Part shown: positions 1 through 64,000 of the stretch, piece after piece
Position numbering within the stretch: position 1 is the first letter of the stretch
How the letters are laid out: every line of letters starts with the position of its first letter
IMG/VR virus record: IMGVR_UViG_3300040801_004532
Span: 184,137 to 248,136 of that record
DNA: 64,000 nt
Strand: one strand, 5' to 3'
The notes under the pieces: model-generated
The model's database searches: none
Told to the model about the DNA's origin: nothing
The model's input: the letters and a program-made list of their open reading frames with translations, nothing else
Program-made: the position numbers and the translations under genes

Positions 1-2
1 AA

Positions 3-617
3 TTAAAATACAATTCTGTTGAAGAGTCTGAATTTGATAAAAGCTATCTTGAAAATTATCAAAACAAATTGCATCGTTTAGCCGAAACGGCATCTTCTCT
101 CAACATGGAATTAAAAGAGAGCAACGAACTTGCTGAAATCCTTTTGTTCTGGAAAACCGGATTTTCTCCATCTGGTATCCCATCAATGTTGATTGATGAA
201 GCGATTCCTTTTATGAATGAGAAAATTTCAGAATATTTGGATATGATTACAAACGGAAGATATGTTGTTTCATTTGATACATTAGCTGAAACAAAAGCCG
301 GAGAATTTCGTGATAAGATTTCTGTTCATGTTTTAGATACCTTTACAAGGGCAAATTCAAGAACACAACTTTCAGGCGGTCAAACTAGAATTATTGATAT
401 TGCTACAATTTTGACTCTGGCGGATTTAAATTCAATGATTCAAGATGTCAAAATAAACATCATGCTTTTTGATGAAATCTTTGATAGTTTGGATGATGAA
501 AATGTTGGTTATGTTGCAAAAGTTTTAAATAAGTTAAAAATAGGAAAATCAATTTATATTATTTCACACCAACATCAAGATCATTTGGAGGCTGATGAAA
601 CGCTGAGATTTAACTAA
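3..617 (+). CDS. SbcC/Rad50/T4 gp46-like recombination ATPase, C-terminal part (5' end outside window)
   Basis: ABC signature LSGGQ, Walker B/D-loop LFDEIFDSLD, H-loop IISHQ. The frame is open from position 3, so the track start at 69 is not the real start. Confidence 0.85.
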   Translation, partial: LKYNSVEESEFDKSYLENYQNKLHRLAETASSLNMELKESNELAEILLFWKTGFSPSGIPSMLIDEAIPFMNEKISEYLDMITNGRYVVSFDTLAETKAGEFRDKISVHVLDTFTRANSRTQLSGGQTRIIDIATILTLADLNSMIQDVKINIMLFDEIFDSLDDENVGYVAKVLNKLKIGKSIYIISHQHQDHLEADETLRFN

Positions 618-1000
618 TGAAAATAAAAACAGATTTTGTCACAAATAGTTCATCAACATGCTATATATTTTCATGTAAAAAATATATTCCCAAGGAAGAA
701 TTTGGGTTTAAAAGATTCTTAGCCTTTGATAGCTTTATATGCACAAATAAAAGAGAAGAACTAATTGCATATGCAGATTGTATCCCCGTTAAGAAATGTG
801 ATTGGATAATGTCTGCAATAGGACCATCGAATTTTTATCAACTTTCAGAAAAAGAATTTAGCATGTGTATTGATCTAATAAATGCAGGAAAACACGTAGT
901 TACCGTAAGATTAGATCGTTCACAAGAATATAATATTAACTGTCTTATAGAAAAAATGGAGGAAACAAATTCAGTATTGGTACTCAAGGAGGAACATTGA
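617..1000 (+). CDS. Hypothetical protein of the 'MKIKTDFVTNSSS' N-terminal motif family
   Basis: N-terminus MKIKTDFVTNSSST is the same as that of ORF 39196-39726. Its stop overlaps the radical SAM start. Confidence 0.7.
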   Translation: MKIKTDFVTNSSSTCYIFSCKKYIPKEEFGFKRFLAFDSFICTNKREELIAYADCIPVKKCDWIMSAIGPSNFYQLSEKEFSMCIDLINAGKHVVTVRLDRSQEYNINCLIEKMEETNSVLVLKEEH

Positions 1001-2061
1001 AATCATTAAATACAGCAAAGAGTCCGATAGCAATTGTAAATTGGTTGCTTACAAGAAAATGTAATCTTGAGTGCGACTATTGTGCAATTGTAAAAAATTA
1101 TCCAGACATGCCAAAAAGCTATCCGTTTGTGGGGCATTATTATCAAAATGAAATGTCAACTGAGGTTGTTCTTAAAGCCCTAGAAAAATTTCATAAATAT
1201 AATCCAAATACTTTTCATATCTTTTATGGAGGGGAACCCTTATTAAGAAAAGATTTAGCAACAATAATAAGTTTCTGTAATAACTTGGAGATTCCATATA
1301 CAATAATTAGTAATAACAGCGAAGCTGTGCAGCCTCTAATAGAAAAGCTTTTTGAAGAAGTTGGATTTGTTGAGGGGTTTACAAGCTCTGTTGATCCTAT
1401 TGTCTATACTCAAGAGGATTATGTTGATCCCTCAAGATTACACAAAAGCACTGAAGGATTATCTCGTTTAAAGCATATGAAGAAATGGGCAAATGTTAGG
1501 GACGTGGTTGCTGAAATAACAATTTCACAAGGCATGGAAAATTATTTAATTCCTTTAATTAAAGATTTGAGCGAAAACCAAATTTATAGCGATATTACTT
1601 TCGTTGATATTGCTAAAAATGACTTTTACGATTTTTCAAATGTTAGAGACGAGGAGTTTTTAGTTAAACCAACATTGAAATTAGCAAAGATTTTTCTGGA
1701 GTTACTTGAAAGCGATTATCTAATTCATATGAAAGATCTTCTTCTCCCAGAAATGTTTGATACACTCCCATCAAATTTTGATTGTGATCTTGAAAATCGA
1801 GTCCATAATGTTACAGTTGATGCAGATGGTAGTATGCGCTTATGTCTTAGAATAAAAGGTGAGGTAACTCCAACAATCCATGTTTCAAATTTGTTTGACT
1901 CATCAGGAGCCGTATCAAAAGATTTTTACGATTTAATGTGTGTTGATAAGAGAAGACATTGTGAATTATGCAATCACTCGTGTTTAATGATGAGCAAACA
2001 TATATCCAAAAGACCATCAAAGAAAGATATAATAGATAGTTTATTCCATAGGGAGGACTAA
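997..2061 (+). CDS. Radical SAM protein with C-terminal Cys-containing (SPASM/twitch-like) region
   Basis: CNLECDYC (CxxxCxxC), GGEPLLR motif, C-terminal C261..C and CxxCxxxC. Confidence 0.9.
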   Translation: MKSLNTAKSPIAIVNWLLTRKCNLECDYCAIVKNYPDMPKSYPFVGHYYQNEMSTEVVLKALEKFHKYNPNTFHIFYGGEPLLRKDLATIISFCNNLEIPYTIISNNSEAVQPLIEKLFEEVGFVEGFTSSVDPIVYTQEDYVDPSRLHKSTEGLSRLKHMKKWANVRDVVAEITISQGMENYLIPLIKDLSENQIYSDITFVDIAKNDFYDFSNVRDEEFLVKPTLKLAKIFLELLESDYLIHMKDLLLPEMFDTLPSNFDCDLENRVHNVTVDADGSMRLCLRIKGEVTPTIHVSNLFDSSGAVSKDFYDLMCVDKRRHCELCNHSCLMMSKHISKRPSKKDIIDSLFHRED

Positions 2062-2064
2062 AAG

Positions 2065-2400
2065 ATGCCACAAGCTGACCAAGATGTTATTCGTAGCGCC
2101 ATTGAGTTTTGGGAAAAGGTATATCAGGCGGGAGAAGCAAAGGTAAAATTTACTAAGAAAACAGATGGAACAATCAGAATCATGCGGTTCACTCTTGATT
2201 TTAGCAGGATCCCAAAAAAGCAACATCCAAAAAGTGTAAATATGGCACAGATCCTAAGGTTAATTCAAAAGAGTGGAATTATCCATGTTTATGATTTGGA
2301 CAAAAAAGAGTGGAGATCGGTTCCTTTTAGAAGCGTTGATTGGCTTGAGATCGGAGATGAACGATACAAGATAAGACCATTTAAAAGGGGTGAGAAATGA
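2065..2400 (+). CDS. DUF2693/WYL_2-like SH3-barrel phage protein
   Basis: FTKKTDGTIRIMRFTL and VYDLDKKEWRSV resemble this phage family. Confidence 0.6.
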   Translation: MPQADQDVIRSAIEFWEKVYQAGEAKVKFTKKTDGTIRIMRFTLDFSRIPKKQHPKSVNMAQILRLIQKSGIIHVYDLDKKEWRSVPFRSVDWLEIGDERYKIRPFKRGEK

Positions 2401-2777
2401 CAGTTATAAATGATATTTTGAAAGAAATGAAAACAACAGATCTGACCCAACAGGTCAGACAATTTTGTGATATAATAACAAAAGAAGAAAGAGAAAAATT
2501 TAAAAATCCGGAACTATTACCGAGAGGTGCCAATGTTTTCCTTTCAATTGAAGTACCAGGGAGAAGCGATAAGGAAATCGGTTTTTTAACATTAGAACGT
2601 GAAGGAGAAGAAGACTATTTAATTGTCTATCATACCCTGGAAAAATATAGAGTTTCATCTGATCCAGAGAATATGATACCACCAAGACGAAGAAAAGTAT
2701 GGGCAGTTAATGAAAACAAGGCTGAAAAAATTTTAACCCAGTTTGCTAAAACCGTGAAACTTTTAAGAGGTGAATAA
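2397..2777 (+). CDS. Hypothetical protein
   Basis: ATGA overlap with upstream gene, SD-like GGGTGAG, abuts next gene. Confidence 0.6.
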   Translation: MTVINDILKEMKTTDLTQQVRQFCDIITKEEREKFKNPELLPRGANVFLSIEVPGRSDKEIGFLTLEREGEEDYLIVYHTLEKYRVSSDPENMIPPRRRKVWAVNENKAEKILTQFAKTVKLLRGE

Positions 2778-5351
2778 ATGAAAGATGTTCTGTTAGGTAC
2801 TTCGAATCTAGGAGAAAATCGAGCAGTTGAAGAGATAAGGATTAGCCCAAATTATGCAAATCTGATAATATCAACATTCGAAGGTACAAAGGAGGATGAT
2901 TCTACCCCAGCTATTAAACGAAAAACTATATTCACTAAAGATTATATTTCCAAATTAAATGAGTCAAATAAATTATTTACTGGAAATGTTATGCCTCCGA
3001 ATTGCAGATATATAGAACCAATCAACAGAGGGGTCATTGCAGTTATTGAAGAACCCCCTTCATTTAGGACAATTTTTGTTGATAGAGACCTCCGGGAGGA
3101 ATTTAATGTATTATCAAAACAAGGACGCTTGGATGAATATGAAATACCAAAGAATTTCTTAGAGAAAAACAGACAACCATACTACCTTAATTTAGCAATA
3201 CCTTATACCATCTTTCTTATGTGGATAACGGAATATTTCAGCGTTGGAATAACTGAAGTATATTTTCGTACAAATCAATTGATGGGTCTTTCAGACAACC
3301 TTCTTTTAGCTCCATTTTTAAATATACCAACTGAGCAACGAATTTGCTATCAATCTGGAAATAAATGTATATCCCTAACTGCAGCTATACAACAAGGGAT
3401 TAAGGCCTTTTGGGAATCAACATTTAACTCAGATTATACACACAATTATGAAAGTTATAAAGAAACCCCAGTCGTTGGAAATTATCTTGAATGGCAAGCT
3501 ATGTCTAAAATAAATCCATTGTTTATCTATAACGCAGACTGGCAAGTTAGGCCTTATAATTTAGGTCAAAGAATTAACAATTTAATTGAGCAGGCAGGAG
3601 GAAGGTCAAAAAATAAATTCGGTTATGCAGAACTTGCTGACTTATTTTATTCAAGACTAGATTCAGGCGTTGATATAAAACCTTCTCCAAGATCTAAAAA
3701 TAAATATAGATTGTTTTTTGATATAGCAAATAGTCTATATTTAGATGATATACTTCATATTGAAGTTGGCGATACATTTAAAACACATGATGGAAAGATA
3801 GCATATATTGACTCTCTTGCTGGATTTTCAGATGGGAGCGAAATTAAATATATCCAAATAGATATTAATGGAAAAAAACATCTGATGAAATATACAAAGG
3901 AATGTAAAAAATTCCTTTTTGATAAAGTAAAAGAAGACCGATTTGCCAAAGAATATACGTTATCAAATGGCCAGGTGATTAAGGAAGGTGATATACTTAT
4001 TATAAAACCAACTAAATCTATGGAAATTTTCAGACGAGTTGAATATATAAGAAAAAGCCGTGGCCTTGAAGAAGATGCAGAAATAAGAGTTGGTCGAAAT
4101 TATTACCTTGCATCAAGATTAAAAGCTGAAAAGTTAGATGCTGATGAACCCATATATAAAGGTGTAAAACTAATAAAAGATAAAGAGTATATTATCTCTA
4201 CTGGTGGAGGTGGTATATTTTCTGAGGGTTATAGATGTAAATTTGAAAAACTTGATGCTCACAGAGATTCGTTAGTAGCATCATTTATTCAAAGTGGGGG
4301 ACGAAGACGAACTCTAAACCTGTCGGTTCCAAGACAAACCCAACTAGCTTATCCACTTGATCAAACTAAGCCACTTAAGACAGGAATCTCAAAAATAGGG
4401 AGAAAAGTCTTCACAGTAACTAAAAATGGATCTCATCCAAGCAAAGAAGGAATGTGGCAAGTGGGTCCATCTCTAATATTTGACGGCAGTTATGCAGTAA
4501 ATGCTTTAACTGTTGGGGATTTTATTAAAGAACTATATGATGACGATAAATTTCATATATCCGGGGTAGATTTTGATATTGATTTTGCAATTGGTGAAAA
4601 GGTTGTCGTAGCCAATTGGGAAGACCCCCTTTCTGTTCTATCTGTAAAAACTATTCAGGGGTTTAAGGAAACAGATAATCATTTCGATTTTGTCCTTTCA
4701 GATAAAGCAGGCAATTTAACAACAGAGCAATTTATTGATCCCCAATCAAATATCTATTCTGGCAAAATTAGAAAGGTTACAAATAAATGGGGACGATTAT
4801 CAGTTGGTACAAAAATTATTGCTGATGTACCAGGAATCCCCAACTTTCCGAAGAAGGACGTAAATATTATTGTTGCTTTCATTATTGATATACCAGACGA
4901 ACCGTTAGTATTGTGTTCAAATGGTTGTACGTTATGGTATAACGATGTCGTAGAAAAATTTAAGAAGATAAAGATGGGATCAAAACAATGGGAAAAGCTA
5001 CAACATGTTCCCCTAGATTTATCAAAGATTAAATTTCAGGCAGGGGATGTGGTTAACGGATTCTCTGACTTTAGAGAGTCTGGTGGATACCTTTTATATG
5101 ACCCATCACCAACCAGATCACTGAAAGCAATGCCAATGAATGTTATGCATATTGGAGACGAAGGATATCATTATGTTGCTGATAAATATTTTATGAATGA
5201 TATGATTTTCGATTGTATTCCAGCTCCAAGAGTCGCAACAACTAAAGTTGCCGATTCTGATATAGTTAAGGGATATTTAAATATTAATAGTTACCAGATT
5301 GAAGAAGATGATAGTTCAATATTTTCATTTCTGAAACCAAAGGAGAATTAA
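2778..5351 (+). CDS. Prokaryotic E2 family D (PRTRC protein B-like) domain fused to about 600 aa of beta-rich, possibly SH3/KOW-like, repeats
   Basis: IEEPPSFRTIFV, LAIPYTIF, LLLAPFLNI..ICY and FWESTFNSD resemble Prok-E2_D. Lies directly upstream of JAB and ThiF genes. Confidence 0.65.
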   Translation: MKDVLLGTSNLGENRAVEEIRISPNYANLIISTFEGTKEDDSTPAIKRKTIFTKDYISKLNESNKLFTGNVMPPNCRYIEPINRGVIAVIEEPPSFRTIFVDRDLREEFNVLSKQGRLDEYEIPKNFLEKNRQPYYLNLAIPYTIFLMWITEYFSVGITEVYFRTNQLMGLSDNLLLAPFLNIPTEQRICYQSGNKCISLTAAIQQGIKAFWESTFNSDYTHNYESYKETPVVGNYLEWQAMSKINPLFIYNADWQVRPYNLGQRINNLIEQAGGRSKNKFGYAELADLFYSRLDSGVDIKPSPRSKNKYRLFFDIANSLYLDDILHIEVGDTFKTHDGKIAYIDSLAGFSDGSEIKYIQIDINGKKHLMKYTKECKKFLFDKVKEDRFAKEYTLSNGQVIKEGDILIIKPTKSMEIFRRVEYIRKSRGLEEDAEIRVGRNYYLASRLKAEKLDADEPIYKGVKLIKDKEYIISTGGGGIFSEGYRCKFEKLDAHRDSLVASFIQSGGRRRTLNLSVPRQTQLAYPLDQTKPLKTGISKIGRKVFTVTKNGSHPSKEGMWQVGPSLIFDGSYAVNALTVGDFIKELYDDDKFHISGVDFDIDFAIGEKVVVANWEDPLSVLSVKTIQGFKETDNHFDFVLSDKAGNLTTEQFIDPQSNIYSGKIRKVTNKWGRLSVGTKIIADVPGIPNFPKKDVNIIVAFIIDIPDEPLVLCSNGCTLWYNDVVEKFKKIKMGSKQWEKLQHVPLDLSKIKFQAGDVVNGFSDFRESGGYLLYDPSPTRSLKAMPMNVMHIGDEGYHYVADKYFMNDMIFDCIPAPRVATTKVADSDIVKGYLNINSYQIEEDDSSIFSFLKPKEN

Positions 5352-7057
5352 TGTTTACAGTATTCGTGAATGATGGCACACAGGAAATGCCAGACGATGA
5401 TATTATGTATATTGTTGGGAAAGAGGGTATATTCCTAAAGAAAAAAATGGGAATTATGGAAAGCATTGCTCCCGTTAAAAACATTTCTATTCTAGAGAGT
5501 GTCGGTTCAATGGCGAAAATGCATATTCCGCCCATTCCTGGTCCAACATTTGCAAAGGCGGTTTCCTTTTTCAGAGAAGTTTATAAAGAACATTTTGGAG
5601 AGTCGATTGTTCTTATATTCTTCAATGAAAAAAGTGGAAGATATAAATTATTTCCGCCACATCAAAAGGTTACATCTGCATCATTAGATTACAATAGAGG
5701 CATTACCATCGAAGGATGGACTATGGTTGGAACAATTCATAGTCATGGAGGTATGTCAGCATTCCATTCGGGTGTTGATGATGATGATGAAAAAACATTC
5801 GATGGATTGCATATTACAGTTGGAAATGTAAAAGATGAGGATGTAAGCATCTCTGCATCTATTGTATCCAACGGCTATCGCTTTATGATTGAACCAGAAG
5901 AATATATAAAGCAAGTCAAAAAGACAAAAGAAATTGATGAAGAAAGAACAAGCTATTCAACCAAAGTTTATAAATATGATCCAGTTCAAAAGAAAACTGT
6001 GCTTGATGTAGAGGCAAGCAAAAAAAGAGCCTATAGCTGGAGAAAATATGATAAACGATATAGAGTTATGGTTCCCGAAAGCAAAAGCAAACATCCAGAA
6101 ACATGGATGAACAATGTTGAAAAGGGGACTTATGCCTACAGACGTGGTGGATATTACGGCGGTTATTACGGCAATTATGGGGGATGGGGACATCATTACG
6201 ATAGAAGTGCATGGGGTCAAAGATTCCTGCCTGCCAAAACCCCTACCCAGACAACAAAACCAGGATCACCTCCGTTAAATGTTGGTCCATCGGCCAATGT
6301 AAAACCCGTTGAATTTCCAACTCATGATATACCAGTAGACCCAGATATGCCTTGCCTTACATGCAAGCATAGAGAGTGTAAAATTCTGGGTGAAGCAGAA
6401 GACGAATTTGATGAAGATTTTTATAAATGCGAGAACTGTGGTACCATATACCATGGTGAAATTGATATTTGCGATAAGTGCAATACAGATGATCATTTAA
6501 TTCTTATTGAGGCCAAAGATATGAAAGACCTATATGAGCCTCTTGTTCTTGATGAAATTGACAGAGATGCAGCTATAGCAGCACAACCAGATCAGCTTGG
6601 CTTTACATCATGCCCAGTTTGCAAAAGCGTATTTATGCGATTGGAAACTGATGACGAATGCCCATTTTGTAGTGCAGCGCTTGAAGGAGACAATGAATTA
6701 TTAACAAAACAAGTCGAATGCCCGTGGTGCTATCAAGGGGTATATGAAACAAAATTAGATCATCAACGACGGTGCCCATATTGCCGAAATGAAATCCCTT
6801 TGGATGCCAAACTTTTGACCATAGGATTTGATCCAGATGATGAAATTGAAAATCATATGAGATCTGATTCCGGGCCAGAAGATGAACAATCTGAAGATTT
6901 TCATGAAGAGGTCTTGCGTCAAGCTAAGCAAGCCGACGAATCAATCGAACGAATCCCCGATCCCAGTAAATCTGAAATTCCTATTTCATCCAGATTTACA
7001 GCTAAAAGGATCAAAGATATGATGCGTAAAGCATTTAGGGGGAAAGGTCATGCCTGA
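5351..7057 (+). CDS. JAB/MPN+ metalloprotease (Prok-JAB, PRTRC protein A-like) with Gly/Tyr-rich linker and multiple CxxC zinc ribbons
   Basis: JAMM motif GTIHSHGGMSAFHSGVD (HxH-x7-S-x2-D), DGLHITVG. C-terminal half has CENC/CDKC, CPVC/CPFC and CPWC/CPYC pairs. Confidence 0.85.
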   Translation: MFTVFVNDGTQEMPDDDIMYIVGKEGIFLKKKMGIMESIAPVKNISILESVGSMAKMHIPPIPGPTFAKAVSFFREVYKEHFGESIVLIFFNEKSGRYKLFPPHQKVTSASLDYNRGITIEGWTMVGTIHSHGGMSAFHSGVDDDDEKTFDGLHITVGNVKDEDVSISASIVSNGYRFMIEPEEYIKQVKKTKEIDEERTSYSTKVYKYDPVQKKTVLDVEASKKRAYSWRKYDKRYRVMVPESKSKHPETWMNNVEKGTYAYRRGGYYGGYYGNYGGWGHHYDRSAWGQRFLPAKTPTQTTKPGSPPLNVGPSANVKPVEFPTHDIPVDPDMPCLTCKHRECKILGEAEDEFDEDFYKCENCGTIYHGEIDICDKCNTDDHLILIEAKDMKDLYEPLVLDEIDRDAAIAAQPDQLGFTSCPVCKSVFMRLETDDECPFCSAALEGDNELLTKQVECPWCYQGVYETKLDHQRRCPYCRNEIPLDAKLLTIGFDPDDEIENHMRSDSGPEDEQSEDFHEEVLRQAKQADESIERIPDPSKSEIPISSRFTAKRIKDMMRKAFRGKGHA

Positions 7058-7736
7058 AAACCTAAATATTGTTATAATAGGGCTGGGAGGTATTGGTTCT
7101 GTTTTATCAGAAAGATTAAGTCGATTTCTAAATTATAATAGAGAATTGAAAACAAATATACTATTAGTTGATGGTGATTCATACGAGCCAAAAAATCAAG
7201 ATAGACAAGATTTCCTACAATTCGGAAACAAAGCCGAAATTAAGGCTGATGAATTAGCGATGAAATTTGGCGAGATTGAATTTGATGCCGTTGGTGAATA
7301 TATAAACGACGGCAATATTTCAGAAACAATACGGGATGGAGACATTATCTTCATTTGTGTTGACAATCACAAATCCAGAATGATAATTAACAATTACTGT
7401 AAAACTTTAACCAATGTTATTTTAATTTCTGGTGGGAATGAGCTTACAGATGGAAATGCACAACTTTATGTCAGAGAAGGAGGTGTGGATAAAACTCCCG
7501 ACTTGTGTACATACCATCCAGAGATAGCAAATCCCGACGATAAATTACCCGAAGAAATGTCTTGTGAAGAATTATCCCAGTCAGAGCCACAGTTGTATTT
7601 TACAAATCTAGGAGTGGCTACTCTTATGTGTTGGATGTTTTATAATGCGTTTGTCAATAAAGTATATGATAGATCCGAAGCTTATTTCGATATTCTTACA
7701 ATGTCTGCAGACTCCAAAATCCGAGTTACAAAGTGA
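7050..7736 (+). CDS. ThiF/E1-like adenylating enzyme (PRTRC ThiF-like)
   Basis: IIGLGGIG Rossmann loop, VDGDSYEPKNQDRQ, CVDNHKSR, SGGNE, candidate catalytic Cys in MSCEE, QLYFTN. Confidence 0.9.
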   Translation: MPENLNIVIIGLGGIGSVLSERLSRFLNYNRELKTNILLVDGDSYEPKNQDRQDFLQFGNKAEIKADELAMKFGEIEFDAVGEYINDGNISETIRDGDIIFICVDNHKSRMIINNYCKTLTNVILISGGNELTDGNAQLYVREGGVDKTPDLCTYHPEIANPDDKLPEEMSCEELSQSEPQLYFTNLGVATLMCWMFYNAFVNKVYDRSEAYFDILTMSADSKIRVTK

Positions 7737-7788
7737 ATTGTGAATCTCGGATCAACCAAACTTTTTCTTTCGAAGGGAGAAATGAACA

Positions 7789-8262
7789 ATGGGTGCAACT
7801 TTTACTCGTGATCAACTGGAAGTCAAGACCGCAGTCGAACTGAAACGTATGTGCGTGGACGAGCTGGGAATCCCCGGGATGACCAAAAAGCCGAAGGCCG
7901 TGGTCATCAACGCAATCATGGAAAAATTCGGGACCAGAACCGTGGCCTCCGGCGGCACCATCTCCAAAGATGGTGGCAAAATGACCGGAATGGAATGGCA
8001 GGCCCGAAGTGTCATGACCAAACCGGGTGCTCCTACCGGTGCCAAAACAACCACAACCATCCATGTTTCCTGCGGTGCCTCCGCCGGGAATTTCCCCGTA
8101 GCGGGCCGCAAGGTTTCCGAAGTCGGGGAATTCCTCCGGGAAGTTCTGAACGTGGATCGCCTATCGACCGGCCTGGTCAACGGCCATGAAGTCGACGCCG
8201 GCTATGTCCTGAAACCCGGCGACAATCTCGAGTTCCTCAAACCGGCAGGTAAAAAGGGATAA
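7789..8262 (+). CDS. Ubiquitin-like (beta-grasp) modifier with N-terminal Rho-N/HEH-like helical domain
   Basis: N-terminal LEVKTAVELKRMCVDELGIPGMTKKPKAVVINAI is Rho_N-like. C-terminal IHVSCG..VAGRKVSEV..LNV..LVNG..VLKPGDNLEFLKPAGKKG is beta-grasp-like with a terminal Gly. Confidence 0.8.
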   Translation: MGATFTRDQLEVKTAVELKRMCVDELGIPGMTKKPKAVVINAIMEKFGTRTVASGGTISKDGGKMTGMEWQARSVMTKPGAPTGAKTTTTIHVSCGASAGNFPVAGRKVSEVGEFLREVLNVDRLSTGLVNGHEVDAGYVLKPGDNLEFLKPAGKKG

Positions 8263-8289
8263 ACTGCCATATTAAGCAGTATGTTAGAA

Positions 8290-8309
8290 GGGGGGCCTCC
8301 GGGCCCCCC
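8290..8309 (+). terminator. GC-rich hairpin with UNCG tetraloop after the Ubl gene (attenuator or mRNA stabiliser)
   Basis: GGGGGGCC-TCCG-GGCCCCCC 8-bp stem with only a weak U tract. A second small stem ACTGC..GCAGT lies at 8263-8280. Confidence 0.55.
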
Positions 8310-8337
8310 AATCTTAAAAAAGAGAGGAAATGTATTA

Positions 8338-9234
8338 GTGCTTCGTAAAGTGACAGTAATTGGACTTGGAACTCTTGGTGGGTTCCTTTGCAAGCACATA
8401 TCAGAACTAGAGAATATAAAAGAAATGGTTATCGTTGATAATGATATTGTGGAAAGCAAAAATGTTTTCTCATCTATTTACAAATATTCTCACATTGGCG
8501 AATATAAGGTCGACGCTCTAAAGGAAATAATTGAGGACGATGTTGCTGTCACAATCAGGAAACAAGATTATAGAGAAGGAAGTACAATTTTACCACTCAG
8601 CGATCTAGTAATTGATTGTCGTGATGTGGTTTGTGATAGAAAAGGCGAAATTGATGTAAGATTATTTATATCAGAAAGAATTCTTATTTTCGATTGTAGA
8701 AAATTTGTCAGAAATACTTGTAGTTATGATGGTAGTTATTCTTTAAAATTGAACAAAAGCGAAATAAACAAAGCAGCCTTTTTCGCTGCTCAAATAATAA
8801 ATAGCGAAGAACTCCCCGATATGATAAAAAATAATATGGTTCAAAGAATTGATTTAAATCTATTGCCATCTGTAATGAGCAGAGCAATAAGAAGAACCCT
8901 TGAAAATAAGATAGATATAATTTATGATCTAACAGAGAATGCAAGAAGGTTACATTGCATTGATGAAAATATCCGACCAATCTTAACATTAAATAAACAA
9001 AAAGATACAAAAGTTTTTGTTGGTACAAGGGATGATACCAGAAAATTTCCAGAGGTAATAACGAGCAAGTATCAAATAATACCACAAAATTCATTAAAAG
9101 ATTCTTTCGATGTAATTCAAAAGTTAACTGAAGTTGTTCAAAGACAACCAGGCGTAAGAAATTTCATAGTTACAGTAAGGAGCGAAAATGGGGAAGATTT
9201 TGTCGAGTTACTGGAAGAAACAGGAGCCGCGTGA
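8338..9234 (+). CDS. Second ThiF/E1-like Rossmann protein, truncated fold plus unknown C-terminal domain
   Basis: VIGLGTLGG, VDNDIVESKN, YKVDAL, DLVIDCRD. Likely start is GTG 8338 after SD GAGAGG, because the track start at 8281 runs through the hairpin. Confidence 0.7.
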   Translation: MLRKVTVIGLGTLGGFLCKHISELENIKEMVIVDNDIVESKNVFSSIYKYSHIGEYKVDALKEIIEDDVAVTIRKQDYREGSTILPLSDLVIDCRDVVCDRKGEIDVRLFISERILIFDCRKFVRNTCSYDGSYSLKLNKSEINKAAFFAAQIINSEELPDMIKNNMVQRIDLNLLPSVMSRAIRRTLENKIDIIYDLTENARRLHCIDENIRPILTLNKQKDTKVFVGTRDDTRKFPEVITSKYQIIPQNSLKDSFDVIQKLTEVVQRQPGVRNFIVTVRSENGEDFVELLEETGAA

Positions 9235-9661
9235 ATTTATCGAAGATCGAATAACAATATGGGGGTATAACCCACACCTACCAGTAGTTGAAGAAGCCCA
9301 TGTATACGAAGGCATAATTGTTCCTGATAGGATGATAAAAGACAAAAATGTTTATCAGATTGTACAATTAGACGAGCTTTATTATATAAACGGTTTCGTA
9401 GTAATAACAGAAAATGAGTTAGTTAAAAATGTAATTTTATTTGGTTATCATCCAAATCGAGATCCAGAAACACATCTATATTGTTTACCCGACAGAAAAA
9501 AGAATATTAAATTTACACAAGAATATTTTAGTTTGTTGATGACTAACATCAAGACATATTATCTTGATGATTGCTTTTATATGCCCGGCAAACATCAGGT
9601 CAAATATAAAAAATTAAAGTCGTTGTATGTTCAAATGAACGAAGGAGAAAAACATGGATGA
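9188..9661 (+). CDS. Putative E2/UBC-like conjugating protein
   Basis: FGYHPNRDPETHLYCLP matches the E2 active-site pattern HPN-x(7-8)-hydrophobic-C-L. Lies at the end of the E1/JAB/Ubl operon. Start uncertain. Confidence 0.55.
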   Translation: MGKILSSYWKKQEPREFIEDRITIWGYNPHLPVVEEAHVYEGIIVPDRMIKDKNVYQIVQLDELYYINGFVVITENELVKNVILFGYHPNRDPETHLYCLPDRKKNIKFTQEYFSLLMTNIKTYYLDDCFYMPGKHQVKYKKLKSLYVQMNEGEKHG

Positions 9662-9878
9662 AGAAAAGAATAATATAATGGAAGACTATATAAGGTCCTT
9701 GATTAAAGATGAGTTAAAAAACATAGATGTAATATTAAAAAAGGAAGAAGCCAATGAAATAGTAAAGGCAATTATGCCACAATTAGATAGCTTAATAGCA
9801 GATCGTATAAAGCTGCATTTTTCAGAGCTGGCGAAAATGGTCCAGCAAAAATTTGGTGGAAGTGACAAAGGAGAGTAG
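9654..9878 (+). CDS. Small helical hypothetical protein immediately upstream of beta'
   Basis: SD GAAGGAG, overlaps upstream stop, ends 3 nt before rpoC. Confidence 0.6.
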   Translation: MDEEKNNIMEDYIRSLIKDELKNIDVILKKEEANEIVKAIMPQLDSLIADRIKLHFSELAKMVQQKFGGSDKGE

Positions 9879-9881
9879 ATA

Positions 9882-12548
9882 ATGCCAAAGTTATTGGATT
9901 ATTCTGCATTTTGTGAAAACCTAGAGGAAGTTTCCTCTCTAAAAGTGTTTGGAAAGAAAAAGTTTCATCCACATGGTCTGTTCTCCGAGCAAATTTTCGG
10001 CCCGATAAAAAATTATACTTGCCAATGTGGCATCTATTATGGAATTTCTAAATCGGGCGGTAAATGCGACCTTTGTGGGGTCGATATTGTTAATAGTGAT
10101 GAACGAAGAAAAAGATTTGCAAAAATCAAAATACCAATACCAGTTGTCAATCCAATCTTTTATGATTTGCTTGCAGAGATTGGAGGAAAAACATTAAAGC
10201 ATGCAATTGATGAATTGATGCGTAATGACAAAAGCTTCCTTTATATGGATGGCGGTGAGCATATTATCAGCACAGATGAACCCCCAGATGGAGTACGAAT
10301 ATACGAAAGAACAGATGCAATAATGAAGCTAGTGAGTGATCTAGCAAATCTGTTTGCAAACGATGGGGTAGAAGAATGGAAATTAATTACAAACAATATA
10401 GATAGCCTTTTGATAAACCAAATAATCGTTTTACCTCCGGATCTCAGACCAACATCTGCTTCTGGTGGCGGTAAACATTTGATGGATAAAATCAATAGGT
10501 ATTATGTTCAGATATTAACAAAGAAAGAAATTATGAAAGATACAATGCTTGATATTATACGAGACAAGAAATTATATTATACCTACTTCAAGCAATTGCA
10601 GAAAGATGTAAATGAATTATACCATCGTATATTAGAAAAGATGGCTAAAAAAGAAGGGTTGATCAGAGGAAACATTTTGGGGAAACGAATTGATTTCTCC
10701 GGTAGAGCAGTCATTACTCCTGATCCAACCCTCAACCTTGATGAGTGTGTTTTACCATATACAATGGTTCTGGAGATATTTAAACTTCCGATTGCAAAAC
10801 GAATCATTCAGCTTGGTAAATTTAAACTATTGAATAAAGCTATTGATTTTGTTGATAGATGTATTGAAACAAATTCTCCAGTATTATGCAAAATCTGTGA
10901 AGAGATAACCAAAGATGAGGTATGTATTCTAAACCGTCAACCATCTCTTCATAAACTTGGAATGCTTGGATTTAATATTAAACTAACATTGGATAAGGTT
11001 ATAAAAATACATCCGCTTGTTTGTCCTCCATTCAATGCAGATTTCGATGGAGATCAAATGGCAGTTTATATCCCAATTACAGAAGAAGCAAAACAAGAAG
11101 TTCGTGAAAAAATGTTTGTTACAAAAAATCTAAGTAGTCCGGCAAATGAGGGGTTGACAACAACACCGAGTCAAGATGTAATCCTTGGTATTTATTTTAT
11201 CACATCAGAAGATTATCCAGATCGAGAAGAAGGTTTTAAAATTTTCAATGACTGTCTGCCTTCTGATTATCCAGAAATAAAAGAAATCATAAATAAAAAT
11301 AAATTGATGGTTATTTTAAATGATATTAAAGATAGATATCCAGAAAACACAACAATGAAAGTACTAGATTCAATTAAAAGAGTTGGTTTCAAATATGCAA
11401 CTCTTTTAGGTTCAACAATGTCACTTGATGATTTTGATATTGCTGGCGTCGAAAAAGTGAAGAGTGATATATTTGGAAAAGATGATGTAAGAGAGCAATT
11501 AACCGCTTTTTCTAATCCAGAAGTAACCAGTTTTCTAAAAGATAATTTTCCATATGCTTACATGATCGAATCTGGAGCAAGAGGAAGCTGGGATCAAGCC
11601 AAACAGCTAATATTGGCAAGAGGGTTCATCTCAAATTTTGAAGGCGAAATTCTTCCTGTACCGATTAAACATAGTTTGGTTGAAGGGTTAACTCAAGAGG
11701 AATTCTTTTATTCAACATATGGATGTAGAAAAGGTCTTCTTGATGTTGCGTTGAATACAGGTACAAGCGGATACTTATCTAGAAAATTAATTTTTACATG
11801 TGCGAACCTTCAACTAGATGAAGGACTTGATGATTGCGGAACAACTGACCTATTAGAAGTCGATGTTAAAAACGAAAGAAAAGCAAGAATGTTAGTTAAT
11901 CGCTATTATCTAAATGGCGGAAAACTAGTAAAAATTACACCAGATAACTATAAAGATATAGTTGGAAAAACAATTGAAATAAGAAGTCCGATTTTATGTA
12001 ACTCGCCAAAACTTTGCAAGATTTGTTACGGCGATCTTCATAAAAAATTAAACAGTAGGTTTGTTGGAATCATTGCAGCTCAAACATTGGGCGAGCGAGG
12101 AACTCAGCTTGTATTAAGAACCTTTCATACATCTGGTTCAGCGATTATCAAAGGGGTCGATGATTATAAAGATCAATCAATGAGACAAAGTGATATTATT
12201 GGAGATCTTGCATCGGTCGCAAGGATGCTACATAAATTTACAGGCAAGACATACGTTCAAATAGTAGACGAATTATTTGAGGTTTACAATAAAGATATTT
12301 ACCATGTCCATTTTGAATGTGTAGTTGCACAGCTAATGTGGCACAATAATAAAAAGTGGAGATTATTGAAAAATAGAGATACGGTAAAACCAACGTATTA
12401 TAGTATTCAATCAGTGCCAAATCAAGAGAGTTGGATATTGGCAATGGCATTTTCAAACCCCAAGCGTAGCATTTTACGGGGTATTGTATATGAAGGTAAA
12501 TATTCAGGGATAATGGACAAAATTCTCAAAGGAGAAAAAATTGAATGA
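9882..12548 (+). CDS. rpoC: DNA-directed RNA polymerase beta' subunit (phage-encoded, compact, unsplit)
   Basis: HGLFSEQIFGP, Zn site CQCG..CDLCG, LGKRIDFSGRAVI, LNRQPSLH, catalytic FNADFDGD, SGARG, SGYLSRKL, TQLVLRTFH. Confidence 0.97.
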   Translation: MPKLLDYSAFCENLEEVSSLKVFGKKKFHPHGLFSEQIFGPIKNYTCQCGIYYGISKSGGKCDLCGVDIVNSDERRKRFAKIKIPIPVVNPIFYDLLAEIGGKTLKHAIDELMRNDKSFLYMDGGEHIISTDEPPDGVRIYERTDAIMKLVSDLANLFANDGVEEWKLITNNIDSLLINQIIVLPPDLRPTSASGGGKHLMDKINRYYVQILTKKEIMKDTMLDIIRDKKLYYTYFKQLQKDVNELYHRILEKMAKKEGLIRGNILGKRIDFSGRAVITPDPTLNLDECVLPYTMVLEIFKLPIAKRIIQLGKFKLLNKAIDFVDRCIETNSPVLCKICEEITKDEVCILNRQPSLHKLGMLGFNIKLTLDKVIKIHPLVCPPFNADFDGDQMAVYIPITEEAKQEVREKMFVTKNLSSPANEGLTTTPSQDVILGIYFITSEDYPDREEGFKIFNDCLPSDYPEIKEIINKNKLMVILNDIKDRYPENTTMKVLDSIKRVGFKYATLLGSTMSLDDFDIAGVEKVKSDIFGKDDVREQLTAFSNPEVTSFLKDNFPYAYMIESGARGSWDQAKQLILARGFISNFEGEILPVPIKHSLVEGLTQEEFFYSTYGCRKGLLDVALNTGTSGYLSRKLIFTCANLQLDEGLDDCGTTDLLEVDVKNERKARMLVNRYYLNGGKLVKITPDNYKDIVGKTIEIRSPILCNSPKLCKICYGDLHKKLNSRFVGIIAAQTLGERGTQLVLRTFHTSGSAIIKGVDDYKDQSMRQSDIIGDLASVARMLHKFTGKTYVQIVDELFEVYNKDIYHVHFECVVAQLMWHNNKKWRLLKNRDTVKPTYYSIQSVPNQESWILAMAFSNPKRSILRGIVYEGKYSGIMDKILKGEKIE

Positions 12549-15544
12549 AAATAGTCAATCCTACCTACAAAATTCAGGATGAAGACAATAGCATCTTCAC
12601 TCTGAGAAAACGGGACTACGAAAATATTTTACCCTTAGCGAGACAAATTCTTGAACCAGTAAGAGAAATTGGTTTCGAAATTACAGAACTTGAACTAAGA
12701 GATTCAAGATTTTCTTCCGGTGAACTTTCAAGAACGATAAAGCAAACTCTTGTTATTCGCCTTCAAAAAGGAACCTCAAATATTGATCTTTCAATATTCG
12801 TTCCAAAATTAGTTGACGACAATTATATATTTATCAATGGAAGGAAAAAGATTCCGTTATTTCAATTATTTGATATTCCTGTTGTAACAAGGGGCGAGTC
12901 GATAAAATTAAGAACTAATGTAGCAACATTGATGGTGGTTGTAGAAAAAGAGGAACCAAAAATTAATATAAGTTTTCTCGGAAAGAAAGTGCCTCTATCA
13001 TTATTGATGTTAGCATATTATGGCCCAGAAGTACTAAACAAACGATTTAATTTATCACAGTTCAATATAAAAGATACAAGTAATTTAATGGAGTTGTTAA
13101 TCGAAGATATAAAACTATTTTGGATTGAGTCAAAGGGTTATACCCAAGATGATTTTATAGTTGAATTAGGACGCGATTATTCAAGATATAATGCAAAATC
13201 AAAGGGCGAAGATGTTGTATATGCCCTAGATTTGATTCCAAAAATTGATCCAATCACAGCTCAATTTTTACAAACCGGATCAATTATCGAAGAGTTATTA
13301 TTGGCATTACAAACAGGCGATATAGATGATACGTTATTTACAAATAAGAGAATTAGATGTTTTGAATATATGATCTTTTCTAAACTATCTAAAATTGTTT
13401 TCGATCTTTGTTTTTCAAACAGGACAAGCAGACAACCAAAATTCAACATTAACTCAAATCAAATTATTTCAGAATGTAATGTTTCAGATATTGTTCAGTT
13501 TGATTTTTCAATCAACCCAATTGAAGAATTAACTAAAATGTCAAGAGTTAGTCTTTTGGGTCCAGGCGGATTTAAAAGAGAAAACATTCCAAGGCATTTA
13601 CGAGATATTTGCCCGTCGATGTTTGGACGGATTTGTCCGGTTGATACACCAGATCGTGATAATTGTGGTGTATTGCAAAATTTTGTTTCAAATGTGAAAC
13701 TTGAGGAAAACATGAGGTTCTCAGAGGAAATCTCTGAACAACCAATATCAATTCCTGTTTCGATGGTTCCGTTCTTGAAGAATGATGATCCAACCAGATT
13801 ACAAATGGCATCATCACAAATGAGACAGGCGATTCTTTTAAAAGATTTTGATGAACCCATGATAAAATCTGGATGTGAGGGACTATATACAGACAAAACC
13901 CAATTTGTCAAAAAGGCGAAGAAAAATGGGGAAGTGATCCACGTTGACAACAAGTATTTAATTGTAATCTATGATGATGGTGAAGCAGAAATCTTTGACA
14001 TAATGTATCGAAAAATTTATGTTGAGCACATGGATTTTATGAATATCTATGTCAAAGCGGGTGACAAGTTCAAGGCTGGGGATATACTTGCTGAAAGTAA
14101 TTTTTGTAAAGATGGAAATATATGCTTTGGAAAAAATCTCTTGACAGGAGTTATGGTTTACTACGGTAATAATTATGAAGATGGAATTGTTGTTTCAGAT
14201 AGACTTGTTAATGAAGATGTTTTAACATCAGTACATTTTAAAGATCTATCATTTACACTACCACCAAATAAGGTCTTGTTATCATTACAAGAAGGAAGAT
14301 ACAAGCCGTTGCCGAAAGCTCTGGAACAATTAAGCGCAGGGTCTCCTTATGCAAAGATAAAAACTCTTTCTACCGATGATATGTATTCTGTATTTTCAGA
14401 AGAAATTTCATTGGAAGCTGAAAAATCATTTATTATTCCTGAGGTAAATATCTATGCAAATACATGGAATGATGAAATTCCTGAGTTCAATGACTGGATT
14501 GAAAAGACAGTCAGTGAACAACAAGAGCGAGATGCAGGATTAAGAAAAATTATAAAGGACAAACTTCCATCCGAAATATCTAAGAAATTCATTAAGGAAA
14601 GCGGATTGGAACTGTCTTCATTTGTTGGAAAGTATAAAATGAAGCGAGAAAAAATAAACGGCATCCATATTGAAATGTATGGTATTCACTTTAGAAAAAT
14701 AAAAGTGGGTGATAAAATAGCGAACAGGCATGGAAATAAAGGAGTTATTTCCAGAATTGTTCCTCATGAAAAGATGCCAAAATTAGAAGATGGAAGACAT
14801 CTTGATATCTGCATCAATCCATTGGGTATTATCTCAAGAATGAACATCGGACAGTTGTTCGAATTGCAATTATCAATGTCTTTATATGATTTACAACAGA
14901 CATTGCTAAAAATGATTAACGAAGAAAAACCCCAAGACGAGATTAAAAAATATCTTATGGGGTATATAAATACTGTGGATAAAACAAAAACCGGATGGTA
15001 TTCAGAGCAATTTGAGAATCAATTACCAAAAGAAATCACAAACGAATTTGTTGCAACCTTAGTTTTAATTCAACCACCTTTTGAGTCATGTAAATTAGAT
15101 GATATTAAAAAGGCTCTTGAATATACCGGTACCGAATTTAAACAAAAGGTTTATGATCCGTTATCAAAAACCTATTTTAAAAATCCCATTGCTGCAGGTT
15201 ACATTTATTTCCTAAGGATGGTTCATATTGCAGAAGAAAAATTAGCAGCGAGAGGCATTGGAGCATATGCAAAAAGAACCCTTCAACCATTAGGGGGAAG
15301 GAAAAATAAAGGTGGCCAAAGATGCGGCGAAATGGAAACAGCTTGTATTATTGGTCATGATGCACCAATAAATCTATTTGAATTTCTTACTACAAAATCT
15401 GACTGTATAGATTTGAAAAATTTGTACATCAGGAAGTTTATTGATCCAAATTTAGTTGACGAAAGTAAAGAGGTTGATTCCATTCCGGAATCTGTAAAAT
15501 TGTTAAATGCGTACTTAACAGTTATTGGAGTAAAACAAAAATGA
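12545..15544 (+). CDS. rpoB: DNA-directed RNA polymerase beta subunit (phage-encoded, unsplit)
   Basis: GRICPVDTPDRDNCG, MASSQMRQA, NYEDG, GDKIANRHGNKGVIS, INPLGIISRMNIGQ, GGQRCGEME. ATGA overlap with rpoC. Confidence 0.97.
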   Translation: MKIVNPTYKIQDEDNSIFTLRKRDYENILPLARQILEPVREIGFEITELELRDSRFSSGELSRTIKQTLVIRLQKGTSNIDLSIFVPKLVDDNYIFINGRKKIPLFQLFDIPVVTRGESIKLRTNVATLMVVVEKEEPKINISFLGKKVPLSLLMLAYYGPEVLNKRFNLSQFNIKDTSNLMELLIEDIKLFWIESKGYTQDDFIVELGRDYSRYNAKSKGEDVVYALDLIPKIDPITAQFLQTGSIIEELLLALQTGDIDDTLFTNKRIRCFEYMIFSKLSKIVFDLCFSNRTSRQPKFNINSNQIISECNVSDIVQFDFSINPIEELTKMSRVSLLGPGGFKRENIPRHLRDICPSMFGRICPVDTPDRDNCGVLQNFVSNVKLEENMRFSEEISEQPISIPVSMVPFLKNDDPTRLQMASSQMRQAILLKDFDEPMIKSGCEGLYTDKTQFVKKAKKNGEVIHVDNKYLIVIYDDGEAEIFDIMYRKIYVEHMDFMNIYVKAGDKFKAGDILAESNFCKDGNICFGKNLLTGVMVYYGNNYEDGIVVSDRLVNEDVLTSVHFKDLSFTLPPNKVLLSLQEGRYKPLPKALEQLSAGSPYAKIKTLSTDDMYSVFSEEISLEAEKSFIIPEVNIYANTWNDEIPEFNDWIEKTVSEQQERDAGLRKIIKDKLPSEISKKFIKESGLELSSFVGKYKMKREKINGIHIEMYGIHFRKIKVGDKIANRHGNKGVISRIVPHEKMPKLEDGRHLDICINPLGIISRMNIGQLFELQLSMSLYDLQQTLLKMINEEKPQDEIKKYLMGYINTVDKTKTGWYSEQFENQLPKEITNEFVATLVLIQPPFESCKLDDIKKALEYTGTEFKQKVYDPLSKTYFKNPIAAGYIYFLRMVHIAEEKLAARGIGAYAKRTLQPLGGRKNKGGQRCGEMETACIIGHDAPINLFEFLTTKSDCIDLKNLYIRKFIDPNLVDESKEVDSIPESVKLLNAYLTVIGVKQK

Positions 15545-15717
15545 CCTCATCGACAGCCTTTTCAAATTACAATATGTATTTTACTATCAACAAACTTTAC
15601 AAGTCATCTTCTACTGAGCCAAATAAGGCTGAGAAGCAATGTACCGAGACAGATACGCCCAAAGAAAAAATAAAGGAAACATCTTTTATGTTCGATACCT
15701 CGGAGTTAGACATATGA
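15541..15717 (+). CDS. 58-aa hypothetical protein missing from the ORF track
   Basis: Translated by hand as MTSSTAFSNYNMYF..SELDI. ATGA overlaps at both ends (rpoB stop and next start) suggest translational coupling. Confidence 0.6.
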   Translation: MTSSTAFSNYNMYFTINKLYKSSSTEPNKAEKQCTETDTPKEKIKETSFMFDTSELDI

Positions 15718-16031
15718 AACCAACATGTCCGATTTGTGGTGGAGAAATTTTACTTGAACATATATTAAATTTATCTCATGTATATAAAATAGATAAAGAT
15801 AAATTTATAAGAGAGGACAACAATGATTTAATTAATAGTGGGGGATGGGTTCGTTTAATCTGCGAAAATGACAGAGAGCATCAATTAGAACCCACCCCCA
15901 CATCAGATATACCATATAATGATTTTATAGAATGGAAAGACGCTATCACTGATAAATTTTATGATTCTTGTGATAAAAAAAATATTGAAGGAGAACTAAT
16001 TCATGGAATGTTTGCCAGATATTCAGTGTGA
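15714..16031 (+). CDS. Zinc-ribbon protein
   Basis: Likely start ATG 15714 after GGAG. MKPTCPICG ... LICENDREH. Confidence 0.55.
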   Translation: MKPTCPICGGEILLEHILNLSHVYKIDKDKFIREDNNDLINSGGWVRLICENDREHQLEPTPTSDIPYNDFIEWKDAITDKFYDSCDKKNIEGELIHGMFARYSV

Positions 16032-16866
16032 CTCTCCCAATGTCCCTATTCCAATTCAGCAGGTTGGAGTTGAAAATGTTGAGGTCCCTTTTAGAATCGA
16101 ATCGAAATATGGGGGATATTATCAACTCAACGCAAATGTATCAATGAGGACAAATCTAAATGAAAAGACAAAGGGAATTTCAATGTCCCGCCTGCTCTTA
16201 ACATTGAAACCATATTTGGATTTGCCTCTGAAGCATACTCTTATAAAACAAATTTTAATTGATTTGAAAGACAATGTTGGCAGCGAAGCAAGTTATATGA
16301 AATTTGAATTTCGAATGCCAATTAAAAGAAAATCTATTAAATCAGATAATGAATTTCCAATCTATTACAAATGTAGGTTTGAAGGACAACTTATTCAAAA
16401 TGATAACGGTTCAAATGACAGTTTATTCAGATTTTACCAAGGAGTTGTAATTCAATATGCTTCGTATTGTCCTTGCTCAGCAGAATTATGCAATGATCTA
16501 ACAACAAAAGGAAGTATTGGTTTTCCTCATAACCAAAGATCATTTGCTGATATTCTTGTTGAAGTACAGGAAGATTATTATGTTTGGTTAGAAGATATTA
16601 TTGAAAGCGTTGAGTCAAAAATCAAAACTCTTCCATATCCTGTTATCAAAAGGGTTGATGAGCAAGAGATTGCAAGAGTTGCAGCCGAAAATCCAATGTT
16701 CGTTGAAGATGCGATAAGATTGATTTCACAATCATTAAACCAAAATGAAAAAATCCATGATTGGATTGTAAAATGTAGTCATCAAGAATCAATTCATACA
16801 TCTGAGGCAATTGCAATTAACTGGAAAGGTATTAACGAAGGGTTTAACGGAAGGCGATATTTATGA
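16003..16866 (+). CDS. folE2: GTP cyclohydrolase I type B (FolE2/MptA family)
   Basis: PIQQVGV, KGISMSRL, YCPCS, HNQRS, FVEDAIR and ESIH..A are the family motifs. Confidence 0.93.
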   Translation: MECLPDIQCDSPNVPIPIQQVGVENVEVPFRIESKYGGYYQLNANVSMRTNLNEKTKGISMSRLLLTLKPYLDLPLKHTLIKQILIDLKDNVGSEASYMKFEFRMPIKRKSIKSDNEFPIYYKCRFEGQLIQNDNGSNDSLFRFYQGVVIQYASYCPCSAELCNDLTTKGSIGFPHNQRSFADILVEVQEDYYVWLEDIIESVESKIKTLPYPVIKRVDEQEIARVAAENPMFVEDAIRLISQSLNQNEKIHDWIVKCSHQESIHTSEAIAINWKGINEGFNGRRYL

Positions 16867-17567
16867 TAAATGTTGGGATTTCTTATAGATTTTTTGATAA
16901 TTACCCAGAGTTTCCTATCCCGAAAGATATCCAATTATCATATAAACTATATGAGGATTATATTAAAAATCGAGAAATCATCCTACATTCCATAGAAAAA
17001 AATAATATAAACTTACTAGCATCACACCTGCCCCTTGATACATTAAAAACAGAGTTTGAGAAAATCGGTGAGATGATCCAACAAATTGCCCTTTCGACAG
17101 GATGCTCAAAATTTGTTATTCACCCCAATAGGAATATTGAAAAATTCCTTGACTTTTTTATAAGATGTGTCCCAGCTCCAATCACATTATGCATTGAAAC
17201 ATTCGGATGGAAAAGCAGGAAGGTGTTCAGAACTCCGCTAGATATTATATGGGCTATCGAACAGTTTGGCAACGGAAGAATGTCAATGGTGATTGACACT
17301 TCACATATTGAAAGTCTTTGGTTTGACTACAAAATAATGCCATCGCTTCTTAGATATACCTCATTGATCCATCTATCAAATAGGGCAAAAGGACTGGGAC
17401 AACATCTTCCGTTTAATCATGGGGAAGGGAATTTAAATTTAGTTTCTTTTATAAAGGATCTTAAACATAGATATAATTGGTCAGGTGATATTATTTTGGA
17501 ATATATGCCAGAATATAGACACAAACTATTAAAGAACGAACAGTATATAAAGGAATTATTAAAATAA
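16863..17567 (+). CDS. Xylose isomerase-like/AP endonuclease 2 TIM-barrel metalloenzyme
   Basis: VIHP, CIET, IDTSH, IHLSN, QHLP, ILEY give the family metal-ligand pattern. Confidence 0.75.
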   Translation: MINVGISYRFFDNYPEFPIPKDIQLSYKLYEDYIKNREIILHSIEKNNINLLASHLPLDTLKTEFEKIGEMIQQIALSTGCSKFVIHPNRNIEKFLDFFIRCVPAPITLCIETFGWKSRKVFRTPLDIIWAIEQFGNGRMSMVIDTSHIESLWFDYKIMPSLLRYTSLIHLSNRAKGLGQHLPFNHGEGNLNLVSFIKDLKHRYNWSGDIILEYMPEYRHKLLKNEQYIKELLK

Positions 17568-17585
17568 ATCTTGAAAGGATTGTAA

Positions 17586-17939
17586 ATGAATCAAAAGAAG
17601 CTATTTGATTTATATTTAAAAGAACGAGAGTATCAACGATGTTGTTTTGGGGAATATTATGATGTAAAATCTTTCAATCTTGCAAGTTTTTTAAATTTTA
17701 TTGATACGTATCTAAAGAAATGCCAAACGGCATATTCAGAAAAATGGGATACAGAGACGCCACCATGGTTGATAAATTGCAAAGAGATGCTCCAGGATGG
17801 GTCTGCACCAATTCAAGCATATGAAGACCTAATAAAAGTTTTTGCTCTAGCGGGTGCCGCCCTAGAAACATTTTCAGACATTGATATTGATGAGTGGCGA
17901 CGAAACCCTGAAAATGATATTAGACGATGGCGAGAATAA
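17586..17939 (+). CDS. Hypothetical protein, possibly MazG-like all-alpha NTP pyrophosphatase
   Basis: EDLIKVFALAGAALE resembles the ELxQVAAxAxAxLE helix of phage MazG-like proteins. Confidence 0.4.
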   Translation: MNQKKLFDLYLKEREYQRCCFGEYYDVKSFNLASFLNFIDTYLKKCQTAYSEKWDTETPPWLINCKEMLQDGSAPIQAYEDLIKVFALAGAALETFSDIDIDEWRRNPENDIRRWRE

Positions 17940-17942
17940 AAC

Positions 17943-18692
17943 ATGGAAGGAGAACTTTTTAACATGAACGAAAACCTATCGAAAATGGTCAAAGAAGGTG
18001 GACCACAGGAGGAGGAGCATTTTGACTTTCCTGAAGACATGAACGAGGAAAATCCAACTGAAAATCAAGAACAACAGGCGCCTGATATTACAGCCTCATC
18101 TATTGAGATTACATCATTATCTGACTGGTTTGATGATAATGTAGAAAATTTTCCAAATATCACAAAACCAACAATTACAGTTCGTGGGGTTGATCCAAAC
18201 GAACAACTCATTATTACAATCCCGGATGGGGAAGACCAAGAAAAAAGAAAGTTGCTTGTTTTTGATGACGCAAACATTCTGCCGGTTTTAAATATTCCGG
18301 CGATAGATATGCGTGTTTATAACAATGGATTTAGAATTGTTTACAATCTTGGAAATGGGATTTTCATTAAAAGCTATGGAATAAGAACAGGGTTGATTTC
18401 AGTATTTTGTCATGATGTTGACGACCTTTTGATTCCATATGCTATTGTTAAATCAAAGAAAAAGGATTCTGAAATTCAGATACAAACTCGTGATATTTCT
18501 GAAGTCACACAAAAAATTGCAGAACCACTTGATTATGAAGCATTGCAAATCAGGTACAAACAGAGTTCAAAAGCAGAGGGACTTCAAACAAATTTGGATG
18601 CAATCAAATGGTTGCTTGAACGGCAAGGGTCAATTGAAGACATTAATCATCACCTCCAGATAGATAATGTTATAATTGATACCTTAGCCTAA
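17943..18692 (+). CDS. Hypothetical protein with acidic N-terminus
   Basis: 249-aa ORF in operon context. Confidence 0.6.
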   Translation: MEGELFNMNENLSKMVKEGGPQEEEHFDFPEDMNEENPTENQEQQAPDITASSIEITSLSDWFDDNVENFPNITKPTITVRGVDPNEQLIITIPDGEDQEKRKLLVFDDANILPVLNIPAIDMRVYNNGFRIVYNLGNGIFIKSYGIRTGLISVFCHDVDDLLIPYAIVKSKKKDSEIQIQTRDISEVTQKIAEPLDYEALQIRYKQSSKAEGLQTNLDAIKWLLERQGSIEDINHHLQIDNVIIDTLA

Positions 18693-18772
18693 GGGAGTTT
18701 GGCAGTGGTGAACAGAGGCTTTGGAGCTTGGCGGCTTATGCATCGTAGTAGCCACTGCCAATTTCTTTTATA

Positions 18773-19504
18773 ATGAAACTTAATAATCATTTAAGATTAA
18801 TTCTAAGCGATGTTTATGTATATGATATTGAGGCATGCCATTATACCATCTTAAAAAATATGGGGTTCGATCTTTCTAATATCGATCCATCTGATAAATT
18901 AGGAAGAAATATTGAGATCGGAAAGATGATGCGAGATAATCCGAGAATTACTTCATTGCTAAGGACAACAACAAACTCATTGATAGATGATTATATCAAT
19001 GAAAATAACATAAAAGAAAATGAAATAGTCATAAGACAATACGATGGAATCCTTCTGACAAAAAAATTACATACTACAAATATAGGACATATACCATTAG
19101 ATTTAAGAAAGACATTTGATACTTTTATTTCATCAATAAACCGAGATATGTATATTGCGTTGGATAATAAAAATAATGTAACCGCAAAAGGTATCTCTCA
19201 TTTATATGATGAAATGAAAGAGATATATAAAAAAATATGTAAGGTAGTTGAAATGAACAAAAGTTCAAGATTCAAACATTTACAAAGGATAAAGGATGAC
19301 TTCTTTACTGTAGATAACCCAAATCTTTTTGGGATCCCAATTAAGGATAAAAAATTCAACGTATTCTTAATTGGTTATGGCGAGCTTGAAATCTCCAAGT
19401 CCACTTTAAAAATTATGGACTGTGATGATATTGACAGAAACCAATACTTTAAACATTATATTGAACCTTTTACAAAATCAATCGTCTTTGAAAGTGTGAG
19501 GTGA
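18773..19504 (+). CDS. Divergent family-B-like DNA polymerase palm fragment/subunit
   Basis: YDIEACHYTI is motif A-like and IRQYDGIL is motif C-like. Only 243 aa. Confidence 0.5.
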   Translation: MKLNNHLRLILSDVYVYDIEACHYTILKNMGFDLSNIDPSDKLGRNIEIGKMMRDNPRITSLLRTTTNSLIDDYINENNIKENEIVIRQYDGILLTKKLHTTNIGHIPLDLRKTFDTFISSINRDMYIALDNKNNVTAKGISHLYDEMKEIYKKICKVVEMNKSSRFKHLQRIKDDFFTVDNPNLFGIPIKDKKFNVFLIGYGELEISKSTLKIMDCDDIDRNQYFKHYIEPFTKSIVFESVR

Positions 19505-20121
19505 CAATGCTTGTATTAAATGTAGCCGCTGGAAAATTTGACCCACTTCCCGTAAAGTCAGAAGAAGATTCAATGATGCCCAAGTTTATATTGAATGTTG
19601 ATAAAGCATATTATTCACAAGAACTACCACATGTAATTGAACATAGGGCAAGTTCGTGGGAAAAAGATCCAGATCGGATAACTAGAAGAGAATATCTAAA
19701 TCGAGATGTAAATGACTTCATGGAGAGAACTCAACTCAAATTTGATCGTGTTTGTATCTATAGATACCTTGAGCATGTATCATTCACAGATGTCTTATAT
19801 TTTATTTACCTGGTTTCAACCGTTACAAAAAAGGGGGCGTTGGTTGACGTAATCGTCCCTAACTATACAATTTTGGCAGAAATGTTATTAAACGAAGATT
19901 ATTATAGAGAAAATTCAGATTTTGATTTTGAAGCTCACAATATCCTTTTAACTACCGAGCTTCTCAATGAACCATCTTGCCCCCATGCATCTATTTGGAC
20001 AGAATCAAGAGCTCGTTATTTTTGGACTTTAGAAAAAAGGTTCAAAATTGTTGATATTAATAGAGGCTTTAAATTTGATGGGCGAGATATCTATTTAAGG
20101 TTTGTTGTAGAAAGGATTTAA
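19501..20121 (+). CDS. Class I SAM-dependent methyltransferase-like protein
   Basis: VLNVAAG (motif I variant), FDRV..YRYLEHV, VIVPN, H..IWT. Confidence 0.7.
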   Translation: MTMLVLNVAAGKFDPLPVKSEEDSMMPKFILNVDKAYYSQELPHVIEHRASSWEKDPDRITRREYLNRDVNDFMERTQLKFDRVCIYRYLEHVSFTDVLYFIYLVSTVTKKGALVDVIVPNYTILAEMLLNEDYYRENSDFDFEAHNILLTTELLNEPSCPHASIWTESRARYFWTLEKRFKIVDINRGFKFDGRDIYLRFVVERI

Positions 20122-20124
20122 TAA

Positions 20125-20451
20125 GTGGCACCAAAAAAATTCGATGGTTATGATATACATGTATTACGGAATCCCTGTGTATATTCAGAAAGAAAAAACC
20201 CCACTGAAATCATCAGGTGTAATATAGCATTTGGTATGATGAATGATAATAAACTACGTGTCATAAAAAATAGGTTTTCTGGTATAGTCGGTGCTATAGA
20301 TCTCAATCAAACAATTGAATTATTTGCCGGCCTTATAGCAACAATAAAATTTGATGGTAGGATGGACCTATTTCATGAAGGAATGAGAAAACAACTAATA
20401 GAGAATATAACCTCGATAGTAAACGCGGAAAACTTTGAGAAGGGTGAGTAA
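20125..20451 (+). CDS. Hypothetical protein
   Basis: Fills the operon gap, GTG start. Confidence 0.5.
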   Translation: MAPKKFDGYDIHVLRNPCVYSERKNPTEIIRCNIAFGMMNDNKLRVIKNRFSGIVGAIDLNQTIELFAGLIATIKFDGRMDLFHEGMRKQLIENITSIVNAENFEKGE

Positions 20452-21393
20452 ATGTCAAGAGAAACATTCGATCAACGAGCAGTAGCAATGGGATTAACCC
20501 CAGTTGCTTATAAAGGACTTTATTCATATTCAGATAGATTCGGAGAAATCATCTATAGGAATTTTTCAACAATGGTAAGTGCAGGCGCTGGTCTTTCAGA
20601 CGAGGTTCATCCAACGGATGGTTTTATTTCAAATCTTATGGGTGTATTCACAAAAGGACCAGAGGATGTTGATTATAAATATTGTGGATATGTATCCTCA
20701 ATTTATCAATTCATTGGAAATGAAACCTTAAACGAAAATGTAAGAGAAGCAATCAATTCTGTAGGGGTTCCTGTTCTAGAAGAGAACCCGATCCTATGGC
20801 GAGATTTAACCAACATGAGGAACGAGATTATTATCAGAAGTAATAAATCAATTCCAAATGTTGGGGATGTCCTTCCTGTTATTATCGTTAACAATAGTTA
20901 TGATGGGACAAAGGCAGCAAGCTTATCTTTTGGAATCGCGTTGGACGGTCCCGGAAATAGCAAAACAATTTTCGGATTCAATCTTGGAGAATTAAAGCAG
21001 GTCCATATAGCAGGATCAAATACACGTCTTTCATCAGCGGTCTCCGGTTATATGCAAGTTTTTTCACAGGATATCCATTCGATGATTTCTGACTCCTTTT
21101 CAAGCCAATTATCGGAAGATGATATGTTAGCATCGTTGGACGTTGTTGAAGAAATTGGTGGCAAAAGAAGAAGAGAAAGAATTTCTTCACTCCTTGCTGA
21201 AATAAATACCCCTCAGTATGAAGATCAACCACAGTCGTTACCTTCTGCATGGCAAATCTTTTTGGCAATTGCAAGGTATAGCAGCTTAGAACCAAATTTA
21301 AATGTCAGGCGGATGCTAGAAAATGCTGCAGAAAGTGTTTTAGTTATTCCTGAAAGGATGTACGGAGTTCTATCTCGGCTCCATTCATCATAG
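20452..21393 (+). CDS. DUF932/DUF945-like protein
   Basis: VSSIYQFIGN and IIVNNSYDGT resemble DUF932 motifs. Confidence 0.6.
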   Translation: MSRETFDQRAVAMGLTPVAYKGLYSYSDRFGEIIYRNFSTMVSAGAGLSDEVHPTDGFISNLMGVFTKGPEDVDYKYCGYVSSIYQFIGNETLNENVREAINSVGVPVLEENPILWRDLTNMRNEIIIRSNKSIPNVGDVLPVIIVNNSYDGTKAASLSFGIALDGPGNSKTIFGFNLGELKQVHIAGSNTRLSSAVSGYMQVFSQDIHSMISDSFSSQLSEDDMLASLDVVEEIGGKRRRERISSLLAEINTPQYEDQPQSLPSAWQIFLAIARYSSLEPNLNVRRMLENAAESVLVIPERMYGVLSRLHSS

Positions 21394-21424
21394 CCCACAC
21401 CAAAGCATGGGCTCCTCCACAACA

Positions 21425-21461
21425 GAGAGGGGGGTTTGGAACCCCCCCTCTCATTTTTTTT
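21425..21461 (+). terminator. Rho-independent terminator ending the left operon
   Basis: GAGAGGGGGGTT-TGG-AACCCCCCCTCTC followed by A and T8. Confidence 0.85.
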
Positions 21462-21493
21462 GGAACAAAAAATAAAAGGAGTGGATAAATAGA

Positions 21494-22747
21494 ATGGCTC
21501 AAGATAAAAGCAGATATTGGACTCCATCAAGAACGTACGAATTTGCATTGAAAATTGGTAAGAAAGATATTACTCCTGATTTATATAAATTGACAATATT
21601 AACATCAATAGACGTCCCTTATCAGACGTTTGTACTTGAGTTATTTTTGGACCCGGCTGATTTTTTGTTAGAAGAAATTTATGGGCAAACTCCGCTAAAG
21701 CTATCAAGTAAATTATTTGCAACTTCAGAGCGAACACCTCTTGAGCAAATAGATTTTGACCTGATGTTTTTAACTGAAGATATACCAATTGAAACACAAA
21801 TGCAAAGTTCTCAAGAAGGTATACATGGAGAGCAAAAAGATCGAATACCAATTACAATAACCGCTGTTGCTAGAAAACCATATATAACAATGAATACATT
21901 TGTCAATGGAGTTTTTAATGGAAGCACAATCAATTCAGCGATTTCACAGTTAGTTTCTAATACTAATGCTTCATTAAAATATGATACAAACGGTCGAAAT
22001 TCATTGAAGATTGATCAAATATTAGTTCCGCCTGCAACTCTATATAAAAACCTGATGTATCTTAATAGAACATTTGGAATTTTTGATGGCGTTCCAGCTT
22101 TCTTTTGTCTATATGATGATACAATATATATCAAAAATCTAACAAGAAAAATGAAGGAATCCAACTTATTTACAATTTATCAATTAGCATTGGATGCTAA
22201 TAACGATGAAATTTACAAAAAAGCAAATGATGGGAAAACATTCTACACAGTTGATAAAGTCTTTACTGATTATAAGGGAAATGCTGCATTTGCTTCGATC
22301 GGACCAAGGATGCGTCACAGAGTAAAGCCAAGCGATAGATTATATTACGACATTGATATTTCTTTAGATGGGTTTACAAAAAATTATGGATTAATATCAA
22401 AACAAAATAGAATCTTTTATGATACTGAAGCTATTAATCCCGCAAAAAGAATTGCTTTTCATAAGGACCATACTGGCTATGAAACTAGTGAAACCTTTAT
22501 TCGTGGTAATCTATCTAAGAATATTGCTTCTCTTTCTGAAATGAATATCATATTGAAACAAAGTATAAAAATATTAAACTTGATGAACGTTGGAGAATCT
22601 GTTCAATTCAATAGTAAGAGCGATGAACCCTCTAGTTTAACAGGAAGATATATCCTTAAAGCTAGTGAACTTTCTTTTACAAAGGCAAAAGATTGGGAAT
22701 CATCTGCTGCATTGAAACTAATTAGAACAAACAGAACAGTAACTTAA
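21494..22747 (+). CDS. Probable baseplate hub/tail structural protein
   Basis: Beta-rich 417 aa, first gene of the virion module. No diagnostic motif. Confidence 0.4.
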   Translation: MAQDKSRYWTPSRTYEFALKIGKKDITPDLYKLTILTSIDVPYQTFVLELFLDPADFLLEEIYGQTPLKLSSKLFATSERTPLEQIDFDLMFLTEDIPIETQMQSSQEGIHGEQKDRIPITITAVARKPYITMNTFVNGVFNGSTINSAISQLVSNTNASLKYDTNGRNSLKIDQILVPPATLYKNLMYLNRTFGIFDGVPAFFCLYDDTIYIKNLTRKMKESNLFTIYQLALDANNDEIYKKANDGKTFYTVDKVFTDYKGNAAFASIGPRMRHRVKPSDRLYYDIDISLDGFTKNYGLISKQNRIFYDTEAINPAKRIAFHKDHTGYETSETFIRGNLSKNIASLSEMNIILKQSIKILNLMNVGESVQFNSKSDEPSSLTGRYILKASELSFTKAKDWESSAALKLIRTNRTVT

Positions 22748-22788
22748 ACAAAGATATTTTTTAAGAACAAACAATAAAGGAATCCTTT

Positions 22789-24441
22789 ATGGCGACAAGA
22801 AAACCACAACAACTAAAACAATTAGCAAACAAATATGTTGCGGAGTTCTTGCGTTGCCGAGCCAACTTTGAATATTTTTGTCGAACGTATATTTTCTTAG
22901 AGTTGCCTGGAAAGGATGTTCTTTTCAATCCATATGGAAAACAAATTGAATTAGTTGATTTAATTGAAGAAAAGCGGCATGTATTAGTTCTCAAGAGTAG
23001 GCAGATTGGTATATCAACAGTCATTCAGGCTTATGCAGCTTGGTTAGCAGTGTTTTATAACAACGTTGTAATTGGTATTATTTCAAAGGATGGGGCCGAA
23101 GCAACCGACTTTGCAAGAGTTATTCGTGGAATGGTTGAAAAACTTCCGGAGTGGATGAAACCTCTTGGAGGTCTCCTTGGAAGAGGTTTCGCAAAAAGAA
23201 CTGAACGTTCTTTTATCTTGACAAATGGTAGTAAAGTATATGCTTCACCAGTTAATCCAAACGCACCTGATAAAACACTTCGTGGTAAGGCAATTACCTT
23301 TTTGGTAATCGACGAAGCAGCATTTGTTCATCATATAAGTTCTGCATGGACTTCTATGGTACCAGCCTTATCAACAAACCAAATGCAAGCAAGAAAAGCT
23401 TCAATACCATACGGAACAATTGTTCTTTCAACACCAAACAAAACTGTTGGTGTTGGCCAATGGTATTTTGAACGATATATGAAAGCTATTTCAAGTGACG
23501 ATATTTTTGCACCATTTGTTATTCACTGGAAAATGATTCCAGAATTAGCAGATGATCCAGACTGGTATCAAACACAATGCTCTCTATTTGATAATGATCC
23601 AAAACGAATTGCTCAGGAATTAGAACTTAAATTCCTACCAACTGAGGGATCGTTCTTTGAAGCTGATACTGTTGAGGCAATGCAGTCAGCATGTATAGAC
23701 CCATTTGAAAGAATCAAAATTTACAATGGGGAAATTTGGAAATTTGCAAATCCCATTCATGGAAGGTTTTATATGATAGGGGTTGATACTGCACCTGAGC
23801 ATGGAACAGATAAATCAGCAATTAGTGTATGGGATTATGAAACACTTGAGCAAGTTTGGGAATATCAAGGAAAGTGTAAGGTTCTTGATTTTGTTAAGGT
23901 AGTCAAAGTTGCAGCAACTGAATTTCCAGGTGTAATTGTTGTTGAATCAAACTCATATGGAAATCAGGTTGTTGAGCATCTAAATGCAAGTGAATTTTCC
24001 CATATGTTATATAAAGAAAAACGTGGCAAAAATACTTATGTTCCTGGTCTTTCAACTAACTCAAGAACAAGACCATTAATGATTGATGCTCTTTACTCAT
24101 ATATGACTGAATTTCCAGAGTCCGTTAAATCACAAAGATTAGCCTTAGAATTAACAGGATTGGTTTCAAAAGCTAGTGGGAAGGTTGAAGCTGACTCTGG
24201 TTGCACAGATGATATTGCATTATCTGCTGCGTGCTGTATGTTTGTAAGAAAATATGATCCTCCTCTTATGATTGATACACAGGCCTATACTGCTCTTTCT
24301 GGAGAAATGACTGATATTGTATCAATGAACTCTGATTCCCCAATGGTTGATTTTACAAACCAAGGAATTATGAAACACCTAAGAGATAAATATGATGAAA
24401 ATACTGGCTTTGTAGATACCTTATCATTTTTTAAGGAGTAA
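22789..24441 (+). CDS. terL: Terminase large subunit (T4 gp17-like)
   Basis: Q-motif NPYGKQ, Walker A LKSRQIGIS, Walker B FLVIDEAAF, STPN, nuclease GVDTA, VESN and DDIA. Confidence 0.95.
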   Translation: MATRKPQQLKQLANKYVAEFLRCRANFEYFCRTYIFLELPGKDVLFNPYGKQIELVDLIEEKRHVLVLKSRQIGISTVIQAYAAWLAVFYNNVVIGIISKDGAEATDFARVIRGMVEKLPEWMKPLGGLLGRGFAKRTERSFILTNGSKVYASPVNPNAPDKTLRGKAITFLVIDEAAFVHHISSAWTSMVPALSTNQMQARKASIPYGTIVLSTPNKTVGVGQWYFERYMKAISSDDIFAPFVIHWKMIPELADDPDWYQTQCSLFDNDPKRIAQELELKFLPTEGSFFEADTVEAMQSACIDPFERIKIYNGEIWKFANPIHGRFYMIGVDTAPEHGTDKSAISVWDYETLEQVWEYQGKCKVLDFVKVVKVAATEFPGVIVVESNSYGNQVVEHLNASEFSHMLYKEKRGKNTYVPGLSTNSRTRPLMIDALYSYMTEFPESVKSQRLALELTGLVSKASGKVEADSGCTDDIALSAACCMFVRKYDPPLMIDTQAYTALSGEMTDIVSMNSDSPMVDFTNQGIMKHLRDKYDENTGFVDTLSFFKE

Positions 24442-25334
24442 TGATTTATATGGATATTAACGAATTATTTTCGGTTCCTGTCGGATTAAAACCAGTAATC
24501 AATTTGGACGGAACTAAATTTTACTCATCCCCAAAATTAAAGGCAAGTTTTTCGTTAGCATTTAAAAAATCATCCAAGGGACGTTCGGTATCAAAAGAGG
24601 TTGCTGAGCTTGTTGATCGTGAAATAATTGTACCATGTTATAAAAGTAAAAATATATTTTCATTTATAAAAAAGAAATTAACTAAAGGTGATATAAACGA
24701 CTATATACTTGCTTTTTATAACGTGGACGAAAAACGAGTTGTTGTAATTATTGATAATAATGTATCAATTTTTGGAACTGCAGCAAACAATGAGTTAGTA
24801 TCTACCACAATGCATGAATGTATGCACTTATCAGCAGGAAAAAATCTAAGAGGATTTTTAAGATATTTTGAATCATATCTACAAAGATATTATATTGAGT
24901 TTTTATCTGATTACTTTAAATTAGAAAAGGTATCAAGCAATCAAATTGATGATTTTATCAAATATTTAATAAAATATGAAATGCGCGGACCAAGATATGC
25001 CAATAGAGATTTAGCTAACTATTTCAGATTTATTGAAGAAACATTTAAAGGATCTAGCAAATTAGAATCACAAGACTTCCAACTTAGACTCACAAATTAT
25101 ATAGTTGCTGCCAAGCTTTTTATTGTAAGCCCAAATTCTCTATTTAAAAACCATAGAAAATTTTCTATGGTTTTCACTTCTTTAAATAGAGCTTATTGGG
25201 AGGCATTTGGCGAAAAAAATAAATATACTACCCCTATACAAGAAATTATTACTCTCTCAGAAGTAGCTTGTGTATTATCTGAAATGAAACCAACTGAGCC
25301 TGTAATAAGAAAATTATTTAAAAATGCAAAATAG
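24441..25334 (+). CDS. Zincin-like HExxH metallopeptidase-motif protein
   Basis: STTMHECMHL, with a possible third ligand in the C-terminal QEIITLSE. Confidence 0.55.
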   Translation: MIYMDINELFSVPVGLKPVINLDGTKFYSSPKLKASFSLAFKKSSKGRSVSKEVAELVDREIIVPCYKSKNIFSFIKKKLTKGDINDYILAFYNVDEKRVVVIIDNNVSIFGTAANNELVSTTMHECMHLSAGKNLRGFLRYFESYLQRYYIEFLSDYFKLEKVSSNQIDDFIKYLIKYEMRGPRYANRDLANYFRFIEETFKGSSKLESQDFQLRLTNYIVAAKLFIVSPNSLFKNHRKFSMVFTSLNRAYWEAFGEKNKYTTPIQEIITLSEVACVLSEMKPTEPVIRKLFKNAK

Positions 25335-25343
25335 AGGTAATAA

Positions 25344-28250
25344 ATGCCAGATAAGTATGATCCCAACGAACCCGGCAGTATAACTCAAGAAGCTGATAAT
25401 CAAGATGAAAGAATATCAGGAATTAGCAATGTAAACCGTACGATCTCAAACATGCAAAGAAATGTTGATACACGATTGCAAGAGATCGATGATGAAGTTG
25501 GAGACTCTGAAGCAATTAGTGAAGTTCAAAATTCATTACGAAAAGTTTTAGCTTCTATGAGCGGAACTATTGGGGATATAGGAAGAGGTTTTAGCAATAT
25601 TGCAAAAACCACTGCTGAGACTACAAGTCAATCAATTAAACAATATTCACAAGCTATAAGTCAAGACATTAGTTATAACAAACAGAATATTGTAGCAATG
25701 GCTTTATCAAGATCAACGCCAATCTTTGGTTACTTCGCTGCCAAATTTATGGAAACCGACGTTTTCAAATCAGCAGCAGAAAGAATCAAAGCAAATATTG
25801 GTGATATGCTAAGTGGAATTGGCGGAAGAATTAAAAGTGCTTTTACTGGTAGAGGGAAAGGGGAAAGAGAAGCAACAGAAAGCGGTATCCCGAAAATGCA
25901 GAAGGGTGGGTATGTTGAAAAGGGAGGTATGGCATATCTCCATCCAGCAGAAGTTGTTATGCCAATTGAGAAGGTACTTGAAAAAATTGATGAAAGTATT
26001 TCGGTAGCCCAAGACCTAGCTAAAATTTCAAAACGCGCACAGTTGAATACCATGGCAAAGTTGTCAACTTTTGTTGACGAACAAAAGAAATTTCAAAAAC
26101 AAGGTATTATTAAAGGCTTCATTAATGCTTATGCAACAGTCCAAAGTAGATACATGGAACCTTCAAATATGCGAATGTTGCGAGCTGTGTTGTCAATTCA
26201 AGATACTCTTGGCGCAACAGTAGGAACATGGCCACAAGTATGGCAAAAATTATTAGTTGAACATCCAACATTTAGAAATATAATGTTTACTCTAAGGGGT
26301 CTATATTCTACAATTGCGCTCCCTGCAAGACTAACATATGCTCTTTTTAAAAGACGTGGTGGATACGAAGGACATCTCTCAAGAGATAAAAGTCCAATGG
26401 CTGCAACAGCTTATAATGTTGGATTAGTATATACAGGTGGAATGTGGCGCCTTGATAATATTGCACTCTTTACTCGAGCAACTGCTGAAGCAACAAGAGA
26501 TCTATCATCAGCAATAACAGGGAAACGATATCCACAGCTTCGAGGTGTCGGACAGGGATTTTTCTCTCTAATAGGATTAGGTCGAACTGTTTTAAATTTT
26601 GCCACTAAATTTACACCAGCCTTAACTGGAGCTTTTGTAGATGCGTTAACTGGCGGGACCGGAAAAAAGGGATGGTCAATAGGAATGTCAATTGGTGAAT
26701 CTCTTACTTCTGAAACATTTATAACAAGACTTGGTGAAAAAATTAAAATGTTGATTCCCAGCCTCAGACAAGAAGAGGGAATATACGGCGCTGGAGGAAT
26801 AGTTGAAGCTCTTCCAGGGCTTCATGCTGAAGCAAGAAAACGAGGAGCAATTCCTGTTTACGATGTTACATCTCAGAAATTAATAGAATACCAAGAGGAG
26901 ATCCTTTCTCTAACAGAAGTAGCAAATAAATGGAATAAAAAACAGTTTAAAAGCCAAGCTGAAGAAGTAGACCAAACAAAAGAATTAGTTAAACATGAAA
27001 AACGTAAATTATTTTTTCGCCTTCTTAGTAAAGGAGGAGGATTTATAAAAAGTATTTTGGGATTTATTCCCAGCCTCTTAGGTGGATTGGGCGGTGGTCT
27101 TTTTAGAATGCTTGGACTTGGTGGTCTTGGTGCTGGTCTTGGAGGATTGTTGGGTGGTGCAGGTCGAGGCGCTGGAGGAATAGCAAAAGGTATTGGAGGA
27201 ATGGTTTCCTCTGGATTTAAAACAGCCGCACCAAAGATTAAAACCGTACTTTCAGGTGTTCTGTCAAGTCCAATGGTATGGAAAGGAGGGGCCCTAGCAT
27301 TTGCAGGATTTATTGGATGGGAAATTGGGAAATGGCTTGATAAGCTTCTTGGAATTTCTGAAAAATTTGAAAAAATGCAAAACAAGTGGGACAAGGCATC
27401 TGAAGAACTTGGCAAAACTGTAACCGATGCTACAAGAGCAGCGGCGACAGCTGCCAGAGAAAAAGGCGGAGCTGAAGGGTTTGCAGGAAAACGAACTACT
27501 GCCCTTGTTGCTGGAATGGGAAAAGTTTCTGCTGAAAGACAACAGGATATCGGATCTTTTGGACGAAGACATATAGCAGGAATTGAAGATGCACAACGAA
27601 AGTTTATGATGGAAAACATCAATGAATATCTGAAGTACGGACCAGAACAAGTTGATATGATGAGGCAGAGATGGTTAAGCGAAGGCGGGTGGATAGGAAA
27701 AACTTGGGGCGGTGACCATCTTAAATATGGTCGTATGAGAGAAAAAGCATTTTTATCATATCTTCAAACTCATGGGAAATCGTTATCAGAATCTGAACTT
27801 CAAAAACAATATAGAGCATACGAAATAGGTTTTGCCAAAGAACATCCAATGCTGGCAGCAGGAATAAAAGGTAAAGAATTGGCAGCAATGGCAGGGGAGA
27901 AGGGTAAAGAATATTTAGAAGCTATGAAGAAAGGTGCAGGAGTTGCATCAGAAAAAGTAGTTGGGGTTTATACACAAGCAACAGAATTAGCTGCTGCTGA
28001 AACAAGAAATCTTGCAGCAAATACAAAAGAGTTACGAAACACAATGGAAAAATATGGAGAAAAGGCTGCAGATGCCACACTCCGTGCAGGTAAAAATTTA
28101 GAGACCAATTTAGCTCAAGCAACAAATATAGTATCAAATCAAGTTTCACAGAGCACACAACGAATAACAAATATCGGCGGGGATGCAAGAAAATATTTCA
28201 GTGCATATTCAGAAGCAGTAATTAGAGGTGATACCCTAGAGGAGTATTAA
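25344..28250 (+). CDS. Tape-measure-like protein
   Basis: 968 aa, helical and Ala/Gly-rich. KGGYVEKGGMAYLHPAEVVMP motif typical of tape measures. Gly-Leu hydrophobic tract. Confidence 0.7.
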   Translation: MPDKYDPNEPGSITQEADNQDERISGISNVNRTISNMQRNVDTRLQEIDDEVGDSEAISEVQNSLRKVLASMSGTIGDIGRGFSNIAKTTAETTSQSIKQYSQAISQDISYNKQNIVAMALSRSTPIFGYFAAKFMETDVFKSAAERIKANIGDMLSGIGGRIKSAFTGRGKGEREATESGIPKMQKGGYVEKGGMAYLHPAEVVMPIEKVLEKIDESISVAQDLAKISKRAQLNTMAKLSTFVDEQKKFQKQGIIKGFINAYATVQSRYMEPSNMRMLRAVLSIQDTLGATVGTWPQVWQKLLVEHPTFRNIMFTLRGLYSTIALPARLTYALFKRRGGYEGHLSRDKSPMAATAYNVGLVYTGGMWRLDNIALFTRATAEATRDLSSAITGKRYPQLRGVGQGFFSLIGLGRTVLNFATKFTPALTGAFVDALTGGTGKKGWSIGMSIGESLTSETFITRLGEKIKMLIPSLRQEEGIYGAGGIVEALPGLHAEARKRGAIPVYDVTSQKLIEYQEEILSLTEVANKWNKKQFKSQAEEVDQTKELVKHEKRKLFFRLLSKGGGFIKSILGFIPSLLGGLGGGLFRMLGLGGLGAGLGGLLGGAGRGAGGIAKGIGGMVSSGFKTAAPKIKTVLSGVLSSPMVWKGGALAFAGFIGWEIGKWLDKLLGISEKFEKMQNKWDKASEELGKTVTDATRAAATAAREKGGAEGFAGKRTTALVAGMGKVSAERQQDIGSFGRRHIAGIEDAQRKFMMENINEYLKYGPEQVDMMRQRWLSEGGWIGKTWGGDHLKYGRMREKAFLSYLQTHGKSLSESELQKQYRAYEIGFAKEHPMLAAGIKGKELAAMAGEKGKEYLEAMKKGAGVASEKVVGVYTQATELAAAETRNLAANTKELRNTMEKYGEKAADATLRAGKNLETNLAQATNIVSNQVSQSTQRITNIGGDARKYFSAYSEAVIRGDTLEEY

Positions 28251-28253
28251 AAC

Positions 28254-29492
28254 ATGGCAGAAAAGATTGATTTCGTAATCGGGCTACCACCAGATTTATC
28301 TACTGATGGATCTGTAGCTGGCAGAACAAATGTTGTTATGAGAAATTCGATGCCCATAGCTCGTATATATCCAGGAATTCCATCGTTTACAAAAGGTCTT
28401 TCATTATTCACAAGACAGGGTGCTTTTGGATCTCCTTCGGATACAGGGTTAACATACTCAAAGATCTTATATGACCATGGTTTTACTATCCAACAGGGAA
28501 GCGAAAAAAGCGGGTATATTGAAGTTGCATTTCAGGCTGATAGTTTTCCAACTGACTCATTTACAAATGAATACGGAGAGAATTTCCTGCAAAAATTCAC
28601 CGATGTTGCATCAGAAGGTGCTGCATCCCTTTCACAAATGATGGGTGCAAGATCAGCCGGAGAGGCGCTTAGAAAATTAACCGAGTCATTAAAACAAGGC
28701 GGAACTGCAGGAAAGATGGTTGGCACAGGAATGAGCAAAAGTATTGATGTTGCCAATGATTTGATAAGAGGAATTAGTGGGGCAATACCAGGTATTGGAA
28801 GGGGCGTTGATTTAGTATCGTCACTCGCTGCCGGTTCAAGAATTGATTTTCCGATGGTTTGGAAAACAAGTGGCTTTCAACCTTCATATACAATGACCGT
28901 TAGATTATACAATCCAAATCCAGCAAGCGAAAATGCAACCAACAAATATATAATTGGACCAATTGCAGCATTGATGTTATTGGGGATCCCTCTTTCAAAA
29001 GACGGGGTTACATATAGCTGGCCTTTTATTCATAGGATTAAATCACCCGGAATTTATGATTTAGATCCAGCATTTATCTCTAATATTACAATAATCAAAG
29101 GTGGTGACCAACAGCAAATTTCGTATCAGCAACGACTTTCAATTGTGGATGTTAGAATTGATTTTGGAAGTTTATTTAGTAGTATTTTAGCATCCAAGGG
29201 TCTTAACAAAACAAGACCAACACTTGAAAACTATCTAGCAACATTAAGGGAATCTAAACCAGGTGTTACAAAATTTAGTAGTACAGGTCAAACATCTCAA
29301 GAAATAAGCGAAAGAGAAAGAATACGAATTGCACAACAACAACTTCTACAACAAAGGAATGTAGCTCCTACGTATCAAGAAACCACAGATGCGGAAAAAC
29401 AGGATCCGCCGGATCGAGTCACACAGGCAATAAAAAATATTGCGAATAATTTAATTGATCAAATACCGGATGGGTTTAAGATTAGCTTTTAA
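28254..29492 (+). CDS. Probable baseplate/tail-tube initiator (gp48/gp54-like)
   Basis: WKTSGFQPSYTMTVRL..AFISNITI..VDVRIDF resembles tube-fold initiators. Follows the tape measure. Confidence 0.5.
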   Translation: MAEKIDFVIGLPPDLSTDGSVAGRTNVVMRNSMPIARIYPGIPSFTKGLSLFTRQGAFGSPSDTGLTYSKILYDHGFTIQQGSEKSGYIEVAFQADSFPTDSFTNEYGENFLQKFTDVASEGAASLSQMMGARSAGEALRKLTESLKQGGTAGKMVGTGMSKSIDVANDLIRGISGAIPGIGRGVDLVSSLAAGSRIDFPMVWKTSGFQPSYTMTVRLYNPNPASENATNKYIIGPIAALMLLGIPLSKDGVTYSWPFIHRIKSPGIYDLDPAFISNITIIKGGDQQQISYQQRLSIVDVRIDFGSLFSSILASKGLNKTRPTLENYLATLRESKPGVTKFSSTGQTSQEISERERIRIAQQQLLQQRNVAPTYQETTDAEKQDPPDRVTQAIKNIANNLIDQIPDGFKISF

Positions 29493-30607
29493 CAAAGAGA
29501 ATTTCTGAATATAGAGGTTAGATAAAATGCAAGAAATGAATTGATTGTGAATTTTGTTTGTGACGTATATTTCTCATATGCTTCTTCCATATCAGCATCG
29601 TCCAAAATGTTTTTTATAAGAATTTGTATTTGAGCTTTAAAATATAGTTGGGCTGTAGTTCTTTTTACTGCCATCAATTTTTTAACATATGAAGTATACC
29701 CACTCCCACAAATCATAGAAACAGAAGATAAATCCTTAATAAACAAATTTAACGCAATCTTTATATCATTATTATGCTTACTATTCGTTAATTGGTTTAC
29801 AATGATAGTTGCAATTGAGGTTTTAACTTTACTTATTTTCTTGGCTTCATCAAATGCTTTTCTGTCAACATTTTTATACATAGTTATTTTTTTGACAACA
29901 TCATCAATAACTTTTTGACCCCTTTGAATTGTTTTATATTGATAAGCATTTGACCCAGTTTCAGTTTCGTCCTCTCCACCTTGTGTTGTAATTTTAATTC
30001 CTTCCTTCTTGTATCTATAATAATTCTCAGCAAAGCTCTTCACACTTTGAGAAATCCTATGTCGTGAAATCATAATAAATTGAATGATATTTTCCAGGTC
30101 CCACTTTTCCAAAGTTTTTCTAAATGATCTGTCAACTTCTGTGGCCAAATAATAAAGACTATTCGGGATGGTTTTCTCTCGATAAAATAAATGAGTTCTG
30201 GTCAAATTATCCAATGTATATCTAAAAGTATCTTCGTCACAGTATTTCATTTGGACATGCATCCGTCTTGAGTAGTGCATAACCATATAATAAACCAAGG
30301 TTGAAAAATAGGATTTTCTGTCATTCTCATTTAGAAAATAATGCATAATAACGATTAATAAATTTGTCAATGGATCTTTTACCAAAACCCATTTTTCTGC
30401 TTTAGTCCCTTTATATGTTCTTTTAACATAATCTTTTACATCTTTATCTGTCAATCTCGTTAAATTTAAAAATTCATAATATATCTTTTTCGTTCTTGGA
30501 TAATAGCAAGGTTCGGATAGAGCAGATAATTCTTTCGCCGCACTCTTCATAACAAAATGACTTAAACGGCTTTTGTTAATATTTGCTTTTTGTAAAAGTT
30601 CTTCCAT
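29489..30607 (-). CDS. Hypothetical all-alpha protein
   Basis: 372-aa ORF converging on the + operon, at the end of the baseplate operon. Confidence 0.6.
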   Translation of the reverse strand: MEELLQKANINKSRLSHFVMKSAAKELSALSEPCYYPRTKKIYYEFLNLTRLTDKDVKDYVKRTYKGTKAEKWVLVKDPLTNLLIVIMHYFLNENDRKSYFSTLVYYMVMHYSRRMHVQMKYCDEDTFRYTLDNLTRTHLFYREKTIPNSLYYLATEVDRSFRKTLEKWDLENIIQFIMISRHRISQSVKSFAENYYRYKKEGIKITTQGGEDETETGSNAYQYKTIQRGQKVIDDVVKKITMYKNVDRKAFDEAKKISKVKTSIATIIVNQLTNSKHNNDIKIALNLFIKDLSSVSMICGSGYTSYVKKLMAVKRTTAQLYFKAQIQILIKNILDDADMEEAYEKYTSQTKFTINSFLAFYLTSIFRNSLC

Positions 30608-30609
30608 AA

Positions 30610-33063
30610 TTAGAATATCCTAATTGTGATATTATCTGTAGTGAAATAGACATATTCTGGACCATATTGTAACAATTCCTCTTGGGTGAAATTGTCAATA
30701 TCAAAGTTAAAGAAAATACTTGTCTCAGGTTTCAGAAGACGACAATGATCCACACCATCAACTTCTTGAACAACATCAATAATCTCTGATCTATATATAT
30801 TAGCTTCAAGACCAAATCTAGATGAAAACGCATCAACCAAGGCCTCTCGTATAGCCTGCGTTAGGTCCCCAATTGATCCCGAGTATGTACTTGACCTAAA
30901 AACATCCAAAGAAATCTCAAGTGGAATATTATATGAAGGAATAACCCAACCATTTTCTCCATAAAGATATTTAAAACCTTCGGTTGTAACATATACCATT
31001 TCATCTGTTTTTGGTTGAGTGAACACCCACGATGTACCATCAGTCGACAGTGTTGCAATATTCTCATCATACCCCTGCCATGCACCCGTTCCATTTAGAA
31101 CAATAAACCTATCCCCAACTGATGCTGATATAGGTGGATCGCTCAATCGAGATTCAACTGCAGGAAGGTCAACCTCATTGAATTGCATATTCCGCAATGA
31201 CCCCGTTGTACTTCCAAATTTAAAGCTTACAAAGTCTGTTAGCATTCTATAATCTTTAAATGACAAGGTTGACAATAGAAGTTGTAATACTTGGCTTTCA
31301 AAATCTCTCTGATTAATACTATCATAATAAGATTTCTTGACCGTAGGAATATCATATACAGTAAATGTAGTGGAGTCTGTTCCAACAGCACTAGACATAG
31401 TAAAGTCATCTAATGATTGTCTAAAGGTTACATTGGCTGAATACTGTCCAATAAACCCTTCTGTTGGATGCTGAATTGTAAAGAAATATGTTAACTCCCC
31501 TCTTGTTATAACTGAATGATCTGGGAAGACATAAACAAATGATGTTCCATCATTTATCATATTATATGTTGCACCTGTTTCTGATATTTCCATTTCACAC
31601 GTAGTGAGCGTATAATCAGTCTCAGGTGACTTATAATATAACCTGTATTCCGCCGTTTGACCACTCCTTGAGACGACTAGATTGTCTGCATATAGGTCAT
31701 AGTCCGATCCATAACTTGTCACTAGAGTCGGTATCTGCTCGATTTCAAACATAATATATGTATATGCTGCAGAAGAATTTAATCTGTCAATATCCATATC
31801 ATATAATGTATAGTAATCTGTACCTTCAAAGGAAATTACTGTTTGTCTAGGAACATATGTATCTGTAAATGTCTCATAGAGATTTCTTGTTGGGACTAGA
31901 TCATTCCCAAAATAAATAGTCGAATATAGAGAAATTTCATTTACTTTTAAATCAGATCGTTTTAAGACAGGTAATGAGTTCTGACCAATAGGAGAATTAT
32001 CAATGATAACATTAGCATTTACATAGTCATTTTCTGTAACTGTTCTCTCTAATGCTGTTAAGTTTGTAATTGCATTTTGTCTTATTTGCTCAAGTGATTC
32101 TTCATCTTCTCCATTAAAAGCAGGTGACGGGTTGGTAATATTATATTGAACAATTTCTGTAACTCCAGCATTTGTTGTATTGTAAATTCTTCCGCCAGAT
32201 TTTACTGAACCAGCAATTACATTCCCATCAACTCCATCTGTTAATTGAAGAGAAACAAGAACTTCTGCTCCGGCCTCAGGTTGATACCCAATTAAACCAT
32301 TTCCAAATTGTAATGTAACACCATCGTCTGTTCTTCGTTTAACATACCCCTTTGTACTGGAGTCCATCAAAAATAAACTTGAAATTTCAGTATATGTTTG
32401 GTATGCAGTATTTCCTTGTGGTCTAATCCGAACTGTCAAATCTGATAATTGGCCAGCAAACGGAACATCAATTGTTACAAATTGATATTGTTGAAGATCT
32501 TCGCTAACCTGAAACTCTTGTTCTGAGGTGCTATATTGTGTAAATGGTAAAACAAAAAAGAAAGAATCTGATCCTAATGTAACCGGGAGATTATATGTTC
32601 TATTTTCTTCACGAACTGTAATTGTAACACTTGAGTTATTTGTAACCTCAATTGTAACATCATAATAAGTTGTAAACTTTATTCCACCTTCTGCTGTTAC
32701 TTCAAACCCTTCATCAATTGTAAACGAAGTTAATGCATCCTCAAAACCAAATGGGATTTCAAAAAGGACATTTACTTGAGCTGGAGTTGCTTCTTCCGGA
32801 CTATAACCTAGGAATGATGATAGATTATAAATTGATTCTGGAAGTTGGGCTTTAGTTAAAAAGAATTCTCGATATGTTGAGATTTGATAGAACAGAGTAT
32901 TACTAGTAAGAGTTGAAAGAATTTCAACTAGGAATGAAAGAAATGATGACTTCGTAAGATCCACATTTTCAAGTTCTAAATATTGTCTAAGAAGCGAAAT
33001 TATTTGGTTTCTTATTTCGTCTCTAGATTTATAGATCTGGTACGAAGCTGTTTCATTTGCCAT
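30610..33063 (-). CDS. Baseplate wedge protein (T4 gp6/baseplate J-like)
   Basis: AQLPESIYNLSSFLGYSP, LQFGNGLIGYQP, GEDEESLEQIRQNA..RTVTENDY. Confidence 0.85.
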   Translation of the reverse strand: MANETASYQIYKSRDEIRNQIISLLRQYLELENVDLTKSSFLSFLVEILSTLTSNTLFYQISTYREFFLTKAQLPESIYNLSSFLGYSPEEATPAQVNVLFEIPFGFEDALTSFTIDEGFEVTAEGGIKFTTYYDVTIEVTNNSSVTITVREENRTYNLPVTLGSDSFFFVLPFTQYSTSEQEFQVSEDLQQYQFVTIDVPFAGQLSDLTVRIRPQGNTAYQTYTEISSLFLMDSSTKGYVKRRTDDGVTLQFGNGLIGYQPEAGAEVLVSLQLTDGVDGNVIAGSVKSGGRIYNTTNAGVTEIVQYNITNPSPAFNGEDEESLEQIRQNAITNLTALERTVTENDYVNANVIIDNSPIGQNSLPVLKRSDLKVNEISLYSTIYFGNDLVPTRNLYETFTDTYVPRQTVISFEGTDYYTLYDMDIDRLNSSAAYTYIMFEIEQIPTLVTSYGSDYDLYADNLVVSRSGQTAEYRLYYKSPETDYTLTTCEMEISETGATYNMINDGTSFVYVFPDHSVITRGELTYFFTIQHPTEGFIGQYSANVTFRQSLDDFTMSSAVGTDSTTFTVYDIPTVKKSYYDSINQRDFESQVLQLLLSTLSFKDYRMLTDFVSFKFGSTTGSLRNMQFNEVDLPAVESRLSDPPISASVGDRFIVLNGTGAWQGYDENIATLSTDGTSWVFTQPKTDEMVYVTTEGFKYLYGENGWVIPSYNIPLEISLDVFRSSTYSGSIGDLTQAIREALVDAFSSRFGLEANIYRSEIIDVVQEVDGVDHCRLLKPETSIFFNFDIDNFTQEELLQYGPEYVYFTTDNITIRIF

Positions 33064-33078
33064 CTTTAATCTCCATTA

Positions 33079-33753
33079 TTAGCAAGGCGCAACAACATTG
33101 TTGGCGAAATAATAACCGCTTCTCGAGTCATATAAATTTCCTACGATTATTTTCCTCAACAGTTCATTTTTTGATAATAATCTTGAAAGACATTCTGCAT
33201 TTTCAAGAGTATGTATCTTTTTATCATACTCAAAAAATGCAAATACATCTGTAGTTTGTTGCTCTAGTTGTGTAGATGTCACACTTTGCTCAATATTTAC
33301 CTTTAACTTCCAGAATGTTTTATCTCTATTCGTTGAAGTTTCAACACCGACTACATTGTAAATTGGATATATATCATTCGATGGTCGCAGATATGATTGT
33401 TCAACTTTTATTTTATCATTAACGAGAGGAGTAAATCCGTAGGTACTTGGTATTGCAAATGTTGTTTCCCCTTGTTTGACATAACCAATTTCTTGTCCAT
33501 CATATTGAGTATTTATTTCCTCGATATAATAAACAGGCAATAGAAGTATTTTATTCCATCTTACACCAGAGTATTCTCCAACTCTGTCATATGATCCAGC
33601 AAAAACATTTTCATCTTCCCAAATTGTTTCGTTTGTATCAATGTGATAATAAGTTGTTAAAAAAGCAACAACGTCTTTGCTATAAAAATCATATATCAGA
33701 TTTTGATACTCATGGATATAATCGTATATTCTTTGAAATTTTTGTGTGCTCAT
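33079..33753 (-). CDS. Probable virion (neck/head-completion-like) protein
   Basis: Position between gp25-like and gp6-like genes. Weak resemblance only. Confidence 0.35.
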   Translation of the reverse strand: MSTQKFQRIYDYIHEYQNLIYDFYSKDVVAFLTTYYHIDTNETIWEDENVFAGSYDRVGEYSGVRWNKILLLPVYYIEEINTQYDGQEIGYVKQGETTFAIPSTYGFTPLVNDKIKVEQSYLRPSNDIYPIYNVVGVETSTNRDKTFWKLKVNIEQSVTSTQLEQQTTDVFAFFEYDKKIHTLENAECLSRLLSKNELLRKIIVGNLYDSRSGYYFANNVVAPC

Positions 33754-34187
33754 TATGTTGTTGGTCCTCCGGGGAGAACTGTACTATCATCAAACTTAAC
33801 TGATAAAACACCATCTTCGCCTTGGTACTCAGCAAATACATCTACCGTAAACCCTTTACCTTGTGGAAGTATTCTAACCTGTATATCTGTTATAGTAGCT
33901 CGATCATCATATGTTCTTATTTGTGCTTCAACTTCTGTTTTAATTCTTTCAATTGTTGTATCATCAACTGGATCAAAAATTAGTTCTGGTAAATCACTAC
34001 CATATTCAGGGTCAAATAAAAAGCTTTGTCTTCTCGTTGTTAGAATATTATTCCATGAGCTAATTATAACATCAATATTTTTTACTCTCTTGAAATCTCC
34101 TGAGGCAGTAATTTTCGGAAGAAAGTCATATATTCTATTGTCAGAACCTATAACCTGTTTATCAAATCTCTTTAATAGATTTGCCAT
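33753..34187 (-). CDS. Baseplate wedge gp25-like protein (GPW_gp25)
   Basis: NILTT..FDPEYGSDLPELIFDP..I..QIRTYDDRA. Confidence 0.85.
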   Translation of the reverse strand: MANLLKRFDKQVIGSDNRIYDFLPKITASGDFKRVKNIDVIISSWNNILTTRRQSFLFDPEYGSDLPELIFDPVDDTTIERIKTEVEAQIRTYDDRATITDIQVRILPQGKGFTVDVFAEYQGEDGVLSVKFDDSTVLPGGPTT

Positions 34188-34321
34188 TATTTTTTAGAAA
34201 ATTCCTCCACGAGAGCTTTTTGTTTATCTTCTTCTAGGTCAGATTTCCACTTCAAATAATTTTGAAATCTCTTAACCGGCATTTTAACTGTATCTGAATA
34301 TGATTGCTTTGCCATTTCCAT
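34187..34321 (-). CDS. Small gp51-like baseplate assembly ORF missing from the track; probably the frameshifted extension of the upstream chaperone
   Basis: Translated by hand as MEMAKQSYSDTVKMPVKRFQNYLKWKSDLEEDKQKALVEEFSKK. TAATG overlap with the gp25 start. Frame stays open upstream into the gp26-like gene. Confidence 0.65.
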   Translation of the reverse strand: MEMAKQSYSDTVKMPVKRFQNYLKWKSDLEEDKQKALVEEFSKK

Positions 34322-34370
34322 ACAGGCAAAGATATTCTTTTCTAGTGAGTCACGGTATTTATTTATAATA

Positions 34371-35156
34371 TCAGACTGAGTACACCATGCGAAAAAAGTT
34401 TTCCACTAGATCAATGTTGATTTCTTCTTCATTACCACAATGAGAACAATGGCTTTTCATCTTTAAGATGATACCGTATTGGCCAAATGCCTCTTTATAT
34501 TTTCTATATATCTCACGTTTATCTCTTGCAGCCAAAGTTCTGTATGCATCAATAACGTCTTCTCTATCTGAATAAATAATGCTATCGCCCTCTTCTGGAT
34601 TCTGTTGGAATCTTTTAATGATCAATGTTTCGGTTAGTAGATCAATATTGGTTCCAACAGAAGATCCGTGAGCCTTATAAGCAACCATTTCATCATATAA
34701 AGAAGGTTGTTTAACAACTGCATGAACACCTTTAGTAACTGGAAGTTCCACATCTATTTCTTTTGACAAAATGTCTTTCCCTGGATATTGATTCATATTG
34801 AATGTGGATGATGCTTGAACTGTAACGGGGTAATCTCGTCTACAAGAACCACATGTAACATCATAATTTCTTATTTCTTCATAGGTTATATGATATAGAC
34901 CGTACAATAAAGCATCACGGTCTTTTAATGTAACTCTTTTTAGAAATTCATTATAGTCTGTAATTCCTTCTGGTTTTTGTGTAGTTGCGGAAAATAAACA
35001 TTGATTTAAATGCTCGTTAATTTTGGCGGGTGTTATAAGACTTCCCTTTAGCTTTTCCTCTTCTTGAACAGTTAAAGATCTTACATGAAACGACATCTTT
35101 GTTTGAGGTGTTATGACCTCATATTCCGGATACGATACATCAAATCCTTTAAACAT
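34371..35156 (-). CDS. Baseplate hub assembly chaperone (T4 gp26-like)
   Basis: YEVITP..VRSLTVQEE, DRDALLY, CGSC and CSHC zinc sites, C-terminal ENFF. Confidence 0.75.
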   Translation of the reverse strand: MFKGFDVSYPEYEVITPQTKMSFHVRSLTVQEEEKLKGSLITPAKINEHLNQCLFSATTQKPEGITDYNEFLKRVTLKDRDALLYGLYHITYEEIRNYDVTCGSCRRDYPVTVQASSTFNMNQYPGKDILSKEIDVELPVTKGVHAVVKQPSLYDEMVAYKAHGSSVGTNIDLLTETLIIKRFQQNPEEGDSIIYSDREDVIDAYRTLAARDKREIYRKYKEAFGQYGIILKMKSHCSHCGNEEEINIDLVENFFRMVYSV

Positions 35157-35187
35157 TATGGTCTATCTCCTTTCGTTCGCTTTAAAA

Positions 35188-36351
35188 TTATTTTATTTTG
35201 CTTGCTTTCTTCTGTAGTTTAGCAATCTTTGCATTGACTCCCGCTTTACATTTTGCGGGATTTTTAGTTCTGGCACACATCGCTTCCGCTTTCTTCATGT
35301 TAGCAATTTGTGAACCAATTGCAGCTTTCTTTGCTTGCGCCATACATGCAGCTTTTTCTGCTCCCTTCTTACCAGCACATGCTTTTGCCGCAGCACTCAA
35401 TTTTGACTTATATAATTTATATGCACCATACGCAATTAAAGCCAGCAGCGCCGCAGCACCAATGGCTTGACCACCTGGAGTTTGAGCAAACTCCTTTGAT
35501 TTTTCAACAGCTGCTCTTGCTGCACTAACAGCATCTGGATAGCTAGCTTTAATTTTATTCATCAAACCAGTAAGTGCTTCTTGCCCCTTTCCAGCTAATC
35601 TCTTTCCAGCAGCTGCAACTTTTTCAGCACCACTCTGTGGACCTCTCATCGCTCCTTTAATTGATGCAGCTTGTGAGGCAGATAAACTTCCCTGACCTCC
35701 AGTGCCGACACCACCTTTTTGAGCTATCATTCTTTGAAGTGAGGGGTCTGTTTTCTTTAAGAACTGTCCCCACCCAATTTTACTTTTTTGAGCGGCAGCC
35801 TTAGATGCTGCTGCAATAGCATCTTTGGCATCTGCGCCCTTAGCAGCAGCTCGTCTAAGAGTTGAGGCAACAGCTTCTGGTGTTGCGCCAGCAGCTTTAG
35901 CAATTTTTCTTGCCCAAGTTGTAACATCAGTTGGAGTCAATGGTGCCTCGCTTATAATCATACTACCAGCTGGAATATCATGAGATTCAGTTATGAACTC
36001 AAGTACCGGCTTTGCTGAAGAGTAAAATGGATAAACTGAGTTGACTTCACAAAGAAAATTAGCTATAAATCCTGTATCTAGTTTTTCAATGATTGGACTA
36101 TTAATTACTTGCTCTCTTAGTTCAGAGAATACTTTTAACTCATCAAGAGTATCAAATTTATTTTCTGGTAATTCATTTCTTACAATCATTGAAATAATTT
36201 GATAATCGCTAGCTTCATTAAAAATAAAGTTTTTTGTTAGCTCTTTCTGTTGTTTATCCAAAGATGATGCATCAACTAAAAGCGATAAAACTTCTCGACA
36301 AATCACGAGAAATTGTAGTGACTCGCTAACTTTACCATTCGTGATAAACAT
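35188..36351 (-). CDS. Ala/Lys-rich probable virion-internal protein, paralog 1 of a 4-Cys 'KNPxKC' family
   Basis: Shares N-terminal (NFIFNEASDYQI) and C-terminal (C..C..C-x2-TKNPAKC) motifs with 52200-52766 and 53271-53768. Confidence 0.6.
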   Translation of the reverse strand: MFITNGKVSESLQFLVICREVLSLLVDASSLDKQQKELTKNFIFNEASDYQIISMIVRNELPENKFDTLDELKVFSELREQVINSPIIEKLDTGFIANFLCEVNSVYPFYSSAKPVLEFITESHDIPAGSMIISEAPLTPTDVTTWARKIAKAAGATPEAVASTLRRAAAKGADAKDAIAAASKAAAQKSKIGWGQFLKKTDPSLQRMIAQKGGVGTGGQGSLSASQAASIKGAMRGPQSGAEKVAAAGKRLAGKGQEALTGLMNKIKASYPDAVSAARAAVEKSKEFAQTPGGQAIGAAALLALIAYGAYKLYKSKLSAAAKACAGKKGAEKAACMAQAKKAAIGSQIANMKKAEAMCARTKNPAKCKAGVNAKIAKLQKKASKIK

Positions 36352-36375
36352 TTTTAATCCTCCGTTCTTTAATTA

Positions 36376-37098
36376 TTAAGTAGCTGAATTAACTGCATTG
36401 CCATTTGAATCAACAATGCTATTTTTCATTGCGTAAACATTATCAGCTAGACTTTGGCATTTTGTTTTTACCCAATCTTCATGCCAAATATAGTCTACGT
36501 TAAATTCAATTTCAACATCAAGACGCCCAACAGTTTCAACATCACTTGTAAATAGATCTTGTGGGTCCTTAGTTGGGAATACACCATCATATGCTGCATA
36601 GTATTCAACTGTTTTTGCATCAGGAGCTGTAGTCCAGTAATACATAATACATGCATATGTTCCTTTGGAATACCCTGAAAGTTGTTCCCCGTCTACAAGG
36701 TCAGTTGTACCTGATCTGTAGTCTCTAATCATCTTGATCCAACCATGGAAAATATTTAGCATTGGGGTTCCGTTAAATTCCAAGAATTTAACTGAAACTG
36801 AGTTTCCATAGTCAATGTTACCTGGTACTGCCCACTTGATTCCGCCCAATCCTGTAAACTCAACCTTGTTTAGAGTTCCTCCTGGAGGTGTAACAGAAAG
36901 ACAAGCTCCAGCTAATAGGTTTCCGATGTCTCCCACGCTTGGTAATTTTGTGTAATCCGGTAATGCAGAAGGTAATTTTGCAAAGTATACAAAATGATAC
37001 CCTGTAACATATGGATCAGCAACACCGGCAACTGTTCCACCAAAGTTACGAGTTGCAAGGTTATTTGGTACAGCGGCGAATGAATTTTTTATTGCCAT
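36376..37098 (-). CDS. Tail tube protein (T4 gp19-like)
   Basis: CLSVTPPGGTLNKVEF..VPGNIDY..SVKFLE..WIKMI..FPT..VEF.VD. Confidence 0.8.
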   Translation of the reverse strand: MAIKNSFAAVPNNLATRNFGGTVAGVADPYVTGYHFVYFAKLPSALPDYTKLPSVGDIGNLLAGACLSVTPPGGTLNKVEFTGLGGIKWAVPGNIDYGNSVSVKFLEFNGTPMLNIFHGWIKMIRDYRSGTTDLVDGEQLSGYSKGTYACIMYYWTTAPDAKTVEYYAAYDGVFPTKDPQDLFTSDVETVGRLDVEIEFNVDYIWHEDWVKTKCQSLADNVYAMKNSIVDSNGNAVNSAT

Positions 37099-37119
37099 TA
37101 TACTATTCCTCCGAGTTGA

Positions 37120-37644
37120 TTAACCAAATTTCATTCTCTTTTTAATTGTTTTAAAGACAGCGTCCCAATTGCCATCTTTAATAAATATCGCTTTATCATC
37201 AATGTAAAAATCAGCAGCCAATTTTTCTGCTGTAACTCGATCAAAATAAATACCGTTTAATTTTAACCAATTCTCAACACTTCTAATTTGATCTATGTGA
37301 TCTCCACCCGTCTCTTTTGCATTTTCTTCTGAAGCCCTTGTTGTAAAGATCACAATTTCATATCCATTATTCTTTAGCCAATCAATCACTTTTTTCGCCC
37401 CTTCAAATGGATCATCATAAATTGTACCATCTTCGTAACCTTTTGAGTACTTATGAATCGTTCCATCTAAATCAATCATCGCTCTTCGACTCATTTGTTC
37501 TACCATAATCCAGTTTTCATTTGGGTAAGCTACCGAGATGACTTGTCTTTTCTTTTTCTTTTTCTTTGTTGGAAACGAATCAATAGCAAAACCACCAACG
37601 GCTTCTGTTCCTTGTAACTTTTCTAGGTATTTTTTTATGTTCAT
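37120..37644 (-). CDS. HAD-superfamily phosphatase with N-terminal extension
   Basis: MIDLDGTI (motif I), IFTTR, K..ADFYIDDK. Likely start ATG 37644 after AAGGA; track start is 37671. Confidence 0.8.
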   Translation of the reverse strand: MNIKKYLEKLQGTEAVGGFAIDSFPTKKKKKKRQVISVAYPNENWIMVEQMSRRAMIDLDGTIHKYSKGYEDGTIYDDPFEGAKKVIDWLKNNGYEIVIFTTRASEENAKETGGDHIDQIRSVENWLKLNGIYFDRVTAEKLAADFYIDDKAIFIKDGNWDAVFKTIKKRMKFG

Positions 37645-37676
37645 TTCTATCCTTATCGGTTGGATACTCATTTTTA

Positions 37677-37688
37677 TTTTGTTCTAAA
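37677..37688 (-). promoter_or_regulatory. Motif A (TTTAGAACAAAA), candidate late promoter
   Basis: Intergenic, 33 nt upstream of the HAD/tube operon. Recurs at 44638, 48085 and 56137. Confidence 0.55.
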
Positions 37689-37721
37689 AAATTACTAATG
37701 TCTCAAGTTTAAAATGACTAA

Positions 37722-37743
37722 AACTATATATATAAATTAGTGA
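37722..37743 (+). promoter_or_regulatory. Motif B (AACTATATATATwAATTAGTGA), candidate early/middle promoter
   Basis: 21/22 identity with 45734-45755. Both copies end 40-41 nt before the first ATG of a + strand islet. Confidence 0.6.
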
Positions 37744-37783
37744 TATAGATGTTTTAACTGTTTTTTTTAAGGAGGTGTACACG

Positions 37784-38158
37784 ATGAGTGCGAGGAGTGG
37801 TTTTTCAATTGGTCAAATAGTTCTATTTATTTTAGCTTTATTATGGTTTTTTGATGATGATGATAAAGAAAACAAAGCGGATGTTAATTCAGATGAGCCA
37901 GAAATAACTCAATCTATTAAGGAAACAGCAGACTCATTAGTAGGCACTATAAATGAAACAGCAGACAAGATTAATGTGGCAGCAGATAATTTTTTAAAAT
38001 CAAAAGAACCCGATAGTAAAGAAACCGAAGGCGAAAAGAAAAATGAAACCCCGCCTGATATAATCGACGACAAAAAAGAAGAAGAAAAACAACTCGATCC
38101 CCCCTTAATTGAGGAAATGGAAAAGGAACAAGAATCTCTAACCGGCAGAAAGCTTTAA
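37784..38158 (+). CDS. Membrane-anchored acidic hypothetical protein
   Basis: Hydrophobic N-terminus IGQIVLFILALLWFF, SD AAGGAGG, ATG at 37784. Confidence 0.6.
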   Translation: MSARSGFSIGQIVLFILALLWFFDDDDKENKADVNSDEPEITQSIKETADSLVGTINETADKINVAADNFLKSKEPDSKETEGEKKNETPPDIIDDKKEEEKQLDPPLIEEMEKEQESLTGRKL

Positions 38159-38167
38159 AGGAGCACT

Positions 38168-39193
38168 ATGGAACAAGCAAGAGAATTGGTAATATTCGAT
38201 AAAATATTTAGAAATGAAAATTATGAACTTTTTTTTAATACCATGTCTGGATTCGAAATTCTTCGTGGTGTAAATGGGAAAGAAGATCCGTTTTGGTTAG
38301 AACTTCCATCTCTATTAGACATTGGAATTATGGGAACCTGCTATCACAATTGTCCATTTTGTTATCAAGGACATATTAAAGAACCAAATATGACTTTTGA
38401 AAATTACAAATGGATAATTAACCAGGTGAAACATCATACAAATCAGGTTGCTCTTGGTGGACGAGGGGACCCAAATAAACATAAGGACTTCAGAAAAATA
38501 GTTGAATATTCCAGGAATAGTGGTGTGGTTCCGAACTATACAACAAGCGGAATCGATCTGACGGATGAAGAAGTGGAGACATCAAAACTATGTGGTGCAA
38601 TAGCCGTGAGTGACTACGAAAAACCCTTTACATACCAAGCCTTAAAAATGTTCATGGATGCAGGTATAAAAACAAATATCCATCAAATTTTCTCATCAGG
38701 AACATTTACAAAATCAATGAAAATAATCTATGGTTATAGTCCATGGCAAAGTCAAAAAAGAGAAAAGGTTGACACTGAAAGATTGAATGCTGTAGTGTTT
38801 CTCCTATTCAAACCTCAAGGAGAAGGAAAAAATATACCAGCATTTATTCCAAGCGAATATCAACTAAAGACATTTTCAGAGATGGTATTAAAAGGCAAAG
38901 CAAAATTCAAAATTGGTATGGATAGTTGTTTGGTTAATCATTTAATAAGATATGCAACTCCAACGGATGGACAAATGATGTCACTTGATACCTGTGAGGG
39001 TGCAAGAATGTCAGCATATATTTCACCTGATTTAAAAATGATGCCTTGCAGCTTTTCAAGAAAAAGCAGTGGAGTACAACTATCAAATAAAAAATCAATA
39101 TCTAATGTATGGGAAAATTCAAGGATTTTCAAATCCTTCAGAAGTAAACTGAAAAGAAAACCGGATAAATGTCCAATAAATTTTGAGGTATAA
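38168..39193 (+). CDS. Radical SAM/SPASM-like protein
   Basis: CYHNCPFC, QVALGG, NYTTSG, C-terminal CEGA..MPCSF..CP. Confidence 0.9.
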   Translation: MEQARELVIFDKIFRNENYELFFNTMSGFEILRGVNGKEDPFWLELPSLLDIGIMGTCYHNCPFCYQGHIKEPNMTFENYKWIINQVKHHTNQVALGGRGDPNKHKDFRKIVEYSRNSGVVPNYTTSGIDLTDEEVETSKLCGAIAVSDYEKPFTYQALKMFMDAGIKTNIHQIFSSGTFTKSMKIIYGYSPWQSQKREKVDTERLNAVVFLLFKPQGEGKNIPAFIPSEYQLKTFSEMVLKGKAKFKIGMDSCLVNHLIRYATPTDGQMMSLDTCEGARMSAYISPDLKMMPCSFSRKSSGVQLSNKKSISNVWENSRIFKSFRSKLKRKPDKCPINFEV

Positions 39194-39195
39194 CC

Positions 39196-39726
39196 ATGAA
39201 GATAAAAACAGACTTTGTAACAAACTCATCTAGTTCATCATTTATAGTTGTTTTTCCTGAAAGGGTAAAATCATTAAACCAAGTAGAAAGATTCATTTCC
39301 CAAGGATATTCAAACACGATATTGAGGGACATAAAAAATCAACAGGCATTAAATGTTAAAAGAAACAGGGAAAAGATAAAAAAACTCTTGATAAAAGAAT
39401 TATGTGATGGAAGTTTAATGGGCAATTATATAGTCCCAGAAAAGGTTGAATATTCTGATTTTCAGAATAAGTTTTGCAAAAGAGAAGGAATTAGCACCAA
39501 AGAATTATATGACAACAAACAATGGTATCACTTATTTCGTGATGAATTTAATCGGGAACAAACAAGGTGGGCAACAGATGCAGCAAACAAGTTTCTTGAA
39601 ACACTTGAAGAAAACTGTTATGTCTATTATTTCCACTATGGAGACGAAGGAGGGGGACTCTACGCACAAATGGAACACGGAGATATCTTCAGAAAGCTCC
39701 CCAATATCAGAATCAGTCACCATTGA
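39196..39726 (+). CDS. Second 'MKIKTDFVTNSSS' family protein
   Basis: N-terminal 13 residues identical to ORF 617-1000. Confidence 0.7.
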   Translation: MKIKTDFVTNSSSSSFIVVFPERVKSLNQVERFISQGYSNTILRDIKNQQALNVKRNREKIKKLLIKELCDGSLMGNYIVPEKVEYSDFQNKFCKREGISTKELYDNKQWYHLFRDEFNREQTRWATDAANKFLETLEENCYVYYFHYGDEGGGLYAQMEHGDIFRKLPNIRISHH

Positions 39727-39772
39727 AAATCAAAACAAAAAACACAAGTTAGATTTTACAGACGGGAATGAA

Positions 39773-40279
39773 ATGGTTTATGAGACATATTGTGCAGTTG
39801 AACTCGTTGCTATTCCGCCAAATTTTGACATTAAAAGTCATTTAACTATGCGAGAACAAGCAGGAATATTCGAATATACAAATGTTAGTATTAAACATCT
39901 TGAAGGCATTTCAATGGGCGTACAAAATACACCTGTTTTTACCCTTCTTAATAATCCAAATGTAGCCTTACAATCTATGATATATTTCTTATATATATTA
40001 GATCAATTAGGATTTATTATAAGAGGAATAGGTAGTGGTTTCCATATGGCTATGCATGGTAATTATGAACAATTGTTACGATCATATGAGCGTGCAAGGG
40101 GAACTGTATATATCCAAAATCATAGAGCAGATACTATAAACTTTGCTATAATAAATATGATTCAAATTCTAAATAATGAAACAATTGAAAAAGCTATAAA
40201 AATCGCAGCTTGTGAATATAATGAACAGAAGCTAGCAACCGAAAAAATAGAATCATTACTCCAAACAACAGGAGGATAG
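39773..40279 (+). CDS. Hypothetical protein
   Basis: Likely start ATG 39773, since the track start at 39446 overlaps the upstream gene by 280 nt. Confidence 0.5.
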   Translation: MVYETYCAVELVAIPPNFDIKSHLTMREQAGIFEYTNVSIKHLEGISMGVQNTPVFTLLNNPNVALQSMIYFLYILDQLGFIIRGIGSGFHMAMHGNYEQLLRSYERARGTVYIQNHRADTINFAIINMIQILNNETIEKAIKIAACEYNEQKLATEKIESLLQTTGG

Positions 40280-40281
40280 AA

Positions 40282-40785
40282 ATGATGCGACGAAGAACAT
40301 TTTGGATTTGTATGGCTTTCATTTCCTTGTGTCTTGTTTTACTCTTCGTTCCGCTTTGTTATAGCGAAACGGACGCGACAAGGATTGGTAAGGTCAAATG
40401 TGTGAACCGAGCCATTCAGGGAGATGATTATATTGAAGTATTGAGAATGGTAGACCCAGATAACCCATTTGTATCAATCTTTTTCACTCGGATAGACTCT
40501 GGAAAAGTATTTGCTATGGCAAACCCGAGTAATACATCTATAGCAACTCGCCTTGTTGGAGAAATTCCAATCGACAAAAATGGTAAAAGGATCATTGATA
40601 CATCTCCTGCTGTCCTTGGAAAATTATCACAATCAATTGGAACCAAGGAGATGAATATAGCTCGTTTCTATGACAAAGAAAAGGATGCATTAGTCTATAT
40701 CGTTTATTCAACAAAATGGCTGGAAGGATCCTTGAAACATTCAATCTCCGTTGTACCATTAGGGAATCCACTAACCTCAAAATAA
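40282..40785 (+). CDS. creA: CreA family periplasmic protein
   Basis: Signal peptide, DPDNP.VS.F, PSNTSIA.R..G.I, YDKEKDALVYIVYSTKWLEGSLKHSISVVP closely follow the CreA consensus. Confidence 0.8.
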   Translation: MMRRRTFWICMAFISLCLVLLFVPLCYSETDATRIGKVKCVNRAIQGDDYIEVLRMVDPDNPFVSIFFTRIDSGKVFAMANPSNTSIATRLVGEIPIDKNGKRIIDTSPAVLGKLSQSIGTKEMNIARFYDKEKDALVYIVYSTKWLEGSLKHSISVVPLGNPLTSK

Positions 40786-40797
40786 GGAAACGAAACA

Positions 40798-41364
40798 ATG
40801 AAAAAAGTGTTACTGGTCGGAATAGCGATGATGTTAATTTTCGTTTCTTCGTCTTATGCAGATTGGTTAGATTTTGATCGTCATGGAACAAGAATTTTCT
40901 ATGGTGTCAATGATATGACGACAATTGGGCCGGATCCTTCAGAAACTGACAAATATTCGTGGGGATCGGTCAGTTATCTTTTAGAAAAAGATATATATAA
41001 ATGGTTATCAATTCAAACGACTCTTGGTGTTGGTTATTTAGAATCAGATATCCAATCCACTCCATCCATCGAAGGACGTATCTTATTAAAGGCTCATTAT
41101 AGTATCTTCCATATATCAATTGGGGGTGGGCCTGCTTATTTGTTTGAAACAGATGATATTCCTGATTTGGCAGATTCACCAATATACGGCATTATATCAG
41201 GAGAAGCAGGAATTCATTTTATCGAAGAAGAAAAGTTTGATGTTAGAGCAGGGTATGCTGTTGAACATCTGTCCTCTCCCCTTCACCAAGGAAAAAAAGG
41301 TGATAATCAAGATCCGGGGTGGAATGTTGGAGGAATCGTCATACAAGCAACGTGGAGGTTCTGA
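40798..41364 (+). CDS. Outer-membrane beta-barrel, PagL/acyloxyacyl hydrolase (lipid A deacylase)-like
   Basis: Signal peptide (SYA-D), alternating amphipathic strands, EHLSS His-Ser dyad, PGWN, C-terminal WRF. Confidence 0.65.
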   Translation: MKKVLLVGIAMMLIFVSSSYADWLDFDRHGTRIFYGVNDMTTIGPDPSETDKYSWGSVSYLLEKDIYKWLSIQTTLGVGYLESDIQSTPSIEGRILLKAHYSIFHISIGGGPAYLFETDDIPDLADSPIYGIISGEAGIHFIEEEKFDVRAGYAVEHLSSPLHQGKKGDNQDPGWNVGGIVIQATWRF

Positions 41365-41609
41365 TGAATGTGGCTCAATGGTTGGCCAAAATAGTAGAAG
41401 AAAAACATAAACACTGCTGTTATAACGGAGGAAAAAAGCATAATTATAAATCCATATGGGAACGACACCCAAGTGGGTTTAAGGCTAGGGAGTGGGAAGG
41501 AACAGTAGCTCAATTTGAATCCTTGGCATTTACAGAAGTTTATATGGGCGAAGTTTGTCGGTGGTGCGGTGATATAATTCATCGAGATGAACTAAAAGAA
41601 AAAACTTAG
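41364..41609 (+). CDS. Small Cys/His-containing hypothetical protein
   Basis: TGATG overlap with upstream stop, SD GGAGG, HCC..H and CRWCG. Confidence 0.55.
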   Translation: MNVAQWLAKIVEEKHKHCCYNGGKKHNYKSIWERHPSGFKAREWEGTVAQFESLAFTEVYMGEVCRWCGDIIHRDELKEKT

Positions 41610-41617
41610 TTCTAACG

Positions 41618-41661
41618 AAAAAAAAGAGTCGAAGGGATTTCTCCCCCCGACTCTTTTTTTT
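41618..41661. terminator. Bidirectional Rho-independent terminator between convergent operons
   Basis: A8-GAGTCG..CGACTC-T8. Confidence 0.85.
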
Positions 41662-41689
41662 GCCTGGCAGTATAGGCTACTAGGCTGGT

Positions 41690-43684
41690 TTATTCGATGA
41701 AGAAGTTTAACAAGATCTGTTCTGTTGTTCTTGTTGGTTGTAGGATTATATCAACATGGAATTTCTTTGTTTTACGTTCATAATCTGTAGCTCCTACATC
41801 AACAGAGTAACTATCAAGACCACGTCTGTTTTTAATATCTTCAAGGAAATCAACAATAGCTGCTGAAACCTGTCCCCATGTAATTTGGTCATTTTGCTCA
41901 AAAATAAAGTTTCGGCAGAATTGCTCAATTGCTCTCTTTGCATAAAGAACAAGTCTTACAATATTTAGATCTTGAAGAGCACTTGCTCTAGCTTGTGAGG
42001 TCAATTGTCCCCAAACAACATACCCATTTGAAAACTTAACAATTGGGTTTAGTTGTTTTAGATATAGCTGATCTCTTTGAGATAGTCTTGGATTAAATCT
42101 CAACTCTTTAATTGAATCAATTGCAGCTCTTTGGAAACCAGCCGCTGCAAACCACAGTTCAGAAACTGTATCATTTCTTGGAATAATATATGACATATGG
42201 TAAATAGGTGAAAACCAAATATCATCTCCTGTAAATGGATCAGATACTTTATTAAATGGTTCATATAATGCAACAAAATAGTTATTGAATACATTAGTAT
42301 CTTGACGAGTTGAAATTGCATTATTGACAGTTGAGTTGTCACCATTGTCCATGATACCAACACAATCTCGTCTGGTTTGACATAGTGTGCTGATAGCTGT
42401 TTTTACATCTGCTGGATAACCAGCATCATAAACTAGGGTGAAGTAAATATTTTCAGTATCAAGTATTTGGTCATCAATAAGTCCAGAATAAGCTTGTTCC
42501 AATAGGGTTGGAGCTGAATATGGGTACCAAGTTCCACCTGGATCTGTTGCTGGAGTTTCAATATTTAAAGAACCATTTGGTTTTCTTAGACTTCCTTCTG
42601 ATCCTTTCTTTAAAGGTTTTGGATCTCCAGAAATAAATGGAGTGGCAACACTTGCATATGACTCTTTAATTAGGTAAGTAATATCTGAGTTTACATCAAA
42701 TGATGTAGTATTTCCATTCCATCCTGTTGTTGCTCCAGTTAGATTTCTATCTGAGAAGACATTGATTTCATCACCAACACTTCCCCCTGAAGCTCCCAAC
42801 CAACCCCAAATCTCATTTCCTCTTCCATCCTTTGCAATTACTACATAATTTGCGTTTCCTGTTTCTGGATTTGTTTCCCAGTCAGAGAAATCCTGCTTAT
42901 TATCTGTAATCTTAGCAGAACCAGCTGTTAAAGTAACAGAAACAGTACCAATGTTATTATCGTAATTCTTTGCGATTAAATAATATCCATCAGTATAATC
43001 TTCATTTGATAGAACCATTTCAGCCCGTAATACAGTTGAATAATTTTCAAGAATGTTTGCGATGAAAATTGAATCGCCCGCTGAATCAACTGCTTCTGGA
43101 TCAAATGAAACTTCAAAAGACTCAATGATAACATCTTCGCCATCTGATTGTTTTTCATAAACATCTAGAACATAGACGCCATTTAATGTTGGGTTTGAAT
43201 GCTCCGTAAATCTTACACCAAGAGCGTTATAGTAATCACCTCTACCAATTGGTCTGATGATACAAAGAGGTTTTACATCCCCTGATGTTTCAAGTTGTGT
43301 TTTAATATCGTTTTCATCATTTAGTGTTGCGTCGTAATCAACCCAAACAACTGTTGTAGCATCTGCTGGGGCAAGTCTTGTGTTGATTCTGATAAACGAA
43401 TATGCAGCATCATCTGGAAGCAATCTCATCCAGTATAAACCACCAGACTCACCTAGATGATTATAAACGACATATGGAGCTTGACCATAATTCTTTGTAT
43501 AATCTTTAATATCCGGTTCGCCCCACTCTGCAATAAAGTCAGATCTTGAACCTACAAAGATTAATTCGTTATCTCTTCCTTTTCTTGTAAAACCACTTAT
43601 AAATCCAATGGTTGAAGGAACCACTTGGATATATTGTGATAAATCTATGATTTTGGTAAAAACACCTGGCGAAACATTTGCCAT
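41690..43684 (-). CDS. Contractile tail sheath protein
   Basis: SPGVFTKIID, GDYYNALGV, YDAG, ELWFAAAG..RA, RDQLYLKQLNPI, LNIVRL, FIFEQND. Confidence 0.95.
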   Translation of the reverse strand: MANVSPGVFTKIIDLSQYIQVVPSTIGFISGFTRKGRDNELIFVGSRSDFIAEWGEPDIKDYTKNYGQAPYVVYNHLGESGGLYWMRLLPDDAAYSFIRINTRLAPADATTVVWVDYDATLNDENDIKTQLETSGDVKPLCIIRPIGRGDYYNALGVRFTEHSNPTLNGVYVLDVYEKQSDGEDVIIESFEVSFDPEAVDSAGDSIFIANILENYSTVLRAEMVLSNEDYTDGYYLIAKNYDNNIGTVSVTLTAGSAKITDNKQDFSDWETNPETGNANYVVIAKDGRGNEIWGWLGASGGSVGDEINVFSDRNLTGATTGWNGNTTSFDVNSDITYLIKESYASVATPFISGDPKPLKKGSEGSLRKPNGSLNIETPATDPGGTWYPYSAPTLLEQAYSGLIDDQILDTENIYFTLVYDAGYPADVKTAISTLCQTRRDCVGIMDNGDNSTVNNAISTRQDTNVFNNYFVALYEPFNKVSDPFTGDDIWFSPIYHMSYIIPRNDTVSELWFAAAGFQRAAIDSIKELRFNPRLSQRDQLYLKQLNPIVKFSNGYVVWGQLTSQARASALQDLNIVRLVLYAKRAIEQFCRNFIFEQNDQITWGQVSAAIVDFLEDIKNRRGLDSYSVDVGATDYERKTKKFHVDIILQPTRTTEQILLNFFIE

Positions 43685-43873
43685 TAGCGTATCCTCCTGT
43701 TTATTATCTTTTCTCTAAAATATAAGTGAGTTGCCTTTTCAATAACAACAACGATCTCCTTGAAACTTTTTCTTCTTAAATAATTTCTCTATATTTTAAG
43801 ATACGCTTTCCAAAATGATCTACCTATTGCTAGGTAAATCAATTTCTTCCTTGATTTTCCTTTTACATTAAGT

Positions 43874-44593
43874 TTACAAATACAAATACCATACAAAAAT
43901 TAATCTTCTCTGAGCTGTTTTAATTAATGATGGAAATGTAACACGTGCAAAAATGCTAAATTGACCACTATATGCCGGCGCAGTACTTTCAGCAGAAAAT
44001 AGTCCTGCCTCACTCAATTGTTCTCCATTTGCGTCATTAACCCCAACTGTTATTTGAATTTTTACAACCAAAAGTTTATCATCATTCAATGCATCGGCTT
44101 CAAATGAAGGATTGCCTCCCGGGACTGAGTCAAAGGTCTTTTTATAATAACCTGTTTTTGGATAAACTCCACCAGAAGGAGTTGGATCACCCATAATCTG
44201 CCAATCACCATAACCAGCAGCAGTAGAATCAGTAATCATAACCGGCGAAGCTAAGCCAGTATCTGTAATAATTGGAGGAACAGGATCAAGAGGATCAGCG
44301 GGTCTAACTCCCCCCTCTCCAATTCCAAACCAAGAAACATATTCATCTTTTGTTGGGGTTGCAGATGAATTAACATTTACTAATCTTTGAGCTAACATTT
44401 CTCTACCAAGATATAAAACTAAATTGCTTTTATGGACCAACTTTTTATTTCCAGTCTCATCCGCTTCAAAGATTTGAACTTCACCTTGTGGTCTTCGTTC
44501 AGAGGCCTTGGGCGAATTACCCATACCATCACTCAAACAATTATCGCCATAGATCTCTTTGATAACAACCTCTGTGTCTTTAGTTTTGCTCAT
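43874..44593 (-). CDS. Probable tail/baseplate-associated protein (DUF3751/tail-fibre-proximal-like)
   Basis: WFGIGEG, LSEAGLF..IFARVTFP..K. Confidence 0.5.
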   Translation of the reverse strand: MSKTKDTEVVIKEIYGDNCLSDGMGNSPKASERRPQGEVQIFEADETGNKKLVHKSNLVLYLGREMLAQRLVNVNSSATPTKDEYVSWFGIGEGGVRPADPLDPVPPIITDTGLASPVMITDSTAAGYGDWQIMGDPTPSGGVYPKTGYYKKTFDSVPGGNPSFEADALNDDKLLVVKIQITVGVNDANGEQLSEAGLFSAESTAPAYSGQFSIFARVTFPSLIKTAQRRLIFVWYLYL

Positions 44594-44637
44594 TTTTTAA
44601 GATATCCTTCTCTAATGGAATCGAAATATACTTTATA

Positions 44638-44649
44638 TTTTGTTCTAAA
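44638..44649 (-). promoter_or_regulatory. Motif A copy, candidate late promoter of the sheath operon
   Basis: TTTAGAACAAAA, 45 nt upstream of the ATG at 44593. Confidence 0.55.
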
Positions 44650-44677
44650 TAATACACTCGTTTAGTTCCAACCGACG

Positions 44678-44739
44678 AAAAAAAATGGAGAGAGATGAAA
44701 GATGAAGCTCCATCTGTTCAAAAATCATCTCCCCCCATA
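44678..44739 (-). terminator. Terminator with an extra internal hairpin
   Basis: On the - strand: ATGGGGGGAGATGA..TCATCTCTCCCAT-T tract, enclosing the stem AGATG-GAGCTT-CATCT. Confidence 0.65.
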
Positions 44740-44763
44740 GGAATCCTACACAATACTGTTGTA

Positions 44764-45633
44764 TTACTCCTCTAAGAATGCCCCACAATTAGGGCAATAT
44801 TTAAAAGATGATTTTGATTTTGTTCCACAAACTTTACATTGTAGACGTCTCTTTACAGTCAAAGGTTCTTGAATAGTTGATCCTCCTGACGTATTTCCTT
44901 TTAGTCTGATAATTATAGTTTGTGATTGTTCTAGCTCCCCAATTGTACCATAACGAAATTGCTGATTACACTCACTACCTTTTACTGTAATTCCTTCATC
45001 ATCAAGAGGAACACTATCAACCATTTCAATTCCAATATCTCTCGCGCTTGATTGGTTGAAAAAAGCACTATTAGACATTTTAACTGACTCGTTTGATAGG
45101 TTCTCTACTGGACTAGCAGAACTTTGTGTTTCGCCTCCGGTAAATTTATTATCACAGGTATATTTCACTTCATCGTTCCACCCATAATATGTACTAAATG
45201 GTAACCAATAATAAGAAGGATATCTGTGATGATGATGGTGATGATGCTCCTCATGAATAATTGTTTTCTTAATAAGTTCTGGTTTTTCTTTTTCAAACGC
45301 AAACTCAATTCTTATAAAACCATCATCTATTTTATCACCACGGTAGTCTTGAATTTCTTTTGTCTTTTGAATAAACCTAAATCTATTCCGTGCAACATTT
45401 CCACTTAAGAATCCTTCGAGCTCTGTTGTTTCATTTGGTCCAAGAATCAACGAACTGCCGTCAATTACATCTACACCATCAATGTGGATTTTAACAGATG
45501 CACGTCTTGAATTGAGGTTTTTTAGAAGTAAAGAATATTCACTTCCAAAAGGCAGGTAGACTGCGTCGTCTCTTATTCTAAGAATACGACCATTACATTT
45601 TACTTCGGCAACGAACTGATCTTTATAAGTCAT
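44764..45633 (-). CDS. Hypothetical phage protein with His tract and C-terminal zinc ribbon
   Basis: VYLPFGSEYSLLLKN..IHIDGVDV, HEEHHHHHHHR, CKVCG..CPNCG. Confidence 0.65.
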   Translation of the reverse strand: MTYKDQFVAEVKCNGRILRIRDDAVYLPFGSEYSLLLKNLNSRRASVKIHIDGVDVIDGSSLILGPNETTELEGFLSGNVARNRFRFIQKTKEIQDYRGDKIDDGFIRIEFAFEKEKPELIKKTIIHEEHHHHHHHRYPSYYWLPFSTYYGWNDEVKYTCDNKFTGGETQSSASPVENLSNESVKMSNSAFFNQSSARDIGIEMVDSVPLDDEGITVKGSECNQQFRYGTIGELEQSQTIIIRLKGNTSGGSTIQEPLTVKRRLQCKVCGTKSKSSFKYCPNCGAFLEE

Positions 45634-45733
45634 GACGATTTCCTCCTTGACAGGTCACGGACTAGAACCTCATTTTTTTTTAGTTTAAAGTCCGTTGGTG
45701 AATCGTGTAGGTCTTCCTATATATATATGTTCT

Positions 45734-45755
45734 AACTATATATATTAATTAGTGA
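45734..45755 (+). promoter_or_regulatory. Motif B copy
   Basis: AACTATATATATTAATTAGTGA, 40 nt before ATG 45795. Overlaps a divergent motif-A-like TTAGAACA at 45728-45735. Confidence 0.6.
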
Positions 45756-45794
45756 ATGGATGGAAACTTATTACTATTATTTATGGAGGATAAA

Positions 45795-45959
45795 ATGAAA
45801 GAACTAGTTAGATGTAACAATTTTTCAAAGTGTCCGTCAAGGGATTGCCCCCATTGGGAGCCTCACGAAATAGACCGAACATGTAGCGAGGATACCTGCG
45901 AGGGGTGGAAAGTTGCGTTTGACCAATACAACAAGAAGGTAAAATGCATTAAAATTTAA
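45795..45959 (+). CDS. Small Cys-rich protein
   Basis: SD GGAGG, ATG 45795, 6 Cys in 54 aa. Confidence 0.55.
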   Translation: MKELVRCNNFSKCPSRDCPHWEPHEIDRTCSEDTCEGWKVAFDQYNKKVKCIKI

Positions 45960-45978
45960 TTATTTAAAGGAGGTCTTT

Positions 45979-46239
45979 ATGAAGACAAAATTCATTTGTC
46001 CTCAATGTAGGGATGAGGGACGCCCAACTGTCAACTTGATAGTCACAGGGGCAAATCCAAGACCGGAATGTCCTGTTTGCGGCTTCAAATGTCGTAGGTA
46101 TGGAAATACGATGATTGATCAATCGGAAGATCGTCGGGGGGCATTCAACAGCGTTGGAAACTGGGATGCCCGTTTCACGAAATACGATCGAGGCGGAAAG
46201 GATCGAATCTGGCACTCAAGTTGGGGCGCCGAAAATTAA
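45979..46239 (+). CDS. Small zinc-ribbon protein
   Basis: SD AAGGAGG, CPQC..CPVCG. Confidence 0.6.
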   Translation: MKTKFICPQCRDEGRPTVNLIVTGANPRPECPVCGFKCRRYGNTMIDQSEDRRGAFNSVGNWDARFTKYDRGGKDRIWHSSWGAEN

Positions 46240-46253
46240 AGGAGATTAAATAA

Positions 46254-46598
46254 ATGACAACCCTAGAAGAGATGATTCCAGACTATCCCGTTCATAGAAT
46301 AACCCCCAAATGTTGTCGTTGTGGAGGCGAATTGACGTTGGAAGATAATCTTGGAAACGGCGTAATGTTATATACATGCCCTTTGTGTGATTATCCTCCT
46401 CCCGAGGATGATCACAATCTCTTCTGTGTCTCAAGTCAATTGGAAACTCGGGTGTATAAAAATCATTGTTGGAATTGTGGTGCAGCAATTGATTCTACCT
46501 TTGCAACCCCTTCGAGAACGCCCGGTATGGGCTACTACTGCCCTCGCTGTGGTGAAGATCTTACAAAGTGGAAACTAATGAAAGGAGGTGTTGTTTAA
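46254..46598 (+). CDS. Double zinc-ribbon protein
   Basis: SD AAGGAG, CCRCG..CPLC and CWNCG..CPRCG. Confidence 0.65.
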   Translation: MTTLEEMIPDYPVHRITPKCCRCGGELTLEDNLGNGVMLYTCPLCDYPPPEDDHNLFCVSSQLETRVYKNHCWNCGAAIDSTFATPSRTPGMGYYCPRCGEDLTKWKLMKGGVV

Positions 46599-46723
46599 TG
46601 CCAAAAAAAGACGGAAGCGGTCCAAAAGGGCAAGGTCCAAAAGATGGACGTGGCGGCGGAACTGGCCGTAACACGGGAAAAGGAAGTGGTTCAAAAAGCG
46701 GGGGTCAGAAAGGCAACTGCTAA
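46598..46723 (+). CDS. 41-aa Gly/Lys-rich peptide, DUF5320-like (missing from the track)
   Basis: Translated by hand as MPKKDGSGPKGQGPKDGRGGGTGRNTGKGSGSKSGGQKGNC. SD AAAGGAGG and TAATG overlap. Confidence 0.65.
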   Translation: MPKKDGSGPKGQGPKDGRGGGTGRNTGKGSGSKSGGQKGNC

Positions 46724-46728
46724 TCAGT

Positions 46729-46824
46729 TTGGAGATGGGGAGGTCCGACTGTTGGATACGGGAGCGATCGAATCCTGTTACCGCGCAGTTGGAGATTCGA
46801 TCACTCCCCATCTCCAATTTTTTT
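46729..46824 (+). terminator. Large multi-stem terminator/structured RNA between convergent genes
   Basis: 14-bp basal stem TTGGAGATGGGGAG/CTCCCCATCTCCAA, internal stems, T7 tail. Confidence 0.6.
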
Positions 46825-46832
46825 GCTTTAAA

Positions 46833-48041
46833 TTATTCAAATAATGGTTTGTCAATAACAGGTCTTTCGATTGAGTGTTTATAGTTCTTCCAATCATCTT
46901 CAATTGTTTGTGGCCACATATAAAATTTTGCATCAAAGTTTTTAATCAGCCCAGCTTTTGAAAGTTCTGCTTTAACAATATAACCACCAACTAGAGGATG
47001 TAATCCTTTTCGTTTTAGATAGCTTGTTTGTCCTTCAAAACAACCACATTGCATACCAAAAATTGAACCGAACATTGCTTGCATTTGAATATGTAAATGA
47101 CCTGCCAATAGAAATCTCACACTTGGTTTATCTTTTACATCTCTTGAAATATTTGCAAGTTCAGTATATGCAATTTGTTCAACGCCCTTTTGAATACGAT
47201 ATGAATAAGAATACGGCACACCTCCAGAAGGATGCCAAAGCTTCATATCTACACCAGGAAGGATTGGAATATCTGCATCATCAAATCCAATGTAGTGAAC
47301 ATCTGATCTTTGTGCCTCAATTGCTAATAAAGGATTATGCCCTCCGCCTCTTTTAATAAATGAATAATCGTGGTTACCACCAAGCATGTACCATTCAAAA
47401 CCTCTTGGTAAATTAACAATTACAGAGTCCTCTTGTTCTTCAGCCGATAATGCATAAACCTCAAATTGTTGGCCGGGATAAACATTATAACCAGCGCAAA
47501 CATCGCCAGGTGTAAAAATATATTTTACTCCCTTTTTCCTACATATTTCACAAAATTCATTTAACGCTGTTAGTTGACATTCTTTTGAACCAAAATGTAA
47601 ATCGGATGCAACACCAAAAATAATTTCTTTGTCTTCAAGGGGATCATTAATTGGATCTCCTTCCGATGCAACATCAGAACTTAAAATGATATTTTTATCA
47701 TCACAAATAATTTCATATCCCTGTTTTCTGAAATAATCAATCAATTCAAAAATTTCACCAGGCGAACAGCTTAACTCATCACATAATGTTTCACCTCTGA
47801 CTGTTTTTCTTTTTTCTAGTATTGTAATAAATGCCTGATCAATAGACTCTTTTTCTTCAACGCCTCCATAATCTTCATCAGTTAAATGTTCCCTTTTTAC
47901 CTTTGAAATATATTTATAAAATGTTTTGATATTGCTCCCATAGCCAAACTCTTTTTGTGCTCGATGATAAATATTTTTTGTCTCTGCGCCGTTTAATATT
48001 TCCTGTTTTACAAATTCAATTAAACCAGGATATAAAGTCAT
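46833..48041 (-). CDS. Calcineurin-like metallophosphoesterase with N-terminal HTH-like domains
   Basis: SDLHFGS, GDVCAG, GNHD, HPSGG, GHLH. Likely start ATG 48041 after GGAGG. Confidence 0.85.
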   Translation of the reverse strand: MTLYPGLIEFVKQEILNGAETKNIYHRAQKEFGYGSNIKTFYKYISKVKREHLTDEDYGGVEEKESIDQAFITILEKRKTVRGETLCDELSCSPGEIFELIDYFRKQGYEIICDDKNIILSSDVASEGDPINDPLEDKEIIFGVASDLHFGSKECQLTALNEFCEICRKKGVKYIFTPGDVCAGYNVYPGQQFEVYALSAEEQEDSVIVNLPRGFEWYMLGGNHDYSFIKRGGGHNPLLAIEAQRSDVHYIGFDDADIPILPGVDMKLWHPSGGVPYSYSYRIQKGVEQIAYTELANISRDVKDKPSVRFLLAGHLHIQMQAMFGSIFGMQCGCFEGQTSYLKRKGLHPLVGGYIVKAELSKAGLIKNFDAKFYMWPQTIEDDWKNYKHSIERPVIDKPLFE

Positions 48042-48084
48042 CAAAAATTCCTCCACACATTAGATTATTAAAAACCTATCATTT

Positions 48085-48096
48085 TTTTGTTCTAAA
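48085..48096 (-). promoter_or_regulatory. Motif A copy
   Basis: TTTAGAACAAAA, 44 nt upstream of ATG 48041. Confidence 0.5.
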
Positions 48097-48158
48097 TTGG
48101 CAGATTAATATCTTGATATACTTAGAAAGGAATTATAGGAGGGTTTAAAACTATTGTA

Positions 48159-50948
48159 TTATAGAATTATTCTTTTGCCATTTTCTTGTAATAAATATTT
48201 GCCATTTTCTTGTAGTAAATAACCTGAAATTTCTTCAACTCTTATCGTAAAATAATCAAAATTATATGTACAATCGAATCTTCCTTCTTCATCAAAATCT
48301 CTAAATCCACCTGTTTGATAATAATCAAAACTATAAACAGGAGGAACATCTTCATCAGGAATTAACCATGAAATTTGATAATTATCTGTTGGAACTGAAG
48401 CTGACAATAATACAACAAATCTATCTTCATATCTCTTTTTAACAATTCCTGAAATTATAAACTCGCTGGTTGAATCTGTTGAAAGATTAATTAAAACTGG
48501 ATAATGAGTATGCGTAAGAGGACTATTTAAATAAACAGTTACTTCAGATAATCCTTGTGCAATATCTTCATTGCCATATTGCAAACCTTCACAAATAATC
48601 CATTCTAAATGATAATTTGTTGAATCCATCGGACCAGACAGATCCACTTCAAACTCATTGATACTTTTTCTTGTTACAGAATGTGAATATATAGCAGGAC
48701 TTGTATCTACTGTATTTACAAGTGAAACAAGAACGTTATAATTTGGTCCACATAAATTCGGTACTATAATTGTCTTTGAAGTATCCCCAATATTCAACGG
48801 AACTATCCCGGTTGTTGTAGAAGTGGTATCAACCAAAAACCAATCTAGATAATAATTGGGAGATGAAATCGAACCAGTAAAATCAACTGTAAAACTCGAT
48901 GTTTGTTTGCTAGTGATTATATAATCATAAACATACTGAACTTCATCTGGATTGTTGTTTCGTAAAGATGCAATAACTGTATAATTTAAATCAGGTTGTG
49001 GAGTATCAAATATTACTGTGGTTCCTGATACACCCTCTCTAATCTTATGAGAATATGGACCAAGTCTTACAAGGTTTGATATTTCTGATACAACAAACCC
49101 CGTACCATCAGAAGGGGGACAATGTAAACTATCATAGATAGTTTCCTCATAAGTGATTTCAACATTATCCTCACCGCTAACAACAGCACCATAATCAAAA
49201 GCTGAACCACAATCAAATGTATCCCTTGAATAATATCTAGCTACAGATGTTGAGTCGCTGCAAGTTATTGTACTAATTAAACTCCAAAAAGAACCATATG
49301 ATGCTCCTGATGGAGGTTTAGTTTGATCATTAGATACATGTAATTGAGTACAAATATATTGATTCCCATTTAGATCTGGGACAACATCATTTACGGCATA
49401 TGCGATACCAGCTTGCCATATCCCTCTCCAATTCATAGTTGCAGGAACTGCACCAGTAAAGGTTCTCTTACATTGAGCAACTAACTCATTATTACATAGA
49501 GTAACTGCTGTCGAATCAAGTGAAGGTTCTGGACAGCAAGGACTACTGTTACCTGTTATAAAGTCATGAACTGTTTGCTCAGCATAAAAATCAAATGCAT
49601 CTTCAACAATGATCGTATTTGGAACTCTACTTCTAACTTGAAGCTGTTCCAATAATAGAATTCTTGCTCGATAAGGTTTAAAGAAGTTAATTGCAGGTGC
49701 AAGAGTCTTGAAAAATTCTTGAACTCCAAATAAAATAAAACCGAAGTTTACAAAACCAAAACCAATATTAGCACGAACCCAAAGAGCCATATCCTTCAAA
49801 AGTGAGTATAGAACATCCAAGGGTTCCCCGGCCGAATCAAGCTGTGATTTAATATCAGGGGCTATAACGCCCAGCCAGTATTCTGCACTATTAGAATTTA
49901 CTAGAAAGTTGGTTGGTGTAGGACGAGTAAATTCGTCTAAGTATTGTTGGTATCTTTGTTTTTGATCTAGTCGGCTAGTTGGAACCACATTTATAATCGA
50001 ATCAAACTCAGCTTTGATTATTTCAGGATCTATGCTTGTTCCATCATAACATAGATAATCAGCACCCCATAATGGCAAGTCTTCACGTCCAACAGAAAAT
50101 TGTTTGTTGAACATATAAACAGCTGAGAGGTATAGTTCAAGAAAGCTTCTTAGTTCACCAATGTATGAGATTTCGGCTGAAGCAGTAGGAACAGAACCTG
50201 TTGATTGATAATAATCAAACTCATCTTGGCATCTTCGAACTATAGTCGACATCTCAAAATTATCAACTTCAACAATAGGTTGTACACCAATATAAGGAGT
50301 TTTAGATGGAAGATTTATTTTAGTTGTATTATGTAACTGAATGATTTGTTCAGCCGTATATAACCAATGTGGATCTCCCTGAGTTAAATTTGCATAAGGG
50401 AATGCAATATCAATTGGGTTTGTGGTTGTACCAGCAACAACTTTTCCATCAAAGTAAAGAGTGTTTTGATTTAACTTTTTAAGGAAAAATTCATAAATAT
50501 CAACTTCTGTAACACCATAATATTGAAGGACATCAACTAATGATTGTGGTGTTCCCTTTACCTTATATAGATTAACAAGATCAAGGAAAAACTGAATTTT
50601 CTGTTCTAGAGGGTTTTCATCAAAATCTCTTAGGCTTGTTGAATGTGGATAACCAAAGCTTCTAAACAACTCATCTAAATCGCTATTCGAAATTGAACGA
50701 ACATCGGATGCCCTTAGTGAAGATGTAGCCAAAGACCTATGTGAAGCAAATAGATCAATAATTAATCTTCTTAACCTATTATAATCAGTTGTTAAAAATG
50801 ATGATTGATCAACAACATTTGAGAAATAATCTTCTAATTTGGTCCTATCTGATTTTGCAATGGCATCCAACGCATCAGTTACATTACCTGTTCCACCACT
50901 AACTGACTTGAAAATCTCCCAAAAGAGATCTATTTTATCATATGCCAT
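48159..50948 (-). CDS. Large modular baseplate/tail protein (P2 gpI/gp7-like N-terminus, CBM-like module, three beta repeats)
   Basis: LYKVKGTPQS, WRGIWQAGIAYAVNDVV, three repeats ending YYLDW/YHLEW/YQISW, terminal YLLQENG x2. Confidence 0.6.
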   Translation of the reverse strand: MAYDKIDLFWEIFKSVSGGTGNVTDALDAIAKSDRTKLEDYFSNVVDQSSFLTTDYNRLRRLIIDLFASHRSLATSSLRASDVRSISNSDLDELFRSFGYPHSTSLRDFDENPLEQKIQFFLDLVNLYKVKGTPQSLVDVLQYYGVTEVDIYEFFLKKLNQNTLYFDGKVVAGTTTNPIDIAFPYANLTQGDPHWLYTAEQIIQLHNTTKINLPSKTPYIGVQPIVEVDNFEMSTIVRRCQDEFDYYQSTGSVPTASAEISYIGELRSFLELYLSAVYMFNKQFSVGREDLPLWGADYLCYDGTSIDPEIIKAEFDSIINVVPTSRLDQKQRYQQYLDEFTRPTPTNFLVNSNSAEYWLGVIAPDIKSQLDSAGEPLDVLYSLLKDMALWVRANIGFGFVNFGFILFGVQEFFKTLAPAINFFKPYRARILLLEQLQVRSRVPNTIIVEDAFDFYAEQTVHDFITGNSSPCCPEPSLDSTAVTLCNNELVAQCKRTFTGAVPATMNWRGIWQAGIAYAVNDVVPDLNGNQYICTQLHVSNDQTKPPSGASYGSFWSLISTITCSDSTSVARYYSRDTFDCGSAFDYGAVVSGEDNVEITYEETIYDSLHCPPSDGTGFVVSEISNLVRLGPYSHKIREGVSGTTVIFDTPQPDLNYTVIASLRNNNPDEVQYVYDYIITSKQTSSFTVDFTGSISSPNYYLDWFLVDTTSTTTGIVPLNIGDTSKTIIVPNLCGPNYNVLVSLVNTVDTSPAIYSHSVTRKSINEFEVDLSGPMDSTNYHLEWIICEGLQYGNEDIAQGLSEVTVYLNSPLTHTHYPVLINLSTDSTSEFIISGIVKKRYEDRFVVLLSASVPTDNYQISWLIPDEDVPPVYSFDYYQTGGFRDFDEEGRFDCTYNFDYFTIRVEEISGYLLQENGKYLLQENGKRIIL

Positions 50949-51619
50949 TATGGTTCATCCCCACAGTTAATATCAAACAGAACATTTTGGTTTGTAAGAT
51001 ATAGAAAATACTCATCCATCAATTTAGCCTCAAAACAACTTGCTAACAACGTACCATCTGTTACCAAATCTGAAGCACAGTATATGTCAATATTTTCGTA
51101 TATTTTTAGATCTAGATATAGATAAATTAATTTTGATAACGGAGTGTTTAATGAATCAAATGTAGCATTAACAATTACTATTCCCGCTGTTGCATCCACA
51201 ATTAAGTCAACCGCTGTCGAATCAATTGATGCAGTAGTATCAATAAATACGACAGATGTTGAATCAATTCTATAATTTAAAAGCGCATCCAACATTACAA
51301 AATCATGGTCTTTTAGGTTAAAAATATTATTCCCAGTTTCTCCTGGAACTAAATATTTAGATCCTGGGTAAATCATCAATCTTTGCCGTGTGAGAGTTGG
51401 CCAACATTGATTTCGTGATTCTGCTTTATATAAATAATTATAGTAATCATATGGATAATCATCATCACATAAAAGTTGAACGACAGAGGCTGGAGTCAAG
51501 AAGTTTTCTGGCACGGGAACCGGCGCAGGAATTTCATATCTATTTATAATTGAGGTAGTTACAAATTTGTAGAACCAGGTTTGGAACTCGGGTATAAGCT
51601 CCGAATTAGCTACTGTCAT
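50948..51619 (-). CDS. Hypothetical probable virion protein
   Basis: Coupled by one-base overlaps to both neighbours. Confidence 0.5.
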   Translation of the reverse strand: MTVANSELIPEFQTWFYKFVTTSIINRYEIPAPVPVPENFLTPASVVQLLCDDDYPYDYYNYLYKAESRNQCWPTLTRQRLMIYPGSKYLVPGETGNNIFNLKDHDFVMLDALLNYRIDSTSVVFIDTTASIDSTAVDLIVDATAGIVIVNATFDSLNTPLSKLIYLYLDLKIYENIDIYCASDLVTDGTLLASCFEAKLMDEYFLYLTNQNVLFDINCGDEP

Positions 51620-52182
51620 TATTCCCTCACGTCTGTTTGGATTAGGTCAGCTGTGCTCATCATATCTAAAATATGAACGAAAAGGGTTGTGGGATTGAAA
51701 TCTCTAAAATCAAATTCTTTTCCTCTCACATCTGTACTCCATTGACCAGAGTGAAATCTGACAGCTTCTTCCAAAATAAGGAATTGCCCTTCTGTTAATA
51801 GTTTGGTAAATGTTCCTTTATTTTGGGCGATCATATCCGCAGCTTGTTTATCGTGGGTATAATCGGTATGTTTTCTAGTCCCTAGATTTCCATACTTTAG
51901 AGAATCATGAAGAGCTACAGCAATCAACAGCGTATCTGCATCTGTTGTTTTTGTCTCTATATTAAATAACCTCATGATTTTAGAACAAGCATATAGCATA
52001 TGATAAACATGCTCTGCCTGTGATGGTACTTCACCGTTTTTCTTCTTATGATATTTTCCGGTTGATGAAGTTGGTTTGTCCCAAATATCAGGAAGGATGC
52101 TATCAATCCCCTTCCACAATTTGAATCCTTTTTCTGTTAAATTTGTTTCAAGAAGTTCGAGAATCTTTCCTTTATATGTCAA
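51619..52182 (-). CDS. HD-domain phosphohydrolase
   Basis: SSTGKYH, EHV, ALHDSLK, HSGQW, HILD. Confidence 0.85.
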   Translation of the reverse strand: MTYKGKILELLETNLTEKGFKLWKGIDSILPDIWDKPTSSTGKYHKKKNGEVPSQAEHVYHMLYACSKIMRLFNIETKTTDADTLLIAVALHDSLKYGNLGTRKHTDYTHDKQAADMIAQNKGTFTKLLTEGQFLILEEAVRFHSGQWSTDVRGKEFDFRDFNPTTLFVHILDMMSTADLIQTDVRE

Positions 52183-52199
52183 TTTTATTCCCTTTCTAT

Positions 52200-52766
52200 T
52201 TACTTTTCTGATTGTGTTGTTACAGAAATAGTGGCTCGTTTTTTAAGATCTTCAATTCTACCTTGAAGTTCTCTTAGATCCTCTGTCCATTTTTCAATTT
52301 TGGCCTGTCCCTTTTCTTTACATTTTTCTGGATTTTTTGATTTAGAACAATTTTTCATTTGTCTTTTGATAAGATTTATTAATTTATTATATTTAGTCAT
52401 TTTTGCTCTAATCAAACACATATCTCTAGCTCTTCCTGATGAAAATACCCCACATTTTCTTGATGCCTTTGAGAAAGCACCACGAATAGCTCTATAAGCT
52501 ACCCACCCTGGAGGAGACAGTAAAAACATTCCAAAAACTGTTTTTAAAAGACCTTCATTTAATTTATTTAATTCAAATCTCTCATTTACTATCTCTTCTG
52601 CTTGCTCGTCTAATTTTGTTATTTTTCCATCAAGTAGAAATGCTTTAATTTGTGCTTCAGATGCTTCTTTTTGTAGCCAATTCAGAAGCTGAAGTTTTGC
52701 TGATTTTGATAACTCACTTTCTGTAACTATTATTCCTGACAACAATGTTAGTTCTTTTTTATCCAT
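52200..52766 (-). CDS. 4-Cys 'KNPxKC' family paralog 2
   Basis: KLDEQAEEIVNERF identical to paralog 3, plus CSKSKNPEKC. Confidence 0.65.
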   Translation of the reverse strand: MDKKELTLLSGIIVTESELSKSAKLQLLNWLQKEASEAQIKAFLLDGKITKLDEQAEEIVNERFELNKLNEGLLKTVFGMFLLSPPGWVAYRAIRGAFSKASRKCGVFSSGRARDMCLIRAKMTKYNKLINLIKRQMKNCSKSKNPEKCKEKGQAKIEKWTEDLRELQGRIEDLKKRATISVTTQSEK

Positions 52767-52794
52767 TTTTTTAACCCTCTTATTTTATTATATA

Positions 52795-53259
52795 TTATGG
52801 TGGTGGCAATGCTTTATACTCAGGATGCAACTTTCTAAAATTTTCTTTTTGTTCAGGAGGAAGTTGTATATAGAAATCAAATACTTCTTTTGTGATATAA
52901 ACCTCCTTTTCGGGCGGGGCTTTTATACTATCCATAATCTTTTTAGAATCGCTTCCGGCTTCTTTTAAAGCTTCTTTAACCTTCTTGTCTGTAAGCAAAT
53001 CCCTTATCGCCTCTTGATTTTGTTCAATTGCTTCTTGTTGTTTTGAGTTAAATTGCTTTAATGTTTTTAACTCATCTCTATCTTTTTCGATCATAAGTTG
53101 AAGAGTCTGGTTATCAACTTTCTTATTTAATTCCTCTGCAATTCCTTTATATACAACCCCAACCAACGAAAATATCACAGCAGCAATAATTGGTGTAATA
53201 ATCGAAACATTTTTAAACCAAGGTTTCTTTGGTGGAGGTTCATTTTTCTTCCAGAACAT
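52795..53259 (-). CDS. Single-TM coiled-coil protein (possible lysis accessory)
   Basis: TM segment IITPIIAAVIFSLVGVVY, followed by heptad-rich region, near holin. Confidence 0.45.
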   Translation of the reverse strand: MFWKKNEPPPKKPWFKNVSIITPIIAAVIFSLVGVVYKGIAEELNKKVDNQTLQLMIEKDRDELKTLKQFNSKQQEAIEQNQEAIRDLLTDKKVKEALKEAGSDSKKIMDSIKAPPEKEVYITKEVFDFYIQLPPEQKENFRKLHPEYKALPPP

Positions 53260-53270
53260 CTTGCCCTCAC

Positions 53271-53768
53271 TTAGTCCATTGTTTTTTCCATTCTAGCAAT
53301 TTTCTTAGATAGTTTAGCTTTACACTTTTCAGGATTTTTAGTTTGATCGCATCTTGCCAGTAATTTCTTAAGTGCTTCTAGTTTTGCTTTAGCTTTAAAT
53401 TTGCTAATGCATCGTTGTCTATCTTCACCAGATCTTCCAGCACAGGCACGCCCTGCTTTTGACATATAAGTCTTATAAATATTTTTTGCCATTAAAAGAC
53501 CAGTAGCCCCAAACGCGGCCACGGTCATACCAAGCCATGCTGTCACAGGATCAAACTCAAGAATAGCAAATCGTTCGTTTACAATCTCTTCTGCCTGCTC
53601 ATCCAATTTAACAATCCTGCCATCTAACACCAAAGCTTTCACTTGTGCATCAGTTGCTTCATTCTGAATAAAATTTAAAAGTTGATGTTTTGCTTGTTTG
53701 CTTAACTCAGAAACAATGACAGCTTCTGCAGCAAACAGCCGTAATTCTTTATCCATGTTATCCTCCAT
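53271..53768 (-). CDS. 4-Cys 'KNPxKC' family paralog 3
   Basis: ELSKQAKHQLLNFIQNEATDAQVKA, CDQTKNPEKC. Confidence 0.65.
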   Translation of the reverse strand: MEDNMDKELRLFAAEAVIVSELSKQAKHQLLNFIQNEATDAQVKALVLDGRIVKLDEQAEEIVNERFAILEFDPVTAWLGMTVAAFGATGLLMAKNIYKTYMSKAGRACAGRSGEDRQRCISKFKAKAKLEALKKLLARCDQTKNPEKCKAKLSKKIARMEKTMD

Positions 53769-53770
53769 AC

Positions 53771-54394
53771 TTATTTATCGCCATTTGCGTCTCTGTTTTT
53801 ATTATCTAAACCTGTTAAAAATTTTGCCATTCGTCTATCACCAAACCACCACGTAACACACGAAACGGTTAAATAAATAACAATCGAAGTAACCTGGGTA
53901 TATATCCCCGTTGCTTCTTCAACAGTCATTCCTGGTAGACCATGTTTTTGCATTATATCCCATGCCATATAGGTAAGTACTGAAGTTACTCCAGTCAGGT
54001 ATAATGTCAAACCTGGACGCATGAATCCTCTTAACCAATCAATAAATGCAAATCCCATAGCCAAAATAACAGCACAAGGAATTGCAAAAAATCTACCAAA
54101 TTTTCCTTCAACGCTGAATAGTTTATCAATCCATTTATCACTAAACAATTGTTTTTGTCCAGCTTTCTGCGACTCGACATATGCCTGAGTATCTGCCAAT
54201 TCAACAGCGCCTTCAATTTGAGCTTTAGTTACAGCAATATTCATTTCAGCTTCCATCTTCATAGCTTCAGTTTCTGCTTTAACCATATCTTTTTCATGTT
54301 GAAGCTTTAATTTCATTGTTTTGTAGTTCAAAATACCAGTTGCAACATTACCGATAATACCAGTTAGCCCACCTAATATAGTTTCAAAGATCAT
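53771..54394 (-). CDS. Holin, 3TM GTA-type family-like
   Basis: Hydrophobic N-terminus, coiled coil, LRGFMRPGLT, WWFGDR. Confidence 0.7.
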   Translation of the reverse strand: MIFETILGGLTGIIGNVATGILNYKTMKLKLQHEKDMVKAETEAMKMEAEMNIAVTKAQIEGAVELADTQAYVESQKAGQKQLFSDKWIDKLFSVEGKFGRFFAIPCAVILAMGFAFIDWLRGFMRPGLTLYLTGVTSVLTYMAWDIMQKHGLPGMTVEEATGIYTQVTSIVIYLTVSCVTWWFGDRRMAKFLTGLDNKNRDANGDK

Positions 54395-54397
54395 TTT

Positions 54398-54829
54398 CTA
54401 ATCCCCCCAATTTTCAAAGATTTTCAAAGTGAAGGGTTGGTCAGCCATTTTATTCATGAATCTTCTTAAAGTGATTCTGGAATTTAAAACAGCCCATTGA
54501 TTTAACAGGGTTCCAAATTTATCGCCTAAAATAATGCATCCATTAACATGTGATTTGTAACCCATCTTTGTATCGCCAGCCCAATTACCCGAATGAATAA
54601 GTATAAATGTTCTATCTGGAACTTCTTTTACCCAATACACTTTTCCAAATCTTGGAGAAGAACGAATCACTGCTGGGTATTCCCCAGAAGGGATACAAGA
54701 GATATTCCTTTGATTATCTCTCCACGGAAGCTCAAGAGAATGACACATGAAATTTTCATAGTAGAAAAGCCCGTGTGTTCCCTGATCTCCTCGTTCTATC
54801 CTAAAAAGTTTTACAACTGGTTTATCCAT
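54398..54829 (-). CDS. DUF5675 family protein (candidate endolysin)
   Basis: HSLELPW..CIPSGEY..ILIHSGN..GCIILG. Adjacent to holin. Confidence 0.8.
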   Translation of the reverse strand: MDKPVVKLFRIERGDQGTHGLFYYENFMCHSLELPWRDNQRNISCIPSGEYPAVIRSSPRFGKVYWVKEVPDRTFILIHSGNWAGDTKMGYKSHVNGCIILGDKFGTLLNQWAVLNSRITLRRFMNKMADQPFTLKIFENWGD

Positions 54830-54854
54830 TTTAAGGTTCCATTGTTTTTTGAAA

Positions 54855-54950
54855 TTATTTTTCCTTTCTTCTTGCTTTTGGGAAAATCTTAATTTGTTGT
54901 TTACGTCTTAAACGCCAAATAAGTCTTATACATTCCCTATTATTTTTCAA
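54855..54950 (-). CDS. Possible 31-aa basic peptide (missing from the track)
   Basis: GGAGG then TTG, translated by hand as MKNNRECIRLIWRLRRKQQIKIFPKARRKEK. Confidence 0.3.
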   Translation of the reverse strand: MKNNRECIRLIWRLRRKQQIKIFPKARRKEK

Positions 54951-54974
54951 ATAAATACCTCCGGTTAGAAGAAT

Positions 54975-55901
54975 TTAGGCTTTTTTCTTTTTCATCAAAT
55001 TGATGACTTGTTTCAAAACCTCAACCGGAGTGTCATTTTTTGCAGACATAGCAGCTTGCTCATAGATGATCTCCTGAATCTTTGGATTTTTTGTGCCTGC
55101 TTTTTCAATGTATTTAAAAATATCTTCCTTTGTTAATCTTCTTTTAAACTCTTGAAGAGTTATTTGTTTCTTCTTTGGTTTGCTTCCACGATCCTCAAAA
55201 ATACCAACTTTTCTTAGCGTTTGGGTTAATAACTTCTCCATTGATTCTTTATCTACAATTGACTCCCCTTGTTCTTCAACTTTAGCATTTTCAGATGTTT
55301 TCTTTTTCTTGGGGGAGTGATCTTTTCCACAAGATTCTTCAACCTCTTCTTCATCTTCTGGTTTTACAGGGGGTTCGTTAACCGTCTCCTGTTCATTAAA
55401 CATTGTGGCAAATTTCTTTGATAATTTCTCAACTATTTTATTTGTTAATTCTTCTTCCTCAGTAATTTTTTTGTCCTCTTTTTTGGCTTTTTCTTCTTCC
55501 TCTTTAACAATAACTCCTTGCTTTTGTCCATCTTCTGTTGATGAAACCAATTTTGTTTTTAATGTTGGTTTTGGAATCCACCCACCATCCTTAATTTTAG
55601 CTTCAATTACAAGAGGATTAGAAAATTTAGCATAATCCTTCCAAGGTGTTAAATAATTACCATCAGCAATAACTTCAAGTTTTACTTCTCCTTCATCCCC
55701 TTCTTTTATTCTTTTGCCAATTACAGTATTCAACGGAGGAAGGTCAACAGTAATTGATTCTCTACCAACCTTCGCTGGAAATCCATATTCTACACCTTCA
55801 TATACAATTTTAAAATAGCTATCTAATTGGTCGCTTTGAACTCCGCCAATTTGAATTTCAAAATTTAATTGGCAAGACTCATTTACATTTATCCTTAACA
55901 T
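54975..55901 (-). CDS. Hypothetical protein with Ig-like N-terminus and Glu/Lys-rich linker
   Basis: 308-aa ORF with SD GGAGG. Confidence 0.6.
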   Translation of the reverse strand: MLRINVNESCQLNFEIQIGGVQSDQLDSYFKIVYEGVEYGFPAKVGRESITVDLPPLNTVIGKRIKEGDEGEVKLEVIADGNYLTPWKDYAKFSNPLVIEAKIKDGGWIPKPTLKTKLVSSTEDGQKQGVIVKEEEEKAKKEDKKITEEEELTNKIVEKLSKKFATMFNEQETVNEPPVKPEDEEEVEESCGKDHSPKKKKTSENAKVEEQGESIVDKESMEKLLTQTLRKVGIFEDRGSKPKKKQITLQEFKRRLTKEDIFKYIEKAGTKNPKIQEIIYEQAAMSAKNDTPVEVLKQVINLMKKKKA

Positions 55902-55916
55902 GATAGAGTTCCTCCA

Positions 55917-56117
55917 TTACTCGTCTGTCAATAGTCTTACAGTTATATTTTTATATAATTCCTCTGAAATCTTTTTCCTTACAATTTCTAGATCTTTAAC
56001 AATGATTGTCGGAATAACTTTTTCTTCGTCTTTTCTATAAGGTGGTGCACCGCCCCCACCATATCTAGTACCACAGCATTGATTGAACATGCCCATCGTT
56101 GCGATGCTTACTGACAT
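55917..56117 (-). CDS. Small hypothetical protein
   Basis: SD AAGGA, downstream of a motif A copy. Confidence 0.5.
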   Translation of the reverse strand: MSVSIATMGMFNQCCGTRYGGGGAPPYRKDEEKVIPTIIVKDLEIVRKKISEELYKNITVRLLTDE

Positions 56118-56136
56118 AGTTTACATTCCTTTTTAT

Positions 56137-56147
56137 TTTGTTCTAAA
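56137..56147 (-). promoter_or_regulatory. Motif A copy
   Basis: TTTAGAACAAA, 20 nt upstream of ATG 56117. Confidence 0.5.
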
Positions 56148-56159
56148 TTTATTACTGTC

Positions 56160-56462
56160 TTACATCTTTTGTTTTGGGTCAAAACATAAAAATCGTTTAC
56201 AAACATCTGGTCTAAAACTTTCGTTGTATATTTTACATTTCCCGTTTTCTAGAAATTCACATTGACCATCGACAATTTCTAATATAGGAAGTCTCCCTTT
56301 AACACTTAAATTTTTTGCTCCATATTCTTTTAAAGCATTATATTCCTCTTTTGTCAGTCTTATATGTGGAAACCAATCTTTACAACAATCACAACAATCT
56401 GGAGGGCAAACTCCGGTTATTGGTTTACCTAATAATCTTCTATGTTTATTTTTTTTCATCAT
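56160..56462 (-). CDS. YkgJ/CxxCxxCC cysteine-cluster protein
   Basis: [24 protein letters not shown]. Confidence 0.8.
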
Positions 56463-58351
56463 ACTTGACCGCCATCACCAATGTCCCAATTATGATCATT
56501 TACTAATGCCTGTCTTGCTGTTAATGCTGCACCAGAAGAAAATTTACTATTACCGGCATCAAAGGATACATCATTTTGTACATCCTGTGCTTCCCAACCA
56601 ATTAGAAGAGCATCATAATTTGTTGTTGATAAGCCATGGGTAAAATTAAACATAAGTAGCATAGTTTGAACTGATGTAATATTCCAACCGCTTATATCTT
56701 GATCAAATGCAACTGCGTTATAAAACATTTCTCTCATATTTTGAACTAATGATGTATCCCAACCACCAATATCTTGATTAAATGCAGTTGCACCACTAAA
56801 CATAGTAACCATATCTGTAACAGAAGAAGTATTCCACCCTCCAATATCTTGATTAAATACATCTGCGCCCTGAAACATAGAATTCATATTTGTAACAGAG
56901 GTAGTATCCCATCCGCCAATATCTTGATTAAATGTAGTTGCACCACTAAACATACTCGCCATATTTGTAACAGAAGAAGTATTCCAACCGCTTATATCTT
57001 GATTAAATGCAGTTGCACCATAAAACATACTCGCCATATCTGTAACAGAAGAAGTATTCCAACCGCTTATATCTTGATCAAATGCAGTTACATCACTAAA
57101 CATACTACCCATATCTGTAACAGAAGAAGTATTCCAACCACCAATATCTTGATTAAAGGTATTTGTGTTATAAAACATACCCGCCATATTTGTAACAGAA
57201 GAAGTATTCCAACTTCCAATATCTTGATTAAATGTAGTTAAATTAGAAAACATATAACTCATATCTGTAACAGAGGTAGTATCCCAACCACCAATATCTT
57301 GATTAAATGCAGTTGCACCACCAAACATACTACCCATATCTGTAACAGAAGAAGTATTCCAACCACCAATATCTTGATTAAAGGTATTTGCGTTATTAAA
57401 CATACCCGCCATATCTGTAACTGATGATACATCCCACCCACTAATATCTTGATTAAACGCCTGTGCGTTATTAAACATACCCGCCATATCTGTAACTGAT
57501 GATACATCCCACCCACTAATATCTTGATTAAACGCCTGTGCGTTATAAAACATATAACTCATATCTGTAACTGATGATACATCCCACCCACTAATATCTT
57601 GATTAAACGAAGTCTTACTATAAAACATACCCGCCATATTTGTAACAGATGATACATCCCAATTTACTATATTTTGACTAAAATCAGACGCTCTATAAAA
57701 CATATAACTCATATTTGTAACTGATGATACATCCCATCCACTAATATCTTGGTTAAATTTGTCATTATAACTAAACATATAACTCATATTTTGGACTGAT
57801 GACACATCCCAATTTGAAATATTCCCATTAAATATAGTAGGCCCAACTCCTCCTTTCCCCTCTGAATCAGATCCAAACATATAAGTCATATCTTGAACTG
57901 ATGATACATCCAGTTGGATAATCGAAGTAGCATCAGCCATAGAAACACAATTTGCAAATGCATAACTCATATTAGTTGTTTCAGATAAATCTAAAACATC
58001 AGTAGCAGTTACGGTCATATTAATACAACCATAAAAATAACCACCAGCATTTCCTAATTTTAACGACCCCCATTTTTTTATTTCCCTTACTGCTGGAGCA
58101 TATGAGTTATTATTAAACCTAAATCCTTCAATAGTTCCTGTTATTGTTATTTCATATGGGCCGCTACCTGAATAATTATGATTTTTAGCTGAATCATTCC
58201 AAGAGGTAATTATATCATTACTACCATCACCCCATTCAACCTTAAAATTGTAATTACCATTGGATATTAATGGCAATTCAAATGGACTTGATGGTTCAAC
58301 TGTAAATATAAACTCTTGTGATTTTTTAAGAACAAATGAAATTGAAGTCAT
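56459..58351 (-). CDS. DUF285/BspA-family leucine-rich-repeat surface protein
   Basis: About 16 tandem 25-aa units [20 protein letters not shown], N-terminal VEWGDG cap, C-terminal NYDALLIGW. Confidence 0.92.
56680..57840 (-). repeat. 75-bp tandem coding repeats of the DUF285 protein
   Basis: Period-75 array. Some adjacent units near 57400-57600 are almost identical at DNA level. Boundaries approximate. Confidence 0.9.
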
Positions 58352-58366
58352 TCTAAATGTCTCCTT

Positions 58367-58888
58367 TTATGGACTTACAATCTGTTTCCAATATGTAAAC
58401 TGACCACATTCTGTTGCGTCGACTTCAATACGATATGTTTCAATAACATTAGAAGCAGTTCCAACAGATGCAGCATCAGAATAAATCCTAACTCTTGCAG
58501 CAATCATATTTCCGTTTTCATCATATGTTGGATCATCAATATAGAAGTTGTGATGAACAAGTCCAAGTGTCTTTTGAACATCTGCAGCAATTGCAGAGAA
58601 ATCACTGGTATATACTTGAACATCATCTAGCTTACCCCAAGGGAAATAAGTCGGGTGTGTTAATACAACATACCATGTCCCAACAGTATCAGGAGTAAAA
58701 TGATATTTATAACTTCCGTTGCCAAGTTCAATGATACTTTCACTCACAAAATCAGATACTTCATTATTCGACGGGTTATATACATAAGTGGTAAAAGCTG
58801 TAGCATCAATTCCTGAAATCAGATTACCGCTATTATCAGCTACAGTAAAACACTCTTCAACTTGTTGATTTACAATCCCTTGTATCAT
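58367..58888 (-). CDS. Hypothetical virion protein (Ig-like)
   Basis: ELGNGSYKYHFTP..GTWYV, typical of decoration proteins. Confidence 0.5.
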   Translation of the reverse strand: MIQGIVNQQVEECFTVADNSGNLISGIDATAFTTYVYNPSNNEVSDFVSESIIELGNGSYKYHFTPDTVGTWYVVLTHPTYFPWGKLDDVQVYTSDFSAIAADVQKTLGLVHHNFYIDDPTYDENGNMIAARVRIYSDAASVGTASNVIETYRIEVDATECGQFTYWKQIVSP

Positions 58889-58892
58889 TTAT

Positions 58893-59897
58893 TTACTCCC
58901 TATAAACCCAAATTTTAGTTTGTGTTCCTGAGTTTATATACTCAAATGCATATAGAACACCATCAAAAACAATTGGAATTGTCGCAGTCCCAATCCCTGG
59001 TGCACTTACACTATTATCAGTACCAAGCGTAATATTTGTAAGATCAATTCTTCTTAAATCTCTTGTTACCCAATCTGGGCTATCAAATTCGCTTCCACCA
59101 TAATAAAGATAATTGCCATATGACATCATAGTTTGAGGGTTGCGAGACTCAGCAATTTTATAAAATATATGAGACCCTACTAGATCCCACCCTAAACCTT
59201 CTCCGCGCCATTGATAAATAACTGCAGAAATGGGAGTGTTCTTTTTAGACATACCGTATAATTTTCCATTGGTTGCGCTGTGCAATGCAGTTACTTTATT
59301 TCCAAATGACCCCTCATAGGTCCAAAGGGTTCCATTATCTAATCTCCATGTTCCATTATCAACAGCACACCAAAGTTCACCATTATGAATTTCAAAACCA
59401 TTTGTCAAAACTCCATTCCCTGCATATAGATCCTGCGACCACGATCCATCATAAACATAAACATAGTAGCCACTACAAACATAAAATTTTCCATTAAAAT
59501 ATTTAGCATCATTTGGATCTCCGCTAGGGTTATATTCAGGTGTCCAAGACCCTATGTTTTTATAAATACCATAAGAATCAAATCCAGTATATAATAGTCC
59601 AGCAACTTCTAGAAAATTTGGTGAACTATAAGGAAATTGGAAAGATGGATACACCTCCCAGGTCCAATTATCCCCAAATAAATTACTATAAATCCACATA
59701 TTATTTGAAATCTTAGATCCTGCCCACACATAACCATCACTTGGACCTATATTAACTGCATAAACTATATCATCAACTATTCCGTCACCAGTATACCCAG
59801 GAGTATCACCAAGGGGAGTCCAAGTACTATCTGGTGGATTAATCGGTGGAGTTGGTTGGTAACTTGAATTTTTAAATACTAATGATATATTACCCAT
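58893..59897 (-). CDS. Beta-propeller-like probable receptor-binding/decoration protein
   Basis: Repeated W/Y/G-rich blades (NGKFYV, NGELW, NGKLYG, GNYLY, DGVLY). Start ATG 59897 after GAGGAG. Confidence 0.5.
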   Translation of the reverse strand: MGNISLVFKNSSYQPTPPINPPDSTWTPLGDTPGYTGDGIVDDIVYAVNIGPSDGYVWAGSKISNNMWIYSNLFGDNWTWEVYPSFQFPYSSPNFLEVAGLLYTGFDSYGIYKNIGSWTPEYNPSGDPNDAKYFNGKFYVCSGYYVYVYDGSWSQDLYAGNGVLTNGFEIHNGELWCAVDNGTWRLDNGTLWTYEGSFGNKVTALHSATNGKLYGMSKKNTPISAVIYQWRGEGLGWDLVGSHIFYKIAESRNPQTMMSYGNYLYYGGSEFDSPDWVTRDLRRIDLTNITLGTDNSVSAPGIGTATIPIVFDGVLYAFEYINSGTQTKIWVYRE

Positions 59898-59899
59898 TT

Positions 59900-60802
59900 T
59901 TACTCCTCTTCTTCCCAAGTATATTCACTTAATTTGTCAATAGTCATTCCAGGTAATAATACTGTACATCGTCTATATGACTCAATAGATGCAAACCCTT
60001 TACTTACAACATCATCTGATGGTGTATATATCCTTCCCCTCAGATACCAACCAGGCGGAATTGCATTTACTGCTGCACCTTCAGCATTTAGTTCATCACC
60101 CATAGGACAGTTTCCATACATTCGATGCTTATTAAGATATACCTTATACGAAATAATATCCTCTCCAGAATACGAATACATTTGACTTCCTGACAAACCA
60201 AGAGCAGCAGCAGGAATTGAACCAGCAGGATTTGGATAATAATTACCAGGAGGAACAGCAACATCCATCGTTGCATATTGTCCCCAAGGTGCATCAAAGA
60301 AATATAAAGTTCCATCCTTTATATATATTGGACAATGAAAGGATAGAAGAAATTCTTTAGCTTTATAACCAGAAGGAACATCTGGACCTGTGTATAAATT
60401 ATTATCATTAGAGAAATCCCAAACCATTTCAACTCCACCGCCAATACTAGTTGAGTCATCTCCAACCATTGTAAAATATGTAGATGTTCCCAATGGTCTT
60501 GAATCAGCTCTTACAACGGGTCTTCCGTCTGGCATATGTGGAGGTTCTGTAGTCGGTAGAGGTTCGCCTTGATGAGCTGCAATAACAGCAGGAAGCGTTG
60601 AAGTTGTATCAACTGAACTTAATTCATCTTTAAACCATATATCACATTCAACTTCATTTGCATTTATATAATCCAAAGCAACAGTTATTTCGGATTCTCT
60701 AATTTCATATGAGAGGGAATCTAGCGAAACTTTTTGATTTGGAAAATCATTTACTATACTAAAGATATATTTTGTTGCTGCCATTTTTATAAGGTCCTCC
60801 AA
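59900..60802 (-). CDS. Hypothetical virion protein
   Basis: Beta-rich, in the decoration cluster. Real start probably ATG 60784. Confidence 0.5.
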   Translation of the reverse strand: MEDLIKMAATKYIFSIVNDFPNQKVSLDSLSYEIRESEITVALDYINANEVECDIWFKDELSSVDTTSTLPAVIAAHQGEPLPTTEPPHMPDGRPVVRADSRPLGTSTYFTMVGDDSTSIGGGVEMVWDFSNDNNLYTGPDVPSGYKAKEFLLSFHCPIYIKDGTLYFFDAPWGQYATMDVAVPPGNYYPNPAGSIPAAALGLSGSQMYSYSGEDIISYKVYLNKHRMYGNCPMGDELNAEGAAVNAIPPGWYLRGRIYTPSDDVVSKGFASIESYRRCTVLLPGMTIDKLSEYTWEEEE

Positions 60803-60809
60803 ATATTTC

Positions 60810-61262
60810 CTAATTGTTTTGTTTTAATTCATGACCTTTCTCTTCTCCGAAATAAAACAGAATAATAGAAGTTTTAACTTTTTGCTGACTAGCTATCTGA
60901 AAAAGCATATCAACAAAAGAAAGAAAATCATCGTTATTAAAATCTATTTTTCCTTCTTCGGCTTCCTCCACTCGAAAAAGAATTTTATTATTATATGAAG
61001 TTGTTTTTACAATTATTCCTAAATTATCTGGTCGCCACTTTGATAAAGCTAGTTCTTTTTTAGGAGACTTCAAAATTTGAAGCCACAAACATTCAAAATT
61101 TCTACACGCTTTAGGTCTACTCTTATATTTAACACAACGATTATTTACAAGTTTATCACACCACTCGCCTGCTTCTTTATCTGTATCTCTCCAGGTAAAT
61201 TCGCTTTTATCTATTCTACATACAAGACAGCAGATATTGCATTTCCCACATAAGTTTTTCAC
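60810..61262 (-). CDS. Second YkgJ/CxxCxxCC-like protein
   Basis: CGKCNICC, C..Y..RPKAC..FEC.W. Confidence 0.75.
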   Translation of the reverse strand: MKNLCGKCNICCLVCRIDKSEFTWRDTDKEAGEWCDKLVNNRCVKYKSRPKACRNFECLWLQILKSPKKELALSKWRPDNLGIIVKTTSYNNKILFRVEEAEEGKIDFNNDDFLSFVDMLFQIASQQKVKTSIILFYFGEEKGHELKQNN

Positions 61263-61275
61263 TTACTACTCCTTT

Positions 61276-61971
61276 CTATTCCACTCTCCATATAGATAGC
61301 CTTGCCCTTTGTATACCAGTAGTTCCTCCCCCAGTATCATAATAATCTAAATCTATATTTATATTTCCACTTAAAGCAGCTTCATACATTCCAGAAACCA
61401 TGTGGTAAAGTCCAGCCCCACCTTTCGAATCTTCATCATAGTGATAACCAATTGTTGTTGTGTCATTAATCTGAATCCTAACATTAGACTCACTATTTTT
61501 ATCATCTAATCTAACATATTCAGCACTATATTCAATATGATAAGTTCCGCTTGGCAATGATGTTTTTGATAAACGAACCTTCTGTTGTGGTGTTGCGCTT
61601 GTTGTACTACTGGCTGTTTCAGATGAATTATATCCTCGCTCAGTTCCAAATACAGTTCCGGGAATTTCTATAACAACAACTCCACCACCAGCATTTGTTG
61701 CATCAACCCCATCTCCAATAAAGTCTAAGGTATTATGTGGAGTATCTGTTACAGGACTTCCTTCATCTTGTACAGAAACTCCCTTAACAGAGTCAATAGT
61801 CACTTTCTTTTTTGCATAAGAATCAGCACTATCTTCTAGAAGCAAAAGATCTGAAGAAGCAGGCGTTGTTTTGGATGTTAAAAGATTTACCTCCCCTTCA
61901 CCCTCTGTAAAGACTCGGTCACCATTAACTTGTGCTCTGGTCTCAAAATTTATTTTTCCTTTCCATTTCAT
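61276..61971 (-). CDS. Tail-fibre-associated hypothetical protein
   Basis: DLLLLEDSADSYAKKKVT, VSVQDEG, TLDFIGDGV, Thr/Ser-rich beta C-terminus. Confidence 0.5.
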   Translation of the reverse strand: MKWKGKINFETRAQVNGDRVFTEGEGEVNLLTSKTTPASSDLLLLEDSADSYAKKKVTIDSVKGVSVQDEGSPVTDTPHNTLDFIGDGVDATNAGGGVVVIEIPGTVFGTERGYNSSETASSTTSATPQQKVRLSKTSLPSGTYHIEYSAEYVRLDDKNSESNVRIQINDTTTIGYHYDEDSKGGAGLYHMVSGMYEAALSGNINIDLDYYDTGGGTTGIQRARLSIWRVE

Positions 61972-62012
61972 AGTTTAAAACCCCTATTGTCTTTTGACAT
62001 TGGCTTGCGCCA

Positions 62013-63152
62013 TTAGGTTAAATTTATTTTATTTATATTTAAAAGTGAAACAGTATTAACTTTACCAATAATAGATCTATTTATTGTATTAACTTTTCCT
62101 GACCAGAGAGCTTCTTCGGGTCCTGTTGAATAAAAAGTCCCTGGTGAATTTTGATTATTAAATTCAATTGCAATCCAATCTGCAGATCTTGCAATATTAG
62201 AAACTCTTGCCTCATCCACAATACCATCAAGATATTCATCATCAGCTGGTGAAAAAATTAAATCAAGAGTTGAGCTATCATTGATTGTACCTGTTTCATT
62301 TTGTGAGTAATCTAAAGTATCATTGACATACAAATCAATTGATGCCCCATCATATGTTACAGTTAAATAATACCAATTACCTGGGGAAAGATTAATATCT
62401 GGTCCAGTAAATATATCAACAACACCACTACTTAATACAAAATATGCAGCAATATATGTCTCGCCTGCCGCTGGTCGATAAACATAAAGAGAATAATTAA
62501 ATGGATTCTCTTTACTTAAAATATCGTACCATCCATCATTAGCTGAAGGTATACTTTCAAGATTTAACCAGGTAGATAAAGTTATATATTGGGTGATGTT
62601 TAGACTGCTTCCATTGCCGCAATTAATCTGATCACTATTATCTTTTTCAAAATCTTGTGCTTTAGAAATTTTACCATTTGTCTCTGCTGGTGCATTTGCT
62701 CCAGTTTTTGTTCCATCATTTCCATATTGTGTACTATCAGAAATTGTTGAGGTTGTTTCATCTGACATATGATAAACAGCCATATAATTATCATCCCAAA
62801 CTCCAGTTGGATCCTGCTGGTCTGATGCAGATTCATATCCATAATAGATATATATTTCTGTATCTACACTGGATGAAAGCGTGGGAATTCTAATCCAAAC
62901 AATTAGCTCACCTGTGGTTGAATCATATGAATCTATCTCATGTGAAAGTTGACTGGTTGCATCTGATGATAATGAAGTAAAAAGAATATCTCCACCATCA
63001 ATCTTTCCTACTTTTCCTCCAAAATCAGCATGCCTTAAATCAGAATCAGTGACAGAGTATAAAACTGGAAAATTGGATTGAGTGGATACAACTTTCGTAC
63101 TGTCTATAGTTATCTTTTTTCTATACCCCCAATTTTGATCAAACCATGCCAT
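62013..63152 (-). CDS. DUF2341 plus LamG/concanavalin A-like lectin domain virion protein
   Basis: WGYRKKITI..NFPVL..IWIRIP..IYIYYG, then WYYLTVTYDG..LYVN..DGIVDEARVS..RSADWI. Confidence 0.85.
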   Translation of the reverse strand: MAWFDQNWGYRKKITIDSTKVVSTQSNFPVLYSVTDSDLRHADFGGKVGKIDGGDILFTSLSSDATSQLSHEIDSYDSTTGELIVWIRIPTLSSSVDTEIYIYYGYESASDQQDPTGVWDDNYMAVYHMSDETTSTISDSTQYGNDGTKTGANAPAETNGKISKAQDFEKDNSDQINCGNGSSLNITQYITLSTWLNLESIPSANDGWYDILSKENPFNYSLYVYRPAAGETYIAAYFVLSSGVVDIFTGPDINLSPGNWYYLTVTYDGASIDLYVNDTLDYSQNETGTINDSSTLDLIFSPADDEYLDGIVDEARVSNIARSADWIAIEFNNQNSPGTFYSTGPEEALWSGKVNTINRSIIGKVNTVSLLNINKINLT

Positions 63153-63176
63153 TTTTTCTCCTCAATTCCAAAGACA

Positions 63177-64000
63177 TTACGTAGTTGTTTCTACTATTGT
63201 ATAATCGCCTGGGTTAAAGTAAATAATTGTTGAAGACCATGCATAACCAACTTTTTGAACATACTTGGCTTCCCCAGTTGGAGCTGTATGTGTTAATACA
63301 CCAGTAGTCTGACTTACATATAAATCTTGTCCTGTAGTCCAACTCCAAGAATCATTTCTAATAAACCCATGAAGTAAAATATTTTTGGTTCCAGTTCCTG
63401 TTTCAAGAGCAAGTGCCCTAGCAGGCATTGTAGCTGTTGAGTCGGCATCTGCTTCATCAAAATGGCCATCTGCTGCCATATATAAAACTGCGCCAATTCC
63501 TGTTGAGTTTGTATCTACAGTTGCTTGGACTCTTGTTCCAGTACCTGTAAGATTTGAAGAAGGCAAATTTAATAGACCACCTGCCGAATCACCGCTTGTT
63601 CCTGAGCTACCAGATGTACCAGATGTTCCGCCTCCGGTTCCTATATTGGTTGCAATAATAACAACCCTAACATTTTCAGTATTTGTTGCAGACCAAATCC
63701 GAATTGTATCTATTGAAATTCTTTCTATTTGTTCAACACCAACTGTAAAATCATTATCAGTTGTATATGCTTCAACCACAACATCCTTAGTTCCTAAATT
63801 ATGTGGTATATCATAATAGTATAAACCTGTTGTTGTATCTAAATTCCAGGTTGAAATAGTTGCAACATATTTTGTTATTGCGTCTGAACCACTTGTTCCT
63901 GATGATCCTGATGTACCTGATGAACCAGAAGATCCACTTGTTCCTGATGTACCCGATGAACCAGAACTACCACTTGTTCCTGATGATCCTGATGTACCCG
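63177..64000 (-). CDS. Tail fibre/decoration protein with G-S/T-S repeats (5' end outside window)
   Basis: Frame is open to the window edge: GTSGSSGTSG.., HNLGTKDV, and a C-terminal domain LYMAADG..ADAD..ALALE..VGYA. Confidence 0.7.
   Translation of the reverse strand, partial: GTSGSSGTSGSSGSSGTSGTSGSSGSSGTSGSSGTSGSDAITKYVATISTWNLDTTTGLYYYDIPHNLGTKDVVVEAYTTDNDFTVGVEQIERISIDTIRIWSATNTENVRVVIIATNIGTGGGTSGTSGSSGTSGDSAGGLLNLPSSNLTGTGTRVQATVDTNSTGIGAVLYMAADGHFDEADADSTATMPARALALETGTGTKNILLHGFIRNDSWSWTTGQDLYVSQTTGVLTHTAPTGEAKYVQKVGYAWSSTIIYFNPGDYTIVETTT
63888..64000 (-). repeat. Gly-X-Ser (GTS/GSS) collagen-like low-complexity repeat
   Basis: Repeated 9-bp-period units, a shorter copy at about 63590-63640. 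Confidence 0.8.

Follow-up and report, generated by a model that had tools for sequence, protein, structure and literature searches.

A conserved N-terminal tag on dissimilar small proteins paired with radical SAM enzymes in a large phage and in bacterial STAND operons

Introduction

The KpAvs2 operon encodes, besides its STAND NTPase, two accessory proteins, the radical SAM protein Avap1 and the small DUF6375-like protein Avap2 (Bechon et al. 2024, PMC11564622). Avap1 is needed against some phages, makes no detectable viperin-type nucleotide and has no NTP-sized pocket, while Avap2 binds the STAND protein constitutively (PMC11564622). Radical SAM/SPASM enzymes are also coupled to STAND (AP-ATPase) conflict systems in the FxSxx-COOH peptide-processing systems, in which the conserved motif of a small, fast-diverging protein is C-terminal and is released by a zincin peptidase (Kaur et al. 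2020, PMC7159879). SPASM and twitch enzymes have a C-terminal Cys-rich region that binds two (SPASM) or one (twitch) auxiliary 4Fe-4S clusters. Other SPASM enzymes are RiPP maturases (sactipeptide, streptide, PqqE and the triceptide 3-CyFE enzymes, PMC11499958) or, like the anaerobic sulfatase-maturating enzymes anSME/AtsB, oxidize a serine in a folded protein substrate.

We analysed a window of 64,000 nucleotides of a large T4-like phage genome, in which an earlier note, made from the sequence alone, had described a small protein overlapping a radical SAM gene and sharing its 13-residue N-terminus, but nothing else, with a second protein 38 kb away next to a different radical SAM gene. The observation is confirmed and is far beyond chance. 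The genome in fact carries five small, unrelated-looking proteins that all begin with the same 13-17 residues, two of which sit next to radical SAM enzymes, and the same pairing of tag and enzyme occurs in bacterial STAND (Avs2-like) immunity operons. The tag is therefore probably what the enzyme binds and modifies, the modification itself being inferred.

Results

Two tagged proteins, each abutting a radical SAM gene

The two tagged proteins of the window (Table 1) share the N-terminus MKIKTDFVTNSSS. The ATG of copy 1 overlaps the TAA of the SbcC/gp46-like gene, and the TTG start codon of the downstream radical SAM gene (rSAM1) overlaps the TGA of copy 1 by 4 nt, with AAGGAGG 6 nt upstream. 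Copy 2, 38.6 kb away, begins 2 nt after the stop codon of a different radical SAM gene (rSAM2). BLASTP found 14/17 identities at the two N-termini and nothing else, and the two enzymes share only the radical SAM core. The three serines are encoded by AGT-TCA-TCA in copy 1 and by TCA-TCT-AGT in copy 2, so that conservation is at the protein level; likewise, positions 11-13 mix AGY and TCN codons across 123 viral copies.

Table 1. Coordinates (window numbering) and properties of the features discussed
Feature	Position	Strand	Length	Description and supporting results
SbcC/gp46-like ATPase, C-terminal part	3..617	+		Context only, conserved upstream neighbour of copy 1; phrog_77 at 1e-38; synteny Mre11-x-SbcC-tagged protein-rSAM1 in loci L002-L006
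Tagged protein, copy 1	617..1000	+	127 aa	Starts MKIKTDFVTNSSSTCYI; AF2 model pLDDT 88 with residues 1-10 below 50; predicted disordered N-terminal arm (residues 1-10) and ferredoxin-like alpha/beta body; only generic ferredoxin/ACT-like fold matches, Z up to 5.9; hhalign to the bacterial tagged proteins 99.2% over 96 columns
Tag of copy 1	617..670	+	codons 1-18	Consensus M-K-I-K-x-D-F-V-T-N-S-S-S-[TSA]-S-[FY]-[IV]-[VI] from column counts over 143 viral copies; invariant columns in two alignments
rSAM1	997..2061	+	354 aa	CNLECDYC; Pfam Radical_SAM (PF04055) at 2.4e-10, above cut-off; C22/C26/C29 and five C-terminal Cys invariant in the family alignment; no N-terminal extension; no SPASM hit; PDB profile hits MoaA at 2.6e-6 and ChlB at 5.5e-4, core only
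126-aa protein	2397..2777		126 aa	Not the arm-less paralogue of the bacterial cassettes
rSAM2	38168..39193	+	341 aa	Twitch-like; Pfam Radical_SAM at 7.2e-6 (26.7 bits, cut-off 29.5) and SPASM at 0.0031, both below cut-off; phrog_7293 at 7e-25; C58/C62/C65 and four C-terminal Cys invariant; conserved N-terminal strand (residues about 19-47)
Tagged protein, copy 2	39196..39726	+	176 aa	Starts MKIKTDFVTNSSSSSFI; phrog_7397; C-terminal motif YGDE..EHG..RISHH; AF2 pLDDT 90 with residues 1-9 below 50; no PDB fold match

Two features had escaped the earlier note. First, an N-terminal HMM scored exactly five proteins of the genome at 44-54 bits, against less than 7 bits for everything else, and the three additional proteins lie 3.4-4.7 kb upstream of the window. 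Second, the motif extends to about residue 18.

A strictly N-terminal motif on diverse bodies

To determine how widespread the tag is, we searched protein clusters with an N-terminal profile, which returned 6,385 clusters. Nearly all are 80-190 aa long, acidic (median net charge -8) and carry the motif at residue 1, while their bodies mostly share no detectable similarity: 148 copies fell into 27 BLAST clusters, with mostly no hhalign signal between them, and 126 representatives fell into 51 clusters. Outside the tag, nothing is conserved across body families. Note that fused two-domain proteins (P0057-P0059) carry the motif internally, so that a free N-terminus may not be required.

Pfam, NCBIfam and PHROGs gave no function for either tagged protein. 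A Pfam scan of 123 tagged proteins gave single-member hits to CTI, Peptidase_S74 and DUF7487. Both AF2 monomer models leave the arm unstructured and start the fold at residue 13. Searches with these models found no specific relative: Foldseek against the PDB gave nothing at E 0.001 or better, VIA-align gave Z up to 5.9, covering only helical or generic ferredoxin-like matches, and the Atlas returned only viral hypothetical proteins. A full-text literature search for the motif found nothing relevant, and Campylobacter phage CP220, known for its 11 radical SAM genes (PMC2853527), has no such motif.

These data bear on two alternative readings of the tag. The tagged proteins could be small enzymes whose conserved N-terminus (N-S-S-S before strand 1) is their own active or ligand-binding site, the radical SAM genes being mere pathway neighbours. 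Indeed, the family of copy 2 has a second conserved motif rich in metal ligands (YGDEDG..EMEHG..RISHH), and many bodies have an acidic residue after the penultimate strand. We consider this reading improbable, since nothing outside the tag is conserved across body families, residues 1-10 are predicted to be disordered rather than part of a pocket, and no match to any enzyme fold was found. The tag could also be a capsid-targeting or other sorting signal, like that of the T4 internal proteins (MKTYQEFIAE), without any link to radical SAM chemistry: by inspection only, the pattern MK-x-x-x-[DE]-F-[IV] resembles the T4 signal, and the proteins are variable small paralogues in tandem in a T4-like phage. 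This idea was rejected as very unlikely, because the same tag occurs in bacterial chromosomes and plasmids inside STAND operons, the proteins are acidic, unlike the basic internal proteins, the tag contains no L/I-x-E cleavage site, and linkage to radical SAM genes is tight.

Linkage of the tag to two radical SAM families

The earlier note had made enrichment of the motif next to radical SAM genes a test of its proposal, and we examined it from both sides. In viral loci chosen by the motif, CxxxCxxC genes form only two families, and 37 of 38 have a tagged gene within 450 bp. The order is fixed (rSAM2 then tag; tag then rSAM1) while the body types vary. In viral loci chosen by the enzyme alone, a tagged gene lies downstream of rSAM2 in 43 of 79 and within 1 kb upstream of rSAM1 in 6 of 25, as compared to 0 of 29 for unrelated viral radical SAM genes. 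Adjacency is not obligatory: 36 of 79 rSAM2 loci and 19 of 25 rSAM1 loci have no tagged gene within the flanks examined, and in KP27/RB43-like phages (KP27 and Lw1 among them) the two genes lie about 20 kb apart. In these RB43/KP27-like phages the two families nevertheless co-occur, 163 records holding the tagged family and 172 the enzyme family, with nearly the same host breakdown. Many of the viral loci come from related phages and are thus not independent events.

The link is strong for rSAM2 but clearly weaker for rSAM1. It is possible, although we regard it as the less likely alternative, that the adjacency of copy 1 and rSAM1 is partly or wholly synteny inherited in a variable region rich in tagged genes (three of them lie 3-5 kb upstream in the same region), and that rSAM1 works on another substrate, for instance a nucleotide or a cofactor. 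Indeed, rSAM1 lacks the N-terminal docking strand predicted for rSAM2, is not related to the bacterial cassette enzyme described below beyond the core, and has viperin and MoaA as its best named neighbours. On the other hand, every member found of the copy 1 family lies beside rSAM1 (10 of 10, eight directly and two with one 126-aa gene between), and three different body types sit directly upstream of rSAM1, often with overlapping stop and start codons.

The same pairing in bacterial STAND cassettes

The pair is not phage-specific and recurs independently in bacteria of many phyla, where we found 24 unique cassettes of a STAND NTPase, an arm-less paralogue of the tagged protein, a tagged protein and a radical SAM/SPASM enzyme, in addition to examples on Agrobacterium pAt and in a Klebsiella aerogenes island. 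The enzyme of these cassettes is homologous to rSAM2 (hhalign 100%, E 2.3e-81); the bacterial homologues score 47-61 bits against Radical_SAM and have eight invariant Cys and precomputed PF13186 hits. rSAM1 has no bacterial counterpart.

The cassettes resemble the KpAvs2-Avap1-Avap2 operon in that the homologues of rSAM2 lie beside Avs2-like STAND NTPases (PADLOC Avs2 at 2e-24) together with small proteins of about 130 aa, and in that no substrate is known for the radical SAM protein of either system. They differ in having four genes instead of three. The window itself has no STAND gene beside either pair and therefore holds relatives of operon parts, not the operon. With HMMER, a method other than the HHsearch used in the KpAvs2 study, neither the tagged proteins nor the arm-less paralogues matched PF19902 (DUF6375), and no match was found in 5 cassette-bearing genomes or in 401 Bacillota genomes, in a search in which the control genomes did not match either, so that this result says little. 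Neither the N-terminal tag nor phage-borne, multiplied copies appear in the main text of that paper.

A predicted arm-in-barrel complex

To examine whether the tag could contact the enzyme, we co-folded rSAM2 and copy 2 with SAM and two 4Fe-4S clusters. Against 0.01 for the best control, the complex scored an ipSAE of 0.71, a mark reached by 58 of 80 solved complexes and 2 of 110 mismatched pairs. Of the three runs (0.16, 0.76 and 0.71), one thus scored low; the runs agree in at least 32% of contacts, and partner pLDDT is at least 58. The predicted interface consists of exactly residues 1-10 of the tag facing enzyme residues 27-33 (including the family-invariant G28 and E30) and barrel residues 93, 95, 121-125, 143-146, 168-172, 207-210 and 248-250, many of them family-invariant.

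A co-fold supports binding but does not show it, and it does not distinguish a substrate from a partner. The tagged protein could be a stable subunit or regulator of the enzyme, or an adaptor between the enzyme and a STAND NTPase, with the arm as a docking peptide that is bound but not chemically changed and with something else as the true substrate. The constitutive binding of Avap2 to its STAND protein is compatible with this view, and the arm-less paralogues of the bacterial cassettes suggest protein-protein roles for the body. We nevertheless consider it unlikely, since the arm is predicted to enter the barrel lined by family-invariant residues rather than to contact a surface patch, since several different tagged paralogues per enzyme fit substrates better than subunits, and since SPASM/twitch enzymes, judging from the NCBIfam neighbours, typically act on peptides or proteins.

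Discussion

The earlier note's interpretation, in which the motif is a recognition or modification tag on variable cargo in a phage RiPP-like or protein-maturation system, is partly supported: the motif behaves as a conserved tag on very diverse bodies and is strongly linked to radical SAM genes, but the system is neither phage-specific nor RiPP-like in the usual sense, and the evidence is weaker for the very pair that the note had singled out (copy 1 and rSAM1) than for copy 2 and rSAM2.

The most likely reading, which we hold with moderate confidence, is that the window contains two instances of a widespread two-gene module made of a radical SAM maturase of the SPASM/twitch kind and a small, usually acidic alpha/beta protein, its putative substrate, whose first 10-12 residues form a flexible, nearly invariant arm anchored by beta-strand 1 (residues 13-20). 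In this model, the arm would thread into the lateral opening of the enzyme's barrel, after pairing, for the rSAM2 family, with the conserved N-terminal strand of the enzyme, and the 5'-deoxyadenosyl radical would then modify a residue of the D-F-V-T-N-S-S-S segment. The rest of the protein would be free to diverge, which would explain one tag on dozens of dissimilar bodies and several tagged paralogues per enzyme. In bacteria the module belongs to Avs2-like STAND NTPase immunity operons, whereas in large T4-like phages it stands alone and is multiplied, most plausibly as part of the phage-host conflict (counter-defence or mimicry). The motif, its spread, the gene linkage and the homology to the bacterial cassette enzyme are established by our analysis; arm-in-barrel binding is a prediction, and that the arm is the substrate, as well as the chemistry and the biological role, is inferred.

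As in the FxSxx-COOH systems, a small, fast-diverging protein with a conserved terminal motif containing F-x-S is associated with a radical SAM/SPASM gene and with STAND NTPases, but here the motif is at residue 1, no peptidase is linked and the partner is a folded domain. As for RiPP maturases, a probable SPASM/twitch-type enzyme lies beside its protein partner, a conserved putative recognition segment is followed by a variable remainder, several putative precursors exist per enzyme, and the nearly invariant F7-V8-T/S9 fits the aromatic-X-X motif of triceptides, which a dedicated radical SAM/SPASM enzyme crosslinks from the ring to C-beta. However, no leader/core split or exporter was found, the Pfam scans showed no RRE or protease and no such neighbour was seen, the conserved part is the presumed target itself, the partners are predicted to fold as whole domains of 90-230 aa, and sequence similarity to characterized maturases is limited to the core (SkfB at 5.6e-4, ChlB at 5.5e-4). 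As the arm has no Cys, Trp or Tyr, classic sactipeptide or streptide chemistry does not apply. anSME provides a chemical precedent for a Ser-rich target, but its target motif (C/S-x-P-x-R) is absent, and no specific match to anSME models appeared in the best 25 of 52 rSAM1 matches or among the 19 rSAM2 matches.

A more speculative possibility, doubtful on present evidence, is that the arm undergoes a so far undescribed radical SAM modification made on folded proteins, for example a Phe7-to-Thr/Ser9 cyclophane or a serine oxidation, and that the modified arm would serve as a signal or latch for Avs2-type STAND immune receptors. The five tagged proteins and two enzymes of this phage would then be mimics that jam or trigger the receptor, a new layer of phage-host conflict built on a post-translational mark.

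Our analysis proposes a concrete substrate for a radical SAM enzyme family whose role in a published anti-phage system (Avap1 of KpAvs2) is unknown. It also defines, by one N-terminal motif, a very large, unnamed family of small proteins (at least 6,385 clusters), and shows that the same motif-plus-enzyme module is shared between bacterial STAND immunity operons and big T4-like phages, including cultured Klebsiella, Enterobacter and Escherichia phages such as KP27, RB43 and Lw1. If the phage copies interfere with STAND immunity, they would be a new kind of counter-defence.

Genomic setting of the tagged genes

The window is the last 64 kb of a 248-kb virus record, which CheckV rates 79% complete. 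It belongs to a T4-like phage, as recognized by SbcC/gp46-like and Mre11/gp47-like genes, a tail sheath and a T4 baseplate in relatives. The ATG of copy 1 of the tagged protein overlaps the stop codon of the SbcC-like gene, and the next gene, which encodes the radical SAM enzyme rSAM1, starts at a TTG that overlaps the TGA of copy 1 and is preceded, 6 nt upstream, by a strong Shine-Dalgarno sequence. Copy 2 begins 2 nt after the stop codon of a second radical SAM gene, rSAM2. The two small proteins share 14 of their first 17 residues and nothing else that BLASTP can detect, while the two enzymes share only the radical SAM core. The serines of the motif are specified by different codon families in the two copies, so the match is kept at the protein level.

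To determine whether further copies exist, we searched the whole genome with a sequence pattern and with an N-terminal HMM, which identified exactly five such proteins (44–54 bits, the next ORF scoring 6.8 bits), i.e. three more than the earlier note had recorded. These three lie in tandem 3.4–4.7 kb upstream of the window, each with a different body, and are followed by a prepilin-like gene, then by Mre11, SbcC, copy 1 and rSAM1. The prepilin-like protein carries a type IV prepilin N-terminal methylation motif (N_methyl, 8.5e-7) and is conserved in L005, one of the related loci. Downstream of rSAM1 lie a WYL_2 protein, a 126-aa ORF, a protein with a weak Prok-E2_D match (8.4e-5) and a protein with a Prok-JAB match (1.3e-5); this arrangement, which is syntenic in the related loci L002–L006, may represent a phage-borne ubiquitin-like conjugation/deconjugation pair. 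A QueD/PTPS-like gene (2.8e-32) near the tagged-gene array and a third radical SAM-like ORF elsewhere in the genome may together indicate a 7-deazaguanine pathway.

Coordinates of the features discussed (L022 is a stretch of the same genome upstream of the window; G000:C1 denotes the virus record; the other L numbers denote loci from other genomes)
Feature	Sequence	Coordinates	Strand	Length (aa)
Tagged protein, copy 1	window	617-1000		127
rSAM1	window	997-2061		354
WYL_2 protein, 126-aa ORF, Prok-E2_D-like and Prok-JAB-like proteins	window	2065-7057 (WYL_2: 2065-2400)		126 (ORF), 857 (Prok-E2_D-like), 568 (Prok-JAB-like)
rSAM2	window	38168-39193		341
Tagged protein, copy 2	window	39196-39726		176
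CreA-family protein	window	40282-40785		
Three tandem tagged paralogues	L022 (G000:C1:180062-181315)	4063-4407, 4411-4707, 4885-5316		114, 98, 143
Prepilin-like protein	L022	5294-5542		82
QueD/PTPS-like gene	L022	2220-2642		
Third radical SAM-like ORF	G000:C1	45461-45718	-	223
Tagged genes KP27_130 and KP27_124 flanking KP27_128 (vWA domain)	L001 (Klebsiella phage KP27)	4001-8371		738 (KP27_128)
Long tagged proteins, Clostridia MAGs	L237; L256; L267	3203-4717; 2755-4293; 5672-7204		about 480-510
Arm-less paralogue, bacterial cassette	L281	5191-5616		

Size and diversity of the tagged family

An exact degenerate-DNA scan of viral contigs returned at least 118 stretches, and the 80 loci retrieved hold 143 tagged ORFs of 83–234 aa, with up to five in tandem. 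The consensus is M-K-I-K-x-D-F-V-T-N-S-S-S-[TSA]-S-[FY]-[IV]-[VI], with both AGY and TCN codons used at positions 11–13. When the tag is removed, the bodies fall into 27 BLAST clusters, and profile-profile comparison between the larger clusters is mostly silent, the best pairs reaching 78% and 50%. A 32-column profile of the N-terminus, searched against 1.84 billion representative proteins, identified 6,385 clusters at E 0.001 or better, almost all of which have the motif at residue 1 and lengths of 80–190 aa. The 126 longest of the best hits form 51 body clusters and have a median net charge of -8. Some of these proteins (P0057, P0058 and P0059) consist of two fused tagged domains, so that the second motif is internal; P0057, for example, has ...PEDFVTNSSSTSF... 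at about residue 115. None of the library scans names the family. In a Pfam scan, single members among 123 tagged representatives gave hits to CTI (1.3e-17), Peptidase_S74 (3.6e-9) and DUF7487 (4.1e-8).

AF2 models of copies 2 and 1 are confident (pLDDT 90 and 88, respectively), apart from residues 1–9/10. The predicted fold starts with a strand at residues 13–20 and ends with a strand–helix–strand unit. The copy 1 model resembles generic ferredoxin/ACT-like domains at Z up to 5.9, whereas the copy 2 model has no match in the fold searches. The copy 1 family aligns to the bacterial tagged proteins over 96 columns at 99.2%. The bodies are therefore probably very diverged versions of one small fold, with a free N-terminal arm.

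Linkage to radical SAM genes in phages

Of the 80 motif-chosen loci, 38 hold a CxxxCxxC ORF. Together with the two window enzymes, these form exactly two families, rSAM2-like (30) and rSAM1-like (10), and 37 of the 38 have a tagged gene within 450 bp on the same strand. The order is fixed (rSAM2 then tag, and tag then rSAM1), while the body type varies: clusters 0, 1, 3, 5, 8, 10 and 24 lie after rSAM2, and clusters 9, 11 and 6 lie before rSAM1.

Since these loci had been chosen by the motif, we repeated the test from the enzyme side. Of 79 usable loci chosen by rSAM2 similarity, 34 have a tagged gene directly downstream and 9 more within 1 kb, whereas 36 have none in 3 kb; in the latter, the enzyme is followed by a gene of about 200 aa and a CreA-like gene. 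The CreA-family protein of the window (4.9e-23), which has a signal-like N-terminus, is a conserved neighbor downstream of the rSAM2 locus in many relatives, whether or not the tagged gene is present. Of 25 usable loci chosen by rSAM1 similarity, 5 have a tagged gene directly upstream and 1 within 1 kb. By contrast, of 29 unrelated viral radical SAM genes caught by the same scan, none has one within 2.5 kb.

In cultured Straboviridae (KP27, KP15, RB43, Lw1 and relatives), the copy 2 family occurs in 163 records and the rSAM2 family in 172, with almost the same host breakdown, although the two genes are about 20 kb apart there. KP27 and Lw1 each have two tagged genes, which in KP27 (KP27_130 and KP27_124) flank a gene for a vWA-domain protein (KP27_128); vWA proteins are core parts of the ternary conflict systems described by Kaur et al. 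2020 (PMC7159879).

Linkage in bacterial and archaeal assemblies

The same DNA pattern occurs in 54 stretches of bacterial and archaeal assemblies from many phyla, including the isolate Tissierella praeacuta DSM 18095, several of them on contigs of 2.8–6.4 Mb. A cassette of four genes was observed in 24 non-identical loci: it encodes a large protein of 520–1074 aa, a protein of about 125–150 aa, a tagged protein of 124–139 aa and a radical SAM/SPASM protein of 341–402 aa. The large protein is a STAND NTPase, which matches the PADLOC Avs2 models (2e-24) and carries SMEK_N, trypsin-like or NACHT/nSTAND parts. The same cassette is annotated on Agrobacterium tumefaciens pAt and lies in a Klebsiella aerogenes island next to AlpA and HNH genes.

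The cassette enzyme is a clear homologue of phage rSAM2 (hhalign, 100%, E 2.3e-81, 36% identity over 310 columns, including the N-terminal region) but is not a homologue of rSAM1, and its family has at least 1,284 members at E 1e-10 or better. The second small protein of the cassette, encoded between the STAND gene and the tagged gene, is a paralogue of the tagged one that lacks the arm (hhalign, 95.6%). Two other arrangements were observed. Clostridia MAGs carry long tagged proteins (motif ...DFVTNSSSE...) directly after an rSAM2-like gene, and Thermoplasmatales and Promethearchaeota MAG contigs (L233, L251, L266 and L272) carry tandem arrays of 2–4 tagged genes, in L251 directly after an rSAM2-like gene. 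The latter contigs look viral and may be mis-binned.

Comparison with published systems

Bechon et al. 2024 (PMC11564622) describe a Klebsiella Avs2 operon with two accessory genes. Avap1, a radical SAM protein, is needed against phage T2 but not SECphi18, produces no viperin-type products and has no NTP-sized pocket. Avap2 has an HHpred hit to DUF6375, binds Avs2, is needed for defence and apparently cannot be deleted. About 5% of Avs2 homologues have such partners, and the bacterial cassette found here is of this kind. HMMER finds no DUF6375 signal in either small protein, and any equivalence between the tagged protein and Avap2 is putative. Our literature search found no description of the N-terminal motif or of its phage copies. 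A parallel is provided by the FxSxx-COOH proteins of Kaur et al. 2020 (PMC7159879), which occur with a radical SAM/SPASM gene and a peptidase and are coupled to STAND NTPases; in that system, the motif is C-terminal.

Predicted contact between the arm and rSAM2

To assess whether the tag could contact the enzyme, we co-folded rSAM2 and copy 2 with SAM and two 4Fe-4S clusters. The score was ipSAE 0.71 (runs 0.16, 0.76 and 0.71) against a best control of 0.01, a mark that was reached by 58 of 80 solved complexes and 2 of 110 mismatched pairs; these counts hold only roughly, because our own alignments and ligands were used. The runs agree in at least 32% of contacts, and partner pLDDT is at least 58. 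The confident interface is made only of partner residues 1–10, which lie against enzyme residues 27–33, a strand holding the family-invariant G28 and E30, and against barrel residues that include the invariant Q93, A95, P122–T125, G143–A146, K168, N170, H172, N207, K248 and G250. This prediction supports binding but does not show it, and says nothing about the chemistry.

Interpretation

The observation reported in the earlier note, namely that two otherwise dissimilar proteins share an N-terminus and each adjoin a different radical SAM gene, holds true and extends well beyond these two copies. The note's proposal that the motif is a recognition or modification tag in a phage RiPP-like or protein-maturation system is supported only in part. 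We take the arm to be the substrate of the enzyme, because it is the only part conserved across body types and between phages and bacteria, because it is predicted to enter the barrel, because several tagged paralogues can share one enzyme, and because SPASM/twitch enzymes mostly act on peptides and proteins. The arm has no Cys, Trp or Tyr; candidate modifications are an aromatic-to-C-beta crosslink on F7-V8-T/S9, which fits the triceptide motif (PMC11499958), oxidation of a serine, as performed by anSME, and epimerization.

The case is weaker for copy 1 and rSAM1. All copy 1-family genes lie beside rSAM1 (10 of 10, two of them with one 126-aa gene between). However, most rSAM1 genes lack a tagged neighbor within 2.5 kb, and rSAM1 has no counterpart of the predicted docking strand and no bacterial counterpart, its nearest named relatives being viperin and MoaA.

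Altogether, while the motif, its spread and its association with radical SAM genes were observed directly, the role of the arm as a substrate is inferred. We consider it more likely than not that these are maturase-substrate pairs, with greater confidence for rSAM2 and less for rSAM1, and we are rather confident that the tag and the rSAM2-type enzyme are functionally linked. The biological role, which is inferred from context only, would be immunity in bacteria, and counter-defence or mimicry in phages.

What the first reader, a model, noticed from the sequence alone, without database searches (positions are those of the whole stretch)
2778..9661. Complete ubiquitin-like conjugation operon in a jumbo phage, directly upstream of its RNA polymerase
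Seen: six co-oriented, mostly overlapping genes: E2-D-like, JAB with intact JAMM motif, ThiF/E1, a Ubl ending in KG, a second ThiF-like gene and an HPN..C E2-like gene. They run without an obvious strong terminator into rpoC-rpoB. Known: JAB + E2-D + ThiF + KG-ending Ubl is the core of PRTRC-type cassettes on bacterial mobile elements, and E1/E2/JAB modules act in CBASS and Bil anti-phage defence. Inference: this is a phage-owned writer/eraser system with extra parts (second E1-like, Cys-type E2, fused domains) and no ParB in the window. It could tag phage RNAP or host proteins, or counter host Ubl-based defences. This is the best candidate for an undescribed system here.
Basis: partly seen in the sequence, partly recalled or inferred. 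Interest (0 to 1): 0.92.

Follow-up and report, generated by a model that had tools for sequence, protein, structure and literature searches.

The report
Phage-borne ubiquitin-like tagging gene cassette
A large clade of uncultivated jumbo phages carries, next to its own RNA polymerase genes, a conserved gene set for activating, transferring and trimming a small ubiquitin-like protein; it is a distant, elaborated relative of a never-characterised cassette of bacterial mobile elements, and its targets are unknown.

Summary
The genes are real and conserved. The window is part of a 248-kb IMG/VR myovirus-type contig. At least 125 viral contigs carry relatives, and about 70 of the 80 examined keep the order g1-g2-g3-g4-g5-g6-(g7)-rpoC-rpoB, with dN/dS of 0.07-0.25.

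Four calls hold:
- g1 has an N-terminal Prok-E2_D domain whose invariant Cys190 aligns with the PRTRC-B cysteine.
- g2 is a JAB peptidase with an intact JAMM motif, followed by zinc ribbons.
- g3 is an E1 with every adenylation motif invariant.
- g4 is a Rho_N/HeH domain fused to a ThiS-type beta-grasp that ends in an invariant xKG.

About a quarter of g4 homologues carry one or two extra C-terminal residues. Relatives include 2-4x tandem "poly-Ubl" proteins. Both point to peptidase processing at the glycine.

g5 is a second E1-like protein that lacks the NxxRQ arginine. g6 has an invariant HPN...C motif, but a confident model finds no E2 fold, so that call is unproven.

A conserved GC-rich hairpin follows g4, so the cassette is not one seamless unit. 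g5 and g6 occur only where the RNA polymerase genes follow.

The E2-D/JAB/E1/Ubl core also sits in mobile elements of candidate-phyla-radiation (CPR) and other bacterial genomes. It is a distant relative of PRTRC, below all PRTRC cutoffs and without ParB. Verdict: a new variant of a known but uncharacterised kind.

The parts
2778..5351 (+). g1, 857 aa. The N-terminal ~260 aa form a Prok-E2_D-type E2-like domain; the invariant Cys190 codon is 3345-3347, in the motif P-x-x-N-I-x5-I-C-F/Y-G. The following ~600 aa are a conserved beta-rich extension of unknown fold, proposed as the substrate-recognition part.
   Evidence: Pfam Prok-E2_D 22.8 bits at residues 171-243. PRTRC_B E 0.015. hhalign to Ralstonia PRTRC-B E 5e-4 with the cysteines aligned. 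The g1 profile hits short 220-250-aa E2-D proteins in MAG cassettes, one of which Pfam assigns to Prok-E2_D. No PDB sequence relative. Invariant columns.
5351..7057 (+). g2, 568 aa. JAB/JAMM metallopeptidase in residues ~1-200 (E84 at 5600-5602; H130-S-H-x7-S-x2-D143 at 5738-5779). A low-complexity Gly/Tyr-rich linker and three or more CxxC...CxxC zinc ribbons follow (6353-6487, 6611-6670, ~6716-6790). The ribbons vary in number between relatives.
   Evidence: Prok-JAB 25.5 bits. PRTRC_A 3.7e-10 at residues 19-175. Alignment A7 invariants. Weak zinc-ribbon similarity to RpoM, E 0.05. Coordinates checked.
7050..7736 (+). g3, 228 aa. E1-like adenylating enzyme of the ThiF/MoeB family with all nucleotide-binding motifs invariant: GLGGxGS 7080-7100, DGDxYExKNxxRQ 7170-7208, K61, CVDNHKxR 7356-7379. 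Candidate thioester cysteines are C153 (7506-7508, near-invariant) and C172 (7563-7565, invariant). It has no CxxC zinc site and no rhodanese domain.
   Evidence: ThiF 62.9 bits. PRTRC_ThiF 1.2e-10 over the full length. PDB profile hits to UBA5, MoeB, Uba4 and ThiF. Alignment A4.
7789..8262 (+). g4, 157 aa, the ubiquitin-like protein. It has an N-terminal Rho_N/HeH three-helix domain (7801-7932), a variable linker, and a 72-aa ThiS-type beta-grasp (8044-8259) ending in the invariant P-A-G-K/R/S-K-G. It has a strong Shine-Dalgarno site and the highest GC3 in the window (0.63, against a median of 0.25).
   Evidence: Alignment A1. Pfam on 17 members: TGS 17/17, ThiS 13/17, Ub-Mut7C 10/17, Rho_N 14/17 with best E 2e-8. 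The profile finds 1290 clusters, including tandem poly-Ubl proteins that hit Pfam ThiS at 1.3e-18. AlphaFold pLDDT 69 with a beta-alpha-beta-beta C-terminal domain. Foldseek is not significant. Composition.
8290..8309 (+). Perfect 8-bp all-G/C hairpin with loop TCCG, directly downstream of the Ubl gene. It is probably an RNA 3'-end, stabiliser or attenuator element that separates g1-g4 from g5-rpoB.
   Evidence: A stem of at least 7 bp is present in 61 of 69 distinct relatives, with different (covarying) stem sequences. Mean MFE is -24.0 against -10.5 for shuffles; only 8 have a U-tract. It is one of only two such hairpins in the 64 kb.
8281..9234 (+). g5, 317 aa from ATG 8281; relatives indicate the start is GTG 8338 (298 aa). 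It is a second E1-like Rossmann domain (GxGTLGG, D53xD55, K76, D112-C-R) in which the arginine of the NxxRQ motif is absent. A ~200-aa domain of unknown fold follows, with a near-invariant C-terminal tail E-T-G-A-A (9217-9231). It is specific to this clade.
   Evidence: ThiF 37.2 bits at residues 23-116. The best PADLOC hits are the E1 part of CBASS Cap2. The alignment to MoeB shows the missing arginine. Alignment A3. The tail is ETGAA in 47 of 75 relatives. No beta-grasp signal in the C-terminal domain. 263 clusters, all 283-325 aa.
9188..9661 (+). g6, 157 aa. A small protein with invariant H88-P-N90 (9449-9457) and C99 (9482-9484), plus a near-invariant D-D-C (9566-9574). The topology is a beta-meander, then the HPN loop, then Cys, then a helix. 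E2-like by motif only; the fold is not matched to any known structure.
   Evidence: Alignments A2 and A5. AlphaFold core pLDDT above 90. Foldseek PDB best E 2.1 and BFVD best E 0.19; a viral E2 appears at rank 3 with E 0.49. No E2 Pfam family among 118 members. 182 clusters, all unannotated.
9654..9878 (+). g7, 74 aa. A helical small protein translationally coupled between g6 and rpoC. Its function is unknown; it is present in most relatives.
   Evidence: Synteny. No family hit. dN/dS 0.20.
9882..15544 (+). Context: rpoC-like (beta', 888 aa, 9882-12548) and rpoB-like (beta, 999 aa, 12545-15544) phage multisubunit RNA polymerase genes. They are contiguous with g5-g6-g7.
   Evidence: Pfam RNA_pol_Rpb1 and Rpb2 domains. 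Conserved adjacency in about 70 of 80 viral loci.

Best explanation
g1-g4 form a phage-owned ubiquitin-like protein conjugation module. It is a distant, elaborated relative of the E2-D / JAB / ThiF / Ubl cassette of bacterial mobile elements (PRTRC type; operon type 6d of Iyer et al. 2006).

Proposed steps:
1. The HeH-Ubl fusion g4 is made in large amounts. The signs are a strong ribosome-binding site, atypical GC-rich codons and a 3' hairpin.
2. Where the Ubl carries extra C-terminal residues or is a tandem repeat, the JAB peptidase g2 trims it to expose the terminal glycine. The same peptidase later removes conjugates.
3. The E1 g3 adenylates that glycine with ATP. It probably passes the Ubl through a cysteine (C153 or C172) to Cys190 of the E2-D domain of g1.
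4. The 600-aa extension of g1 chooses the target, so that g1 works as an E2/E3 hybrid, and the Ubl is attached to a target lysine.
5. The HeH/Rho_N domain of the Ubl gives the tag, or its delivery, an affinity for nucleic acid. Targets are therefore likely to be DNA- or RNA-associated proteins of phage or host.

g5, g6 and g7 are clade-specific additions expressed with the RNA polymerase genes. g5 may act as a non-catalytic partner of g3, giving a split E1 like the IAD/AAD arrangement. g6 may act as a cysteine-based transfer protein.

Shown here: gene identities, motifs, conservation, processing-type C-termini, distribution and the hairpin. Inferred: every chemical step, the direction of transfer, the targets, and the roles of g5 and g6.
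For: The gene order E2-D, JAB, ThiF is the same as PRTRC B-A-ThiF in Ralstonia pRI-1.

The Ubl family is ThiS-like: plus weak PDB hits to SAMP2 and PF1061.

The Ubl ends in an invariant glycine. 21 of 80 homologues carry 1-2 extra residues after it. Relatives include 2-4x head-to-tail poly-Ubl proteins in which every repeat ends G-x-K-G. One of these is encoded directly beside E2-D, JAB and ThiF.

The four-gene core recurs in 35 MAG loci, with E2-D proteins from 220 aa to about 1000 aa. One locus has two giant E2-D paralogues, which fits variable target-recognition extensions.

All genes have dN/dS of 0.07-0.25.

No rhodanese, desulfurase or PP-loop partner lies within +/-10 kb.

Experimentally proven bacterial E1/E2/JAB/Ubl pathways (Bil, type II CBASS, Bub) do conjugate proteins, and in Bil the E2 is proposed to pick the target without an E3 (PMC11601596).
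Against: No biochemical result exists for any PRTRC-type cassette.

The window's own g1 and g4 fall below Pfam cutoffs; their assignment rests on profiles and transitive links.

The g4 model is only moderately confident (pLDDT 69), and Foldseek gives no significant beta-grasp hit.

The downstream histidine described for type-6d E2-like proteins is not conserved in g1.

g3 lacks the N-terminal arginine-finger helix of MoeB-type E1s.

JAB + E1 + Ubl trios also serve sulfur transfer in other systems.

No target is known.
Confidence: 0.6

Rival explanations
1. Sulfur-carrier pathway. g4 is thiocarboxylated by g3, as ThiS, MoaD, TtuB and CysO are. It then donates sulfur for a nucleic-acid or cofactor modification made by neighbouring genes (radical SAM 997-2061, FolE2 16003-16866). 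JAB only matures the carrier.
For: g4 is ThiS-like. JAB + E1 + ThiS/MoaD trios serve sulfur transfer in several bacterial pathways (PMC1779556). A radical SAM gene and FolE2 are syntenic with the cassette in the RNAP-adjacent clade.
Against: The C-terminus is K-G, not G-G. No rhodanese, cysteine desulfurase or PP-loop thiolase lies in +/-10 kb. An E2-like protein with an invariant cysteine is always present. Tandem poly-Ubl forms and N-terminal HeH fusions are not features of sulfur carriers. The same core occurs in MAG loci without radical SAM or FolE2.
Confidence: 0.1
2. g5, g6 and g7 are not part of the Ubl system. They are accessory factors of the phage RNA polymerase, or of its assembly or regulation, and merely lie beside the cassette.
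For: The conserved hairpin separates g4 from g5. Several relatives have an extra 0.6-0.7-kb gene inserted between g4 and g5. g5-g6-g7-rpoC-rpoB are overlapping or contiguous. g5 and g6 are absent from all cassettes that lack adjacent RNAP genes. g6 has no detectable E2 fold.
Against: g5 is clearly an E1-family Rossmann domain, a fold with no known role in RNAP. g6 carries the E2 signature HPN-x8-C, invariant in 118 sequences. No RNAP-subunit similarity is significant; the Rpb2 hits have E 3-9.
Confidence: 0.3
3. Counter-defence role. The cassette exists to neutralise host Ubl-based immunity (Bil, type II CBASS, Bub). It could deconjugate host tags with the JAB, flood the host enzymes with a decoy Ubl, or tag defence proteins.
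For: Host E1/E2/JAB systems act against phages, and Bil tags a phage tail protein (PMC11601596). g5 resembles the E1 part of Cap2 most closely in PADLOC. The Ubl appears highly expressed.
Against: There is no specific similarity of g2 to Cap3 or BilC, nor of g4 to BilA. The same core is present in plasmid-like and integrated elements of CPR bacteria with small genomes. It is a strictly conserved core block rather than a variable accessory gene.
Confidence: 0.15
4. Non-conjugating, structural or chaperone use. g4 is an abundant nucleic-acid-binding protein, and its beta-grasp is only released or matured by JAB, as proposed for lambda tail-assembly protein I with protein K. The E1 and E2-like proteins have other substrates.
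For: A Ubl + JAB pairing without conjugation was proposed for lambdoid tail assembly (PMC1779556). g4 has an HeH domain and expression signals typical of abundant proteins.
Against: The E1 with intact adenylation motifs and the Cys-bearing E2-D are strictly co-inherited with the Ubl across very distant cassettes. The terminal glycine is invariant.
Confidence: 0.08

Closest known systems
PRTRC cassette (ParB-related, ThiF-related cassette; NCBIfam TIGR03735-03738), equal to operon type 6d of Iyer, Burroughs and Aravind 2006
   Same: It has an E2-D-type E2-like protein with a conserved Cys, a JAB peptidase, a ThiF-type E1 and a small Ubl ending in K-G. The order E2-D, JAB, ThiF is the same as in Ralstonia pRI-1. 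It is carried by mobile elements. Its function has never been tested.
   Different: - All scores lie far below the PRTRC trusted cutoffs.
- No ParB or protein E was found.
- The Ubl follows the E1 instead of preceding the E2, and is of the ThiS type rather than Pfam Prok_Ub.
- The Ubl carries an HeH domain.
- The E2-D protein has a 600-aa extension and the JAB has zinc ribbons.
- There is an extra E1-like gene and an HPN-Cys gene.
- It sits in a lytic-type jumbo phage next to RNAP genes.
Bil (BilABCD) anti-phage ubiquitination-like system
   Same: It has the same four roles of Ubl, E2, JAB and E1. The E2 is thought to choose targets without an E3. It pairs an active and an inactive adenylation domain (BilD IAD-AAD), which g3 + g5 could mimic as separate genes.
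   Different: Bil belongs to the host and acts in defence. BilD is one chain with a mobile Cys domain. There is no significant sequence match apart from the generic ThiF domain (BilD E 0.0015). BilA is ISG15-like, whereas g4 is ThiS-like with an HeH domain.
Type II CBASS Cap2/Cap3
   Same: It has an E1 domain plus a cysteine E2 domain and a JAB peptidase. The Rossmann part of g5 matches the Cap2 E1 best among defence models (PDB 7TO3 E 6.5e-8).
   Different: Cap2 is an E2-E1 fusion that conjugates the C-terminus of a CD-NTase. No CD-NTase or effector is present here. The gene order is E1 then the HPN-Cys protein, as separate genes.
ThiS/MoaD/SAMP/TtuB sulfur-carrier and archaeal SAMP systems
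   Same: A beta-grasp with a C-terminal glycine is activated by a MoeB/ThiF-type E1. In some systems a JAMM peptidase matures or removes it.
   Different: The terminal dipeptide is K-G, not G-G. There are no sulfur-transfer partners. An E2-like protein is present. Tandem poly-Ubl relatives exist.
Bub (6E/DUF6527) operons
   Same: It is a bacterial Ubl pathway whose Ubls have 1-3 beta-grasp domains and varied N-terminal domains (PMC11601596). The BubCD E1 is a weak PDB hit.
   Different: Bub uses oxyester intermediates, lacks catalytic cysteines and has a DUF6527 serine protease. Here the cysteines are invariant and there is no DUF6527.

Membership tests
PRTRC system (NCBIfam TIGR03735/6/7/8) | Proteins A, B and ThiF reach the models' trusted cutoffs | tested here: not met
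   PRTRC_A 39.7 bits against 101.8; PRTRC_B 14.7 against 131.45; PRTRC_ThiF 41.1 against 144.75.
PRTRC system (NCBIfam TIGR03735/6/7/8) | Protein C of the Pfam Prok_Ub type | tested here: not met
   No Prok_Ub hit for g4. hhalign of A1 against Ralstonia PRTRC-C gives probability 0.2. Both do end in K-G.
PRTRC system (NCBIfam TIGR03735/6/7/8) | Associated ParB-family protein and protein E | tested here: not met
   tblastn of the Ralstonia PRTRC ParB and E proteins against the window gives only chance matches. The method has low sensitivity.
PRTRC system (NCBIfam TIGR03735/6/7/8) | Gene order B (E2-D), A (JAB), ThiF | tested here: met
   g1-g2-g3 against L021 B-A-ThiF.
Operon type 6d (Iyer et al. 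2006) | E2-like protein with a conserved cysteine but without the classical HPN histidine | tested here: met
   Cys190 is invariant and aligned to the PRTRC-B cysteine.
Operon type 6d (Iyer et al. 2006) | Absolutely conserved histidine downstream of the E2-like cysteine | tested here: not met
   No invariant His lies between C190 and residue 260 in A6. The conserved residues there are W212, F216, N217, D219, Y220 and N223. The feature is as described in PMC1779556.
Operon type 6d (Iyer et al. 2006) | Small Ubl with a conserved C-terminal glycine, with JAB adjacent to the E1 | tested here: met
ThiS/MoaD-type beta-grasp (Ubl) | Significant match to a beta-grasp family | tested here: met
   The window protein itself is sub-threshold. 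At family level, TGS matches 17/17, ThiS 13/17 and Ub-Mut7C 10/17 members. The profile links at E 8e-30 to P0130, which scores 67.8 bits on Pfam ThiS against a cutoff of 22.5.
ThiS/MoaD-type beta-grasp (Ubl) | Beta-grasp three-dimensional fold | tested here: inconclusive
   AlphaFold pLDDT 69, with strand-helix-strand-strand order in the C-terminal domain. Foldseek best E 0.2. A TGS domain (3hvz) has TM 0.60 and TtuB (5ztb_D) 0.49, neither significant.
E1 adenylating enzymes (ThiF/MoeB, PF00899) | GxGxxG, D-x-D, NxxRQ arginine, lysine, and the D of the DxxDN motif | tested here: met
   g3: all are invariant, 62.9 bits. g5 passes the Pfam cutoff (37.2 against 28.1) but lacks the NxxRQ arginine.
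JAMM/MPN+ metallopeptidases | E ... H-x-H-x7-S-x2-D motif | tested here: met
   E84, H130, H132, S140 and D143 are invariant in 17 sequences. Prok-JAB 25.5 bits against a cutoff of 25.
Canonical E2/UBC (for g6) | HPN motif followed by the catalytic cysteine | tested here: met
   H88-P-N90 and C99 are invariant in 118 sequences. The motif is present in 67 of 74 further homologues.
Canonical E2/UBC (for g6) | UBC fold, or a match to an E2 family model | tested here: not met
   The model is confident (core pLDDT above 90). Even so, Foldseek PDB best E is 2.1, with the UEV domain of Tsg101 at E 9. In BFVD a viral E2 appears at E 0.49. There is no E2 Pfam family and no PDB sequence hit.
Bil (BilABCD) | Single-chain E1 with IAD-AAD-CYS, and BilA/BilB/BilC-type partners | tested here: not met
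   PADLOC gives only a weak BilD hit on the ThiF domain (E 0.0015) and none for g1, g2, g4 or g6.
Type II CBASS | CD-NTase plus a Cap2 E2-E1 fusion plus Cap3 | tested here: not met
   PADLOC hits are confined to the E1 domain of g3 and g5. No nucleotidyltransferase is found among the neighbours.
Sulfur-carrier Ubl pathways | C-terminal Gly-Gly and a sulfur-transfer partner (rhodanese, desulfurase or PP-loop enzyme) | tested here: not met
   The terminus is K/R/S-K-G. No such partner lies in +/-10 kb.

The most novel reading that the evidence does not exclude
This jumbo-phage clade runs a eukaryote-like, multi-part ubiquitination machine of its own. It would comprise a split E1 (active g3 plus a degenerate, IAD-like g5), two different cysteine carriers (the giant E2-D/E3 hybrid g1 and the minimal HPN-Cys protein g6, a new E2-like fold variant) and a JAB eraser. 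An abundant nucleic-acid-binding HeH-Ubl tag would be written onto transcription or nucleoid proteins, of the host or of the phage's own RNA polymerase, to re-programme gene expression during infection.
Probability: 0.12. Interest if true: 0.92.

Novelty: new variant of a known kind. Interest (0 to 1): 0.7.

Why it matters
All experimentally studied prokaryotic E1/E2/Ubl/JAB pathways (type II CBASS, Bil, Bub) are host defences against phages. Here the same chemistry appears to be owned by the virus, as a strictly conserved core block in at least 125 viral contigs.

It also gives the PRTRC-type cassette a tractable setting. That cassette was predicted in 2006 and is still uncharacterised. This setting offers clear processing-type Ubl precursors (KG-C ends and tandem poly-Ubl proteins), E2-D proteins with variable extensions that look like target selectors, and a Ubl fused to a nucleic-acid-binding domain.

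If conjugation is demonstrated, it would show that phages post-translationally tag proteins with Ubls. It would also open the question of what is tagged.

The g3/g5 pair could show how heterodimeric E1s arise. g6 could be either a very divergent E2 or a new fold that converged on the HPN-Cys motif.

Tried and rejected
- **DNA-level search:** blastn of the cassette against 50,697 phage records gave no match.
- **g6 as an E2:** PDB hmmsearch, Pfam on 118 members, Foldseek against PDB and Foldseek against BFVD gave no significant E2 match. Weak Rpb2 hits (E 3-9) were treated as noise.
- **g4 against PRTRC-C:** hhalign with a single template gave nothing.
- **g4 fold search:** Foldseek with the whole two-domain g4 model gave no significant hit.
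- **g5 C-terminal domain as a second Ubl or UFD:** the hand-read strand-strand-helix-strand-strand pattern and the conserved ETGAA tail suggested it. Pfam on 60 members gave no beta-grasp signal, so the idea is left open, not adopted.
- **u5 (2397-2777) as a second Ubl:** it ends in a conserved LRG(E) tail, but the alignment looks helical at the C-terminus and there is no family hit. It is not adopted.
- **g1 extension and g2 C-terminus:** no PDB relative for g1. g2 gave only generic zinc-ribbon similarity.
- **P0132:** this 3308-aa protein with 19 partial matches to the Ubl profile is a T9SS adhesin-like false positive.
- **Genes inserted between g4 and g5 in relatives, and the ~94-aa gene between E2-D and JAB in MAG cassettes:** no family.
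- **Vibrio phage D69:** the 229-aa gene upstream of JAB-ThiF shows the E2-D cysteine motif, but hhalign gives E 0.24, which is not significant.
- **Sigma-70 promoter scan:** no more matches than in shuffled sequence.

Full report
**What is there**

The + strand of window 2778-9878 carries seven tightly packed genes, followed by rpoC-like and rpoB-like genes.

| Gene | Coordinates | Length |
|---|---|---|
| g1 | 2778-5351 | 857 aa |
| g2 | 5351-7057 | 568 aa |
| g3 | 7050-7736 | 228 aa |
| g4 | 7789-8262 | 157 aa |
| g5 | 8281/8338-9234 | 317 or 298 aa |
| g6 | 9188-9661 | 157 aa |
| g7 | 9654-9878 | 74 aa |
| rpoC-like | 9882-12548 | 888 aa |
| rpoB-like | 12545-15544 | 999 aa |

The window is part of IMGVR_UViG_3300040801_004532, a 248,136-bp contig. 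It also encodes a large terminase, a tail sheath and a baseplate wedge. It is therefore a myovirus-type jumbo phage.

**Conservation**

A first scan found 18 related viral contigs with 48-71% identity in g3. They keep the order SbcC, u2, radical SAM, WYL_2, u5, g1 to g7, rpoC, rpoB, FolE2. A profile scan found 125 viral contigs. Of the 80 kept, about 70 show g1-g2-g3-g4-g5-g6-(g7)-rpoC-rpoB wherever the locus reaches that far. Pairwise dN/dS is 0.07-0.25 for all seven genes, although dS is close to saturation. The genes are real and under constraint.

**g1: the E2-D-like protein**

Pfam Prok-E2_D scores 22.8 bits on residues 171-243, just below the cutoff of 25. Three further lines support the call:
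- hhalign of the 15-sequence alignment against Ralstonia PRTRC protein B gives E 5e-4 and places the invariant Cys190 on the PRTRC-B cysteine.
- The g1 profile hits 220-250-aa proteins in other cassettes at E 1e-22 to 1e-27.
- One of those proteins is assigned to Prok-E2_D by precomputed Pfam.

The remaining ~600 aa are conserved but have no relative in PDB or Pfam.

**g2: the JAB peptidase**

Prok-JAB scores 25.5 bits and PRTRC_A gives 3.7e-10. E84 and H130-S-H-x7-S-x2-D143 are invariant. The C-terminal half holds a variable number of CxxC pairs, with only generic zinc-ribbon similarity.

**g3: the E1**

ThiF scores 62.9 bits and PRTRC_ThiF gives 1.2e-10 over the full length. GLGGxG, DGDxYExKNxxRQ, K61 and CVDNHKxR are invariant. 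Cys172 is invariant and Cys153 nearly so.

**g4: the Ubl**

The alignment shows a helical N-terminal domain, a variable linker and a 72-aa C-terminal domain with 83% mean column identity that ends P-A-G-(K/R/S)-K-G.

- Scanning all 17 members against Pfam gives TGS in 17, ThiS in 13 and Ub-Mut7C in 10. All three are beta-grasp families. Rho_N appears in 14, with best E 2e-8.
- A profile search of 1.84 billion representative proteins finds 1290 clusters at E <= 1e-3.
- These include stand-alone 68-77-aa proteins and proteins with 2-4 head-to-tail copies, each copy ending G-x-K-G.
- One tandem protein scores 67.8 bits on Pfam ThiS.

The AlphaFold model is moderate (pLDDT 69). Foldseek is not significant; a TGS domain and TtuB appear only among weak hits. 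I therefore accept "ThiS-type beta-grasp" on sequence grounds and call the fold test inconclusive.

Five of the first 19 homologues and 21 of the next 80 carry one or two residues after the glycine, mostly Cys. Together with the tandem forms, this is what a peptidase-processed modifier looks like.

**g5: the second E1-like protein**

g5 is an E1-family Rossmann domain (37.2 bits; MoeB 1.9e-11, Cap2 1e-8). It retains GxGxxG, D53/D55, K76 and D112 but lacks the arginine of NxxRQ. Its last ~200 aa have no relative. The tail E-T-G-A-A is nearly invariant.

**g6: the HPN-Cys protein**

HPN-x8-C is invariant in 118 sequences. The motif sits after a beta-meander and before a helix in a confident model, as it does in E2s. 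However, no E2 is recovered:
- Foldseek against PDB: best E 2.1.
- Foldseek against BFVD: a viral E2 at E 0.49.
- Pfam on the members: no E2 family.
- PDB sequences: no hit.

The E2 reading is a lead, not a finding.

g5 and g6 form families of 263 and 182 clusters respectively. All members come from this phage clade and none is annotated beyond ThiF.

**Operon structure**

g4 stands out in three ways:
- GC is 0.56 and GC3 is 0.63, against about 0.33 and 0.25 for its neighbours. It has the highest GC3 of any real ORF of at least 100 aa in the window.
- It has a consensus AAGGAG ribosome-binding site in nearly all relatives.
- A perfect 8-bp all-GC hairpin follows it at 8290-8309.

A hairpin with a stem of at least 7 bp lies within 70 nt of the g4 stop in 61 of 69 distinct relatives. 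The stem sequences differ between relatives. Mean MFE is -24.0 against -10.5 for shuffles, and only 8 have a U-tract. Only one other such hairpin exists in the 64 kb. Several relatives have an extra 0.6-0.7-kb gene between g4 and g5.

So g1-g4 and g5-g6-g7-rpoC-rpoB look like two expression units.

**Distribution of the core**

A scan of one genome per species found 35 loci, all in MAGs: CPR phyla, Planctomycetota, Lentisphaerota, Gammaproteobacteria and archaeal bins.

- Nearly all carry E2-D, JAB, ThiF and Ubl together.
- The E2-D proteins range from 220 aa to about 1000 aa.
- One locus has two giant E2-D paralogues, and another has the trio duplicated.
- g5 and g6 appear only in the three loci where RNAP genes follow.

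Contexts of the core:
- A Kaiserbacteria contig places it beside PIN/RelB and methyltransferase genes.
- A Saccharimonadia contig places it beside a serine recombinase and primase.
- A 9-kb contig has a 4x poly-Ubl next to E2-D, JAB, ThiF and a reverse transcriptase.

Among cultured viruses, Bacillus jumbo phages (WH1, KLEB27-3, Edson) and Vibrio phages D69, D181 and D148 carry ThiF relatives. A JAB-ThiF pair was confirmed in WH1 and in D69.

**Comparison with known systems**

The closest known kind is the PRTRC cassette, operon type 6d of Iyer et al. 2006 (PMC1779556).
- Same: the E2-D, JAB, ThiF order and a K-G-ended Ubl.
- Different: every PRTRC model is missed by a wide margin. The Ubl is not of the Prok_Ub type. 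No ParB or protein E is detected. The downstream histidine of type-6d E2-like proteins is not conserved.

It is therefore a relative, not a member.

Bil, type II CBASS and Bub are the tested analogues (PMC11601596). None matches beyond the shared E1 and JAB folds.

I found no mention of such a cassette in two jumbo-phage reviews or in full-text searches. The library does not cover all journals.

**Mechanism**

The most likely mechanism (confidence 0.6) is protein conjugation.
1. JAB exposes the glycine of g4.
2. g3 adenylates it.
3. The Ubl passes to Cys190 of g1.
4. The extension of g1 selects the target.
5. JAB reverses the mark.

The HeH domain points to nucleic-acid-associated targets. None of these chemical steps has been shown.

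The rivals are a sulfur-carrier role (0.1), a purely RNAP-related role for g5-g7 (0.3; not exclusive of the main explanation), a counter-defence purpose (0.15; compatible with the same chemistry) and a non-conjugating role (0.08).

**Verdict**

This is a real, strongly conserved, phage-owned variant of a known but untested cassette. Several unexplained additions remain. I score interest at 0.7.

Noticed in passing
window 7789-8262: g4 is a strong compositional outlier: GC 0.56 and GC3 0.63, against a window median GC3 of 0.25. The GC-rich sequence also creates long spurious antisense and alternative-frame ORFs (7812-8180 on the minus strand; 7851-8189). In relatives, g4 GC exceeds the locus GC by 0.1-0.2, but GC3 is raised only in some. 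The cause could be expression-linked codon choice, amino-acid composition or recent transfer; it is not resolved.
   Followed up: partly
window 9217-9231 (g5 C-terminus): g5 ends in a nearly invariant E-T-G-A-A tail (47 of 75 homologues; the others end TGGA, TGSA and similar). It follows a domain of unknown fold. A conserved small-residue tail on an E1-like protein is unexplained. It could be a docking peptide or a processed or activated end.
   Followed up: partly
window 2397-2777 (u5): The 126-aa gene directly upstream of g1 ends in a conserved K-x-L-R-G-E; in two relatives it ends at L-R-G. This is reminiscent of a ubiquitin tail, but the C-terminus looks helical and no family matches.
   Followed up: partly
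window 21425-21452: This is the only other perfect GC-rich hairpin in the window (10 bp). It is followed by a run of eight T, so it is a canonical intrinsic terminator. It lies after the unannotated 313-aa ORF at 20452-21393.
   Followed up: no
window 997-2061, 2065-2400, 16003-16866: A radical SAM gene, a WYL_2 (Sm-like SH3) gene and a type I GTP cyclohydrolase FolE2 flank the cassette and are syntenic across the clade. FolE2 suggests a 7-deazaguanine or folate-type pathway. No QueC, QueD or QueE was looked for.
   Followed up: no
window 9882-15544: The phage RNA polymerase large subunits are unsplit but short (888 and 999 aa) and are ordered beta' before beta. This differs from the split subunits of phiKZ-like jumbo phages (from my own knowledge; not tested here).
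   Followed up: no
L022:2690-8366: A 9-kb metagenomic contig encodes a 4x tandem poly-Ubl, then E2-D, a 93-aa protein, JAB and ThiF. Two genes further on there is a reverse transcriptase (RVT_1).
   Followed up: partly
L030:6349-15293 and L040:2-5868: One MAG locus has JAB-ThiF-Ubl followed by two giant E2-D paralogues (1007 and 989 aa). Another has the E2-D/JAB/ThiF trio duplicated in tandem. Both fit diversification of the target-selecting part.
   Followed up: no
L063:9210-9797, L092:4950-5366: In several relatives an extra gene of unknown family (195 aa or 138 aa) is inserted between the Ubl hairpin and g5.
   Followed up: partly
L142:4086-6849 (Vibrio phage D69) and L020:5384-7693 (Bacillus phage vB_BceM_WH1): Cultured large phages carry a JAB-ThiF pair related to g2-g3. 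In D69 the 229-aa gene just upstream shows the E2-D-like motif L-P-F-P-N-V...C-x-G, but not significantly. In WH1 a NADAR-domain gene follows the ThiF.
   Followed up: partly
L023, L029, L032 and other genome-contig loci: Contigs that carry this phage-type block (SbcC, radical SAM, cassette, RNAP) are deposited inside MAGs labelled Thermoplasmatales, Woesearchaeota, Falkowbacteria, Pacearchaeota or Thorarchaeota. These are probably phage contigs binned with cellular genomes.
   Followed up: no

What the first reader, a model, noticed from the sequence alone, without database searches (positions are those of the whole stretch)
2778..5351. E2-D-like domain fused to a string of SH3/KOW-like modules
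Seen: after the E2-D-like region (about residues 70-270), six spaced motifs of the form hydrophobic-x-x-G-[D/E/T]-x-hydrophobic occur: IEVGDTF, IKEGDIL, LIKDKEY (degenerate), FAIGEKV, LSVGTKI, FQAGDVV. Known: such motifs begin KOW/SH3 barrels, and tandem KOWs occur in Spt5/NusG-type RNAP factors. Inference: this 857-aa protein may be a substrate adaptor (E3-like role) linking the conjugation machinery to RNAP or nucleic acid.
Basis: inference. Interest (0 to 1): 0.6.

Follow-up and report, generated by a model that had tools for sequence, protein, structure and literature searches.

The report
Phage E2 enzyme with barrel arm
A jumbo-phage gene encodes a ubiquitin-conjugating (E2-type) enzyme fused to about seven small SH3-like beta-barrels, sitting in a complete phage-borne ubiquitin-like tagging cassette; it looks like a self-targeting E2/E3 hybrid, but nothing ties it to RNA polymerase.

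Summary
Window 2778-5351 (+) is an 857-aa ORF. Its N-terminus is a Prok-E2_D/UBC-fold domain: Asn182 and Cys190 are identical in 204/204 relatives, with the 8-residue spacing of the HPN...Cys motif. Residues ~292-857 form about seven small beta modules. Three of them match SH3-like barrels (Tudor, KOW, CarD, SH3, FeoA) at Z 5-6.6. The six motifs are real, conserved and enriched: 6 strict matches against 1.3 expected, P about 0.002.

The fusion is fixed across a large uncultivated jumbo-phage family, with 287 clusters at E<=1e-30. In 53/53 viral loci it lies beside an intact JAMM protease, two ThiF E1-like genes and a beta-grasp Ubl ending in Gly.

The best reading is an E3-independent E2 whose barrel arm recruits partners or substrates. 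That is convergent with UBE2O, which pairs five SH3-like domains with a UBC domain.

KOW membership and the RNA-polymerase link are not supported. No KOW profile hit was found, the fold matches are generic, and adjacency to rpoC/rpoB is part of conserved lineage synteny.

The target is unknown. Co-folding with the Ubl gave only weak support (0.54 against 0.00 for controls).

Verdict: a new variant of a known kind.

The parts
2778..5351 (+). Whole gene, 857 aa (P0001): an E2-barrel fusion protein. TAA of the upstream gene abuts its ATG. Its own TAA overlaps the ATG of the JAB gene (TAATG).
2820..2972 (+). N-terminal beta3-alpha subdomain (aa ~15-65). It is shared with stand-alone viral Prok-E2_D proteins.
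   Evidence: DSSP of the models. An Atlas 261-aa viral Prok-E2_D cluster aligns to residues 16-280 (TM 0.71 by target, rmsd 3.1 over 216 residues).
2985..3587 (+). E2/UBC-fold catalytic domain (aa ~70-270), Prok-E2_D type.
   Evidence: Pfam PF14460. In VIA-align the top ~27 of 48,161 representative chains are almost all UBC/UEV folds, at Z 4-5 with 110-125 residues aligned.
3321..3347 (+). Predicted active-site stretch from Asn182 (3321-3323) to Cys190 (3345-3347): N-x7-C, as in the HPN...C motif of canonical E2s.
   Evidence: N182 and C190 are identical in 204/204 full-length relatives. The comparison of the spacing with UbcH5 N77/C85 is from my own knowledge.
3651..3902 (+). Beta module S1 (aa ~292-375), holding motif IEVGDTF at 328. 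It is followed by a long helix at 374-389.
   Evidence: DSSP. SETDB1 triple-Tudor and Spt5 alignments start at 313-327.
3945..4142 (+). Beta module S2 (aa ~390-455), five strands, motif IKEGDIL at 401.
   Evidence: DSSP. No single-domain structural match was listed, so the fold class is inferred.
4140..4373 (+). Beta barrel S3 (aa ~455-532), degenerate motif LIKDKEY at 465. SH3/Tudor-like.
   Evidence: Sds3 capped Tudor Z 6.6 (rmsd 2.4, 67 aligned); AIPP3 BAH Z 6.4; CarD Z 6.0; Mfd Z 5.5; UBE2O Z 4.2.
4371..4553 (+). Beta module S4 (aa ~532-592), five strands plus a helix. It has no strict motif at its start and is the least conserved part.
   Evidence: DSSP; conservation 0.35.
4545..4787 (+). 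Beta barrel S5 (aa ~590-670), motif FAIGEKV at 603. SH3/Tudor/KOW-like.
   Evidence: NdhS Z 6.0 (rmsd 2.0, 56 aligned); ERCC6L2 Tudor Z 5.4; DSIF KOW6-7 Z 5.3; NusG KOW Z 5.0; TraI Z 5.4.
4779..5012 (+). Beta barrel S6 (aa ~668-745), motif LSVGTKI at 674. It is the most conserved part of the protein, with F690 and N715 at 204/204 and S714 and T718 at 200/204.
   Evidence: OSF SH3 Z 5.1 (rmsd 2.0, 54 aligned); S4e Z 5.0; FeoA Z 4.9. Conservation.
5010..5348 (+). C-terminal beta-rich module S7 (aa ~745-857), motif FQAGDVV at 753. Conserved Q754, G756, D757, P817 and R818.
   Evidence: DSSP; conservation. No single-domain structural match was listed.
5351..7057 (+). Partner gene: a JAB/JAMM metalloprotease (PRTRC_A-like N-terminus with an HSH-x7-SxxD motif). 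It is followed by a Gly/Tyr-rich linker, several CxxC zinc-ribbon pairs and an acidic tail.
7050..7736 (+). Partner gene: ThiF-type E1 (GxGxxG and N-x-x-R-Q motifs present).
7789..8262 (+). Partner gene: the Ubl (157 aa). It has an N-terminal HeH/Rho_N-like segment and a C-terminal ThiS/MoaD-like beta-grasp ending ...FLKPAGKKG. Its GC is 0.56 in a window of GC 0.35.
8281..9234 (+). Partner gene: a second ThiF-like protein. It has GxGxxG but no R-Q motif, plus a C-terminal domain of about 200 aa.
997..2777 (+). Upstream genes that co-occur with the cassette: radical SAM (997-2061), WYL_2 Sm/SH3-like barrel (2065-2400) and a 126-aa protein of unknown fold (2397-2777).

Best explanation
P0001 is the E2 of a phage-encoded ubiquitin-like conjugation cassette, built as an E2/E3 hybrid.

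Proposed sequence of events:
1. The ThiF E1 (7050-7736) adenylates the C-terminal glycine of the 157-aa Ubl. The second, degenerate ThiF (8281-9234) may be its partner.
2. The Ubl is passed as a thioester to Cys190 of the N-terminal UBC-fold domain, with Asn182 in the oxyanion role.
3. The C-terminal arm of about seven SH3-like beta modules recruits the acceptor protein, or holds the partner enzymes, so that the Ubl is transferred without a separate E3. The arm's most conserved patch lies in modules S5-S7.
4. The translationally coupled JAMM protease reverses or edits the mark.

What is shown:
- the domain architecture;
- an intact active-site signature;
- fixed fusion and strict co-occurrence with the E1, Ubl and JAB genes.

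What is inferred:
- thioester chemistry;
- that the barrels select substrates;
- E3 independence.

The target, whether a host or a phage protein, is unknown.
For: E2 identity:
- PF14460 matches 52/55 N-termini.
- In an unbiased comparison with 48,161 chains, the top hits are almost exclusively UBC/UEV folds. They cover 110-125 residues of model positions 70-250 at Z 4-5.
- N182 and C190 are invariant in 204/204 relatives.

Barrel arm:
- The model is confident (pLDDT 88.2).
- Foldseek's best PDB hits are multi-barrel proteins: Spt5 (E 1e-5), Mind bomb REP, SETDB1 triple Tudor and UBE2O.
- Single modules match SH3-class barrels at Z 5-6.6.

Fixed fusion:
- All top 150 of 1830 HMMER hits have the same ~820-960-aa architecture or are fragments of it.
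- All 53 IMG/VR loci have the N- and C-terminal parts in one frame.
- The only short hit, P0094, is a split full-length gene.

Cassette:
- JAB, ThiF1, Ubl and ThiF2 are each present in 53/53 loci.
- The JAMM motif and the E1 motifs are intact.
- The Ubl tail ...KPAG[KR]KG is conserved.
- The P0001 stop overlaps the JAB start as TAATG.

Precedent: UBE2O uses five SH3-like domains to bind substrates beside its UBC domain, and it acts without an E3 (PMC12818219).

Co-fold of P0001 with Ubl residues 70-157:
- ipSAE 0.54 against 0.00 for the best of 3 controls; verdict 'weak support'.
- In the tool's calibration 58 of 80 solved complexes and 2 of 110 mismatched pairs reached the mark.
- At 0.60 or under, only 7 of those 80 solved complexes did, as did both mismatches that passed.
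- The runs share at least 55% of their contacts, and the partner's pLDDT is at least 71.
Against: - No biochemical data exist for any member of the family.
- The structural Z-scores are modest (4-6.6), and the tool warns that such values are common.
- The co-fold gives only weak support, with no interface reported.
- The barrels have no sequence-profile match to any peptide- or ubiquitin-binding family.
- The modules are not detectably homologous to each other.
- The conserved patch in S6 could serve E1, JAB or Ubl docking instead of substrate choice.
- The Ubl ends in Lys-Gly and not Gly-Gly, which is unusual for E1 substrates.
Confidence: 0.55

Rival explanations
1. One reading: the barrel string is a KOW/NusG/Spt5-like or CarD-like module. 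It docks the E2 on the phage's own RNA polymerase or on nucleic acid, so that the polymerase or a DNA/RNA-bound protein is the thing tagged.
For: - Foldseek's top hits for the whole model are Spt5 chains in Pol II complexes (E 1e-5).
- Module S3 matches the RNAP-binding Tudor-like domains of CarD (Z 6.0), CdnL, Mfd (Z 5.5) and the UvrD C-terminal domain (Z 4.8). Module S5 matches the KOW domains of DSIF and NusG (Z 5.0-5.3).
- rpoC and rpoB follow the cassette in every locus that has enough flank.
- The Ubl has a possible HeH/Rho_N-like N-terminus (E 0.21, sub-threshold).
Against: - The same modules match Tudor, BAH, PsaE/NdhS, BirA, FeoA and SH3 domains equally well or better. TM-scores to Spt5 are only 0.08-0.15.
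- No KOW profile hit appears in 60 family members at E<=1, and there is no NGN domain.
- The gene order from SbcCD to rpoB is a conserved backbone of the lineage, so adjacency is not specific.
- Module pI values are mixed (4.7-9.4).
Confidence: 0.12
2. The barrel arm is an assembly or regulatory scaffold and not a substrate receptor. It would hold the E1 pair, the JAB protease and the Ubl in one particle, or auto-inhibit the E2. Target choice would lie elsewhere, for example in the zinc-ribbon tail of the JAB protein or in the WYL_2 or 126-aa proteins.
For: - P0001 is translationally coupled to both the 126-aa gene and the JAB gene.
- The most conserved surface candidates (F690, S714, N715, T718, D757, R818) are nearly invariant over 204 sequences. 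That fits docking of equally conserved partners better than recognition of a fast-evolving target.
- Ubl, ThiF1 and JAB are more conserved than P0001.
- The co-fold with the Ubl gives weak support for some contact: 0.54 against 0.00 for controls.
Against: - About 570 residues and seven modules is a lot for a pure scaffold.
- Modules S3-S4 vary quickly (conservation 0.35), as expected of a specificity surface.
- UBE2O shows that such arms can bind substrates.
Confidence: 0.17
3. The cassette is not a protein-tagging system. Instead it is a sulfur-carrier or biosynthetic pathway: a ThiS/MoaD-like carrier, a ThiF adenylyltransferase, a JAB that trims or releases, and the neighbouring radical-SAM enzyme. 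It might serve a nucleic-acid or cofactor modification, with Cys190 of P0001 acting as a persulfide or acyl relay.
For: - The Ubl is ThiS/MoaD-like, and the best named hits of the ThiF genes are ThiF/MoeB.
- A radical-SAM gene co-occurs in 51/53 loci.
- folE2 (16003-16866) and PTPS genes lie nearby.
- JAB partners are known in CysO and QbsE sulfur-carrier pathways (my knowledge; also discussed in PMC1779556).
Against: - Known sulfur-carrier pathways need no E2.
- The invariant Asn-x7-Cys signature and the UBC fold point to thioester transfer to an amine.
- No rhodanese or cysteine desulfurase domain was seen in the cassette.
- The carrier tail is KG and not GG.
Confidence: 0.08

Closest known systems
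UBE2O (eukaryotic E2/E3 hybrid; PDB 7UN6, 7YW1; PMC12818219)
   Same: A single polypeptide combines a UBC-fold catalytic domain with a multi-module arm of SH3-like barrels. UBE2O has five such barrels, which bind substrates, and it acts without a separate E3. UBE2O appears among the structural hits here (Foldseek E 2e-3; VIA Z 4.2 on module S3).
   Different: - There is no detectable sequence relationship.
- The domain order is reversed: the barrels are C-terminal here and N-terminal in UBE2O.
- There are about seven modules here, not five.
- The UBC domain is of the prokaryotic E2_D type.
- The modifier is a ThiS/MoaD-like Ubl with a KG tail, activated by ThiF-type E1s.
- The protein is encoded by a phage.
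Prok-E2_D family / E1-E2-JAB-Ubl operons of Iyer, Burroughs and Aravind (PMC1779556, Table 1 row 6d) and NCBIfam's PRTRC cassette
   Same: - The E2 domain matches PF14460.
- The neighbouring JAB matches PRTRC_A (E 3.7e-10) and the ThiF matches PRTRC_ThiF (E 1.2e-10).
- The parts list is the same: Ubl, E1, E2 and JAB.
   Different: - All PRTRC scores are far below the curated cutoffs (39.7 against 101.8 bits; 41.1 against 144.75 bits).
- No ParB gene is in the neighbourhood.
- There is no conserved His after the catalytic Cys.
- There are two ThiF genes.
- The E2 carries a 570-aa barrel arm.
- The cassette is a core part of a jumbo-phage genome and not of plasmids or ICEs.
Bacterial antiviral Ubl systems (Bil, Bub, CBASS Cap2/Cap3)
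   Same: They share the E1-E2-Ubl/DUB logic. BubB, the CdnG-E2 and Cap2 appear among the E2-fold matches (Z 3.5-4.2). The ThiF genes hit the PADLOC E1-E2 and BilD models weakly.
   Different: P0001 has no PADLOC hit. The system is carried by the virus and not by the host. It has no CD-NTase, and the E2 architecture is different.
Spt5/NusG KOW arrays and CarD/Mfd Tudor-like RNAP-interacting domains
   Same: The same SH3-like small-barrel fold class. Spt5 is the top Foldseek hit for the multi-barrel region.
   Different: There is no KOW or CarD_CdnL_TRCF profile match, no NGN domain, and only low global TM-scores (0.08-0.15). The resemblance is at the level of fold class only.

Membership tests
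Prok-E2_D (PF14460) / UBC superfamily | Profile match to PF14460 | tested here: met
   P0001:1-300 scores 25.0 bits, equal to the 25-bit cutoff (E 1.8e-5). 52/55 relatives match at E<=0.01, best 5.6e-9. This protein is borderline on its own; the match is clear at family level.
Prok-E2_D (PF14460) / UBC superfamily | UBC/E2 fold | tested here: met
   A search without Foldseek against 48,161 chains puts almost only UBC/UEV proteins in ranks 1-27, at Z 4.1-5.0 with 96-125 residues aligned to model positions 70-~250. The second look gave E2s in the top 28 rows. The Z values are modest.
Prok-E2_D (PF14460) / UBC superfamily | Catalytic Cys preceded by a conserved Asn (HPN-like loop) | tested here: met
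   N182 and C190 are 204/204 identical and 8 residues apart. P179 is only 137/204, and there is no His at the HPN position.
Prok-E2_D (PF14460) / UBC superfamily | Forms a thioester with its Ubl | not testable with these tools
   The co-fold with the Ubl gave only weak support: 0.54 against 0.00 for controls.
Operon type 6d of PMC1779556 (E2 with a conserved His after the Cys) | Absolutely conserved His C-terminal to the catalytic Cys | tested here: not met
   The first His after C190 in P0001 is H222, where 43/66 relatives have Tyr. No His downstream of C190 is invariant in the E2 domain. Equating row 6d with PF14460 is my inference.
PRTRC cassette (NCBIfam TIGR03735-03741) | Component proteins reach the curated cutoffs, and a ParB homologue is present | tested here: not met
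   PRTRC_A scores 39.7 against 101.8 bits and PRTRC_ThiF 41.1 against 144.75 bits. P0001 matches no NCBIfam model. No ParB was found in the genes scanned.
KOW / NusG-Spt5 | KOW motif profile (PF00467) and an associated NGN domain | tested here: not met
   The table for P0001's own piece shows no KOW hit at E<=1, and none of the listed families is matched by more than 2 of the 60 C-terminal pieces (25 of 37 families are listed). There is no NGN domain.
KOW / NusG-Spt5 | SH3-like five-stranded barrel | tested here: met
   DSIF KOW6-7 Z 5.3 and NusG KOW Z 5.0 on residues 600-667. Tudor, SH3, PsaE and FeoA score the same or better, so this feature is not diagnostic.
UBE2O-type E2/E3 hybrid (functional class, not a homology family) | UBC domain and multiple SH3-like domains in one chain | tested here: met
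   The domain order is reversed relative to UBE2O.
UBE2O-type E2/E3 hybrid (functional class, not a homology family) | E3-independent transfer to substrates bound by the SH3-like arm | not testable with these tools
   This needs in-vitro conjugation assays.
Known anti-phage Ubl systems (PADLOC Bil, CBASS E1-E2) | Profile match of the E2 protein | tested here: not met
   P0001 has 0 PADLOC families. Only the ThiF genes hit the E1-E2/BilD models, and weakly.

The most novel reading that the evidence does not exclude
A large clade of uncultivated jumbo phages carries, as a core module, a complete and self-sufficient ubiquitin-like conjugation cascade. Its parts are:
- an active ThiF and a degenerate ThiF, resembling a heterodimeric E1;
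- a Ubl whose gene has strikingly high GC and may be highly expressed;
- a JAMM deconjugase;
- an E2 that has convergently evolved the UBE2O solution, a UBC domain plus an SH3-like multi-barrel substrate arm.

With this cascade the virus itself would tag host or viral proteins during infection. This would be a virus-of-prokaryotes counterpart of the host Bil, Bub and CBASS systems, and an E3-independent E2 outside eukaryotes.
Probability: 0.4. Interest if true: 0.8.

Novelty: new variant of a known kind. Interest (0 to 1): 0.6.

Why it matters
Experimentally studied ubiquitin-like conjugation in prokaryotes has so far come from host systems: the Bil, Bub and CBASS defence systems and the archaeal SAMPs. 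In the paper library searched here I found no description of a phage-encoded E1-E2-Ubl-JAB cassette of this type, or of an E2 fused to a barrel arm.

If the cassette is active, several things follow:
- The phage would write its own Ubl marks on host or viral proteins during infection.
- According to PMC12818219, only UBE2O and BIRC6 are known to act as E3-independent E2s. This protein would be a compact third case, independently evolved.
- It would give a tractable minimal system (five genes) for studying how an E2 achieves substrate choice without an E3.
- The family is large, with 1830 representative clusters at E<=1e-3, and all its members are annotated as hypothetical proteins.

Tried and rejected
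1. A second catalytic Cys or a zinc site in the conserved S6/S7 region (C713, C717, H743, C813). Rejected. Over 204 sequences C713 is replaced by F, L or M in 26, H743 is kept in only 128, and C813 is Gly in 91. These look like core residues and not like ligands.

2. The barrels as recent tandem repeats. hhalign of the seven module profiles against each other gave no probability above 28.5%.

3. KOW, SH3 or Tudor membership by sequence. No such family was recurrent: SH3_9 matched 1 of 60 pieces at E 0.1, and no KOW or Tudor family was listed.

4. Relatives among cultured phages: none by DNA or tblastn. The JAB gene finds only short, weak matches.

5. Relatives in 185k GTDB genomes: none by pattern scan.

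6. PDB sequence relatives: none.

- Word searches with residues 1-290 and with the 55-sequence profile found only P0094.
- P0094 is the first half of a split full-length gene.
- Structurally similar stand-alone viral E2_D proteins of about 240-260 aa do exist. Their operons could not be retrieved.

8. Apparent in-frame stops in four IMG/VR loci (L040, L043, L045, L056). This is an artefact: the upstream 126-aa gene is in the same frame, separated by a single stop codon. There is no sign of stop-codon recoding.

9. ESM Atlas feature searches of residues 590-857 and of the 126-aa protein scored at most 0.80, which is noise level.

10. The conserved [KR]GE C-terminus of the 126-aa protein looked Pup-like. 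However, those codons spell the Shine-Dalgarno sequence of the E2 gene, so nothing is claimed.

11. Co-folding with RNAP beta/beta' was not attempted.

12. No reads tools were used. Nothing in the window was taken for human sequence.
Full report
CONTEXT. The window is the last 64 kb of a 248,136-bp IMG/VR virus record, which CheckV estimates to be 79% complete. Its GC content is 35%. It carries tailed-phage genes:
- a large terminase at 22789-24441 and a baseplate wedge protein at 30610-33063;
- its own two-subunit RNA polymerase, beta' at 9882-12548 and beta at 12545-15544;
- an SbcC-like gene at 3-617;
- folE2 at 16003-16866.
No cultured phage has similar DNA or a P0001 homologue. A pattern scan of 185,579 GTDB species genomes found no relative.

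THE OBSERVATION. ORF 2778-5351 (+) encodes 857 aa.
- The strict pattern hydrophobic-x-x-G-[DET]-x-hydrophobic occurs six times, against 1.29 +/- 1.14 in 5000 shuffles (P=0.0016).
The sixth strict match is LTVGDFI at 577.
- The glycine and the following acidic or Thr residue are nearly invariant in 66 relatives.

THE N-TERMINAL DOMAIN IS AN E2.
- Pfam Prok-E2_D matches residues 170-243. The score is 22.8 bits in the whole protein and 25.0 bits, exactly the cutoff, in residues 1-300.
- 52 of 55 relatives' N-termini match it, best E 5.6e-9.
- A separate AlphaFold2 model of residues 1-300 (pLDDT 89.6) was compared with 48,161 representative PDB chains without any Foldseek prefilter.
- Ranks 1-27 are almost exclusively UBC/UEV-fold proteins: UBE2S, UbcH7, UbcH10, Ubc8, UBE2K, UbcH5, Ubc13/Mms2 and Tsg101, plus the bacterial BubB and the CBASS E2. 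They score Z 4.1-5.0, with 96-125 residues aligned to model positions 70-~250.
- The second look at Foldseek's own list gave E2s in the top 28 rows.
- Foldseek alone was not significant (best E 0.16). The fold assignment therefore rests on the consistency of the hits and not on any single score.
- In 204 full-length relatives Asn182 and Cys190 are 204/204 identical, as are E91, R97, P142, W212 and Y227.
- The Asn-to-Cys spacing of 8 equals that of the HPN...Cys motif in canonical E2s (my knowledge).
- The ESM Atlas holds a mostly viral cluster of 261-aa stand-alone Prok-E2_D proteins that superposes on residues 16-280 (TM 0.71 by target). The whole N-terminal 280 residues are thus one known unit, and everything after it is an addition.

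THE C-TERMINAL 570 RESIDUES ARE A STRING OF SMALL BARRELS. The full-length model is confident: mean pLDDT 88.2 and pTM 0.62, with values mostly between 80 and 97 across residues 290-850.
- Its secondary structure parses into about seven beta modules: S1 292-375, S2 390-455, S3 455-532, S4 532-592, S5 590-670, S6 668-745 and S7 745-857. One long helix lies at 374-389.
- Five of the six motifs lie at the turn just before the first main strand of a module. S4 has no strict motif.
- Foldseek against the PDB puts Spt5 chains first (E 1.2e-5), followed by Mind bomb REP, SETDB1 triple Tudor and UBE2O. The TM-scores are only 0.06-0.25, because the relative placement of the barrels differs.
- VIA-align resolves single modules. 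S3 matches the Sds3 capped Tudor domain (Z 6.6, rmsd 2.4, 67 residues), the AIPP3 BAH domain (6.4), CarD (6.0) and Mfd (5.5).
- S5 matches NdhS (6.0), the ERCC6L2 Tudor domain (5.4), DSIF KOW6-7 (5.3) and the NusG KOW domain (5.0).
- S6 matches an SH3 domain (5.1, rmsd 2.0), S4e (5.0) and FeoA (4.9).
- S1 is covered by two-barrel alignments to the SETDB1 Tudor domains that start at residues 313-316. S2, S4 and S7 have no listed single-domain match.
- The barrels are not detectably homologous to one another (hhalign probability at most 28.5%).
- No Pfam family was matched by more than 2 of the 60 C-terminal pieces, even at E<=1. No KOW or Tudor family was listed, and SH3_9 matched one piece at E 0.1.
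The conclusion is that these are SH3-class barrels, but they cannot be called KOW domains.

THE FUSION IS FIXED AND THE FAMILY IS LARGE.
- The word search found 93 clusters, nearly all of 830-893 aa.
- The exhaustive HMMER search found 1830 representatives at E<=1e-3, 994 at E<=1e-10 and 287 at E<=1e-30. All of the top 150 have the same architecture or are fragments of it.
- Searches with the E2 part alone, which allow shorter proteins to appear, found one 309-aa protein. Its next ORF continues with residues 353 onward of P0001, so it is a split full-length gene.
- In 53 IMG/VR loci the N- and C-terminal parts are always contiguous, in frames of 803-973 aa. Four apparent exceptions are an artefact of the upstream gene lying in the same frame.
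None was found within sequence-detectable range.

THE CASSETTE. The same 53 loci all carry the JAB, ThiF1, Ubl and ThiF2 genes. WYL_2 is present in 52, the radical-SAM gene in 51 and the 126-aa gene in 49; some of the absences come from truncated contigs. The order SbcD-SbcC-x-rSAM-WYL_2-p126-E2-JAB-ThiF-Ubl-(x)-ThiF-(x)-rpoC-rpoB is kept even in members with only 25-30% identity.
- JAB protein: it has an intact JAMM signature (HSH-x7-SGVD) and is distantly PRTRC_A-like.
- ThiF1: it has GxGxxG and N-x-x-R-Q motifs.
- ThiF2: it keeps GxGxxG but has S-S where R-Q should be, and it adds a C-terminal domain of about 200 aa. This suggests a heterodimeric E1, but it is untested.
- Ubl: its beta-grasp half and its tail ...FLKPAG[KR]KG are identical across three relatives whose whole Ubl proteins are 55-65% identical to the window's.
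- Gene junctions: the P0001 stop overlaps the JAB start as TAATG, and the stop of the 126-aa gene abuts the P0001 ATG.
- Co-fold: P0001 with Ubl residues 70-157 scored ipSAE 0.54 against 0.00 for the best of three controls, which the tool calls weak support. In its calibration 58 of 80 solved complexes and 2 of 110 mismatched pairs reached the mark. At 0.60 or under, only 7 of those 80 solved complexes did, as did both mismatches that passed. The runs agree in at least 55% of their contacts, the partner's pLDDT is at least 71, and no interface was reported.

MECHANISM. The most economical reading is that P0001 is the cassette's E2, loaded on Cys190 by the ThiF E1, and that its barrel arm supplies what an E3 normally supplies.
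- The solved precedent is UBE2O. Its five SH3-like domains form the substrate-binding site next to the UBC domain, and it works without an E3 (PMC12818219).
- The phage protein would be a convergent version with reversed domain order.
- I considered whether the highly conserved S6 stretch (LCSNGCTLW) marks a second catalytic cysteine or a zinc site. Over 204 sequences C713 is often F, L or M, and H743 and C813 are poorly kept. This idea is rejected.
- The invariant polar residues there (S714, N715, T718, D757, R818, R665) and F690 more likely form a docking surface. Whether it docks a substrate, the Ubl, the E1 or the JAB protein cannot be decided here.

RIVALS.
- The RNAP/nucleic-acid adaptor idea is not excluded, because CarD-, Mfd- and KOW-like matches exist. 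But it has no specific support: the matches are generic for the fold class, no KOW profile is hit, and the adjacency to RNAP belongs to a conserved genomic backbone.
- A pure scaffold or regulatory role for the arm is plausible.
- A sulfur-carrier pathway is unlikely, given the invariant E2 signature.

NOVELTY. The parts (Prok-E2_D, JAB, ThiF and Ubl) were predicted in bacteria in 2006 (PMC1779556). Here the PRTRC models are matched only far below their cutoffs, and there is no ParB. In the literature library I found no description of this fusion or of a phage-borne cassette of this kind. One preprint notes ThiF/E1-like genes in Asgard-archaeal viruses, with no E2. I class the finding as a new variant of a known kind.

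LIMITS.
- No model coordinates were available, so module boundaries come from secondary structure and alignment ranges.
- The structural Z-scores are modest.
- The host and the target are unknown.
- No reads tools were used.

Noticed in passing
window 7789-8262 (+): The Ubl gene is an extreme compositional outlier. Its GC is 0.56 and GC3 0.63, in a window with GC 0.35 and median GC3 0.25; the next-highest ORF has GC3 0.36. In all 53 related loci the Ubl gene is 0.07-0.21 richer in GC than its locus, but GC3 is strongly raised only in some lineages. Candidate causes are very high expression or codon selection, amino-acid composition, and exchange between phages. It also creates long spurious ORFs on both strands (7726-8064, 7812-8180, 7851-8189).
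   Followed up: partly
window 7050-7736 and 8281-9234 (+): There are two ThiF-like genes. The first keeps the GxGxxG and N-x-x-R-Q adenylation motifs. The second keeps GxGxxG but has S-S in place of R-Q, and it adds a C-terminal domain of about 200 aa ending ...LLEETGAA. This looks like an active/inactive E1 pair, reminiscent of eukaryotic heterodimeric E1s. It is read from the sequence only.
   Followed up: no
window 5351-7057 (+): The JAB protein has an intact JAMM motif. It is followed by a Gly/Tyr-rich low-complexity linker (GGYYGGYYGNYGGWG), then four to five CxxC zinc-ribbon pairs and an acidic tail. Distant relatives of the cassette have a JAB-position protein of only about 346 aa, without the tail. 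The tail is therefore a lineage-specific addition that could itself be a targeting element.
   Followed up: partly
window 7789-7930 (+): The N-terminal ~45 residues of the Ubl resemble a Rho_N/HeH motif (Pfam E 0.21, sub-threshold), and the C-terminus weakly matches the TGS beta-grasp (E 0.061). A modifier with a helix-extended-helix head would be unusual.
   Followed up: partly
window 997-2777 (+): A radical-SAM/SPASM-like enzyme, a WYL_2 (Sm/SH3-like barrel) protein and a 126-aa protein of unknown fold co-occur with the cassette in 49-52 of 53 loci. The 126-aa gene is directly abutted to the E2 gene. Its conserved [KR]GE end coincides with the E2 gene's Shine-Dalgarno sequence.
   Followed up: partly
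window 9882-15544 (+): The phage encodes unsplit, compact RNA polymerase beta' (888 aa) and beta (999 aa) subunits. The beta' subunit is only about 27-34% identical to its closest matches in the phage collection, which include bacterial rpoC in mislabelled records and Rhizobium jumbo phages. Small ORFs separate the two genes in relatives.
   Followed up: no
window 16003-16866 (+); L002 1873-2295: A folE2 GTP cyclohydrolase in the window, and PTPS (QueD-like) genes in syntenic relatives, suggest a 7-deazaguanine or pterin-type pathway in this phage lineage.
   Followed up: no
L002 (NCBI GCA_048882605.1, 255,557-bp contig): A syntenic relative of the whole block sits on a contig deposited as a 'Candidatus Thorarchaeota archaeon' MAG. 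The gene content (terminase-type phage genes in the window, bacterial-type beta/beta', Shine-Dalgarno use) suggests a binned phage contig rather than archaeal DNA. The host is unresolved.
   Followed up: no
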